This document shows, in pieces, positions 1 to 64,000 of a stretch of 64,000 nt of DNA. Where the stretch lies: assembly GCA_002269645.1 (NCBI GenBank), contig NIVC01000544.1:372001-436000 (forward strand). The letters run 5' to 3'. The position numbers and the translations under genes were made by a program. Source of the stretch: Macrostomum lignano (lineage: Eukaryota). Position 1 is the stretch's first letter; the number at the start of each line of letters is the position of its first letter. The notes below the pieces were generated by a model that saw nothing but the letters and a program-made list of their open reading frames with translations, did not search any database and was not told where the DNA came from.

Positions 1-1335
1 TAATATATAGATATATGAAAAGTTCACTTTGGCAATTTGAAGTGCTTTAACAAACATTAAACAAGACAAATATTAGAACTTTTGTATATTTTTCTAGATA
101 TATTTTTATTACATAGATTTTATTTTATCCATAATTATAACTTTTAAAATATTAAAATTTAAAAAAAGTTACTATCATCAAAGTTATCACTTATCAAAAA
201 CATCAACCAGATAAAGAATTATGTATCCATCAACTAAAATAAAAGCACTAATTTAACAAAACTTTTTTAACTTTAAGTAACTAGCCAGTCAAGCAATTTT
301 ACCTAAATATACTACTAGTACTAGTAGGTAAAAATATATAAAAAATTAATATAACTCTATAAAAACCAGAATGATCAAATGATCTAATCAAAAGTTCAAT
401 TACACATGGTCTATGCCACCATGGTATGGACTGTGGTCATTTTGCAACAAAATCATTAACAATCTAGCTAAGATTAAAAATCATACTTTTCTTATTGGAG
501 TATTCTTATTGGGACAAAAATCATAAATAATAGTCTCATTCTGCAGAAAAGGTAGGTCGGGTGTACCACACTCCTAACATTAATTGTTTTGAGTTTTCTT
601 TACTTTTAAATGCTATAGTTAGATTTTTAATATTACCAACACCTTGTTATTGAGACAATACCAGCCTCATAAAATAGTACTAGGAGAGATCTCAGACAAA
701 ATTAATTATTACAATGAAAGTCCATAGCAGAGTCATAATAGTCAAAATACAAAAAATCTCGAAATGTCAAAATTAAAAAACCGCCACCCACGCGCGATAA
801 ATAATTGTGATTACTCATTATACGTTTTGTAACGTAATAATGCTAGCCTAACGAGCTAAAAACTTTTTCAATAACAATACTAGATGTTTATCTTATCTAT
901 TACTTATACTCATTAAACTTTAAAACATATGAAGTTGAAAATTTGTTATTTTTCTAGCAGCCTTTTACGGTTATATTGCGTTGCTTTCGGAAAATACGAG
1001 CTTATTTGCACTTCTATGCGCATTGTTTTTGTAAAACCATACATTGGAAATATAAAGAACTGACAATAAATTTATAAATAGGCCTTAGCATGGAACTTTT
1101 CAGTAAAGGGACAATAGCTAGCATTTACTTCTGATCTTTCATGCATGCGCATAAATTGATTGACAGCAAAATTAGTCTAGCTGCTGCATGTACTTTTGAG
1201 TTTTAACGTTTAACTAGCAATCTTCGCCCCCCGATGGGGGACATCTAGATAGAATCTCTGTTCTCTACAAGTAACAAACAGACAGCGAAATAAAGCCTTC
1301 ACAAAGACAACAGACATTCCCTCTAAAAGAAAACA

Positions 1336-1516
1336 TCCCAAGACAGCAAGCATCCCCCAGATAGCAAGCACCCCCCAAATACAATAGCAAGAAGCATCCG
1401 GCTGCTGCTGCTAAGTTGCGGCACTGGCGTGGCGTCACCCCCCCCCAAATAGCAAGAATCCCCCAGATAGCAAGCATCCCCCCCCCCCCCAGATAGCAAG
1501 CATCCCCCCAGATAGC
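1336..1516. repeat. Minisatellite AGATAGCAAGCATCCCCC(n)
   Basis: Several copies visible, with a variable C-run. Confidence 0.8.
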
Positions 1517-1617
1517 TCAGCATATTGCTTTTTCAGTTGATCGCAATTTTATGTACATGTAGTGTGTAATTGATATATAATTCATTTACTTAAGATGTAC
1601 GCGTAGTAAAGCACTTA

Positions 1618-4373
1618 ACCCGGGTAGCATTTTGACGTCAATTTGCGGTTGCGTTGACGTCGCAAAAATTACCTTCGCAAATCTATTCACCCCAGCCCGT
1701 CTTCGTTGATATTGTAGTTTATTTTTGCATAATTAGATGCCAGAGTCAATATGCATTTATAGTCATCATTTTGCTAGCTCAATTATGCCTGTAAAATAGC
1801 AAAGAAGTAACGTAAAATATTCGTTGAAAGTAGGTTGAAAAATCAACGTCAAACTTTAGTCATTATGGAACCCAAAATTTGACGTTTCTATGCTGCATTA
1901 CTATATAATAACGTAGATTGAATGATTTTTATAACACTAAAAAAAGTAAGGGAAAAAGTAAGGCTCGTTTTTTTACAGTTTTATTTTGTTAATACGTGTT
2001 ATTAAAATCGTACATATTTGAATATTTTGCTGCATGATAAATCGCTTTATATATAGATCATAAGTGGCGTTGCTTTTTTATTTAGTTAGTGTTACCTGCT
2101 ATATAAAACTTCACCTTCACGATGATATCAAACGTCATCTTTCTCCTGGTTGAATATTATTCGAAATATTTTCAGCTGCCATAAAACATACCAATAGATT
2201 TTTTTGGTATAGAATGACTTATTTAGTTATTAAAGCAATACCAAATCATGGCTGACTTAGCTACTAATACAAACTTTGCTAAATTGGCTAGCTAATAAGA
2301 TAGTTGCTCATTTTAATTCTACTACTTTCTCTCTCCCCATTTCCTATCAGTACTGCTGTTTTTATTGGAAATATATAGGCCCTAGTAATAATAGCCTGGC
2401 CTACCACAAGTATTGCATTGATTACAACTACTAGAGTTAAACATAATTCCTATCAAAATAATAATTGTCTGGAAATCAAATTCCTACATAAATACAGTTT
2501 GCAAAGAACTGCTTGATTTTCGAATCAGTCTTACTCTCAGCCTAGGCCTAATCATATATAATTATTGGACCTTAGATATCATATCCAACTTCCAAGATCC
2601 AATTTCAAATTTTTATTTGGAAGGTGTAGTTGTTCTAGCATTTCTATCATACAAAAAGCTTGGCATACTTGATTTGAAATTAATATTTTTGTTTCTTAGT
2701 TTTACTAATCAGCCATTTAATGACATTATATCTACTATACATGCTAAGTTCATGTTAGGCCTAGCATTTAAAATATATTTTAGTTTCCTAGTTATCTCAT
2801 TAAAATCTTTAGTAGGCCCTAATTTCTCAGTTTAGCACTCTTAGAGCTACAATTTCCTTAACAAACTTATACTTAGCTATATTCTATATTAAAACATATT
2901 TATTAATGTTTTGCTCCATCAAGTAGCCTATAGCTTGTTAATCATATTTAGACATGTTTTAGACATTATTGTAGCATTGCTAGGGCACCATTGTTTAATT
3001 TGTGGTTGAGCAGATTTTTTAGTTGAATAGAAAGTCTGAACAAAAGTAAAAAGATTTATAGGATTATGTATAGAAATCCTAAGACTAAGAGTAGGGCCTA
3101 AGGCTAAAGACTTCTGTATAATATAGTTTTGTATATTGCAATTTATGGATGTATAAAATGTAACTGTACAAATACATGTCAAAATCTTTTTATAACCAAA
3201 TATACTTTTTCTGCCTATTTCAGATAACCACCTGGGTGAAGAGGACAGGAGAGATTGCTACTATATGCCATCAATGATACTAATTCCAACTCCTAGATGA
3301 GGAGGAGAAAATTCATTCTTATGATGACATCATCCCTGCTTATTGGAACAGGTTGTCATGAAGGGATGTCAGCTAGTCAATTTGAGGAAGGAGTTGAGGA
3401 AGAGGATAACAATTCACCATTTGATTCAGTCTCCTCCAATTCAGAGACTGAGGATTATCAAGAATTTGATGTTGATCTTCTGACTGAAAGACTGGGCAAT
3501 ATGCAGCAATATGCAACTACTCTCTATTTATTTATTCTACAGTTCTGTTGTTTGCTGCTCTCATCCTTATATTTGTTTCAATGACACTGTTTTCAACATT
3601 CTATTCTGTTTTGTCAGTACTGTCGTTTTTGGCACTATTGTAAATTTTTCAACTTTTAAAATTTTATTAATTATCATCCTTTTCATAAATTTTCATATGC
3701 AAGCATCAACTTAATTTGTGTTAAAATAACAATTTACGAAGAAAAGTAACAATTTAACTTCTAAATCCAATGTCTACAATATGTATGTATACAAGAGCAG
3801 ATGAATATAAGGCTTTGTCCGCATGTATTCTTGTTTAATATTTTCTGGTAAAAATGTAACTATATTAGCCAGGGGCGTAGCCAAGGGGGGTCATTGGGGT
3901 CATGAACCCCCCAGCCGGCTGATCCAGGCCAAATACAGGCAGCAGCCCCCCTCCCCCGTCGCAGAGGCCTAACACCCCGTCCCCGGTTGCCGCTGTGACT
4001 GTGACCCCCGGAAGGAAATTCCTAGCTACGCCACTGCTATTAGCTTCTAGAAATAAGATGGGTATACATGTACTGCCTACACACATTCAAAGAAAGTTGA
4101 CTTCAGAATGCAAAGATAACCATCAATCATAAAGCCAGTAACATTTGTTTTCTTAAAAGACATCATACCAGTCATTTCGTGCATTTAAAAGCCATTAAAT
4201 CTATTAAATAAAGACGGTAAAATTTCGGTACATTTTGACGTCAAAACAACGTCACAGATCTAGGTCAAAATTACGTAAAAAACATCGACAGAATTGACGT
4301 CATTTTGACGTTACACTTTGACCTATTTTCAACGTCATTTTGACGTCGCGCAACGTCACTTTGCTACCCGGGT
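1618..4373. mobile_element. Non-autonomous DNA transposon with 12-bp perfect TIRs and a 9-bp TSD (Mutator-like or unclassified)
   Basis: ACCCGGGTAGCA at 1618-1629 and TGCTACCCGGGT at 4362-4373; both ends have GACGT(C)-rich subterminal repeats; flanks AAGCACTTA (1609-1617) and AAGCACTTC (4374-4382). No transposase ORF. Confidence 0.75.
3870..4036. mobile_element. hAT-type MITE nested in the 1618-4373 element
   Basis: TIRs CAGGGGCGTAGC / GCTACGCCACTG (11 of 12 match); 8-bp flanks ATATTAGC / CTATTAGC; GC-rich island in AT-rich DNA. Confidence 0.75.
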
Positions 4374-5651
4374 AAGCACTTCATTTTCTTACCAAGCTCA
4401 GCAGTACGTAGCATAGCTTTTTTCTTCTATTTAATTTGTATTTTATGCGCATAATCAACCACAATATGCGAATCCGTTCACAGCAGCTTCTCTAAGCAGT
4501 CCAACTTCCTGGTGTTCTGCTGAATGCATTCCAGAAGCACATGCACTTGGGTTTGGGAATTATAAGAGATCGAGCACAAAAATTCGAGACGGTGTCGTGT
4601 GATTGGTTTTTTTACATGTAGATTTCTTAGACAGGGGCTGTGCAGTGCACCCTGCTGGCGCACAAGCGACAGAACCGGCGCGAGACATCACTCTCATCCC
4701 GCGACTCCTCTGAGCGGAGGCACACAAGCGCGCGGATACGTACGCAGGCACACACTCACAGAGTGGACAGCGGCCCCAACTTTATTTATCGTTAAGGCAT
4801 GTACACTTCACTGTGCCTTGGGGGGTTGGCCCTCAAGCTGGGCGAATTATATAATTGCACGAGCATCACAGCCAAGTCGAGATTCCAATTTAGCCACAAA
4901 ATAATTAGCACTTGAAATCGAGCCCATGGATCGCTAACACATGGGTCATGCGTCTATCTTGCTTTGCATGCGCTTTCGTGTGTGGTACAATGAATGCACT
5001 TTTGTTTTTAACGGAGACTCTCAGAAATACGTTTGTGCGGTATTGCGTTAATTGTCACTCAGTACCTTAAGCGACATTACATACTCGTATGGACTGGTAC
5101 CCCAGTCTGCAGGTAGTTATTCACTGTCCTTAATTTTTATTTTTATTACTTGAATTCCCGCTAATAAGGAAATGTCTATAGTAAACATGTGTAAGACAAA
5201 ATACATAAAAATCTTTTTTTTGTTTTAAATAAGCAAAATCAAAGCAACAAGCAATAACTTGAATATATACTCGTAGGTTACAAAAAGTCAACCGGCTGTT
5301 CATTCGACTCCGAGAGCAAACAACTCGATTGGCTTCCCAAATTGCAAGATTTGTTTCTTTTATTATTCAATACAACACACTTTATTTAAGCAGGAATAAT
5401 TAAAATAATTACAGGGACTGAGACAGGACAAACCATACAAAGGATAAAACAACAAAAACCATTCCCTTAGTAGAATTATTACATTGTCACACTCGAGGAT
5501 CCGAGATCAGATAGATTATAAATTCCTTAATAAAATTTCCCCAATTTTAAACAGTTTGAACTTGAGTAACATAAATGAATATTTTAAAGTTATATTTTTC
5601 AAATAACTTCCAGACACTGCTTTCAGTTTGCTTGTTTTTCAACCAAATAAA

Positions 5652-8281
5652 TCACTTCGCTTTCTCCTTTTTAGCATCGCCACCAGCCGTTGGCGGCATC
5701 GGCGGCGGATGCGCCGGCCGCTGTGGCGGCGCCTGCGGCTGCTGCGGCATCTGCTGCTGCTGGGCAAAGTAAGCGCCACTATATTTATTATACCACTCCA
5801 TATATTCGGCGTAGTACTTCTGATAGGCCGGATCGTTATAAGCCGGCAGCTGCGGCGCGGCCGGGAATCCGGCAGCAGCTTGACTGTCCATCCTAGCGTT
5901 CTTGGCCGCGCTCGGCCCCACACCTGTCTGGGCGCCGGTAGCGCCGGCGGCGGCGCCAGAATTGGCGCCCTCCTTGCCCCAGCCAAGCTTGGCAGTGAAG
6001 CCCTCAATAGTAGCTCCGTGCATAGCAACAATAGCCTGGGTAGCCGCGTCGTGACTGTCGAACCGGATAAACGCGAAGCCTTTATCCTCGTGCACTTTAA
6101 CATCGTGAATAGTGCCGAATTGGCTGAAATTTTCCCTGACTAAAGCTTCAGTCAGGCCGCGCTGAATGCCGCCGAAGTAAACGGAGGTGTTGTACAGGGT
6201 GGTCTCGTTATAGACGTCGTCGTAGTTGCGCTTCATCGGGCGTCGCCTGACGCCGCCGTCGCCTTGACCGCCGTTGCTGCCGCCCGAGCCGCCGAAGCCG
6301 CCGGCAAAACCTCCGGGATTGTTGCGACGGCTGGCCTATTATGAAAATGATTAACATAGAAAAATTATGTGCATTCTTATTACACTTTTTGTGCATGCAC
6401 CTTATCCTTTGATGAGATTTTGTCATTCTAAAAGTAAATAATGACAAACAGGTCATATTCTAAATCGTTATTTTTAAAAGTAAACATTCGGAAGAATCCA
6501 CGGTTCTCCAAAGTTTACATTGCTAAAAGTTGATCATTTTTAAGGTTCACATAGCTAAAAGTTCACATTCTTTAAAGTTCAAATTGCTGAAAGTTCACAT
6601 TCCTAAAAGTACACATTCCTAAAAGTTCACATTCCTAAAAGTTTACAATTGGTAAAAGATCACACCATAAAAGTTCACAAGTCTTAAAATTATACACTCC
6701 TAAAAGTTCATAATTCCTAAGAGTTTACAATACCTAAAAGTGCACAATCCCTGAAGTTCACACAATTCTTAGAAGTTCACATCCTAAAAGTTCAGAATTC
6801 TTAAAAGTTTACATTTCTAAAAGTTCACATCGTAAAACTTTGCATTCGTTAAAGTTCATAATTCCTAAAAAATGACAATTCCAAAAAGTTCATAATTGAT
6901 GAAAGTTCATAATTACTGACAGTTCAGAATTCTTAAAAGTTCGTAATTCCTAAAAATGTTCTAAAAGCCAAATTAAGTAGGCTTTATAAATAACTTTCCA
7001 CAATAGAATTGACAAACTTGAAAACGTTTGCCAGTTTTCAATTACTCACCCAGGACACTCGCATTGGCTTGAATCGCAACAGATTGCCATTCTCAGCCGA
7101 TATAGCCGAAGTCGCATCAGTCTCATTTTCGTAAGTTAAAAATGCGTAAGTCTTAAATCCGCCATCCTGATGCCGAATAATCTTGCACTCCAATATAGGA
7201 CCGTAGGGCACAAATACGTCCATTATTTCGCTTTCTTCAATGTCCGGCACCAGGTCGCCAACAAATACGTGATGACCTTTAGATGGGTCGGGCTTGGCAC
7301 CCGGGGCTGTGGCCCAGTTAACGCGAAGCTCGCGGCCCATCAGACTGATCCGGTTCATGGCTGTCAGGGCGATCTGACAGCGAATTCGAAAGAAATTTTG
7401 ATTAAATATTCACCATTCTAAGGAATCGGTCAGGACATTTCTATTTTAAGCTATTCTTCTAGCAATGTTATTCAGCGATTCTAAGAAAACTATGGTGACT
7501 AAACAAGGTGATTCTAAGAAACACTTGGGTAACTAAATAAGTTGATTCTAAGAAACAGTAGGGTGATTAAACGAGGGTGATTCTAAGAAGAAATAGCGTG
7601 CCTAAATGAGGTGATTCTAAGAAACAGTAGGGTGACCAAATTGGGTGATTCTAAGAAACAGTAAGGTGACTAAATAAGATGAATATAAGAAACAGTAGGG
7701 TGACTAAATGAGGTGATTTTAAGAAACAAACTACCAAACTACCAAACCAAACTAGGGTGATTCTAAGAAACAGTAGGGTGACCAAATTGGGTGATTCTAA
7801 GAAACAATAGGGTGACTAAGTTGGGTGATTTTAAGAAACAGTAGTATGACTATAAATAAGGTAATTCTAGGAAAATTTATAGGTTTGGACTTTCTAAGAA
7901 ACCAACATAAGGTTTTGAAGAATAAATAAACTAGCGATTTAAAGGGACAATTTGAACTGTTCCATAAAGAATTGGATGCCTCACCTGAGCCTGCTGATGA
8001 TTGCCCAGTTCCATAAATGCATAATTATCCGAGCCCGGATTGCCGCCTCGTATAATTTTACAGGCCAAGCACTCGCCAAACTGGGCAAACACGGCCACGA
8101 GAATCTGTTCGGTACAATCAGGCGCCAGATTGCCAACGTATAATACCCGTTTCTCAGCTGTGCCAGTTGGCGACGGGTTCTGGCCGCATGGTCCGGTTGG
8201 CTGAGGCTGCGCTGGTGCTACCGGGTAGCCGGGGGGTGGCATCTGGTACATGCTGCTGCTGCTGCTGACGCTGATGTACAT
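5652..8281 (-). CDS. TIA1: TIA-1/TIAR-family RNA-binding protein (3 RRMs + Q/P/Y-rich tail), about 434 aa, 3 coding exons
   Basis: Exons 8281-7985, 7373-7050, 6335-5652 (297+324+684 nt, all phase 0, GT-AG). RRM1 RVLYVGNL...DNYAFMEL...MGRELRVNWAT; RRM2 HHVFVGDL...KTYAFLTY; RRM3 NTSVYFGGI...DKGFAFIRFDSHDAATQAIVAMHG. The linker MKRNYDDVYNET matches the TIA1 pattern. Start Met could be 8281 or 8251. Confidence 0.9.
6500..6950. repeat. Degenerate 17-19-bp minisatellite AAAGTTCACATTCCTAA in TIA1 intron 2
   Basis: Repeated AAAGTTCACA/AAAGTTCATA motifs. Confidence 0.8.
7475..7870. repeat. About 32-bp minisatellite GGGTGATTCTAAGAAACAGTAGGGTGACTAAAT in TIA1 intron 1
   Basis: More than 10 copies of GATTCTAAGAAAC-like units. 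Confidence 0.85.
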
Positions 8282-11200
8282 TGGGGACAGGGAGAGAGAT
8301 GGGGGTAGCAATACCCTGTAGAACTATATCATTTTGAATCAATAATTATTGTGTAATAAAATGCAATGAAAGCGTCAGGATACTTGAATAGATGGATAAA
8401 AAAAACATTTTCGACTGCCAGACTGTTTGTTTTAATTCCCCAGTTAACTGCCAGACAGACTAATATGAGTAATCACTGTGAATATGGAACTATAAGGACT
8501 ATGTATGCTAGTAGAGTCAAGATGGCATCCCAATCCTACAAAATCCCAAGAAAGATATCCTAAAAACTTCTCTGCACCTTTCTGCCAATAAATCATTTTT
8601 CGTGTCTCCCCACCATGTCAGCCAGTGTGTGTGTATGTACTACTATATATGCAGTTGAAAATTGTAATTTATAAAACAGAAACAGTACAGCAGTGACTAA
8701 GGATCGTTACGTGTTTTAGATATTGGCATCAGCTCCTGAGAACACTTCTCGTTTGCCATTGAGACACTCTTAGAATACCTGAAAACACCATTAATATGAC
8801 AGGAACATTAAATCAAATTCAATTAAGCAGTCAAGAGCCTCTTTCATCAGAAGAGAAGAAGAACCAAGAGTGTCTTACCCAACTGGAGTTTGAATGAAGT
8901 ACCTCGAATATGGCATTGCATCACAATATAGTAAGTAATAAAGATAATAATAAGAAAATGTATTGTTTAAGCTAATAAATGAAAAGATCCTTTATATTTA
9001 CTGTCAAAAAGAAGCAACTTTGCTTCACTTCCAGATTTTCAAACACTGAATCTACATTTTATTTTATTACTCAGTAGTGTACTTAAAAAAGAAAGTATAA
9101 CATACTTAAAGGTAGTATCCTTACCTTTTAAATTAATAGCAACAAATTGAAAATGAATATACCAAGTGGTGTCCAAGGCTTGTATTCCAGTAAAAATCTG
9201 TTGTTGCACTAAGTAGTTACTGAAAATGAAAATAAAATTATAGAGTAGGTACTTTATTGTTTTAAACAAAATGTACACTTTAGCTAAACATGGCCCAATA
9301 AAAAGCAAACCTTAACAAAGTTTTCCATTTATAAAAAATGAATAAATTGCAAATTGTGTTGAAAAGCAAAACAAACAATAGGCCTAATTAATATAGATTA
9401 TGAGATACTACCAAGTAGACTTTTAAATAGATTTAATTTTACCAATTATAGATAAAACTGTAAATGAATTGAAATCATTTACTTAATGATTATTTTCTCA
9501 AAAATGATAAAATGAAAAATTTATAAAATAACTAGCTATTTATCTCATTAAATTAGATAGAGCTTTAATAAAATCTAGTATGCAGATATAGACTTGATCA
9601 CAATGGTCAAGTGCAATTCAGTGGCTAAGTCAGTAGCTTTATGGCTATGAAAAAGCCAAAGGCAATAGCAGTTGCCAGACAATAACATTGAATTTGCAAT
9701 GTAAGTCGATTTTTAGAGAGCTCAATTATTGTTACATTTATTATTTAATTATTAGTATTAGACAATATAAGTTGTAAGACATATGCAATCAATACAACTA
9801 ATACAAAAGTTTAAAAAGGAAAATGCCATGCTGAAACTTCATTGCATACTAATATTTCCTTATTCAAGGGCATAGGCCTATTTATCCCATATTATCTATA
9901 TATATAGACCCATTAAAAGTATTCAACTTCTTGACTTGACTTGATTAAAATTTCTTGACTGTCAAGTAGTTGAAACCTCAACTCATTTACTCAACATGTA
10001 AAGTACTCCAAGTATTTGTTTGGCTTCTAACTGGTATGTTAGAAATTTACAGTGTACATGTAACCTTCAGAAGCATAGGAATTATATAATAAAATATAGA
10101 TAATATTTTTATTATTGCCATGGCTATCTACAGTCCAGATCATGCTAGGTACATTAGGCATATTTGAAGTAGGCCTATTGTTCATTAAATTATTTTTTCA
10201 TTTTCAGCTTCAAGAGAGAAATTCAATGGGAAGTAAAGCATGAAGCATGAAGCTGTGCTCTTTCGTTCTTTTTCGGCAAGTTTAGCCCCATGCATCTTTG
10301 CACATACCATATTGCATCACACATCATTGTTAGAACTTAGGCCTAATAAATGCATTGACTGGTCTAGACTAACCATGCATAGCAACAGCTTAGCAACACA
10401 AAGTACTCCCACTATTATTGCACAACTCATGATTCATTCATTGAAACCCCTAATGGAAAAAGTGACATTTTCCTGGACATGTGTCTGGCACATTTTTTAT
10501 TCGAAATTTCAGGTCAGCGCGGCACAGCTGTGGCCAGGTTGCAGCACAGCGCGATTTAGTGTGGGAGGTTGCGCGTGCAGTGTGGCGTGGCGGCGCAACA
10601 CAACAAGAAAATATATATGCAGCACAATGTGGAGCAGCTTGGTGCATTTTTAGGGCTAAATTTTTGGCCTTGGCGCGCTTTAAAGCTGAAGGCTGTCACT
10701 TTTTGGCACGTGTCCAAGCAGTTTGTTCAAAAATTCCAATAGGGATTGAAACATTGCTAGCTTGCATAATTGCAATCTAAAAGCTAGGCTAGAATTTGCA
10801 AAAAAATGACCTTTATTACATTGAAACAATAAATGGCCTTTTTGTTTTGTATATAAGACCTTTATCGCAGATAATTTGCATGATTATTTTATTAATATTT
10901 TTGCCTACTATTTTTATTTAGTGTATTATTTAAACATTTGTTTAAATATTTATTACTAGTTTAAAGCCAAAAACAAAGCTTAAAATTTATACTTAAAATG
11001 AATTTTTCAATATTTTTCCATTAAACACTAACTTTTTGAGTGATTCTATTACACAGCACACCAAGTATGAATGCATTCTATTTTTTTTTCTTAGGAGCCA
11101 TGTATGCCAAATATGCACACCTAAGCCCCTAACTTTTAGTATACAAGGCTAATGTTAGTAATGCACTCCCAATTTTTTGGGCATATATTATATGATCTGG

Positions 11201-11314
11201 AGTGTAGATAGCCATGGGATGGGACCATAGTGGCATAGGCATAGAGGGAAGGCTATAGTATTGTATAAGAATAATAAGTAATGCTTGAACTATAATTTTT
11301 AAATAGGCCTAGGA

Positions 11315-11960
11315 CCGGCATTTGACCAAGATGGCCACATACCAAGATAGCCACAGCTCTAAATGTTTAAATAGACAATAATAAGGCTAGGTGACCTACA
11401 TATTTTGCTTATTTTGTTTGGTAAGATTAATTCGGGAAATAGACGTTATAATAAAATTTTATTATATTATAATTATTCCCTTTGGCAATTGGCCTTAGCT
11501 TTTATTATAGCCTGATCTAGGGGCTTATAGATATTTATCCACTATATAAGGCAAGTACAGAATGCATAAAGCAATACATAAGGCACTACATAAGGCAAGC
11601 ACAAAATAAATAAGGGCTTACCTTATTGCATATTTATCTTAATTTTTTATATAGCTAGCATTACCACTAAAATAGTTTTTTGATAAACTGATAGTGATAA
11701 GATTTGATAGATGTAACAATAATAGAAAATAAATTGGCACAAACACTAAAAAAGATTATTAAAGTTTTTGATTTTTGTAAAAGGCCTAATTAGTTTCTAT
11801 AAAATTCATTACATTAGTTTCTATTAAATTTACTATTGTATCGGTATTTATGAATATGATTGATTAAATAATAATTATTATAAATATAAAAATAGCTAAT
11901 TATGTTGCTAATTAATGATAATGTTGTGGTGTGGCCATCTTGGTCTTATACCCTAGCCGG
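11315..11960. mobile_element. Probable MITE with terminal inverted repeats
   Basis: GACCAAGATGGCCACA at 11324-11339 and its exact reverse complement at 11930-11945, each with an outer CCGG; AT-rich interior; no clear TSD. Confidence 0.5.
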
Positions 11961-14900
11961 TAGCCCTAGGCTCTATATCAAATTGAATATATATTCAACC
12001 TAGATAGGCCTTAGGCTTAAAAAATAGTTATTCACATTAGATTAAACACAAAATAGTATATTTTAAAGAGCAGTAAAGCCAAGGGAACCCTCTTTAAAAC
12101 GGATTTTTTTTTCAGAATTTTTTCTTTCTAACTTAGGCCCCTACTAAATTAAAAGATCAATTAAAAAACAGACCACTTTGTCATAATCATAAAGCTCCTA
12201 TCTTTGTTTTGCATTTTGAAATTGCATACACCGTGGTTATAAAGGGTTACGATCATTTCGGCGAAATGACTGGTACCCGTTATACATACGCCTACCACTA
12301 TTTGACTTTTAGTTTTAGTCCAGGACTGAGGACTCCAGGTCCAGACCAAAAGTCCAAAATATTTGCAGGATAATGGGCGACGAGTGAGTTCTTATTCAAC
12401 AGCTTCACACTGATATTTTGACTACGCTCAGCTGTAACAAAAATTGTAGTAACTCGTAAAGAATTTATCATTTTTGCGCATGCCAAACTACATCGTAAAA
12501 GTCCGAGATGTTTAATATCTGTTTGCGCGAAAATGAAAAGCTAAATCATTTTAAACCTATACTTTTTTAGTGGTTATTAGAACAAAAAATTAAGAAACGG
12601 TCTATAAAAGACAATAAATTGAAGTTAAGACTGAATTTCTTATAAAAAATTAGAATATTTATTGTTTTTTTTAAAGATACTTTTACCAGAGCAGAATACG
12701 TTTTTAAACACCTTTCCAACAGACCATCTGTCACCGCGGAAGCTTTTGGCTCGACCTTATGTTATATTACAGCCTAGATTATTCTATTCTATTTTGATAT
12801 AAAGAATCATTATGATCAAAAACTTTTGAACAGGTTCTCCTGAACTTAAGCTTATATTTGATAATTGACACCTATGGCTATGTGGCTTGCCAGCTGGGGC
12901 AGGGCCTTGATGTTATGTCTTGTGACCTTGTCTTATGACATCTCTGGGCAGTATGCTGGGCTTGGCTGTAGCTTGGCCTATATTTAAAAAATATATATAT
13001 ATTATTTTTAGTTAGGCCTACAGTAAAGTTACTAGCTAGACTGTTAGGCTAGTTAGCCCCACCAGCGGCTACCACAAGCTGCACTGCACACAAATTTTGA
13101 TTAAATTCCTTTTGCGCTACATGTATCTGTATAATGTGACTCGCAACACAGTATCAACGATTTGTTGGCTAGCTAAGTTCCACCTGCTTTCCAATCAAGT
13201 GACCTATCAACAATATGGCACCTATGAGGATTCGAGTTCTGAGACTTGTTTTGAGTGACTTTTGAAGATTCAGTGACTAAGGAGCAATGTTATAGTTCTG
13301 TTAATGTTCACTTATTTGATTGTTCATGACATTGGTGCATATTCAAAAGTAAAAATAATTACGCAAAACAAACTGCAACACTGCTAATCATTTATTAGGC
13401 CTAGTATATATAGGCTTAGGTCTATACTTATTTATATTATAGATTTTTGGTTTAAACATATACTTAGAAGCATGCATTTCCTTTGCTTGCTTTACTTTGC
13501 TCTATTTTGCTTTCCTAATTTAATCATCTAGGGTCCATTCCATGTTATTATGCAAGGCCTATAGTTGTAATATTGTTTAGAATACTCTTAGGCCTTTAGG
13601 CCAAACTCCTGAATCCTTAAGAATGTCCTAACTCCTAGCTAGCTCCTAGATAGTTGGCTTTTCTGTCTATTTTGTACTTTCAAATAAAAAATTGTAGGGC
13701 CTAGTAGTATGCTAGTAAAGCTAAAGGCCTAAAGTTAGTAGTAGTAGTAGTATGACTAAAACCTAATAAAAGGCTTTTTTTAATATATAATTGAAGACTC
13801 CTTGGTGAATTTAAGAGATCTCACTAAGGTCCCCATTGGAATAATTTTTCAAAGTCCATTGATATATACCAAGCATTACAAACTTTGTGCACCAAATGCC
13901 CTAAGCTAAGCATGATAAATGACATTGTATTTCATTGAAATCTTTGCTCATTAAACATTGCCATTGCCTATCTAGGAGGCAAATAAATAGGTAGGCCTAA
14001 ATATCAAGAGTAACTATTTTCAAGTATTTTTTTAGCTAGTAGGCCTAAATAATTTTATATTACACTATTTATCTAGTGTTAATAAATAGATAATAAGATT
14101 AAAATTAACTAAAATTGACTTGCCTAATCTGTTTACCTTTCCCTTATCATCTTATAAATTATAGGCCCTTATTAATGCAGCTAAAGTAGTTTACTTTTTT
14201 CACTTAGCAAAAATTTGCAAAGAATATAGAATTTTGTATGTCTTCTTACCTCGGCTTGTAGACTAGCTATTATTAAATTTTTCTATGACAAAAATACTAT
14301 GACAAATTGGCAGCTTCCCAATTTTATGAAGATAATAAAAGCTTTTGGCAATTTGGTGCAGCTAGAAATAAAGAATAGAGAAAAGTTGCTAGGAGTTTGC
14401 CATTCAAGATTAAGTTTTAGGAGTGTATATTCTATAGAGTGAATTTCATTTTTAGCTCCTAACTCTTAATTAAGATTTTAAGATCAAATTATAGTCCAAA
14501 GTTAATAGGAATGTCATTGTTGTCATGTTTTGCCTCTACCCCTTGGCCCTTACTTTTCCACATTCCATATTCTTGTATGCCTGTTTCAACAAACATGGTC
14601 ATGGTTTATAATAAAATATCAAAAATCATCTTAGGTTTCTACATGTATTATTTTCTATGTCAAAAATTAACACTATTTGGGTAAATATAATAATGACCAA
14701 TTTTATTGTCTCTAACAATACCTTTCTTATGTAAATTTTTATGAGTATTGAGAGCAAATATTTACAATATAAGTTATCCATTTTTAGTCTAGTCTATCAA
14801 CTAATTAAATGTGCTCCCTTTTGCTTCTAACTAAATGGTTCAAGTTTGTAGTCTAATATAGTTTTATTGCTTTAGTTTCCATTTTCACTAGGTAATAATT

Positions 14901-15584
14901 TAATAAAACTTGAGCTGTATATTGTCAAATTATTCCTAGAATTACTTCTTAGTATGCATACATTTAAGAGCTAAATATAGCACATAGAAATACCAAAACC
15001 TAATAACCCTAGCCACTAATGCCTTTACCCTGAATATTTTATGCTAGACAAGTAGACAGCTTTTAAATTATAGATATCAACAAAAGTCTTAGTTGACTAT
15101 AATTTATTTATAGAGATATTGATTAAATTGATAAATTATAGTTTAAAGGAGATGATATTGATAGATAAAAGTTTAATATAACAGATTTTAATTAGACTTT
15201 AGTTTTATAAAAAAATTATACATTTTTTTCATAGAGAGTTTATTTTAATAAATGTCAATTTCTAAAAATAGATTTAATATATACACTAATTTTATGAGAT
15301 AATTTTAATAGATCTATATCTATTTAATTGAAAAGATTTTGATGGATTTCTTTTTCACAAAATGGGTTTTGATTGTTTTCAGTTTCATTAATAAAAAAGT
15401 TTTAATAGTTTTTTGTGTCATTACAATATAAAATGATTTCATAGACTTTAGTTTCACTAAAAGGAAATTTATAGATTGCAGTTCAACCACAATGAAATTG
15501 TTAGACTGCAGTTTTTTCTCGGTTCTAGTGTTCAACATTAATATCAATTTCTATAGATTCTCCAACAGAGGAATGTGACTCATT

Positions 15585-15820
15585 CTAGTATATTATATAA
15601 AAATCTTGCTTGTATGTTTGTACGAAATCGATTTTCTCCTGAATGGCTTAACCAATTTTCATGAGACTTGCACTGTTCAATCAGAAATTTTCCTGTGACG
15701 GTACATGTGTCTTGGCTAAGAAATTGCTCGATGCTAAAGGAATTAAATATTCAAAAAACATGCTTTTTTGCAAAGGTCAAGCAAACTTTTTGACTTGAAA
15801 TGCATTGTAAGAATGCTAGA
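15585..15820 (+). mobile_element. Possible non-autonomous Helitron-like fragment
   Basis: Begins TCTAGTATATTATATAAAATC...TGTATGTTTGTACG...GGCTTAACCAATTTTCATGAGACTT, resembling 5' ends of animal Helitron-derived elements as I recall them; 3' end not clear. Confidence 0.35.
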
Positions 15821-16214
15821 GAAAAAAACTGACTGGTTGAATTCTGATTCTGAAATAGATTGCATCATAACTGAATTGTAACTCCAACTTGAATTGCATC
15901 ACACTATTGAAAATGCAGTGTGGAAGCGTAGCACCAGACTTGATTTAAATTGCGTAACCATATTGTTAACTGATACTGACTGACTGAGAAACTGATTATG
16001 TCATAACTGCTTCGTGTGATTTACTCTATGCTTGGATTTTAAAGTGTTGAATTATATAAGTGCAAAATTAGATGTTATCAAAACGATGAGAGCTAGCCTA
16101 GAGGTGAACAAACTGAACTGCTAAAGCAGCGATGATGGTTCGAATTTTCATAGAGTATAATTTTTTTTAATTAAAGCTTTTCAATGTCAAGAAAACTAAA
16201 AGACTTTTTAAAAA

Positions 16215-16830
16215 GAAGCGTCATGTAAAAATCATAGAAGCCTCATTTTAAAAATTATAGAAGCGTCATATAAACAATCATAGAAGCGTCATATAAAAAT
16301 CATAGAAGTGTCATATAAAATATCATAGAAGCGTCATGTAAACAATCATAGAAGTGTCATGTAAAAAATCATAGAAGCGTCATGTAAACAATCATGGAAG
16401 TGTCATTTAAAAAAATCATAGAAGCGTCATATAAAAATCATAGAAGTGTCATATAAAATATCATAGAAGTGTCATGTAAACAATCATGGAAGCATCATTT
16501 AAAAAATCATAGAAGCGTCATATAAAAATCATAGAAGCGTCATATAAAATATCATAGAAGCGTCATGTAAACAATCATAGAAGCGTCATGTAAAAAATCA
16601 CAGAAGCGTCATGTAAACAATCATGGAAGCGTCATGTAAACAATCATGGAAGCGTCATGTAAACAATCATAGAAGCGTCATATAAAAATCATAGAAGCGT
16701 CATGTAAACAATCATAGAAGTGTCATATAAAAATCATAGAAGCGTCATGTAAACAATCATAGAAGCATCAAGAAAAAATCATAGAAGCCTCATTTAAAAA
16801 CTAATGAAAGTGTCATTTAAAAAATTAAAA
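16215..16830. repeat. About 22-bp minisatellite ATCATAGAAGCGTCATGTAAAC
   Basis: Direct tandem copies. Confidence 0.9.
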
Positions 16831-16899
16831 AGCATCATGGTAGAATAAAAGAAACGTCATGTCAGACATGAAGGGTGTCATGTAAAAATTAAATGCAGC

Positions 16900-17958
16900 T
16901 ATAATGCTGTGCTGAGGAGAAAAACTGAGACGTAAAGGCTCTCAGAGAATAACTGAGATTATGGGGGGGGTTTCTGAGATGTCAAAGCAATAGTCAGAAG
17001 CTACTTCAAAGTTCATGTACTTTACTCAATTTTTTATTGCATTCTTTGTTGGCTCGCCACGGGGGGCGCTGATAGAAAAAGAGTCTTGTAAAAAATAAAA
17101 GTAGCACTATATATACATAAAAGAAAAGTCATGTCGAAGTTAAAAGATTCATTTGGGAATTGCTACAATGTCAAAGCTTGGTGGAAATTGTTATAGTGCT
17201 GTGATTCTTAAAGAAGGAATCACTAAAATGTCAAGGCTTAGGGGAGAAGAATTGCTGAGATTTCAAGGCTTTAGGTTGGGTTAAAGTTAGGTTTAGGTCA
17301 GGTTTGGGTTGAGGGTTATATTTTATTGGGTTTCAAGGTTAACAGAGGATTTTTTAGATTTCAAGGTTTCTGGGGGCCATTGCTGACATGTCAAGGCTTA
17401 CGGGGGGAATAGCTGAGATGTCAAGGCTCACGGGGGTATAAATGAGATTTCAAGGCTAAAGTCAGAAGCTACATGTAGTTTATTGAAAACTTTTTATTAC
17501 ATTATTTAATGCCTCCTCAGGGGAGGGATCGCTGATAAAAAAAGCGTAATGTAAAAAATAAAAGAAGCTTCATGTCGAAGTTAGGAGATTCATTTGGGAA
17601 TCCCTACGATGTCGAGGCTTGCGGGGAATCGCTATAATGCTGCAGTAGCGCTATTATGACTCTTAGAGAGAATTACTGAAATTTCAATGCTTTAGGGTTA
17701 GGTTAGGGTTAGGGTTAGGCTAGGGTTAGGGTTAGAAGGTTGACAGATATTTTTAGATTCCCAAGGCTTATTGGGGCATTGCTGAGATGTCAAGGGGGGA
17801 AGTTGGTATGTTAAAGCTTGTCGGGGGGGAATTACTGACATGTCAAGGCTTACAAGGTTTGACAGGAGATTTTTTAAGATTTCAAGGATACATGTAGCTT
17901 ATTAAAAAAACGTGTATTGCATTTCTTTGGCTCCCCAACGGGGGGCGTAGATTGCTAG
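16900..17958 (+). mobile_element. Tandem degenerate units of about 420-470 bp with TTAGGG tracts, ending in a Helitron-type 3' terminus
   Basis: CATGTCGAAGTTA..GATTCATTTGGGAAT at 17130 and 17571; TCAGAAGCTAC at about 16994 and 17462. Terminal hairpin GCTCCCC-AAC-GGGGGGC, then GTAGATTG and CTAG|T at 17955-17959. TTAGGG run at 17692-17735. Confidence 0.5.
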
Positions 17959-18004
17959 TTTTCAGCTAAATATTTCGTTTAATTATATTCAGATAGCTAC
18001 AAGC

Positions 18005-20086
18005 ATGGACCCAGCTCTGCTTCGGGAACGCAAGAAGTTTGCCAAACAAATGGCAGCTTCTACCGAGAGCGCATTGGCTGCTGCTAAGCAAGCAAAAGCA
18101 GCGGCTGCTGCTGCTGCAGCTTCTGCTGCCTCCTCTTCGGCTGCTTCTCAAAATCAGCAGCAACGTCATCAGCCAAGCTTCTTTCATCAGCCGCATCAGC
18201 AACAACAACAGCATCATCATCCGCAAGTGCAAGGCGTCAGATTCAACGCACTGTCGCGTATTATTCGACACATGAAAAGCCGACACATTGAAGGACAAAG
18301 GCATCCATTAGCATTAGAAGAGATACTTGAGGAGACAAAACAGGAGGATCTGCCTCAGGTTGGTTGGCTAAACGGCAATATTTTATTTCTCTTAACTTCT
18401 TCGCCAGCTACAGAAGGGCTCCTGCTACAGAGAGGGAGCGCCAGCTACAGAGAGGGACGCCAACTACAGTGAGGGCTCCAGCCACAGAAGGGGCGCCAGC
18501 TACAGAGAGGGCGCCAGCCACAGAGAGGGGGCGCCAGCCACACAGAGAGGGCGTCAGCTACAGAGAGGGGGCGCCAGCTACAGAGGGCGCCAGCCACAGA
18601 AAGGGGGCGCCAGCCACACAGAGAGGGCGTCAGCTACAGAGAGGGGGCGCCAGCTACAGAGGGCGCCAGCCACAGAGAGGGGGCGCCAGCCACACAGAGA
18701 GGGCGTCAGCTACAGAGAGGGGGCGCCAGCCACAGAGGGGCGCCAGCTACAGAAGGGGCTCCTGCTAGAGAGGGGGCGCCAGCTACAGAGAGGGCGCCAG
18801 CTACAGAAAGGGCGCCAGCTACAGAAAGAGCGCCAGCTACAGAAAGAGCGCCAGCTACAGAAAGAGCGCCAGCTACAGAGAGGGCGCCAGCTACAGAGAG
18901 GGTGTCAGCTACAGAGGGCGCCAGCTACAGAAAGAGCGCCAGCTACAGAGAGGGTATCAGCTACAGAGGGCGCCAGCTACAGAAAGAGCGCCAGCTACAG
19001 AAAGAGCGCCAGCTACAGTACAGAGAGGGCGCCAGCTACAGAGAGGGTGTCAGCTACAGAAAGAGCGCCAGGTACAGAAAGAGCGCCAGCTACAGTGAGG
19101 GCGCCAGCTACAGAGAGGGTGTCAGCTACAGAGGGCGCCAGCTACAGAGAGGGCGCCAGCTACAGAGAGGGCGCCAGCTACAGGTCTCTACTACCTACTG
19201 ACTTAATTACTTGAGCGTTGAGCTTGAAATTAAGTAGCATTTAATTTATGCTTGTGATGCTTCTGCGTTGCTAAGCTGAAAGTGAATTTCCCTAGTCTTG
19301 TTAGCCCTAGAGAGACATTCTATTTAAAGACATTAGGTATATTGAATACATGTTTCACTTTCAAGTAAATAATGGATTTAATTATAACTCAATCCATTCG
19401 GCAGTCTGTGAAGATCTGGCTAGGCCAAGAAGCCCTGCCCCAGAATCCTAAGCTGACTATGCAGCAGGATGGCGCCAGGCGAGCCTACATATTCAAGCCT
19501 ATTTACGATTTTCGTAGCGGCCGTAATGGTGCCAAAGATCTGCTTAAACTGCTCAAACAGTTCGACGAGGTAAGTTAATTTGGTTATTGAATACTTGGGA
19601 CTAAATGCACTAAACTAAAATGGCCAAAATGATGCTTAACAACATGTTAGACTTCTGAACGTCTCTTGAACGAAAGCAAAACTTCTGATTTGGCCTAAAA
19701 TTGAATAGTTACATTATAAGTATATTCATTAGTAATATACTAATATTACTGGCAATATATTAGTATAATATACAATATACTGTATAAACTGGCAATGATG
19801 CTTTCACACATGTTAGACTGCCGATATGTGCATTTTATTTGCACAGTAAAATGAAGTAACCTTTATTTACTGAGTCAGTTTTTACTACTGCCATACATGC
19901 GCAACCTTGGGAATCACTCGGGCGTTTCTATTGGCAACTCACACACACACATGTAAGTCGCTATTGGCTGAGAGCAGTCACGTGACTACTATTCTGTCCA
20001 ATAGCGACTTACATGTGTGTGTTGCCAATAGAAACGGCCGGGTGAATCCCTAGGTTGCGCTTAAGCATGACAACTGGTGTCTTTTA

Positions 20087-20143
<57 letters not shown>

Positions 20144-20230
20144 GCTTGTCAGTCTGTCTGTCTGCCGGCCTGTCTGCCTGCCTGCCTTTCTGTCTGTCTG
20201 TCTGTCTGTCTGTCTGCCTGTCAGTCTGCC

Positions 20231-20263
<33 letters not shown>

Positions 20264-20935
20264 GCTTGTCAGTCTGTCTGTCTGCCGGCCTGTCTGTCTG
20301 TCTGTCTGTCTGTCTGCTTGTCAGTCAGTCAGTTTGCTTGTCTATCCGTCTGTCTTTTTCGGTCTGTGTGACTGTCTGGCTGACAGACTGACCGTTTTTC
20401 GCCTGTCTGTCTGTCTCTGTCGTGTTTGTCCGTCTGTAACTGCATGTTTTTCTGTCTATGTCGGCATATCTGTCTAGTTCCCAACAGTGACTACCCTAAG
20501 CGTATATGTTCTACACCGCCAACAATACAGGGCTACGGCAAAGGCGCCGTCTTAAAAGAAGACATTGAAGAGAGCCTTGGCAACGCCGATGAAGCCATTA
20601 AGATTCTGGGCCATCGGGTTACAGTTCTAACTAGAACTAGCGACAAGAAAGTGAGTTATTTTTATAACGATCCCTCGTTGCAACTGCCAGTTGATGAAGA
20701 ATTTAAAAAGCTTTGGCGCAGCTGCACGGTGCAGAGCATCGACGAGCAGCAGATGCAGCAGTACCTCAGCGGCCAGGGCATCTCGGCTGCCGACGCTGAG
20801 AAGCCGCTCGGCTTCACACCGGCGTCGCGATCCGGCCGCCGCGGCGCTCGTGCCGGTAAGAAAGCAAATAAAGCGGTCAAATTAAAGGACAACGAGCACG
20901 TCACCCATATGCTGGAGGATTTTGGCGATAAGTGA
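18005..20935 (+). CDS. GTF2E2: General transcription factor IIE subunit beta, about 307 aa, 3 exons
   Basis: Exons 18005-18358, 19405-19569, 20531-20935 (all phase 0). MDPALLRERKKF start, HPLALEEILEET, EALPQNPK, YIFKPIY, LPVDEEFKKLWRS, YLSGQGIS and KDNEHVTHMLEDF match the TFIIE-beta family as I recall it. Confidence 0.93.
18405..19182. repeat. About 18-bp minisatellite GGGCGCCAGCTACAGAGA in GTF2E2 intron 1
   Basis: Direct tandem copies. Confidence 0.92.
19899..20060. mobile_element. Foldback/MITE hairpin in GTF2E2 intron 2
   Basis: Arms of about 65-70 bp: GCGCAACCTTGGGAATCACTCGGGCGTTTCTATTGGCAAC..ACATGTAAGTCGCTATTGG versus the reverse complement of 19997-20060. The spacer contains the palindrome GTCACGTGAC. 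Confidence 0.7.
20088..20420. repeat. (TCTG)n microsatellite in GTF2E2 intron 2
   Basis: Visible directly. Confidence 0.95.
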
Positions 20936-21156
20936 AGCGATTTCTTCTATTTGTACGAATTGTCTACTTGAAATTGTCTGGCTTTGGTGAGCAGCTGAAT
21001 GGTAAACTTGTCTGACTTTCGGTTGGTTCAGTGCGGTCTTTATTGCACAGAGTGTACATTGCGTGAAGATTAGAAAGTCAGGGCCACTTGTCAACGGAAT
21101 GAACAGAGTGGATGATGTCGCCGAGTGTCTTGCACCAGGTTAAGATCAGGTTTAGT

Positions 21157-21383
21157 AAATTGTAGCCTAGTGGTTAGAGCGTCGGACTCACAACTTGAAG
21201 GTCGGGGGTTCGATTCTCGACCCACTTGGAAATGTCTGTGTTCATGAGCAAGACACTTAACTCTACATAGCTGTAAAATGGGTGCCAGCATTAGCTGGGG
21301 TAGTTGAGGCTGTGTGTGGCAACCCCAGTCCTTGGACTGAACAGCCGTACGCAGCCTTCAGGTACGCAAGTAAGTAAAAATTG
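21157..21383 (+). mobile_element. tRNA-derived SINE with a CORE/Meta-like central domain
   Basis: A box TAGCCTAGTGG (21163), B box GGTTCGATTC, then TGTGTTCATGAGCAAGACACTTAACTCT..CTGTAAAATGGG (resembles the MIR CORE / Meta-SINE domain), AAGT-repeat/A tail, possible TSD AAATTG at 21157 and 21378. T and acceptor stems do not pair, so it is not a functional tRNA. Confidence 0.75.
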
Positions 21384-22119
21384 CCTGTGGAATAATAGTC
21401 TGGACTAGCTGGGTTCATGGTGGAGAGTCAGACCCTCGATTGCTTGAGTTTTATGGCATACTTAAGATCCATATAGTGTTGCATTTATCTACTTATCCTG
21501 AACTTGTTCATTTAGGTATAGACTAATCTTTGTTATGCGTTAGTCATTTAACACTGTGTTCATTGATTGTTCAAGAAATTATTCACAATAAATTAATGTA
21601 TGATTAATCCAACTTTGCTGCTTTAATTTCAAGTGTGTTTATTTGTATATTTCACTTGAATTTACTGTCTGATTGCATTATTAATAATAAATTGTCCTAA
21701 TAGTAATTATGAATGTTCATCTTTGTAATTGATATTACCGTGTTTTATATTTTTAATAACTGTTATTAGGTAAAGATAAGTCTTTTAGTGTATTTAATGA
21801 AGTGCTTTAAGTCTTCAGTTTCTCATTGAGTAGTTTGGCTTTTGGGACACAAGATAATGCCCGGAAAAGCGTGTGTTATCTCTATAAAGCGTTATGCAAC
21901 TCTCATAGAATTTATGGCACTACTAAGGCCAGGTCAGGGTCATAGACAAAAAAGGAAAAATTAAAGAGCACAACTAGACTTAGATGTTTAGACTTAAATT
22001 GCGGGCACTGTGAGAGTTGCATCATGCTCTACTCGTATAAGTTTTTATAGCATTTGTAGTCTAGTTGAAAGAGCGCGCATTCTAGTCAGACGCTTGTGAA
22101 GTTTAAGTACAAAGCAAAA

Positions 22120-22780
22120 GCAGTCTATGGCCATAGACAAAATTACACGCGCAAGGCAGAAATTAGGTTGTATATTTAACTTCAACCTAATTTAACTTCA
22201 CAAATACATTCAGCAACATTTAAGTGTCCAACCTTGCGCCAAGGGTCCATGGGCAGCATAATCGATGGTTTAGCCAATTGGTTTTGGGCCATAGACAAAT
22301 GAGCAAAAAGGGCAGTAAAGTGTCCGATATCTGGTGTCACAGGGAAAAGCGTTACAGTAACGAGTATACAGGGGTTTACTGGAGGCATCTGGACGCAAGT
22401 GACAACTATAGTCCGCTAAATGACTGGTTGGCGCACTCTGCGTTGGCCGTCCAGATCACCGGATATGAACTCGATTGAGCACGTGTGGGATTTCCTGAAG
22501 CGCACGATTCGGTGCAAAGATCTCTATCTCCCTAGAACATGGTCCAGCTGCGCAATGCGCTTTCAGTCGCGTGGCAACAGCTTCCACAAGACTTTCTGCG
22601 GCGCCTTGTTTGGGAATGCCTCGATGAGTGAGCAGTCTGTTGGACGCTCCTGGTTGCTATCTATACCTGTTACTTACTGTGCTTTAGACACGTACACAGC
22701 GTGGAAATGGGCGTGGAGTTGTTTCGCTGTTCATTATTTGTTGCCTTATTTTGATTGTCTATGGCCCAAACATAGTTAAA
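22120..22780 (+). mobile_element. Decayed Tc1/mariner transposon
   Basis: WPSRSPDMNSIEHVWDFLKR (22440-22505) matches the Tc1-family WPxxSPDLNPIEHxW motif. GGCCATAGACAA occurs at about 22129 and 22287 and inverted at about 22755-22770. Upstream frame is interrupted by stops. Confidence 0.75.
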
Positions 22781-23326
22781 AACCTTTTCCCTAATCGTTC
22801 AGCTAGTGTAGCCTTTTGTGCAGACGTGGACACTTTGTGGACACTTCAATGTTGCTGAGTGTAAGTGCTACTTCATCATAAGAGTCAGTCGATGATGTCT
22901 TGCTCCCGTTCTGTTCAAGTTTGTTCCAAATGTGGTGCACAGATGTTCTCTTAACATCCAACATCCTAAAAAAATCAGCGACTTTTTAGCGTATAGTTCA
23001 ATATTTCACGGTAATATTCGTACGAATTTGTAATCTATAATCTTAGTGGACAGTGTTTGCTTTTTTATTATAATTTGTTGTTAGCTTGTAGCTATATCGG
23101 TCTACAATTTTATGTTTATGCTAGTGTGCCTCTTATAGATAACAGAATTGGCGAGTTTTGCTTAGTGACACAGAAGAAACACAGTGAAATAACAAGCGTA
23201 TTCATGCACATTTCCTGACGCTCTTTTTCGTTTTAACTTCTTTGCTTCAGCCTTTCATTCCACTCTAGTATCATTGTATTATTAGCGGTTTAAAAAACAC
23301 AAGAAATCAACAAAACGAACAGCATC

Positions 23327-25491
23327 ATGGCAAGTCGCTCAGACGCTGCAGATCAGAACTTTGACTACATGTTCAAATTATTGATTATTGGCAATTCGTC
23401 GGTTGGCAAGACATCATTTTTATTTCGCTATGCGGACGATTCGTTCTCGTCGGCTTTCGTATCGACTGTTGGCATCGATTTCAAAGTCAAGACCGTGTTT
23501 AGAGATGATAAACGGGTTAAACTGCAGATCTGGGTGAGAGCGCTTGTTTGCCATTGCATGCACCCAGATGCTTGTAAGGGCTGGGTCAGTCCCCAGATCC
23601 TCAGTTACTAGTCCAGCCTCCCAGATCCTCAGTTGCTAGTCCAGCCTCCCAGATCCTCAGTTGCTAGTCCAGCCTCCCAGATCCTCAGTTGCTAGTCCAG
23701 CCTCCCAGATCCTCAGTTGCTAGTCCAGCCTCCCAGATCCTCAGTTGCTGGGCCAGCCTGGCAAATCCCCAGTTTCTGGGCCAGCCTCCCAGATCCTCAG
23801 TTGCTGAGCCAGCCTCCCAAGGTGTCAGTTGCTGGACTGCCAGCCTCCTAGAGTGTCAGTTGTTGGGCCAGCCTCCCAAGGTGTCAGTTGCTGGACTGCC
23901 AGCCTCCTAGAGTGTCAGTTGTTGGGCCAGCCTCCCAAGGTGTCAGTTGCTGGACTGCCAGCCTCCTAGAGTGTCAGTTGTTGGGCCAGCCTTCCTCAGA
24001 TCCTCAGTCTCCGAGCCGCCAAAAGCGGGTCCATGAGAATTGCCCATCGAGATTTGCCCGCAGGAGATTTTCCTGTGGAGATTTGCCCGCCGAGCTTTTC
24101 CCGCCGAGGTTTGTCTGCAATGCCCCCCCCCCAAAAAATGCATTTGATATGCAGTTACTATCAAAACGTTTGATTGGGTAAATCTCTTTATGAAGACTCA
24201 CTAAGCATTGGGGAGGCAATGCAGACTAAATCTGCCGCGTGGCCAAATGCGCTGCAGGAAAAGAGCATTGCGGGCAAACCTTGGCGGGAAATTCGTCTGC
24301 GGGCATTTCTCGTGCTCTCGCCAAAAGCACCACTACATCGAAACATGCCTATTAAACCACTTTTAAGACCACTACATTGCAACTATTTATTAATTAGTAG
24401 TCGTTATATATATATTTCATAAATATTAATCTACAGGACACGGCAGGCCAGGAACGCTACAGGACCATCACCACGGCTTACTATCGCGGTGCAATGGGAT
24501 TTATCCTCATGTATGACGTCACCAACGAGGATTCTTTTAACGCTGTGCAAGACTGGTAAGTTTTTCTCTAATCCATATATGATTATAGCTTTAATATATA
24601 TTATCCCGACAACTTACTCGCAATCAAAGACCGCCTGTGCCTCTTTCTGTCAATCATTTGCTCAGGTGCACCCAGATTAAGACTTACTCGTGGGACAATG
24701 CACAAGTGGTACTCGTTGGCAACAAGTGCGACCTAGATGAGGATCGAGTAGTCAGTGCCGAGCGAGGCCGACAGCTAGCTAATCAACTTGGCAAGCTTCT
24801 TTACATTTTTATGTTTATGTATTTGGTAATTTATTCTGTAGACGCATAATTTTCTTTTTCTATTACCCTAACAATAACAACCAAATTGCAGGCCTGGAAT
24901 TTTTCGAAACCTCAGCCAAGGACAATCTCAATGTTACCGATGTGTTTGAACGCTTAGTTGACATCATCTGCGAGCGGATGTCCGAAGCTACGGATGGCGA
25001 TGCTACTAGCGGAGGTGGGTAGCTTAATAGGCCTGGTGTAGGTAGAGATTACACAGACAGATAGACAAACAGACGGACAGGCGGACAGACAGACACTAAG
25101 ATGGACAGACAGACTGGCACTAAGATGGACAGACACTAAGACAAACAGACAGACAGATGCTAAGCCGGGAGCACGAGAATTTCTCGCAGGAAGTTTTCCC
25201 GCCGAGTTTTGTCCGCGCCAGCTTTTCCCGCAAGAGGTTTTCCCGCCGAGGTTTTCCCGCTGAGATTTTCCCGCAGCGAGGTTTTCCCGCGTGAGTTTTT
25301 CCCGCCGAGGCTTTCCCGCAGGTTTTTTCCAGTCGAAATTTCAAGTCAAATCCAGTCTACAATGCTGGACTAAATATATAGGCAGATCAATACAACGCAG
25401 ATAAACAAATAGACCGACCTGATTTTAACCTGCAGGCACCAGACTAAAGGATAGCTCCAACGAGAAGCAATCATCCGGCTGTAGCTGCTAA
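23327..25491 (+). CDS. RAB3: Rab3 small GTPase, 209 aa, 5 exons
   Basis: Exons 23327-23533, 24437-24555, 24666-24790, 24892-25014, 25436-25491 (630 nt). [67 protein letters not shown] and C-terminal GCSC* (CXC prenylation motif). Intron 3 has a GC donor. Confidence 0.96.
23588..23990. repeat. 28-bp then about 39-bp minisatellite (CCAGCCTCC core) in RAB3 intron 1
   Basis: CCAGCCTCCCAGATCCTCAGTTGCTAGT copies, followed by a longer derived unit. Confidence 0.9.
24020..24320. mobile_element. MITE-like element with TTTGCCCG/TTTCCCGC subterminal repeats in RAB3 intron 1; related fragment at 25165-25340 in intron 4
   Basis: Left end has GAGATTTGCCCG repeats; right end has the inverted CGGGCAAA/GCGGGAAA motifs. 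GGGCATTTCTCGTGCTC at 24301 is nearly the reverse complement of GAGCACGAGAATTTCTC at 25169. Confidence 0.5.
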
Positions 25492-27535
25492 AGACAATCG
25501 ATTTTTAGGCCCAAGACTGCTGCATGGAGAGTTCTGGCTAATTGTCCACTATGGGTTTTGATGGCTGAACAGTTAAATAGATTGCTTCACAAAAAACTGA
25601 GTTTTTTATTTAATGTAATGAAATTACATCGTTGTTTTGTTAAGTGTGCTTTTATAATATCCTAATTATTTGTTAAATTATATTGCCACCAAGAATCTAA
25701 TTTGCACTACTTGTATAAGTAATATAGCACACAGGTTTGTTGAGTTTTGTGACTTGTGTTTCTTTTGGGTTTATATTTTTCTTTTTTGTTTGTAATTGTT
25801 TTCAAGAAGTTCTTCAGAAAATTCCTATCGTTCTGTGATAGCTAAGCAAGACACAATTCGTCGAAATTTGTTTGTTTGTTTACTTACTATATTTAAATTT
25901 TGTCATTCTTTTGTTGCAAGTTTTCAATTTCTGTCATCGATCTTACAATCAGTCGCGGTGCTCAATTTATAACACTGGATTCGGCTTTCTGGACTATAGT
26001 TTCTTTCTCAGTTTACTTTCCGTTTCTGTGACATTATAGCGGTGTTGTACTAGTATTAGATAAATATTAAATTGATTATAATTTTACTACATATCGAGTG
26101 CAAATTAGTACCTTATTCAAACTTGTAATTCCATATGAATTGGTAAGCTTTTTTTTACTTATAATCTAAAGTCTGTCAATTTCGATTTATTGTTGTTACT
26201 TTATATTATAGATAAATATTTCATGTCATTTGATTTTGATTATTAATTTACAGCTTGCCACAGTTGTCGTCCATTCTAGCTCTATAAAGTTTCTGTTTTA
26301 TTTTTTATAGAAAAACATTGCTTCGTATGTACTATTTATATAGTCAGTAGTCTTTGTTACTCGTATTATACCTACATTAGTTAATCATTATAATCAATTG
26401 AAAACTAACCATAACCATAATTAGCCTAAAGCTAGACAAACTTTAAATTAACAGACATTAGTTTGTATCTGTTATATGTTGGTCTGTCTAAACTTTATAT
26501 TAATTTCTAATTCTAATGGGCTTTAATTATATTTCTTGCCCAAGCCTAGTGCTGTTTTGTTTTTAATGTACTTTTTGTCGTGACTGTCTAATCTAATAGT
26601 GTAATTTCAAGATCTACGAGTATATAATTGTTAAACAGCAATTTGGTTAGCCGCCCGTAATTTTGACGCCGATTATAAAAGTTAGATAAGATAAGATTGG
26701 CTTGGCGGGTTTAGAAAAATCGATAATATAGCCAACCCACCCACACGAGACAGTGAGTTAAAAGCCTGGTTAAGCCCAGTCAACCACGATTGGTTGGTTC
26801 GGCACTGGGTCTGATGGGGGAGTGGGGCTTAGAAAATTTATAGCCAAGCGCAATCCGAAGTCTTAAAATAGTATTTACATGAGAGTACTTATTAAATGTG
26901 GTCGTTAAAACAAAATCGGTTGGTTGTTGTTTAAATTCGACCAGATTGTATGTCCTCGTGTACTTAAATTACTATAATTCTTTATTGTTTATCTGTAAAT
27001 TTTGTTAACAAAAAACGTCCGCAAAATTTGGCTTGTCGTGTTCATTAAAAAGAAATTGACATATTAGTTTTTTTATTTTCAACGGCTTTTTAGAATGTGT
27101 ATTTGTGATTGTATTTAAGGAAAAGCATTGCTGGACAAAATGCGTAATATATATATAATAGTATTCATGATTATATAGACAGGTATACATGTGTAATCGA
27201 CTAACTTAAATGTTATTATACTTGACTGTCGTGTTTGTTGTTCCATTCATTTTTTGGGGCTTGCGATTATCTATAATGTTAGCCTTCGTTCAACAGATGT
27301 TACATTCGCACTACAAATTGGTCTATAAATCTCTTGAATTAACAAAAGCTGAAAAGTGCTCGAATGTTGATTGTTTAACGGTATGCTGTACTACTCTTGA
27401 TAGGGTGGTAATTAAAGCAACAGGACCAGATATCGTGACTTCAAAATTGCCTACTATAAGTAAAAAACTTTGGTTGTATGTTTATAAGTTAAATTTTCCT
27501 GTTAATTCAGTTAATTCGCATGCAATTTCCAGTCC

Positions 27536-30500
27536 ATGGAGACTATTACAAGCCCGACTACTACCGAGGCCAGAGAGTACATCCTGCTATACGCTTCGTG
27601 CGAGTATGCTCAATTTCGTTTCGCCGAATTCGTCTCTCTAGCCGGACTATTCGATTGTCGATTTGGCGTAGTTTTCACCGGGATTGATCGCGAACGACAA
27701 TTAGTAGCCAATTTTAGCCAGCAGCAGCCAATTTGGTCGGATGAACTCTTTAGCGATACGCCAACGAACGCCGGCGTTCACGATTGGACCGGCGTCGCAG
27801 CAGAAGCCTCGATTGGCAACAATAAATTACAATTATGCTCAACTTGGTGGCGATCTCGTTCGGTTGTGTGCATACTGTGCGAAGACGAAATCAAATTACG
27901 CCAAGTTGTTAAACGAAGCGCATTGATTAAATCGTTACTGCGAGTGTGGCAATCGACTAGCTGCTTGTTGACCATGCTTAATCACGTGACTAATGGAGAA
28001 CTGGCGCCTTATCTAGCGGAAGCTTCGTCAGGCTTTGACAATGGCGCCTGGACTAGATGGAGAATGTGTATAGAATTGGTTAACGTATCAGCAGCTATGG
28101 ACTTCAAGGTTGGCATTGTTGATCAGTTTGGCGAGGCTGGCCTAGATATGCCTGGTCAAGTGGATTTAAAAAAGCCGGAATTTGAGCTCTATTATTTGGA
28201 GCATTGGCGCTACGACTTGACAGCCGGAGCTGTCACTGACAAGGTTAGTAGTACCTACAATGAGTTACTTGGAAAGCCGATCGAAACAAATCGCACTCAG
28301 CTCTCGTTCTGTCTCTAAGACGATCAGAAGTTGTTACACCCTATCTAGCATCTATTCTCGTAGCAAAGATTTCAGTGGACTGGCTAATTTACTCGTACTC
28401 GTACATGATTGCTGAGCCAATTAGCAAGTTGTTTACGCCTGCCAGCTTGGGCTTCTAAACTTACCAAATCGTTTCAACTGCCTTTATTTTTATAAAATAG
28501 CTGTTGACATATTCTTCTTTGCTACTGAACTGAAAGTAGAAAGCTGTTTTACTAAGTATATGCCTGAGTGGCCCATCCAGTTATTTTAGTATCTGTGGGA
28601 TAGCGTTTGTATTACACTCAGTAGTATAGTGTCAGTAGTATATTTGCGCTAAATCTGCTGAAAAACAACCTTTAACTGCACCGTAAGTAGGGGCATACTA
28701 TTGAGAATTGACAACACATCGCAAAATAAAAAAATTCAATACTTCACTGCATGCTTCATCCTACCCACCGGTCTGACACCCGCAGACTCCGGTCAGAGTC
28801 TATCTCGCTCCAAAGCTCTGCTCCGGCCAGTCCCGAGCGGCACTGCACAACCTGTCCCTATCCCGCCGGATATTTATCGGCAATACGTCGATGAACGTTC
28901 AGTTAGCTTTCATCATGTGCAACTTGGCTAGAGTGTCGCCTGGACAGCTAGTTGTTGATCCGTTTGTTGGCTCCGGTAGTATCTTAGTATCCGCTGGCTA
29001 TTTAGGCGCCTACTGTTTAGGCCAAGATGTGGATTATAATATCGTATTCGGATTGGGCAAATCTACTAAAGCCGAAATGCGCCGCCAGAAGCGTACGGAG
29101 GACGAACGCTTGTCGGCTAATTTTGCTCAGTACGGTATTTCTAATCGATTTGTTGATTGCTTAGTTGGCGACGCCAGCCAGCACGTTGGTCTGTGGCGGC
29201 ATAGCGCTTTATTCGACACTGTCCTGACTGATCCGCCCTACGGTATTCGAGAACGAAGCCGAAAAGTGAAGCGCGATCCGGATGGTGGGCCGAAAAAGTT
29301 GGATGAGAACTATTTCCCGCCGAAAGAGCACTATTCTCTTGGCGATAGCGTATCGGATCTGTTGGGATTCTGCGCGATGAGGCTTGTACCTGGTGGTCGG
29401 TAGGTTTTAGTCTTCTAACTACTTTGATAATCTAAATAATCTTGGGGAACACCGCTGGTTTACATCGCCATCAAATCAAGGAACACTGTAGTATAACAGG
29501 ATGTGAAAACTTTAAGATCGTGTAATTTTATTGGAGGCCAATTTCCTGGAAAAAAATATACCCTGCGGATACAGAAAGTTGAATTTTCATATTGTTATAT
29601 TTTACTTAATAAGCCCAAAGTTTTAAATATTCACAAATGGCCTTAGCTGAACCTTTTTTGTTCCTTCTTTAACAAGAATACTCAGCAACGCTGAAAAGTC
29701 GCTATCACAGAAGATTCCGTCTGTGGTTCGTCACTTTTGAGAGTGCAGGTCGTCACAATATTTTCTAGTGACGCAACTTAGCTCTATTTAGCAGACTTGA
29801 GTTGACGAATGAAAAGGGGGGAGCGGTGTGCGAGGGTTGGACGGATTAAAGCTAACCCTTTTATTTTAGAATAGTCCAAGAGAAAGTGCTCACTGGCGCA
29901 TAGAGTGGTGACTTTTCAATGTTTCTGAGTAAATATCTGTAATAAAATATCGCATGCTGGTACTCTTAAGCCAATATTGTAGGTATAATTCCATTTCAAT
30001 ACATATTTATTAACTTTTAAGGCAGATTTAGAATTTAATATAGCTAGAAAACAATATGAAAATTAAACTTTCACTATACAAATATATAACACAACACAGC
30101 ACAGCACAGAGTAACATCATGTTCATGCTACATTAAAACAATGGTCATCTTCACTGTCCCAGATCAAATTTAATCATTAATTTCGCGATGAAAATTAGTT
30201 CTTCCTATCCCTGCAGAGTGTTCCATTCCAGGAAAAAGACCTCCAGAAAATTACACAATCTTTTGAGTTTTACGTCCTGTTATGCTACAGTGGTCCTTGC
30301 ACCAGATCTGATCGCACAACTCACACGATTTACAATTGTGAACATTGCTGACGATGAAAATCAATGCACTGTAGACAACCTTGTGTGATCGTGTGTTTCT
30401 AGATATCGATGGCCGTGAGTATCGTAAGTAGAATAGTGAATGACTCTGCCTTGAATTATATTCTCAACCGTCTAATATGTAACCATATACATATTTACAG

Positions 30501-30753
30501 ATGCGTGTACTGGTTCCCAGTGATCCAATCCGAGTACAAAGGCGCCGACAGTCTACCAGTGCATCCATGTTTGCAGCTAATTGCCTCTGTTGAACTGCCC
30601 ATGACGCATCGTACAGCCAGAGTGATGGTCTGTGTTCAACGGCTTCCTATGATCGATACGCCTGAACTAGTTGCTATGGCTAGTAATGGCGCTACAATTG
30701 TTAATCACGATCATCACCAGCTAAGATCTAGCCACTATAGCCGTAAAAAGTAG
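27536..30753 (+). CDS. TRMT11: tRNA (guanine(10)-N2)-methyltransferase TRMT11, about 524 aa, 3 exons
   Basis: Exons 27536-28243, 28786-29399, 30501-30753 (1575 nt). FIGNTSM, VVDPFVGSGSIL (SAM motif I), LTDPPYGIRE (DPPY motif), LVPGGRCVYWFP, VHPCLQL and N-terminal YAQFRFAEF match TRMT11. Confidence 0.92.
28372..28610 (+). repeat. Dispersed repeat family B, copy 1 (TRMT11 intron 1); copy 2 at 61511-61730
   Basis: Both start TTCAGTGGACTGGCTAAT and share AGTTGTTTACGCCTGC, the exact TTCTTCTTTGCTACTGAACTGAAAGTAGAAAGCTGTTTT, and AGTTATTTTAGTATCTGTGG. Confidence 0.85.
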
Positions 30754-31020
30754 TCAAAGATGAGCTCTACTACTGATATCAGTAGAGTGTCGGCATTTTT
30801 CAACAGTGTGTATTTTGATTACCTAAACTATGCGCCTATAAATTCAAAACTTGGGATTATTTTGGTGAAAACTTACGTCTTGTTACTTCTTCTGACTGCT
30901 CTTTTATCTACACAATGTGCTGCATTTAATGCTTGCTTTAAATTAAAACAAATATACAATGTATGAAATACATCAGCAATTACTTTTTGTCTCAGTATCA
31001 CTCCTGAACAATCAGTTTTC

Positions 31021-32090
31021 ACAAACTCCAAGCTACACAAACCCCGAGGGCCCGAGCTACACAAACCCCAAGCTACACAAACCCCAAGCTACACAAACTC
31101 CAAGCTACACAAACCCCAAGCTACACAAACTCCAAGCTACACAAACCCCAAGCTACACAAACCCCAAGCTACACAAACTCCAAGCTACACAAACCCCAAG
31201 CTACACAAACTCCAAGCTACACAAACCCCAAGCTACACAAACTCCAAGCTACAAAAACCCCAAGCTACACAAACCCCGAGGGCCCGAGCTACACAAACTC
31301 CAAGCTACACAAACTCCAAGCTACACAAACCCCAAGCTACACAAACCCCAAGCTACACAAACCCCAAGCTACACAAACTCCAAGCTACACAAACCCCCAA
31401 GCTACACAAACCCCCAAGCTACACAAACCCCAAGCTACACAAACCCCAAGCTACACAAACCCCAAGCTACACAAACCCCAAGCTACACAAACCCCAAGCT
31501 ACACAAACTCCAAGCTACACAAACCCCAAGCTACACAAACCCCAAGCTACATAAACTCCAAGCTACACAAACTCCAAGCTACACAAACCCCAAGCTACAA
31601 AAACCCCAAGCTACACAAACCCCAAGCTACACAAACCCCAAGCTACATAAACTCCAAGCTACACAAACTCCAAGCTACACAAACCCCAAGCTACACAAAC
31701 TCCAAGCTACACAAATTCCAAGCTACATAAACTCCAAGCTACACAAACCCCAAGCTACACAAACCCCAAGCTACACAAACCCCAAGCTACATAAACTCCA
31801 AGCTACACAAACTCCAAGCTACACAAACCCCAAGCTACGCAAACTCCAAGCTACACAAATTCCAAGCTACATAAACTCCAAGCTACACAAACCCCAAGCT
31901 ACACAAACCCCAAGCTACACAAACCCCAAGCTACACAAACCCCAAGCTACATAAACTCCAAGCTACACAAACTCCAAGCTACACAAATTCCAAGCTACAC
32001 AAACCCCAAGCTACATAAACTCCAAGCTACACAAACTCCAAGCTACATAAACTCCAAGCTACACAAACTCCAAGCTACACAAGCCCCAAG
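31021..32090. repeat. 16-bp minisatellite CAAGCTACACAAAC(C/T)C between TRMT11 and CABLES
   Basis: About 1.07 kb of tandem copies. Confidence 0.95.
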
Positions 32091-32196
32091 CTTCTCAGAG
32101 AGTCTCCCTTGGACAATCGCCGTGAGCAGTAAAACAGAATCTCAGCATATAAATGATTAATATTAGACATTGCATCTTGTCCAAACTCTGTTGCAG

Positions 32197-35100
32197 CCAC
32201 CCCAGACCAGACGGTCGCCTCGCCCTCCGAACTTGCCGCTTAGCAACAACACCGATGCTTCGGCAACGTCGAATACTGCGTCAGCCACAAACGCCGCCGA
32301 TTCCCCGTCGAATCCGGCTCGACTATCGTCGAAGCGTTTGCGAGCCGCGGCGCGTCTGAAAGCGCGCAAACGCGCGGCCGCTTTGAACTTTTTGGCCAGC
32401 ATCTCGCTTGACGGCGTCTATGGCGAAAATTGCGCCTCGGCCGCTGCAGACGCCGATCAACTGGACAACGACGACGATGCCAGCAGCGCCTGTTGCGAAG
32501 GTGCCTCCACTGCCATCTGCGGCAGCGAGTTCGTTGATGACAACGACGAATTTAGCCGTTCGGCAGTCTGCAGCGTTGTTAATCAGGATGAAATTGCTGG
32601 CAGCGTGAGTGTGCTTTTGCTGATTTGTCTGATAACTATGAGTTGGTTTCAAAGTCTGCATATACGTGGGCTTCTCAGATCCCCAAACTGACCTTGCAGA
32701 CCTCCCAGATCATCTAACTGACCTTGAAGACCCCCAGATCCCCAAACTGACCTTGCAAACCTCCCACATCCTTAAACTGACCTTGAAGACTTTCCAAATC
32801 ATTAAACTGATCTTGAAGACCCACGTGCAGATCCCCAAACTGACCTTTCAAACCTCCCAGATCCTTAAACTGACCTTGAAGACTTCCCAGATCATCGAAC
32901 TGACATTGAAGACTTACAGATCCCAACAGATCATCAAACTGACCTTGCAGAATTCTCAAATCTCAAACGTACGGACAAATTTTAATAAATTTCATATTTC
33001 CTAATTATTTTATTTTTTCGTGTTTGTGCACTTACTGATACTATACTAATGCAAAAGTCTATTGGTTCGTGGACGTCATCAATAAGACCTCAGTTTCTTC
33101 TTGCGGCTATTCGTCTAAATTCTATTTAGCTATACTCGCTGATAAAGAGATCGTGTTTGAAAGCGATCTGCTATCACATGAAATCTGTCTGTCTGCTTGC
33201 CTGATAGTAGACAGGGGTGGCTTTTTCTGTTTTAAAAGGTTCTTTGAGACAACTTGCATTCGTCTCCTTTTGAATGACGTCAATCTGCAAGCTGTTAACG
33301 TTATGTGCTAGTAACTAGGCTAATTTACAATATATAACTGTGTTCTCTACGGTTTCACCAGTACGATAAGGCACTGCCAGGAAGGTTCTCGGACAAGTCT
33401 TGACCTTTGAATTTGATTAATGCATTTTCATGTTTTCAGATAAATAAGATTTTTTAAATCTGGGTTTATATAGTTACTAAAATCCTGTTAATGCTTTATA
33501 TCAAATCTTTAGGCGTGAATCCTTAATTTAAACTTTCTCGAAAGTGGCATCTTAAAATGATGTGGAGGTTTCCCAGAAAGTAACTTTTTCGAGGATGTGA
33601 AGGCTTCCAGGAAGTGACGTTTTCGAAGATTTAGAGGTTTTCAGGAAGTGACGTTTTCGAGGATTTTGAGGTTACCAGGAAGTGCCTTTTTCGAAGATTT
33701 GGAGGTTTCCAGGAAGTGACGTTTTCGAAGATTTGAAGGTTGCCAGGAGGTGACGTTTTCGAAGATTTGGAGGTTTCCAGGAAGTGACTTTTTAGAAGAT
33801 TTGGGGAGGTTTCCAGGAAGGGACGTTTTCGAAGATTTGGAGGTTTCCAGGAAGTGACGTTTTCGAAGATTTGGAGGTTTCCAGGAGGTGACGTTTTCGA
33901 AGATTTGGAGGTTTCCAGGAGGTGACGTTTTCGAAGATTTGGAGGTTTCCAGGAGGTGACTTTTTGATTACTGAAAGTGACTTTCAAGGATGTGGAGGTT
34001 TTCAGGAATTTACGTTTTCGTAACATTTTGGAGAAAGTGGGCGTTTCGATAAGTCGACATCTTTGAAAAGCTAGCAAAACAGATTTTAAGTAAATAACAT
34101 CGAAATTGATATCGATGTTTTATAATTCTATGCTCGCAGATTGCAAACAGTTTGGAATCATCAACCACCGCTGCAGCTGTTGCTGGCTCATTGTCGACGA
34201 GAAATCCTCAATACCAGCACTACCACCAGCAGCAGCATAGCGGCGGTCACCATCGGCACAGGCGTCAGTCTGCCGATCAGTCGCCGCTGCCGCTGTTTGT
34301 CGAGGTGCCCGGCCAGAGTCTGTCGCCTCCCACCGACGCTGGCGTAGTCGTTGCGGTTCGCTATCGAACTCAATCGGAGTTTAGAGCTCAATTAAGCGTC
34401 CCATCTGGTTTCGACTACTCTTCTAGTAGCAGACGCTGGAGCCGGCAGCGGGCCGATCGATCTCGAACAACTTCGTCGTCTAATCACAGTTCATTGTCTG
34501 GACCCGACACTATGATTGGTAGTGGAGCTCAGGGCTCCTCCATTTTTGGTCGTCAAGCGGCCTCGTCAACGTCAGATCGTGGCGACGGCGTAGTCGGCGG
34601 TGGAGGCGGCGTCGAAGATATCGCAGATTTGGCTGAAATTATTGGAGGGCCTTTTAGGTAGGCGATGATGAGAATGTGTTATAAAGATATCGTGGATTTA
34701 TGGAATGACAGAGTACTAGCAATCGTTTGATTTAATAGCTCGTAGGGGTAAAGAGAGACGGAACAACTTAAAAATCACAGAGATTTACAGGTGTTATATG
34801 TAGAATGACAGGGGATGTGAAGATTGTCGGAGCAATACTGAGTGTGACAGTGATATTGATAGTGATGCATTGATAGGGATAATGACACAGGGATATGAAG
34901 AGTGACACAGGAATAGGGAGAGTGACACAGCGATAGAGAGAGTGACAGAAGGATATTGAGCGTGACAATAATATTGATAGTGATACGGGGATAGGAAGAG
35001 TGACACGAATAGAGAGAGTGACACAGGAATAGCGAGAGTGACACAGGAATAGCGAGAGTGACGCAGGGATAAAGAGAGTGACACAGGAATATCGAGAGTG

Positions 35101-38100
35101 ACACAGGGATAGCGAGAGTGACACAGGAATAGCGAGAGTAACACAGGAATAGGGAGAGTGACACAGGAATAGCGAGAGTGACACAGGAATAGCGAGAGTG
35201 ACGCAGGGATAAAGAGAGTGACAGGAATAGCGAGAGTGACACAGGAATAGCGAGAGTGACACAGGAATAGCGAGAGTGACGCAGGGATAAAGAGAGTGAC
35301 ACAGGAATATCGAGAGTGACACACGAATATTGAGAGTGACACAGGGATATTGAGACACTAATTTATAATTTTGTACCTACCTAACTAAATTGTGCTGCAG
35401 CTCTTCGAACGGCTCTCGAAAGCGAACTAGGACTCGATCGTTTCGTGGAATTGAAAGCTTCTGTAAGCATAATTAATATTTTATTGGCTTGTATCTGTGT
35501 TGATTTTATCATTGTGTATAATGCCTATGACTTGTTATCCCAACATTCTAAGCTCCCGCTACCGTTAACGCCGCCATACAAGCAGGTAATATCAGATATA
35601 TGTATCGGTATAGCAGTTTAATCGAAAGTATTAAGTATGAAACCTGCTGCAATTACTTGTATTTATTGTTAGCATCTGTCAATATTGAAAATCAATAACA
35701 ATCGTGGTGTTGATGGCATTTCGATTTTATTATCTAACACATTAAGTATTTACTTTACTCGGTGTTGCGGTATAATTTTTGCTGTCATTTCTTTGGTTTA
35801 TGCTGCTCATGTTAATTGCAATAGCTTGAGTTTTTGTTTAATATGAAACGGTTAAGAAGACGCACTCATTAGAACTAATTGTTTCCTCCACGGATGTTTC
35901 CTCTAGGCTCTCTACTCTTATATTATCATCATCTCTTCTTGCGTTTCCGTCACGGCTTCCCTGCATATCCCTCTCCTCTTCTCTCCACCCCCTGTCTGCT
36001 CCTGCGGTCCGTTTCTCCTTTTTCTGCCCTCTGTCTGTCTCTGCCTCCGCTCTGCCCCCTTTGTCTGTTTCTCCTCTTTTCCGCTCCCCTCTCCGCCCTC
36101 CATCTTCGCTCCTCTCCCAACCTCCTGTCCCGCCCACTCTCTCTGCCATTCTGTCTCCCACTGCTCTTCTCTCCGCCCCCTCTCTCCGCCCCCTATGACC
36201 GCTCCTTCTCTTTCCGCACCTCTCTCCGCCCCTTTTGTCCGCTCCTCCTCTTTTCGCCCCTCTCTCCGCCCCTTTTGTCCGCTCCTTCTCTTTCCGCCCC
36301 CTCTCCGCCCCCTATGTCCGCTCCTTCTCTTTCCGCACCTCTCTCCGCCCCTCCTCTCCGCCCCCTCCTCTCCGCACCCTGTCCGCTCCTCCTCTTTCCG
36401 CCCCTCTCTCCGCACCCTATGTCCGCTCCTCCTCTTTCCGCCCCTCTCTCCGCCCCCTATGTCCACTCCTCTTTCCGCCCCCTCTCCGCCCCCTTTGTCC
36501 GCTCCTTCTCTTTCCGCCCCCTCTCCGTCCCCTATGTCCGCTCCTTCTCTTCCCGCCCTCTCTCCGCCCCTTTTGTCCGCTCCTTCTCTTTCCGCCCCCT
36601 CTCCGCCCCCTATGTCCGCTCCTCCTCTTTTCGCCCCTCTCTCCGCCCCTTTTGTCCACTCCTCTTTCCGCCCCCTCTCCGCCCCCTATGTCCGCTCCTT
36701 CTCTTTCCGCACCTCTCTCCGCCCCTCCTCTCCGCCCCCTCCTCTCCGCACCCTGTCCGCTCCTCCTCTTTCCGCCCCTCTCCGCCCCCTATGTCCCCTC
36801 CTTCTCTTTCCGCCCTCTCTCCGCCCCTTTTGTCCGCTCCTTCTCTTTCCGCCCCCTCTCCGCCCCCTATGTCCGCTCCTCCTCTTTTCGCCCCTCTCTC
36901 CGCCCCTTTTGTCCACTCCTCTTTCCGCCCCCTCTCCGCCCCCTATGTCCGCTCCTTCTCTTTCCGCACCTCTCTCCGCCTCTCTCTTCGCCCCTCCTCT
37001 CCGCCCGTCCTCTCCGCCCCTCTCTCCGCCCCTCCTCTCCGCCCCTCTCTCCGCACATCTCTCCGCCCCCTCCTCTCCGCACCCTGTCTGCTCCTCCTCT
37101 TTCCGCCCCTCCCTCCGCCCTTCTGTGTACCGTTGCTTTTCTTTCCACTCCTCCCTTTCCGCTCCCTCTTTTTCCGCCCTTCTGTATCCACCCCCTCCCT
37201 CTGCTCCCCCTCTCCGCCCCCACTCTCTCCGATCTTCTCTCTCCTTTCTCTCCGCCCCCCTTTTCCGCTCCACTTCCTTTCACTCAGCCTTTCAATTTAC
37301 GCAGCTTCAAGACGAAACCATGTGAGACGTGACTGTGTGAACTTCACTTTCATTGACTTGTTTTTGCGCCACCGGTTTCCTATTGGTATGCTAGCACTGG
37401 CGGTGTATTACAGGCTAAGGGAAATTTCTATATAATTTTCTGTCTGCCCTTTCTTCTTCTCTTTCTTCAACTCGTGGCTCAATGCATTTCCGTCTATAAG
37501 ACAGAGAAATTGCGGATGAATTCCTTAATCGCCTCGGGGTCGGTTCGAACTAGAGGGGAAAGTAGTTTGAGAATGAGGAATCGACACTTTTTATAATCAT
37601 AGCTATCGCCAGCCGGGTGAAAACTCGCTCCCATCCCAGCGTCTGTGCCACATCGCGTGTCCTTTTGAGGTCGATGCCTCATCATAATCTAAAAGCCTGG
37701 TTGATCTTAATCGCGTGCAACTGAGGAAAAATGATAGAAAGAATTCAAAACTTTCAATACGACTTTTATTGGCCATCTATGAGCGTAGTTAACGGTGAAT
37801 ATATTATTTTTTATAGTAGGGTGAGAACTTAGTAGCTCAGGGCTGTGACTTGTTTGGTTCGATGCCATGTGCGGCCACTTTCATTTGGGGCTAGTGTGCA
37901 CGTTCGATTTATTGAGGGCCAAGCCACAAGGCAGAGAGAGTGTACATTCCTGATGACTAGACAGTCAGGGCCGTTATACACCCTGTGTGAGCGTGTGTAC
38001 ATGTATAAGCGCGTTAATACTGTACCCAGGCACGCACTCACACACACGCTCACCGCGCTGAGCTGCTCTGCCCGCTGAAAGGAACCCAAAGGCCTATGTA

Positions 38101-40219
38101 CTCTCACTAGGAGGGCCCATGGTATTTCCGTGGCTTTCCCTGCGGGCAAGAGTTCTCCCATGCTAACACATAGGCGCCCGTCTGATACCGGCCCACGGAA
38201 TTTCCACGGCTTTCCCTGCGGGCAAGAGTTCTCCCATGCTAACACATAGGCGCCCGTCTGATACCGGCCCACGGAATTTCCACGGCTTTCCCTGTGGGCA
38301 AGAGTTCTCCCATGCTAACACATAGGCGCCCGTCTGATACCGGCCCACGGAATTTCCACGGCTTTCCCTGTGGGCAAGAGTTCTCCCATGCTAACACATA
38401 GGCGCCCGTCTGATACCGGCCCACGGAATTTCCACGGCTTTCCCTGTGGGCAAGAGTTCTCCCATGCTAACACATAGACGCCCGTCTGATACCGGCCCAC
38501 GGAATTTCCATGGCTTTCCCTGTGGGCAAGAGTTCTCCCATGCTAACACATAGGCGCCCGTCTGATACGGGCCCACGGAATTTCCACGGCTTTCCCTGCG
38601 GGCAAGAGTTCTCCCATGCTAACACATAGGCGCCCGTCTGATACCGGCCCACGGAATTTCCACGGCTTTCCCTGTGGGCAAGAGTTCTCCCATGCTAACA
38701 CATAGGCGCCCGTCTGATACCGGCCCACGGAATTTCCACGGCTTTCCCTGTGGGCAAGAGTTCTCCCATGCTAACACATAGGCGCCCGTCTGATACCGGC
38801 CCACGGAATTTCCACGGCTTTCCCTGTGGGCAAGAGTTCTCCCATGCTAACACATAGGCGCCCGTCTGATACCGGCCCACGGAATTTCCGCGGCTTTCCC
38901 TGCGGGCAAGAGTTCTCCCATGCCAACACATAGGCGCCCGTCTGATTCGGGCCCACGGAATTTTCACGGCTTCCCCGGTGGGCAAGAGTTCTCCCATGCC
39001 AACACATAGGCGCCCGTCTGATTCGGGCCCACGGAATTTTCACGGCTTCCCCGGTGGGCAAGAGTTCTCCCATGCCAACACATAGGCGCCCATCTGATTC
39101 GGGCCCACGGAATTTCCGCGGCTTCCCGGTGGGCAAGAGTTCTCCCATGCTAACACATAGGCGCCCGTCTGATACCGGTCCACGGAGTTTCCACGGCTTT
39201 CCCTGCAACAGTGTCCACTTCCCACATTTCCCCTACTACTTTAGATAGCTAGGAATAGCTGTCTGCCAATATGCAGTACAGCAGTTTACCAAAATATATT
39301 TAATAAATATGCATATACGATAAACGCATTTACTATACCTAAGAAGTTTACAATATTATAACTATCTAATTAAATAAACAGTCTGCGAATTACTATTGCT
39401 TGTTATAATGAAACGCAAAAATTTCAAACTCTAAATCTAGTCGGTCGACAGCGGCATAAGTCCAGTTCAGTCTCGACTTCAACCGACTCAATCACGGAGT
39501 TTCCAATATCTCCGCCGAAAGGTGTTTATCGCTGTCCGCCCACCACTACTGGCCTAGTTGTCAAGAAGGATCGCTTAAGCGAAAGGTATATTGCATCTTG
39601 AATAAAACGTTCTATGAATTATTCAATAGCAGAGTTCATGTCCCAGCGCACGCTTCCATTGTGATTGAAGCTGGTATTATAGTGCAGGATGTAGTGTAAT
39701 ACAGTAATACTGCATTGTATTTAGCTTGCGTTTGCATTGCCAACCGGAAGTGCATGCCAATGAATGAGTTTTAGCATCCATTGATTGAGTGAACTCTACT
39801 GCTGCTTCTTGCATCTATTTATAAACTTTTTCTGGAAGTTCTAGTTTAGTAAAGCGTTATATAATATAAAACTGTATTTTGCCTCCTCAAACTATTTACA
39901 GATGCGTCCTTGTTACTAACCGGAAGTCGCCATTCTATGCCTTTTCAATCGTCAAATTTTGTCGCGACTCTTCGGCTAATGCAAGGTATGTTTTTTTAAT
40001 TAGTTCAATGTTTCTGGACTGCTGACATCTTGCCTTGCTAATCTTTTCTCTTATATACTCTATGCTTCTACATTCTGTACTACTGTCCTTCTAGTGACTT
40101 TTACTGTTCAGGACTTCCATTCTTGCCTGTTTGTCTGTCTGTCTGTCTTTCTCAATGGCTGTTTGTCTGTCTGTCCGTCTGTCTGCCTGTCTGTCTGCCT
40201 GTCTTTCTGCCTGCCTGCC

Positions 40220-40260
<41 letters not shown>

Positions 40261-40311
40261 GCCTGTCTTTCTGCCTGCCTGCCTGTCTGTCTGTCTGTCT
40301 GTCTTTCTCAA

Positions 40312-40376
<65 letters not shown>

Positions 40377-40383
40377 TTCTCAA

Positions 40384-40462
<79 letters not shown>

Positions 40463-40927
40463 ACCGTCTGGTACGGCTCAGTATCAGAATTTCATTTATA
40501 TCATCACTTCGTCTGTCAGTGCATAGGGTTTTTAATTACGCCAATGTTGTCACGATTCTTCGAATACTAAGGTCTGATATATTTGCTAGAGTCTAGCTAT
40601 ATTCTACTCTGTCGCAAGCACACCGGCTATCATTGCAACCTCCCTGCTCCCGAATCGTCTTTCATCCAGCCGAAGCGACCAACCAGAATCCAGACTCCGT
40701 CATCACTCCAGCGGAAGCGTGTCGCCAACTCATGAGATCCTGCTGGCCCAATTTGGAGTTTTGCCTCGTTTCGAAGAAAATCAGGTGCGTCATTAGGAAA
40801 CTGCAGCAGCATGAATCAAATATGCACTAGTTAGTTTGTTAGGGTTAGTTAGTTAGTTACTTATTAGTTGGTTGGTTAGTTAGTTGGTTTGTTAGTCAGT
40901 TAGTTGGTTAGTTAGTTAGTTAGTCAA

Positions 40928-40992
<65 letters not shown>

Positions 40993-41043
40993 CAGTTAGT
41001 TAGTTAGTTAGTTAGTTAGTCAGTTAGTTAGTTAGTTAGTCAA

Positions 41044-41124
<81 letters not shown>

Positions 41125-41153
41125 CAGTTAGTTAGTTAGTTAGTTAGTTAGTC

Positions 41154-41196
<43 letters not shown>

Positions 41197-41199
41197 CAA

Positions 41200-41256
<57 letters not shown>

Positions 41257-41285
41257 CAGTTAGTTAGTTAGTTAGTTAGTTAGTC

Positions 41286-41324
<39 letters not shown>

Positions 41325-41339
41325 CAGTTAGTTAGTTAA

Positions 41340-41376
<37 letters not shown>

Positions 41377-41379
41377 CAA

Positions 41380-41440
<61 letters not shown>

Positions 41441-41489
41441 CAGTTAGTTAGTTAGTTAGTTAGTTAGTCAGTTAGTTAGTTAGTTAGTC

Positions 41490-41560
<71 letters not shown>

Positions 41561-41605
41561 CAGTTAGTTAGTTAGTCAGTTAGTTAGTTAGTTAGTTAGT
41601 TAGTC

Positions 41606-41644
<39 letters not shown>

Positions 41645-41647
41645 CAA

Positions 41648-41712
<65 letters not shown>

Positions 41713-41713
41713 C

Positions 41714-41744
<31 letters not shown>

Positions 41745-41745
41745 C

Positions 41746-41776
<31 letters not shown>

Positions 41777-41791
41777 CAGTTAGTTAGTTAA

Positions 41792-41832
<41 letters not shown>

Positions 41833-41835
41833 CAA

Positions 41836-41896
<61 letters not shown>

Positions 41897-41925
41897 CAGT
41901 TAGTTAGTTAGTTAGTTAGTTAGTC

Positions 41926-41956
<31 letters not shown>

Positions 41957-41957
41957 C

Positions 41958-42024
<67 letters not shown>

Positions 42025-45000
42025 CAGTTAGTTAGTTAGTAAGTTAGTTAGTTAGTTAGGCAGTTAGGCAGTTAGTTAGTTAGTTAGAGGGAGGCTAAGA
42101 GGAAGAGAGGGAGAAGACAGCAGGGAAGAGAACTAACGCACTGTTTGAATGTGAAGCTTATAATCCAGCACAGGCATGCAGCAATAATGATTATCGTATT
42201 GCCATTCACACCCATGGCCACCGCAGTCCGTGTCCTACGGTCATCTGCTGCAACCGTCTGCCGTTCGTCGCCGACGAGAGAGCGGCTCTTACAAGCGCTA
42301 CCTGTCGGTTGATGAGCACGAGTCCTACCCGCCAGCCGCTAACCAGACTGGCCTGTCTATATCTCCAAGTGAGTGCCTATAATAATAGTGATAGAAAATA
42401 TACGTCAGCTCTGTCTGGGACAACTCGATTGTCTTTTTTGTGACAATTTGACTGTCCGTGACAATTTCACTGGCTGTCAGTGACAATCTGATTGTCTATC
42501 AGTACTTGACAATTTGACACTGTCATTAACAATTGTTTGGACTGTCTATCAGTGACAATTCGAATCTGTCAGTGACCATCTGACTAGCTGTCAGTGACAA
42601 TCTGACTAGCTGTCAGTGACAATCTGACTGTCTATTAGTGACAAAGTGACAATGATGTCAGTGACAATCTGACTGTCTATTAGTGACAAAGTGACAATGA
42701 TGTCAGTGACAATCCGACTGTCTATTAGTGACAAAGTGACAATGAGGTCAGTGACAATCCGACTGTCTATTAGTGACAAAGTGACAATGATGTCAATGAC
42801 AATCTGACTGTCTATTAGTGACAAAGTGACAATGATGTCAGTGACAATCTGACTGTCTATTAGTGACAAAGTGACAATGATGTCAGTGACAATCTGACTG
42901 TCTATTAGTGACAAAGTGACAATGATGTCAGTGACAATCTGACTGTCTATTAGTGACAAAGTGACAATGATGTCAGTGACAATCTGACTGTCTCTTAGTG
43001 ACAAAGTGACAATGATTTCAGTGACAATCTGACTGTCTATTAGTGACAAAGTGACAATGATGTCAGTGACAATCTGACTGTCTATTAGTGACAAAGTGAC
43101 AATGATGTCAGTGACAATCGTCCGCACTTTGACAAAAAAACAAGCGAAATCGATTTTTCTGACAGTAAATTTACATTTTGTTGGCGCTGCGATAAAAAAG
43201 TTTTATGGGTTTTTACCTTAATCCAAAGGCAAAAAGAATGGGTGATTTGCTTAGGACCCTATTGCTTTAATATACCAGTTCAGCTCTTTAATAACTAGTG
43301 TGCATTCTTCTATTGTGTGTATATCTGCACTTTTCAGTTTTTCTTACCATAAATCACCTGAACGCACCCTTATTACAGCCCACACTCGCAGACGTCGGAC
43401 ATTAGCTGTTTCTAATAACAGTAAAAGCTTGTTTTTCTTTGATACGACACTATTTCTGCACGATGCCGTCATCAGCTTTTTCTACTTCTATTTTTTTCAA
43501 AACTCGACCCATACTCTTTTCCAGCTGTTATTAAACCTTTTCTTCTTAATCTGTGTTATCGATTTTTCAGTCTACACCTTCAACCCACCCACCTCCCTCC
43601 GCGTGTGTTTTATCGATTTTTCAGTCTACACCTTCAACTCACCCACCTCCCTCCGCGTGTGTGTTTTATCGATTTTCCAGCCTGTCCCTCAACCCACCCA
43701 CCTCCCTCCGCGTGTGTGTTTTATCGATTTTCCAGCCTGTCCCTCAACCCACCCACCTCCCTCCGCGTGTGTGTTTTATCGATTTTCCAGCCTGTCCCTC
43801 AACCCACCCACCTCCCTCCGCGTGTGTGTTTTATCGATTTTCCAGCCTGTCCCTCCACCCACCCACCTCTCTCTGCGTGTGTGTTTTTATCGATTTTCCA
43901 GCCTGTCCCTCAACCCACCCACCTCCCTCCGCGTGTCTGTTTTATCGATTTTCCACTTTTCCAGTCTCTAAACCTATTAAACCTAAAATTCACGGGCATG
44001 TGGAATTTTCGGTGGTTCTATAAAATGAATAGTTATCTACCTGATGTATGCACCTTGCGGTACAGTGTCTATTGTGTTCTTGGGTTTAGAGTGATCTTAA
44101 TATTTTACCAATTAACTTTTAATAACTGACATGTATAGACAGATATGCGTAATTGTGTTATTTATTATTACCAACTAATATAGAGCAGCCATATTTATTT
44201 TTGTCTATGTAAAATTATCTAGGTATAGACTAATATTTCCATTTTTAACTTGAACGAGTATCAATTTATTCATATTTTTACTCCATTTTGTCGCGCAGTT
44301 AAAGAATCCGCTCCATTGGTTGTCTACCATCCTCACCTGCTGGACAACCCGGATTTGACCTGCGGAAAGCATATGACTGTGCTCAATTTCACCTCCTACG
44401 TGGTAAGTTCAATTCTTTCAATTTTGTCAGTTTTCTTATTTAAAGCATGCCTTTTTCACAATGGCCTGTCTCTTTAAGACATCCGTGATGGAATACGTTC
44501 GACCGTCGGATCTGAAGAAGGATTTAAATCAACAATTTCGCGAGAGATTTCCCCAGATCCAGTTGACTTTGAGTAAACTGCGCAGCTTGAAAGCCGATCT
44601 GCACAGAATTGCTAAAAAGGTAAAGTTTGTGCAACCCTGTTTTAACTTTTTTGGAGCATAGCATCCACCTTCTTGTCCTCTGTGCCTTCTGTGAGACACT
44701 CTTCCTGTATCTATACATGCTGTCAATCAGCCCTTCCTGTCTCTCTATCCATGCTGTGGGACACCCCTTCCTGTCTCTATCCATGCTGTGGGACACTCCT
44801 TCCTGTCTCTATCCATGCTGTGGGACACTCCTTCCTGTCTCTATCCATGCTGTGGGACACTCCTTCCTGTCTCTATCCATGCTGTGGGACACCCCTTCCT
44901 GTCTCTATCCATGCTGTGGGACACTCCTTCCTGTCTCTATCCATGCTGTGGGACACTCCTTCCTGTCTCTATCCATGCTGTGGGACACTCCTTCCTGTCT

Positions 45001-45855
45001 CTATCCATGCTGTGGGACACCCCTTCCTGTCTCTATCCTTATGCTTTGAGACACCCCTTCCTGTCTCTATCCATGCTGTGGGACACCCCTTCCTGTCTCT
45101 CTATCCATGCTGTGGGACACCCCTTCCTGTCTCTCTATCCATGCTGTGGGACACCCCTTCCTGTCTCTATCCATGCTGTGGGACACCCCTTCCTGTCTCT
45201 ATTCATGCTGTGGGACACCCCTTCCTGTCTCTCTATCCATGCTGTGGGACACCCTTCCTGTCTCTATTCATACCGTGAGACACCCCTTCTTGCCTCGTGT
45301 GTCTCCCATGCAACGTTTTTCTCCCTATTTTTTCACAACGCAGTCGAGCATGGACCTGTGGACTTTGGCCCAATCGTTTGTATTCTTCGAGAAGCTGGCA
45401 CTGAAAGGCCTCATCAACAAGGCCAATAGGAAGTGCTGCTGCGCCGCTAGCCTGGTCCTGTCCGCTAAGCTCAACGACGTCAAAGGAGCCGAATTGAACA
45501 ACTTATTCGACGTAAGGCATCTTCCTACCTTTGCTTTATTTATTATTGGATCTCTGGCGCTTCACGCTTCAAGTCACAATGGGCCGCTGTGCACCCTGTG
45601 TAAGCGTGTGTATGAGTGCGTACAGTACAGTACAGTATTAGCTTAGCTTGCATGCTGCTCAGGAGTGACTGCGGGACAATGTCAGCCCCAAACTTGCCGT
45701 TTCATCAGGAACTGGAAACTGCGTTTCGTTTGACTAAACGAGAAATTCTGCTGTTTGAACTGCCAATCCTTGTTGGCCTGGAGTTCTCTCTGGTCCTGCC
45801 CGACTACGAGATATCGCCCCATCTGCACCGGCTGGAGACTGAAACTGTCAGATAG
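32197..45855 (+). CDS. CABLES: CABLES (CDK5 and ABL1 enzyme substrate), about 677 codons, 11 exons plus one optional exon; initiator codon not found in the genomic sequence
   Basis: Exons 32197-32604, 34140-34657, 35401-35462, 39441-39585, 39902-39985, 40670-40784, 42227-42368, (43379-43420), 44299-44402, 44479-44619, 45344-45511, 45709-45855; all phases chain correctly. N-terminal [17 protein letters not shown], internal [18 protein letters not shown] and [10 protein letters not shown], and the C-terminal cyclin-like box [16 protein letters not shown]...[33 protein letters not shown]...[16 protein letters not shown]...[16 protein letters not shown]. Middle exons are less certain than the ends. 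Confidence 0.88.
32680..32955. repeat. About 27-bp degenerate minisatellite CAGATCCCCAAACTGACCTTGAAGAC (CABLES intron 1)
   Basis: Repeated AAACTGACCTTG. Confidence 0.8.
33590..34020. repeat. About 34-bp minisatellite GTTTTCGAAGATTTGGAGGTTTCCAGGAAGTGAC (CABLES intron 1)
   Basis: Direct tandem copies. Confidence 0.9.
34890..35355. repeat. 20-bp minisatellite GAGAGTGACACAGGAATAGC (CABLES intron 2)
   Basis: Direct tandem copies. Confidence 0.9.
35940..37290. repeat. C/T-rich compound satellite (CCCCTCTCCGCC, TGTCCGCTCCTTCTCTTTCCG; CABLES intron 3)
   Basis: About 1.35 kb, almost purine-free on the + strand apart from single G. Confidence 0.92.
38120..39205. repeat. 76-bp tandem satellite, about 14 copies (CABLES intron 3)
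   Basis: Unit TTTCCACGGCTTTCCCTGTGGGCAAGAGTTCTCCCATGCTAACACATAGGCGCCCGTCTGATACCGGCCCACGGAA; ORF-track starts recur every 76 nt. Confidence 0.95.
40125..40461. repeat. (TCTG)n microsatellite (CABLES intron 5)
   Basis: Visible directly. Confidence 0.95.
40828..42087. repeat. (TTAG)n microsatellite of about 1.25 kb (CABLES intron 6)
   Basis: Visible directly, with TCAG/TCAA variants. Confidence 0.97.
42560..43120. repeat. 45-bp minisatellite GTCAGTGACAATCTGACTGTCTATTAGTGACAAAGTGACAATGAT
   Basis: About 11 near-identical copies. Confidence 0.93.
43555..43965. repeat. 55-bp minisatellite CAGCCTGTCCCTCAACCCACCCACCTCCCTCCGCGTGTGTGTTTTATCGATTTTC
   Basis: About 7 copies. Confidence 0.92.
44740..45285. 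repeat. 32-bp minisatellite CCATGCTGTGGGACACTCCTTCCTGTCTCTAT
   Basis: Direct tandem copies in a CABLES intron. Confidence 0.93.
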
Positions 45856-46269
45856 GACACTGATAATATAGATTCTGCAATAATTTTACAATTATCAACT
45901 TAACTTAATCCGTGTCAAGGTTTTATTCTCTCTATATTCCAATGATCCCTGACTCAAAAAATGCTCTTGATTTTGTAGTCGTTTTGTAAAATTAATTCAT
46001 TGCAATCAGGCCGCTACAAGTATTGCTGACAATTTCCGAAGAGAATAATGTTCCATGTCTGTTCCATGATTCTATATTTTTATTCTACAATCGCATCCCT
46101 TCTTGCCTAGTTTCCGTGTTTGAATATTAAAATACAAATTTATGTATGGCTATCATTCGGTGATTACGTGATAATGTGTTGATTCTAGTGAATTTGATTA
46201 TTTGTGATTGGATTCTTCTAAATTATTTATTAATCCTTTCTGATTCAACTTTGAGTGACCATGTCATCC

Positions 46270-46830
46270 CGGTTGCACTTTTACAGAGTGACAATGCTAT
46301 TTTGGTTGCAGTTTCAATGAGTGACAATCCCATTCCGGTTGCAGTTTTCAGGAGTGACAATCCCATTCTGGTTGCAGTTTTAATGAGTGACAATGCCATT
46401 CTGGTTGCAGTTTTTAGGAGTGACAATCCCATTCTGGTTGCAGTTTTAATGAGTGACAATGCCATTCTGGTTGCAGTTTTAATGAGTGATAATGCCATTC
46501 TGGTTGCAGTTTTCAGGAGTGACAATCCCATTCCGGTTGCAGTTTTAAGGAGTGACAATCCCATTCCGGTTGCAGTTTTCAGGAGTGACAATGCCATTCT
46601 GCTTGCAGTTTTAAGGAGTGACAATCCCATTCTGGTTGCAGTTTTAATGAGTGACAATCCCATTCTGCTTGCAGTTTTCAGGAGTGACAATCCCATTCCG
46701 GTTGCAGTTTTCAGGAGTGACAATCCCATTCTGGTTGCAGTTTTCAGGAGTGACAATCCCATTCTGGTTGCAGTTTTAATGAGTGACAATGCCATTCTGG
46801 TTGCAGTTTTCAGGAGTGACAATGCCAATG
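46270..46830. repeat. 33-bp minisatellite GAGTGACAATCCCATTCTGGTTGCAGTTTTCAG
   Basis: About 17 copies, downstream of CABLES. Confidence 0.93.
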
Positions 46831-47319
46831 ATTTTAAGGATTAACACTGCTGTTCAAGTACTTGAAATGCTTAGAGATTAATAATTAATTAGATAATTTA
46901 ATTTTCATCTTTCAAGATACGATCGTATGTGGCGTGATTTCATTTCAACAATTTTTCTTATATCGAGTTTTTTTGACCGTCCCATTACAAAGAATAATCA
47001 ACTGTATTAGTGATTACTTAACCATTTTATTAATCATGGATGAAGTAGAAAAGCAATTTCATAATTACTGTGTGACCCACATTTGCTTTTCCTAAGCAGC
47101 TTGTCACGTGAACTGTCGGGGAGCACATTTGCAATTTAGCCGCCCCCTGTAAAAAACTGTTCAAATTACCGGATAGTATAGAATAAGGGTGCACCGATGC
47201 TTGAGTGAAAAACACAATTCAACAAAAAAATAAGGGTCTTTTAAGGAAAATAAGGGATATACGTAATTACCCACGCCTCCGAAAGCATTGCTGTTTATCA
47301 TTTACCTGCGTCTTAAAGA

Positions 47320-47880
47320 AAGAATCACCCTCGAACTTCGAGGAATCGCCCTTCAAACTTATTGAGGAATCGCCTCCAAACTCTTAGGAATCGCCCTCAG
47401 ACTCTTAGGAATCGCCCTCAACTCTTAGGAATCGCCCTCAAACTCTTAGAAATCGCCCTCAAACTCTGAGGAATCGCTCTCAAACTCTAAAGAATCGCCC
47501 TCAAACTCCGAGAAATCGCCTTCAAACTCTAAAGAATCGCCCTCAAACTCCGAGAAATCGCCTTCAAACTCTAAAGAATCGCCCTCAAACTCCGAGAAAT
47601 CGCCTTCAAACTCTAAAGAATCGCCCTCAAACTCCAAGGAATCGCTCTCAAACTCTGAGGAATCGCCCTCAAACTCTGAGGAATCGCCCTCAAACTCCGA
47701 GAAATCGCCTTCAAACTCTAAAGAATCGCCCTCAAACTCCGAGAAATCGCCTTCAAACTCTAAAGAATCGCCCTCAAACTCCGAGAAATCGCCTTCAAAC
47801 TCTAAAGAATCGCCCTCAAACTCCAAGGAATCGCTCTCAAACTCTGAGGAATCGCCCTCAAACTCTGAGAAATCGCCTTC
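47320..47880. repeat. 21-bp minisatellite GAATCGCCCTCAAACTCTGAG with a 42-bp higher-order alternation
   Basis: Alternating CTCTAAAGAA / CTCCGAGAAA variants. Confidence 0.92.
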
Positions 47881-49124
47881 AACTTATTTCAGGAATCGCT
47901 GCAAGCTCCTTAGCCCTCAAAAAATTTTTAATTGTCGCACTTTAACCCAATAGTTGCTGTTATAATACTTAAGGAATCTTCGAAAAGTTTTTTGATCATT
48001 GCTTAATACGCTCGTAACCTTCGATGAAATTTTTGAAACTTCTTCCCGAATCAAAAAGAATCTTCCTTAGTCCACTCGATCCAATGTCCCCCGACTAATT
48101 TACCGAGAACGGGCCTCTCTCCAAGAGACGCATCCTTTTCATAGCAGCCCATAGCAGCTAAAATAATGTCATTTCTTGCGCGAATGAGCGCGGATTAATT
48201 TAAAGAAGCATGAGACATAGTTGGATTGTAAGAAGTCTCGCACAAATTGGACTCGGCTCAGTTCTTGTGCTGCGGAATTTACGCTCGTAGTTGGGTTCTA
48301 TGCTGCCTGATTTGGTCGTAAACAAAATTTTCTTTGCTTTTGTACTATTCTGCTTTGCTGTCTTGCGCGTAGCTTAATTTCTATATTCACACAGTAATTC
48401 TATCAGCTCTTGCGTACTCAAATGATTCCCATTGATTCCATATTTAATAAATATATAGTTGTACAAAATAGGTATTAGTAAGGTATATAAAGAGGAACTT
48501 ATAAAGTACAAGCCTAAACGTTTTCTTGAGCGCCCATGAACACTTAAAAACATGTTTGAATCAAGGACCACTAAAGCAACGTATATACAGGACGCGACAC
48601 TCACGTTTCATGGAAAAAGTTTTGAATAGGAAGTTTTCGTTTTTTCAGCACAAAAAATGTTATTGCTTTCGATGGGAGGCAGACCCAATGTTCATCTTTT
48701 CATATGTTGTGCTTTGTGCCTTTCTTATAGCTCTATTGATATCCATAAAGCTTTTCGCTCAGAAAATTAGGATTTTATGTTAATTTTTTGTCTACTTACA
48801 TTACCTGTACCTGAAATCATAAAAATGCATGGCACGGCTCGAATCTTGGGTTTTATGAATCTATTTTATCATCTCCGTTACACATATTGTTACACAGTCA
48901 GCTAAAAATGACAAAATGGATTCATAAAAAAGTACTCCTTGGTTTGAATTTTCCACGCCGAAACCATGCAATGCTCAACTTTCCTCAGATCTCAGCCCCA
49001 AGTGTTGCAATTCACAGCACGCCTCGGTTTTCGTCTCGGGGGGGGGGGGGCGGTTCATATCTCCACTGGGTTAGGCGTTGAGCTGCTTTCTAACGTCTGT
49101 TTTATCTGGACAGACCGACTTCTG

Positions 49125-49156
49125 TCTACCTATCTATCTATCTATCTATTTTATCC

Positions 49157-49207
<51 letters not shown>

Positions 49208-49237
49208 GATCGATCTATCTATCTATCTATTTTATCC

Positions 49238-49280
<43 letters not shown>
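49125..49280. repeat. (CTAT)n microsatellite
   Basis: Visible directly. Confidence 0.95.
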
Positions 49281-49281
<1 letters not shown>

Positions 49282-49974
49282 CAAAACTCAGCTAAAAACT
49301 GTTGGTAAGAATTGACTTAAACCCTGCTGTGAATCATTCGTGCAAATTTAATTATATTAAGCATTTATTTTTCTATTTGAATTGTTACAAAAGTTACAAA
49401 TTACGCAAATTAATAATAATTAAAAAACAAAGTCGACAGAAAGCCGAGCCTCAATAGGACTTTTTTACACAAACATGGCTACACATTGCACGAAGAACTA
49501 TTAGATAAAATCTATACCTACAAAGGGAACTTGCATGTGTATCGCAGTCTGATAGATCAGTACAAAGCGAGTAATAACAGACGTCACTAACGTCGATCAG
49601 ATAGCGTCACGAAACATGGATAAAATAGCATTGAAAACATCAATCACAACCAGGTAGGTACTAAAAGTCCACAATACTGGAATAAATATTGATCGAAAAC
49701 AGACATAATTTCATCGTGTTTACCCAGCTGACCAGAATCCAGGTCAAAACTTTAGGCTGTGCAATTGACACGCAAAATTCAATAGCATCATGGATTCTTC
49801 AATTAGAATCATCGGGATTAATAAATAAGCTAGCTATTATCGGTGACTAGAATCTTGTGTCAGGACAAAGACAATTTAAATAAATAATTGTTAGTGGGCG
49901 AATATAAGTGTAAATAGTGGTACGTTAGTTAAAACACGCAGAAAAGTTAGTAGGGTAGCACATTACGAGCTATA

Positions 49975-50115
49975 CAAGCGCGCCAATACTGTACGCAGGC
50001 GCACGCACTCATACAGGGCGTACAGCGGCTCCAACTTTCTAAGTCGGTGAGCCATGTACGAGGCATGTAAATGTAAGCCCCAAATGAACGTTGCCCGCGC
50101 ACGCAATCGAACCCT
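49975..50115 (+). repeat. Dispersed repeat family A (other copies at about 4725-4836 +, 37855-37995 -, 38007-38050 +, 45580-45650 -, 58270-58400 +)
   Basis: Exact CAAGCGCGCCAATACTGTAC at 49975 and 58270; recurring CACTCA..CAGGG(T/C)G(C/T)ACAGCGG, GCATGTACACT..CTGTGCCTTG..TTGGCCCTCAA and AGCCCCAAATGAA..ATCGAACC blocks. Confidence 0.7.
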
Positions 50116-50305
50116 TACAGGAGTCGTGGCGCGACCTTTAAAATCATCAAAATTAAAACTTCTTTTTTTGACGCTCCTCTGACTCTAAACTAAAGTACAA
50201 AACTAGCTGTGGTCTTTTGTAAACATGTCGAGATTTTCCGTGGTACATGCGAGTACATATAGTTTCCAGTTGATGGTGTGCCCACAACATACTGGCAGTC
50301 GCAAT

Positions 50306-53300
50306 TCACTTGGTCTCAGCCGACAGTCGCTGGGCGCTGAATGGATCGTCGCAGTTGAGATTTCTCGACGTCGGCGAGCCACCGCCGTGAGATTCCAACG
50401 TCTCGTTGAGCTGTTGAGGAAGCGGCCTGTGCGGATGCCGCTGGTGGTGATGGCAGTTGTGGTGTTGCCGACGCCAGCTGCAAGTTGTTGGCTCTTTGCT
50501 GCTGTCGCTGTTGCTGTTACTTCTACCGGCGCTATTGTTGCTGCCTTGCTGCCTGTTGTTGTGATGGTTGTTGTTGTTGTTGTTGTTGGCATTGTTGTTG
50601 GCATTGTTGCTGATTGAAGCCTGGGCGTCCTGCTGCTGCTGGTGGTGGTTTCGTGGCATCGAGTGCAGTCGCAGAGCTTCGCCAACGTTGGCGGCGGCTC
50701 CGCCTCGGTAAGCTTCGTCGCGATGTCGCGCTGGCGTCACAAGACGTCGCATTACCGCATTACCGTTCCGCCTCGCCGATGCGCTGGCCGTTGGACTTCG
50801 CCGAATCAATCGAAGCATGACGTTGCTGAAAGCGCGCCGAAATTTAAGCGACATCAAATTGTAAAGAATCGGGTTGGCTATGGAGGAGCCGAAGAATAGC
50901 GGGCCGGAGATGTGAAAAAGGGCCTGCTGGATCTTCGTGATGGCGCAGTCGTGGCAGAACGCCTCCTTGGGGACGGCCTCCGCCAGAATGCGAGACAGGT
51001 GGAACGGTGCATAGCATAGGAAGAAGGCCAGCACAATGCCAACTGCAATGGTGGATGCATGGGGTAATTGTTGTGAAGAAACTGAGAATGGTCATTTTTT
51101 TAATGGAGAATAGTCATTTAGGATCGTGTGATGAATTCATGAACAATCGCGTGAGTTTTCATGTAGAATCGTGTGAGTGTTCAGGTAGGTGAATGATCAA
51201 GTAGAAACCTGTGAATGGTCAAGTAGAAACCTGTGAATGGTCAGGTAAAATCGTGTGAATGTTTAGGTAAGATCATGTGAATAGTCAGGTAGAATCGTGT
51301 GAATGGTCAGGTAGAGTCGTGTGAATCGTCGGGTAGAATCGTGTGAATCGTCGGGTAGAATCGTGTTAATGGTCGGGTAGAATCGTGTGAATGGTTGGAT
51401 AGAATCGTGTGAATGGTCGGGTAGAATCGTGTGAATGGTCAGGTAGAATCATGTGAATGGTCGGGGAAAATTGTGTGAATGGTCAGGTAGAATCTTGTGA
51501 ATGGTCGGGTAGAATCTTGTGAATTGTCAAGCAGAATTGTGTGAATGCTCAGGTATAATTTTTTGTATGCTCATATGAGATCGTGTGAGTATTCATTTTA
51601 GAATCGTGACAAGTTTGTGACCCATTTTGAGCAGTTTCTTCGCACTTTTTTATTCATTTATCCGCTCATTTATTATTTTAGTGTTATTAATAATTAGTTA
51701 TTATATTTTTTCAAGCAGAGAATGCATCTGATTTTTAAATCCCTCCTATCTCCAAAAAATCCAAGAGCTGATTAATTGGATTTGCGAGCAACGGAATTCA
51801 GCTATAACAAAAACCATGGTTACCACGCAACATAACAAAATATCTAAAGGAAGCTCTCACAAGCCTAATGAACAAGCATTCAATCTAGGATTGGGACTTT
51901 TAACAACAAACTCGCAAGGCAGGTCGAGTGGGCTGTTAAGTGCCCGCCAGCTTCATCAGGCGCAATTGAGTTTCCACCGAGTCATCCCTTACTTCCTTCC
52001 GAGATTAGAAGCTCCCATAATGTACAGCTATGTGCTCAAGGATGCTTCTGCATGGAAACTGTTTGCCAATAGTTATTGTAAACGACTTTTTTGAATTATG
52101 CACTTTTAACGTTCGGGTTTGCTCACAACCGCAAAAAACGCAAATTATAGTGTGTTCTTTTCCCAAGTTCTCCAAACAACGTATGCATGCAACTGCATTG
52201 AACTTGGGCGAGAAGAGACGTATAAAGTGAAACCCACTGACCATGGAATCTCAGCAACCCCCTTTGAGACTTGGAATCTCAGCAACCCCCTTTGAGACTT
52301 GGAATCTCAGCAACCCCCTTTGAGACTTGGAATCTCAGCAACCCCCATTGAGACTTGGAATCTCAGCAACCCCCATTGAGACTTGGAATCTCAGCAACCT
52401 CCATTAAGACTTGGAATCTCAGCAACCCCCATTGAGACTTGGAATCTCAGCAAACCCCATTGAGACTTGGAATCTCAGCAACCTCCATTGAGACTTGGAA
52501 TCTCAGCAACCTCCATTGAGACTTGGAATCTCAGCAACCTCCATTGAGACTTGGAATCTCAGCAACCTCCATTGAGACTTGGAATCTCAGCAAGCCCCAT
52601 TGAGACTTAGAATCTTAGCAACCATCTCTATAACCTTGTCTTCAATCAATGCCAGATTTTATACTTTCGAATATCCGTGTCTTGTACGGTTATCCGCCCA
52701 GATAGTACAAGTACTTTCTGGTCTCCCCGGACATTGAAAGAGCTTTCTGATCTCTCCCGGAGATATCTCTAAGCTGCTTTACGTTCTTTGGGGTACTTTC
52801 AGTCTCCCCCCGGGAGTCACTGTTATGTCTTGCGTTGTCCGCAACTGGAGATCGCAAAGCAGAGTCAAATTTGTCTTGCGATCTCCGGCCGGAGACTGCA
52901 AACGCACGGAGCTTGCAAAGCCCAACAGGGACTGTAAAAAACGCCCCAAAAAGCGCTCACCGAGCAGTTTCAGCAGAGTTTTTCGACCCCGCGCCTTCTG
53001 CACCGCCCGCTGCTCGTCGCTGGTGTGACTGTGCACCGAGCCGGCCGAGCTCTTCCTCGCTGGCGGATTCAACGAACGATGCACCGCAGTGCCAATTCGA
53101 ACGTACATGGCCGCCATGAGCATCATTGGGCAGACAAACAGCAGCAGAGACGAAGCCAGAAACGAATACGGAATCCGTCGAGTCTTGGTCACCTCGCAGA
53201 TTCGAGACTCGATCAGCACTCGGCCCTGACTGCCGGTGCTTGAGTCGTTTCGAATTAGAACTTCGAATCCTAGCTGGGAGCTCATCACGCCAGACAGGCA

Positions 53301-55606
53301 GGCCGACAGACTCCACGAGGCTGCGATGGCTTTCACGGCACGGCTGAGGCCCAGGCCGCGACGGATCTGGGCGAGATGTTGATGTCAGTAGAATGTCAGG
53401 CGTGGTGAAATAAATCACTGGACTCGATGGGTTCTTAGAAAACTAAATTTTCAAAGCATGCGTTACCAGGTAGAAAAGTTATAAAAGATCATCCACATTA
53501 ATTTTATATCTGTGCCTGATAAACTCAAGGTCTTTCATTGCTATTTGTTAGGTTTTGTCGAGAAAATACGCTTTTAAAAAGTATGTATACACGTTTACTG
53601 ATTAAAATCGTTAATGAATCTGAGTTTATAAACGTTTGCGCGCAGAAATGCTGTTTAATCTCCTGTTTATCCCAAACCCCAAATCAAGATATCCTTTTCT
53701 GACAAGATCCCCATAGGCCTCTGCTGGCTTCCCTAACTAATTTTTTTAATTAGTTGGACTGATTTTATGAAGATAGAATTCAATGCACGCATAAATTAAG
53801 GTGAAATTCATTCTATAACAATCTGGAAATATTAATAAATTAATTCAATTCAGGATTACAATACCGTCTGAGCCAGCTCTCCAGCTCCCTGTCTGGTTTG
53901 AAGTATTTTTATTCAATAAGTTTTCTTGTTTATAATAGGCCATTAATAAGTTATTTTACTTGCTTATATTTAGTTTTTTTTCAATGGCATTTTATGATAA
54001 CTTTTATGTTTAACTGTCAGACAGACAGGTGTTTCATAGTTGAAGTTAAGCACCGCAGGAAGCATCACCTCCCAGCAGCACCGCAGGAAGCATCACCTCC
54101 CAGCAGCACCGCAGGAAGCATCACCTCCCAGCAGCACCGCTTCCAGGAAGCATCACCTCCCAGCAGCACCGCAGGAAGCATCACCTCCCAGCAGCACCGC
54201 AGGAAGCATCACCTCCCAGCAGCACCGCAGGAAGCATCACCTCCCAGCAGCACCGCAGGAAGCATCACCTCCCAGCAGCACCGCAGGAAGCATCACCTCC
54301 CAGCAGCACCGCAGGAAGCATCACCTCCCAGCAGCACCGCAGGAAGCATCACCTCCCAGCAGCACCGCAGGAAGCATCACCTCCCAGCAGCACCGCAGGA
54401 AGCATCACCTCCCAGCAGCACCGCTTCCAGGAAGCATCACCTCCCAGCAGTACCGCTTCCAAGAAGCATCGCCTCCCAGCAGCACCGCTTCCAAGAAGCA
54501 TCGCCTCCCAGCAGCACCGCTTCCAAGAAGCATCGCCTCCCAGCAGCACCGCTTTCAAGAAGCATCACCTCCTAGCAGCACCGCTTCCAGGAAGCATCAC
54601 CTCCCAGCAGCACCGCTTTCAAGAAGCATCACCTCCTAGCAGCACCGCTTCCAGGAAGCATCACCTCCCAGCAGTACCGCTTCAAAGAAGCATCACCTCC
54701 CAGCAGCACCGCTTCCAAGAAGCATCACCTCCCAGCAGTACCGCTTCCAAGAAGCATCACCTCCCAGCAGTACCGCTTCCAAGAAGCATCACCTCCCAGC
54801 AGTACCGCTTCCAGGAAGCATCACCTCCTAGCAGTACCGCTTCCAGGAAGCATCACCTCCTAGCAGTACCGCTTCCAGGAAGCATCACCTCCCAGCAGTA
54901 CCGCTTCCAAGAAGCATCACCTCCCAGCAGTACCGCTTCCAAGAAGCATCACCTCCCAGCAGTACCGCTTCCAGGAAGCATCACCTCCCAGCAGCACCGC
55001 TTCCAAGAAGCATCACCTCCTAGCAGCATCGCTTTCAAGGAGCATCACCTCCCAGCAACTGCAACCCAAGGAAACATCGGCTCCCGGTAGTTCCAACCCA
55101 ATGAAATGTCACAATTTGAGAAGACACACCTGCATCGGGCGGCAGATGGCGCAGTATCTCTCCACAGTCAGAGCAGTGACAGTCAGGGCCGAACAGTAGG
55201 TGCACATCTCGGATAGAAAACCGGATCCAACGCACAGGAGCTGACTCTCAGGGAACGGATATCGTCTCCAGTGTGTGAGCAGATCGAAGGGCAGTCGCGA
55301 CCAAAGCACCACTAGGTCGGACACGCTCAAATTGAACAGATAAAAATTAGTAGCAGTTCGCATGAACTGCGTGCGCGCAATCACTACGCTGGTGATTAAA
55401 TTTCCAACGCAGCCGATGAAGAATATGCAGGCTAAAGCCACGGTTAGAGCAGTTAATTGGCCAACACTGTAAGTGGCAGCTTGGCCCCACTGATCTTCGA
55501 TGCACTGTGCATCAGTGGTGTTTAAATCGCATTCCACAACATGATAGGTTGTCATGACGAAGTCTACGCTTTGTTTAATTTTTGTCAAGAAAAAATATTC
55601 ATACAT
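50306..55606 (-). CDS. Class A neuropeptide GPCR of the neuromedin-U / capa / pyrokinin (PRXamide) receptor family, about 539 aa, 3 exons
   Basis: Exons 55606-55130, 53366-52961, 51042-50306 (477+406+737 nt). GCVGNLITSVVI, MRTATNFYLFNLSVSDL, HWRRYPFP, LTVTALTVERYCAICRPMQ, LAFFLCYAPFHLSRI, SGPLFFGSSIANPILYNLMSLKFRRAF. Long N/Q/H-rich C-tail. Start may be 55606 or 55555. Confidence 0.88.
51190..51610. repeat. 22-bp minisatellite GTAGAATCGTGTGAATGGTCGG (GPCR intron 2)
   Basis: Direct tandem copies. Confidence 0.88.
52245..52622. repeat. 28-bp minisatellite GGAATCTCAGCAACCCCCATTGAGACTT (GPCR intron 2)
   Basis: About 13 copies; internal TCTCA/TGAGA stem. Confidence 0.93.
54050..55050. repeat. 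27/33-bp minisatellite AGGAAGCATCACCTCCCAGCAGCACCGC(TTCC) (GPCR intron 1)
   Basis: About 1 kb of tandem copies in two length classes. Confidence 0.95.
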
Positions 55607-56894
55607 CTAGAGGCAAAAAGTTTTAAGGGCTTTTGTATGAATGCATAGGAGAGAGCCTTCAGCCAACCAGATAGATGCTATACTTAAATCTGATTTCATT
55701 GGATAAAAGTCGACTGGGTCTGTGGATGAAGAACTCAGAAAAACTCAGCCATGCACATTGCACACTTAAACAGCTGTAATTGCAGCGCCTGATCGCTCTA
55801 TGCTACTGATTTTGCTATTTATTCTAACTGCAGGTATGTAATGAGTTGTACAATATTAATTTCCGAGTGCAATTAGCAATTAGGCAATGACTACCATTGC
55901 GCACACTGTATTGTAAAATTAAGACAATACCACTGGGTAAGTATGGTGGTTCCTTTTCGTAGCGCAAAGCTATTTGAAGTAGGTCTGCACGACCAACTGT
56001 TGAAGATCTTGACCTCTGAAGATCTTGAAGCAGTACATAAGTCCCCTGGGCTCGATTCTAAAACGCATGGGCCGTCAACTTTTAGTCAGAAAATGGATTC
56101 GGTTTATCGGAGAGGGGTCTGGCTCTCTTCCAACACGAGAGGTTGGAATAAATGAACATCGCATCCTGTCTACGTCTCAAAACTGCGCCCCACGAATTAA
56201 ATACGGACGGATTATGAGGCTGGGTTTTAATTGAAATTGACATAGCTAGCATTCCCATTTCCCATATTGATATAAGCGGGCGGGCGAGATGTCCCATAAA
56301 ATTCTTGGTCTAGTAATGAGATTTAACATCGAGAAGCCTGATCGGCTCTGATCGAGAAGCCAACGACAACCCATTTTGAGGTCATGCACGAAATTCTGCA
56401 TGACCTCGAGGTCTTGTCGTGTAGCTTATTTACTCTCATTGGGGTCAGAGTGCGCGCACAAGGTAATTCGCTGCTCTAACGGATAGGCGTTTTTCTTTTA
56501 TTTTGGCTCATTTGACAGCCAAATTGTCAGGAGTTCAGGCTGACAGCAGGGAGCATCAAATTGGTAAGTTTTTTTCAGAGAAAATTTTAATAGCTATACG
56601 TACCTCTTTTTCGCAGTGATGAATCCATCCAAAAATTACCTTTAAAAAGTACAATAACCGCATTTATGGAGTTTAATCACTGACTAGTGCAGTTAGTACA
56701 TGTCAATAAGCTTCTTTCTCTAGCGCTACATCAGGAAAGCAATTCTATCGAACTAAAACTAACTTCCTCATCAGAAAAATTAAAGAATTGACTGCTTAAT
56801 TAATAATTAACTGACGTAATGGACGCTAAACGCTTGACCTTGGACACGAAAATCTACTTGCTAATCTGTTATTAACAGTAGAAATACGGTATAA

Positions 56895-57428
56895 TTTTTT
56901 GTTGCACTTCTTCTCGAAGAAGAATCAAGTCGCCAGCTCTCGGGACCGACACGATATTCAACGATTCTTCCGAAAAGGTCGGATTTTTTCCATACTCAAA
57001 ACATCCCTGTGCGCCACTTAGCACTGCGCCTCGATGTGCGGCCTTGCCAAACACGTGTGACTGCATTAGCCCTGACTTCGTTGGTCACTTGTCTTGACCC
57101 ACGCGGAGCGTCTAGACCTTCAACATTTGGCACCAAGGGACCACGGACTGTTGAAGGTCCTGTTGAAGGTCCAGAAGCTCCGCATTTGTCTAAGTAACTG
57201 ACCAAAGAAGTCAGATATGATGCAGACAAATTTAGTTGACGCGCTGATGAAACTTGGAGGCTTGGCAAGGCTGCACTGAGGCTGCACTGTGCTGATTTGC
57301 GCACAGGGGTGTACTGAATACACTAGCGCTTATTGGGAAAATCCGACCCTCTGAAAGATTTTTTGAATATCTCGACAGTCCAGAGGGCTGGTGACTTAAT
57401 TCCTATTCGAGAAGGTGCGCAACAAAAA
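56895..57428. repeat. Degenerate long inverted repeat (about 100-bp arms, about 335-bp spacer); probable old MITE
   Basis: Reverse complement of 56895-56994 aligns with 57330-57428, sharing AAAATCCGACC, TTGAATATC, GCTGG(C/T)GACTT(G/A)ATTC, TTCGAGAAG and GCAACAAAAA. Confidence 0.65.
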
Positions 57429-57789
57429 GTTCACCCGTGTTCTTGAATTTCGTGTGCCTGCGTTGCTTCGTTTCGGCGCAGCAAAAAAAGATTGTCCAGT
57501 CCGAAATTTCTCTTCCCTTTGGTAGTTCGTAGTTGGTAGTGTTAAACCACGGTCATACCCACAAGTGGTCAACTCTTTTACGCGTGCAAACAAATGTCAT
57601 AAATTATTAAAGTGACATAACTATTACGGATGTTATAAATAACTGCATGCAACCATAAAAGCTGATCTTAAATGGATGATTGATGCTGGTACTTTTAGTT
57701 AATTTGTAGACACATCGACCTGCAGTCACAAGTGATCAGAACCACGAATTTCGCATGCCCACTCCTGCATACGGATTCTTTTACGCCAG

Positions 57790-58045
57790 GTACTTTCCGT
57801 GAGTTCCGACGCACTTGCCTAACCGCCAAGGGCGGCGTTGTTCCAGGCGGTGGTCAAGATCGTCCTGCTTTACAACGCCGTAGGCGACTCCAGCTGACGA
57901 AACAGAAGCTTCAGGAGGTGCTGCTGCTGACGCTGCAGGTGCCCTTTCGGTGAGAACTGGCGTGCATTCGGCGTTTCATCGACGCCGTCACCCTGGATTT
58001 GGTCGGCGACGTTCTAAGCCTAGAGACGCGCCCTGTAACTCTGGT
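57790..58045 (+). mobile_element. Decayed RTE-clade LINE 3' fragment
   Basis: Frame-shifted peptides RAALFQAVVKIVLLYN and RRRRLQL...QEVLLLTLQVPF resemble the post-RT C-terminal region of RTE elements (LFxAxVxxxLLY; RRRLxxxGH). Recognised from memory, not by a search. Confidence 0.6.
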
Positions 58046-59938
58046 TGCTGCTTGTCTTTTGTGACCATGTAGAAGCTGGCTGTGTGAACGTACGTCATCA
58101 ATTAAGGATGTCTGTAATGTGCTTGCGTTTTTTAGTACCGGTATGTCCTCTAGGGTACTGATATTCGCAGGAGGGCTCTGGGCAACCTGACGCAACGCCT
58201 TCGGCAACAGCGTCTCACAAGACCAGCGCTGAGACAATTCTGCCCATTCTGCTGGCTCCTGAGCACATGCAAGCGCGCCAATACTGTACTCAGGCACGGA
58301 CTCATGTACACGCTCACATTGGGTGCACAGCGGTCCTTTGACTTTCTAATCGTCAGGCACGTGCACTCTCTGTGCCTATAGAGTTTGTCTGCCCTGCCTG
58401 CAACATGCACGTGCACTCAGCGGAATTCAATCACCTAGAAGGAACATAATTGACAGCTGGCTTGTAACTATGCTTAGTAACTTTGGCTAATCGGCGCTGC
58501 CTGTGGTACAGCTCTTCCTATTTTAAGACTGCTGCTTCAGCAAAATCCTACTAATGGGGAAATTTATAATTAAAAGGAAACGTTTCTCTTTAAGAGAACG
58601 AATTGTGTTTAATTTTCTCTTTGATTGATTGAACTGACAGTCTTCATGAGAACGCACTGACCTTGCTGAGTCAGGGAAGCGAGATAATTTGAATTGTCAG
58701 TTTCAAAGAGTTTTTTGGTGTAGATTTGAACGATTATAATTTTTCTGCATTTATTTTCAGACTTACATATAATTTGAAATTGATACCTGAATAAATTAAA
58801 TTCCTTACAAACTGACTTTTTATTTCTGAAAAATACAAGGTAGTATGTGTACAATTTTCTCCACATACTACTTTCATGTCAAGTGATATTAGAGAAAACT
58901 TCAAAATGAGCTGCAGTTAACGACACAGAATTTTTTGATCCAACATTTCTTTTCAAAAGTACCGACTTGTGCGTCATTATCAAACATTAAGGTGGATGTC
59001 ATGAAGACCTACGCTCGTAATATAGTACGTATCAGTGATGCCTAAACAGTGTCAGTGAAGACTTACAAGTGTCAGCGAGTGCTTAATAATGTCAGTGAAT
59101 GCTTAATAGTGTCAGTGAACGCCTAAATAGTGTCAGTGATCTTTATTAGTGCTAGTGACGCTTAATATCATTAGTGGTATCTAATAGTGTCAGAATTCGT
59201 ATTCCTGGGGTGCAGTCCCCTATCTTCACTACATGCCGTATGTTCATTTGAAAAGAGAACTCTGCATGAATATCCAAGTGTTTACAGTGTGGTTAGCGAA
59301 TAATCTAAATTTTCCAGCGCAAAAAAGTGGTTCAAAATGTCAGTTTACGCTACGCTAAGCCTGGGGCTTTGCAGGTGCATCTTGCAGGTCAGTGAAATCC
59401 TCGCAGATTCTACTTATTAAACCAAATGCTATTTTCTGCAGAGGAGCTGTAGGCCATGCTGTAGTCAGTACACAGATGGGTTTGAATCTCTCAGGTTGGA
59501 AGGGGAACACTCGATAATACGCACCGGATTCGTGTCTCCTCTGCGGGAACGGGAGTGGATCCATATCCCCGAGGCTAGCTACTCTCGATAGTTTGCATGT
59601 AGCTGTTGCACTCGCTTACCAAGCGTACGCGGCTATATTCCCCCCCTCTCTCTTCCAAAATCAGTTTCTTCCCACGTTCCAGCTCTCTGGGAGCTCCGTC
59701 GCGGTCCCGGAAGAGAGAAGGGAATGGACATAGTATAGGGAAAGAAAAAGTTCAGCCCCTCCCCTCTCGGCTACAAATGAGGAGCTCTCTAGCTATCTAT
59801 GAAAATCCTGTCTTCTCTACTTTTGGTAGAAATTCTATTTGCTTCCAGAGCTATAGGCTGCCTATATATTGATGCGCCAGTTAATCAGGCCTTTGCTTCA
59901 AGCCTTTGGCAATCAGTGGACCGTGAGCTTAGATAACA

Positions 59939-61240
59939 ATGCTGAAGTCTTGGTTTCTTTTGCTTCTAGTAGCAACCGTAGCTGAGTCCGGTAGCTACGA
60001 GGATCTCTACCAGGTACTTACTAGAAGATACGAGAAGAGCTCGCGACCTGTTTACCTAGCTAACACCGTGCTAAACGTTACATTCAGTGTCAAGCTCAAT
60101 CGCTTAATGGATCTGGACGAGAAGAATCAAATATTACACATGAACGTTGTTGTCATGGAGTCGTGGCGCGACGAACGACTCATTTGGAGTCCGGAAAATT
60201 ATTCTGGCATAGAAGAGTTCGTACTGCCGGCTGGGGAAGTCTGGGTGCCAGACATCTACGTCTACAACAACGCGGCTGATGGCAACGATGGGTTCATCTT
60301 CGACAACAGCAGCCGAGTGACTGTGAGCCATTCTGGCCACGTAGTTTGGAACATTCCGTCGACGATCAAGAGCTCCTGCAGCGTTGACGTACTCTATTTT
60401 CCATTCGATCATCAGTTCTGCGATATCGTGTTCGCTTCGTGGACCTACGATGCCAGACAGGTTGACCTGCAGATGCCACCAGGCCGTGGCGGCGCGGTTG
60501 ACAAGTCCATCCTTGAGCAGCACTCCGAACTGCAAGTCTCCGGCCTGCAGATGCAGCGGTCGGTGCAAACGACCTTGAACAACCTGACATTCCCGATGCT
60601 CCGGCTGAGAATTCACATCGAGAGGAAAGCTCTGTACTATTCCTACACTGTCATTGCTCCAAGCATCATGCTGTGCATCCTGACGCTGTTCAGCTTCTGG
60701 CTGCCCTGTCATATTGCCGAGAAGATCGAAATCGGTCTAACCGTGTTCCTATTTCTCTACTTCCTCGAGCTGCTCATCGCGGAGAACACTCCCGAGTCGA
60801 ATTCCACTCCAATCATTGGGATATTCCTCACCACGGTGATGACTCTGAACTCGCTGTCGCTAATTATGGCCACGATAGTGATGCACGTGCAGAGCAGAGG
60901 CGACACCGACCCCTGCCCGACCGTGCCGCTGTGGCTGTGGCGAATCAGTCGACGCTTCCTGGGGCCCGTCACCTTCACTCAGCTGCGCTGGCAGGAGGCA
61001 GCCTTTGCCGAGGGCTTCGACAGAATTACTGGCCGAGACGCCAACGCGGCTGTCACCAGCGACGACGAGGTCGACATGAACAGAATGGAGCGGGCCAAGT
61101 GGCTGTACATAGCCGAGGTGATTGACAAATTTTTGTTTGAATTCTATTTAACCTGCACAGTGCTCAGCATAGTGATTGTGCTGCACGTGCTGCCAGCGTC
61201 TCATACCAGCACCGTCTACGAAAATCGGCTGACGGACTGA
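59939..61240 (+). CDS. Intronless nicotinic-acetylcholine-receptor-like Cys-loop channel subunit, non-alpha type, 433 aa
   Basis: Signal peptide; DLDEKNQIL, WVPDIYVYNN, Cys-loop CSVDVLYFPFDHQFC, FASWTYD; four TM helices (LYYSYTVIAPS..., EKIEIGLTVFL..., TPIIGIFL..., WLYIAEVIDKFLF). No vicinal CC in loop C. Confidence 0.93.
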   Translation: MLKSWFLLLLVATVAESGSYEDLYQVLTRRYEKSSRPVYLANTVLNVTFSVKLNRLMDLDEKNQILHMNVVVMESWRDERLIWSPENYSGIEEFVLPAGEVWVPDIYVYNNAADGNDGFIFDNSSRVTVSHSGHVVWNIPSTIKSSCSVDVLYFPFDHQFCDIVFASWTYDARQVDLQMPPGRGGAVDKSILEQHSELQVSGLQMQRSVQTTLNNLTFPMLRLRIHIERKALYYSYTVIAPSIMLCILTLFSFWLPCHIAEKIEIGLTVFLFLYFLELLIAENTPESNSTPIIGIFLTTVMTLNSLSLIMATIVMHVQSRGDTDPCPTVPLWLWRISRRFLGPVTFTQLRWQEAAFAEGFDRITGRDANAAVTSDDEVDMNRMERAKWLYIAEVIDKFLFEFYLTCTVLSIVIVLHVLPASHTSTVYENRLTD

Positions 61241-61510
61241 AGACGTCATGAGAGTGTCCCGACATCGGCCCCAACCACAGATACTTAGAATAATTATATG
61301 GGCCTCTTAGCACATTTGCGTGTAGACTTTCAGTTCAGTAGCAAGTTAAACGGAAGGGCATTTTAATGTATTTTAAAACCAAGGTTCATTTATTGGCTCT
61401 TACCCTCCCCCCGCTTAAACCCTCTAACCGCGCCTTTCCACACTACCCCCGCCCCTCCCCAATTTTTATTGCCTTTCTCGGAATTCCAGTCTAAAGCTGC
61501 CATGTACATT

Positions 61511-61730
61511 TCAGTGGACTGGCTAATGTACATGGCTGAACCAATTAGTAAGTTGTTTACGCCTGCAAGCTTGGGCTTCCTAAACTTATAGTAGTCGTTT
61601 CGGCTGCCTTTATTCTTATAAAATAGCTTATGTATTCTTCTTTGCTACTGAACTGAAAGTAGAAAGCTGTTTTGGTAAGTATACGATCGGATACATGAGG
61701 GACCCATCTAGTTATTTTAGTATCTGTGGC
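61511..61730 (+). repeat. Dispersed repeat family B, copy 2, 270 bp downstream of the nAChR-like stop
   Basis: Collinear match to 28372-28610. Confidence 0.85.
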
Positions 61731-61747
61731 CCCCGACTTTCTAATCG

Positions 61748-61780
<33 letters not shown>

Positions 61781-62874
61781 GCCTTGGGGGCGGGGTTGGC
61801 CCCTCGTGACGTGAACGCTATGGATGGCACAACGCTATGGATGGCAGAGGTAGAGAAAGTCCATCTCTTAAATATGTTGTATTTTCACAGATATAATAAT
61901 ATGCTGCGTTCAATCAATCAATCAAACCCACTTTATGCCTGTTAACATGCTTTACTAGCTACTCTTAGTAGTTAACCTACGCTCGTATATTTGCGACTAT
62001 GAAAGAGTTTTTTTATTACGAGTACGTTCCTTTAAATTAAACCATATACTCTGGATGACTCTTCATTTTTCTCCGTCTGATTTTATTGAAAGCGAACCTT
62101 GCTATGTTGAATATCAAAATATATTGCCTGCTTGTAGCAATTGGAACTGCGCGTGTATTGCTAACACGACTTCTTGCTGAGATTTGCCCGTTTTTTATTT
62201 TTTTCATAAAATGAGAATATCGGTGAGACATGAGAGTATCTGCGAAGTAGCTATGAGAATATCCGTTAAGTATGAGAATATCCGTCAAGTATGAAAATAT
62301 GTGTCAAGTATGAAAATATCTGTCAGGTATGAGAATATCGGTGTACATGCGTGTGCATGAGTACGTGTGTATGTGTGCGTCTAATACAGGGCAATCTGTC
62401 GTACTGCAATCAATTCTGCAAGGACCCAACGAAAAAAAGCATTGAAAAATTCTGTTGCATACCCCTTGTAGAGTTGCGATATTGGTTGGGTCAAAATTTA
62501 TTTTAGCCATAATATAGATTTTATATATGGGTTATTTAAACTATTGCCAAGTGTTAGTTAACTTCAGCTCACAGATTAGGAGTGGTTAAACGGCTAACTT
62601 TTTTTATGGCTATAGTTCTGCCATATTCAGATCGAGTCAGACCTTAAACACTGACTGCTAGATTTTAAAACTATTGAAAACCGTGACCGCTGCGATCGCA
62701 GCTGCGACCACTTAATAACCAATCCAGAGTCGTTAAAAAATAGCATTTGGAAAAGAAATTGAACTGTTTGGCATTGGGAAAACTTTGAATTGTGAATTTC
62801 CATAATTTTAAAACTAAGTACGAGTTATGAGTTATTGATTTAGTTGGGGTTATTTATTTTTAGTTTGTGCATCC

Positions 62875-63165
62875 CATGATCCGGAATACCCCCATCCGGA
62901 ATATCCCACCTGGAATATCACATCCGGAATACTCTATCCTGAATATCCCATCCGGAATACTCCATCCTGAATATCCCATCCGGAATATCCCATTTGGAAT
63001 ATCCCATCTGGAATATCCCATCCGGAATATCCCATCCTGAATATCCCATCCGGAATACTCCATCCTGAATATCCGATCCGGAATATCCCATCAGACTATC
63101 CGATCACCCGAAATACCTCACCCAGAATACTCCATCCGGAATACCACATCCAGAATGTACCATCT
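62875..63165. repeat. 14-bp minisatellite ATCCCATCCGGAAT
   Basis: Direct tandem copies. Confidence 0.88.
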
Positions 63166-64000
63166 GAAATCATTCCATGAATGGGAATAGCCTATGGAGT
63201 ATGAAAAAAAGAAATTAATTAAAATTTATGCTTTTTGCGCAACGCAAACTTGCGCTACGTCTGAGTCTATTGATCCCTACGTCTCACTCAGAGTCTCTCT
63301 TCATTCAGTTCCTCATTCTTATCTGTCTTTGAGCTGTTTATTGCTCAATTTTTGTGCTGCTACTTTCCTGGCTGAAGCTTGTCATTGTTTCTCAATTCAT
63401 TGTTTCCACTATTTTTAGGTCGTAGTTTTTAGTCAACTAACTACTATGCTATATAGACTACAACTATTCAGTAACTATGCTCAGCAGATCTCAGCAGTCG
63501 TCGTCGTGGAATACTTTTAGATCCGGGATCTGGATTGGCCGACTGACGCTTCGCTTTGACAGGGAGGAGAGGGAGAGAGAGGAATAGAGGATGAATGGGA
63601 GAGAGGGAGAGAGAGGGAGGATGGACAGAGAGGAAGCCTGGCCCTAATAAATAATTAATTAACCATAAAGCAGTGGCAATTGCATGCATGGCTGTGGCGA
63701 TGCAGGACTGGGCTGCCTGATACCATACATAGCTGGTCACTGCGCCGGCACGTATTTTCGTATTCCTACGATTTTATCCAATTGAAGGTAAAGTTCTGCC
63801 CATCATATATATTGTCTATTAACTCATTGGAATCAGCTTCTACAGTCTTATATAATGCTGCATCCGTGATCAGTATTTAGAGCTGAGTTGTCTGTCTGCA
63901 GTTGGGTCCATTCTAGTAAAGTACATGTACATGAGCAAGGCTCAGTGATCTTGAAACATCGTGTAACTTTGCCAATTTCGGCCAGCAGTTATAAAAATTA

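Follow-up and report, generated by a model that had tools for sequence, protein, structure and literature searches.

A CABLES copy of Macrostomum lignano without a start codon in its first coding exon: a candidate for initiation at the spliced-leader AUG

Organization of the TRMT11-like/CABLES region

The window analysed in this work, a 64,000-nt stretch of genomic DNA, carries on its forward strand a CABLES gene that follows a TRMT11-like gene, with a minisatellite lying between the two (Table 1). A first-pass annotation had taken the host to be a flatworm, and this is borne out by matches of 98-99% identity to UniRef proteins of Macrostomum lignano. The CABLES model comprises 10 exons and 634 codons extending from 32197 to 45855, displays AG/GT at all exon boundaries and terminates at a TAG codon (45853-45855). 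It was guided by the M. lignano protein A0A1I8GF42, combining tblastn alignments with AG/GT boundaries. Exon 2 matches a second M. lignano UniRef protein, A0A1I8GM17, for which a contig search found no encoding contig; two exons suggested by A0A1I8GM17 (35402-35463 and 35554-35587) were dropped because they clash in phase with the exon starting at 42227. The C-terminus of the predicted protein presents a Pfam Cyclin_N domain (4.9e-5; 23.5 bits, cut-off 23), and the best named relatives are proteins annotated as "CDK5 and ABL1 enzyme substrate 1", which are 53-58% identical in alignments spanning 96-99% of the query. Methionine is sparse in the CABLES protein, which contains 4-5 such residues per ~635. 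M. lignano also possesses more divergent CABLES paralogues.

Table 1. Features of the TRMT11-like/CABLES region (window coordinates)
Feature	Position	Strand	Description or basis
TRMT11-like last exon and stop codon	30501-30753	+	TAG at 30751-30753; ORF, sequence reading
ATTAAA, putative poly(A) signal	30942-30947	+	hexamer scan
Minisatellite	31051-32092	+	16-nt unit CCCAAGCTACACAAAC x 64.5; 1,042 bp; Tandem Repeats Finder
Putative outron tail	32093-32196	+	unique, A+T-rich, ~100 nt; acceptor TTGCAG at 32191-32196
CABLES coding exon 1	32197-32604	+	136 codons, phase 0, without in-frame ATG
CABLES codon 24	32266-32268	+	ACG (Thr); Met (ATG) in A0A1I8GF42; alignment
Conserved CABLES N-terminal motif	32365-32415	+	basic + AAL.FL..ISLDG; 17 residues, codons 57-73
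CABLES exon 2	34140-34657	+	99% identical to A0A1I8GM17; contains codon 262 ATG
CABLES exons 3-5	39466-39585, 39902-39985, 40712-40784	+	tblastn of A0A1I8GF42, AG/GT boundaries
CABLES exons 6-10	42227-42368, 44299-44402, 44479-44619, 45344-45511, 45709-45855	+	cyclin box and TAG stop

The N-terminal region of the protein contains a motif that is shared with two CABLES homologues encoded on Logan contigs (L001 and L002), to which it presents 13/17 and 11/17 identical residues, respectively. The homologue versions read MATVMRRHRSRRRAAALTFLSNISLDG and MALDLRRRRARRRLAAIAFLSNISLDG, and the best of 200 shuffled controls reached 9/17. In both homologues a CABLES cyclin box is found at the C-terminus, on the same contig as the motif. 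Pairwise BLASTP of the N-terminal motif region is weak alone (E = 0.045). Judged by these sequence comparisons, the segment is a genuine CABLES N-terminal motif, which means that exon 1 is coding in phase 0 and that the translation start must lie 5' of 32365.

The gene upstream, on the same strand, encodes in an internal exon a Pfam UPF0020/RMKL-like methyltransferase domain (6e-11); the label TRMT11 is that of the earlier reader, the domain alone having been examined here. Between the stop codon of this gene and the minisatellite a single putative poly(A) signal of canonical type is present, ATTAAA, which would place the TRMT11-like 3' end near 30965. As previously described, the region 5' of CABLES comprises the TRMT11-like 3' end, the minisatellite, for which 1.07 kb had been claimed vs the 1,042 bp delimited by Tandem Repeats Finder, and a unique segment of ~100 nt. 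The minisatellite occupies most of the intergenic space, the putative outron, while the unique tail contains a GTGAGC at 32122 and an ATG at 32153 that is out of frame with CABLES.

The distance from the TRMT11-like stop codon (30753) to the CABLES acceptor (32196) is 1,443 nt. Approximately 15% of M. lignano genes belong to operons, in which repeats enlarge the spacers, and the repeat-adjusted distance between operon genes peaks at ~100 bp, with the threshold set by the authors at 1 kb (PMC8629364). Since 1,042 of the 1,443 nt are minisatellite, the adjusted TRMT11-like/CABLES distance falls to ~190-400 nt, under the 1 kb limit. In addition, the TRMT11-like gene shares its layout with CABLES, its ATG at 27536 being located 3 nt 3' of a TTCCAG acceptor motif (27527-27532). 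The location of CABLES downstream of the TRMT11-like gene would fit an operon-like arrangement.

The 5' end of the CABLES reading frame and its sister copy

Direct reading of the sequence places the acceptor AG of CABLES exon 1 at 32195-32196, followed by CCA CCC CAG from 32197, in agreement with the 3' splice site and phase 0 originally assigned to this boundary. The G+C content is 0.30 in 32146-32195 and 0.68 in 32196-32245, a step that coincides exactly with the AG. From 32167 onwards, no stop interrupts the CABLES frame before the GTGAGT donor at 32605; the two remaining frames are closed. Immediately upstream, the frame is interrupted by the TAG at 32164-32166 that had been recorded before and, besides, by a TAA at 32158-32160, the two stops lying 30-38 nt 5' of the acceptor. 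Translation of 32167-32604 in the CABLES frame revealed no Met codon, so that the reported lack of a methionine before the conserved motif is confirmed; given the low Met content of the protein, this absence is by itself only mildly unusual. The first in-frame genomic ATG of CABLES is codon 262, in exon 2, and it is preceded by the motif at codons 57-73, an order that underlies the putative requirement of this CABLES copy for the AUG of a spliced leader (SL). Because no AUG is in frame before codon 262, AUG-dependent translation of the motif requires an AUG external to exon 1.

An exhaustive HMMER search with exon 1 recovered one protein, M. lignano A0A1I8GF42 (636 residues, 98% identical). 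Exon 1 aligns to residues 3-138 of this sister copy with 97-98% identity, and over the complete model 10/634 residues differ. One difference is at codon 24, where the window displays ACG and A0A1I8GF42 has a Met. This is the only position 5' of the motif with a genomic start in another CABLES copy, and the ATG of the sister copy has a G at -3. The statement that CABLES has no genomic start codon thus holds for the copy in the window and not for its sister, because the latter possesses the codon 24 ATG.

The A0A1I8GF42 model itself lacks both an initial Met and an upstream exon. It starts with LQPPQ, which corresponds to TTG CAG plus exon 1 and to window position 32191. When a simulated SL-bearing cDNA was aligned to the genome, the alignment ended at 32191 with blastn-like and megablast-like scoring and at 32185 with exonerate-like scoring, because the SL end TTGCATG resembles genomic TTGCAG and the alignment consequently runs into the acceptor. 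The coincidence at 32191 suggests that the older A0A1I8GF42 model may have been built from an SL-bearing transcript.

Candidate sources of the CABLES start codon

M. lignano presents a single SL of 35 nt, CGGTCTCTTACTGCGAAGACTCAATTTATTGCATG (PMC8629364), an independent consensus of which is available (PMC5173321). The two sources agree on the terminal ATG, and all reported flatworm SLs end in AUG. Around 30% of M. lignano genes are trans-spliced, conserved genes being enriched among them, and the top trans-splice acceptor motif is [T/C]TNCAG (PMC8629364). The CABLES acceptor TTGCAG fits this motif and is its sole match on the plus strand from 30577 up to exon 1. Taken by itself the match is weak, because YTNCAG is common (~2.4 per kb per strand, not above shuffles). 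No SL RNA gene was found within the window.

These features are consistent with a mechanism in which the CABLES pre-mRNA would be trans-spliced at the TTGCAG acceptor, between 32196 and 32197, discarding a minisatellite-filled outron and, with it, the ATG that is out of frame and the stops that are in frame. The AUG at the end of the 35-nt SL would then be placed in frame directly before CCA CCC CAG and would serve as initiator, the expected junction being TTTATTGCATG joined to CCACCCCAGACCAGACGG and the predicted N-terminus, once Met is removed, PPQTRR. In a simulated mRNA consisting of the SL and exons 1-3, the SL AUG opens the CABLES frame with no intervening stop; no other AUG is in frame up to codon 262, and five out-of-frame AUGs lie between the two. 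The context of the SL AUG, UUGCAUGC, has U at -3 and C at +4 and is poor by the vertebrate Kozak rule. From the genomic sequence we infer trans-splicing at 32196/32197 and use of the SL AUG, and consider it probable that this CABLES copy is both trans-spliced at 32197 and initiated at that codon. The original proposal therefore stands in so far as an SL joined at 32197 puts an AUG in frame, but its extension to a general dependence of CABLES on trans-splicing was too broad, considering the codon 24 ATG of the sister copy and the divergent paralogues.

An SL-exon 1 junction was not found in a protein search with SL-fused exon 1, in exact protein look-ups or in a metagenome scan. The exact look-ups covered six full-length variants (M plus model, model, LQ plus model, M plus sister copy, a start at Met262 and the sister start at Met26) and produced no match, nor did the metagenome scan, for which the 5' end of exon 1 served as query. 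The protein search retrieved nothing covering exon 1, either with SL-fused exon 1 or with exons 1 and 2; these negatives mean little, because the same search also missed A0A1I8GF42, which is present in the collection. The supplements of four M. lignano papers contained no CABLES entry.

Codon 24, which differs between the two copies, lends itself to a different explanation, according to which this ATG is the conventional start and has mutated to ACG in the window, in a decaying or weak duplicate. No full-length protein would then be produced, or only a truncated one from Met 262 devoid of the motif, and the frame of the acceptor would be coincidental. The Met of A0A1I8GF42 that faces the Thr of the window is located 32 codons before the motif, other CABLES homologues present a Met only 10-13 residues ahead of it, and M. 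lignano has recently become polyploid and carries redundant copies (PMC8629364). Against a loss of the start, all 10 exons are open and bounded by canonical AG/GT sites with so few residues differing from the sister copy, although this low divergence makes the intact exons weak evidence, and the 23 codons that precede codon 24 are stop-free and identical in both copies. ACG contains a CpG, so that ACG mutates to ATG more readily than the reverse, which likewise counts against start loss. Overall, this explanation appears unlikely. Moreover, an SL AUG would rescue the loss of codon 24 if the site is trans-spliced; thus, the two readings exclude each other only where trans-splicing does not occur.

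It may also be that the CABLES homeologues have come to differ in their starts after the recent duplication of the M. lignano genome, the ACG copy depending wholly on the SL AUG and the ATG copy disposing of a conventional start as well, a scenario that we regard as possible but doubtful. If true, the homeologues would offer a natural pair in which to test initiation at the SL AUG and to examine, in a transgenesis-capable flatworm, whether trans-splicing buffers the loss of a start codon.

The first-pass annotation reported no upstream ATG-bearing exon that splices in frame with CABLES. This part of its description does not hold, since such exons exist formally, although with poor donors: from ATG 30760 a stop-free frame extends in phase 0 to GTs after 30786, 30807, 30864 (TTG/GTGAAA), 30876 and 30960, and ATG 30959 is open in phase to two further GTs. 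Together with the observation that cis- and trans-splicing often share acceptors in parasitic flatworms, this raises the prospect of an ATG-containing first exon in 30754-31050, or further 5', cis-spliced to 32197. However, none of the candidates has a donor fitting GT[G/A]AG, and most exons starting at ATG 30760 would fall in the A+T-rich TRMT11-like 3' UTR, 5' of ATTAAA, since this ATG lies 7 nt past the stop codon. Neither ATG nor GT occurs in the minisatellite. Splicing from the GTGAGC at 32122, which shares the phase of 32197, would make a 74-nt intron, yet the frame 5' of this GTGAGC displays no ATG back to a stop at ~31792. A TRMT11-CABLES read-through fusion is rejected, as the phase-2 donor that precedes the last TRMT11-like exon would lead out of frame. 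With the A0A1I8GF42 model also devoid of such an exon, a cis-spliced start is quite improbable. Finally, a non-AUG start on a transcript that is left unspliced or capped in another way, at the near-cognate codons CTG (32188-32190), TTG (32191-32193) or ACG (codon 24, with G at -3) that are in frame after the TAG, is very improbable, because ATG 32153 in the unspliced leader opens a 68-codon ORF out of frame, CTG and TTG lie within the acceptor and are thus removed by splicing, and nothing specific speaks in favour of such a start.

Relation to known spliced-leader systems

That the SL AUG can act as initiator is already established in other flatworms, as the earlier reader had stated for S. 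mansoni. In S. mansoni, more than 40 cDNAs need the SL AUG (Cheng, Cohen, Ndegwa & Davis 2006, J Biol Chem 281:733; as related in PMC9851317 and PMC3510090), and in E. granulosus 143/187 SL clusters reach full length only if the SL ATG is counted as start, a usage termed phylogenetically conserved in Neodermata in the same report (PMC3510090). In the work on the M. cliftonense and M. hystrix genomes, the final ATG of the SL is described as a translation start codon; the mechanism is thus already noted for Macrostomum, and no new question is opened by the present locus. With initiation at the SL AUG, CABLES would be a further instance of a mechanism known since 2006 and affecting dozens to hundreds of flatworm genes. 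If confirmed, it would represent a conserved regulator that receives its only start codon from the SL in a free-living, early-branching flatworm, and would extend a mechanism of the parasitic Neodermata to M. lignano, where transgenesis allows testing. In addition, models of the A0A1I8GF42 type, which start without Met at [T/C]TNCAG, probably need only the SL ATG to be complete and are thus unlikely to be fragments.

The CABLES locus shares with the SL-AUG mRNAs of S. mansoni and S. japonicum, as these are portrayed in the articles cited above, an SL ending in ...UUGCAUG, an AUG in the main frame and the lack of a genomic AUG before a conserved N-terminus. The systems differ in lineage, Neodermata in one case and free-living Macrostomorpha in the other, and in the nature of the evidence, since junctions and translation are experimental in Schistosoma, whereas here they are deduced from DNA and annotation. 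E. granulosus is likewise similar in that some transcripts need the SL ATG to match conserved N-termini; those observations are cDNA-based, in contrast to ours, and the examples mentioned in the extracts of PMC3510090 do not include CABLES. Studies of SL trans-splicing and operons in M. lignano (Ustyantsev & Berezikov 2021, PMC8629364; Wudarski et al. 2017, PMC5730564) concern the same organism, SL and acceptor motif, as well as repeat-inflated spacers and a repeat-adjusted distance of <1 kb, but the SL AUG as start codon was not analysed there. The slORFs identified by slORFfinder (PMC9851317) resemble CABLES in that the leader, and not the gene, supplies the start codon. They are, however, mostly novel or alternative ORFs, often with non-AUG starts, from nematodes, Oikopleura and trypanosomes, whereas the SL AUG of CABLES would open the main conserved ORF.

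The CABLES acceptor and the upstream TRMT11-like gene

The region immediately 5' of the CABLES acceptor (TTGCAG, ending at 32196), the proposed site of spliced-leader (SL) trans-splicing, contains a donor-like GTGAGC at 32122, which lies 74 nt from the acceptor and matches it in phase. Judged from sequence, these two elements could define a mini-intron extending from 32122 to 32196. The reading frame 5' of this GTGAGC, which is open only as far as ~31795 within the minisatellite that separates CABLES from the TRMT11-like gene, contains no ATG. An acceptor motif, TTCCAG, is located 3 nt 5' of the ATG (motif and ATG region, 27527-27538) of this upstream TRMT11-like gene, and joining of the SL at TTCCAG would likewise place the SL AUG in frame with the TRMT11-like ORF, giving the predicted N-terminus M-S-M-E-T. 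This arrangement suggests that the TRMT11-like gene is also trans-spliced.

CABLES copies and transcript forms

The CABLES copy in the window and its sister copy, A0A1I8GF42, differ at 10 amino acids over 634 residues, 8 of which are located within the first 275 residues. The codon at 32266-32268 is ACG in the window, whereas the corresponding codon of the sister copy (residue 26) is ATG. Homologous-protein searches by one method repeatedly missed A0A1I8GF42, despite its presence in the searched collection and 97-98% identity to the queries; negative results of this method at the CABLES locus call for caution. M. lignano has at least one further, more divergent CABLES-like paralogue, presenting 41-58% identity in the cyclin box and known from fragments alone (P0028, P0079, P0084 and P0093), all of which lack N-termini. 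In a second M. lignano UniRef entry, A0A1I8GM17, exon 2 is joined to two small exons (35402-35463 and 35554-35587), after which the intron is read to a stop; these exons are absent from the A0A1I8GF42 model. Two readings fit the small-exon form: a truncated alternative isoform, or an artefact of annotation.

Repeats and other genes in the window

Minisatellites and simple repeats are unusually abundant in the window. Several such tracts fill introns of CABLES, including an array of ~76-nt units at 37832-39240 and (CTGT)n-type tracts.

Other genes and repeat tracts in the window
Feature	Position	Strand	Evidence
RRM protein	5655-8323	-	RRM_1, 3e-17
TFIIE-beta-like ORF (weak)	17951-18469	+	
Rab/Ras GTPase	23328-25019	+	
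Rhodopsin-family GPCR	50309-55606	-	
Cys-loop ligand-gated channel	59933-61237	+	Single 435-codon ORF; Neur_chan_LBD, 7e-53
Minisatellite/simple-repeat tracts	20046-20474, 32676-32924, 35841-37432, 37832-39240, 40004-40590		
Further minisatellite/simple-repeat tracts	44624-45300, 46164-46841, 47409-47950, 54040-55090
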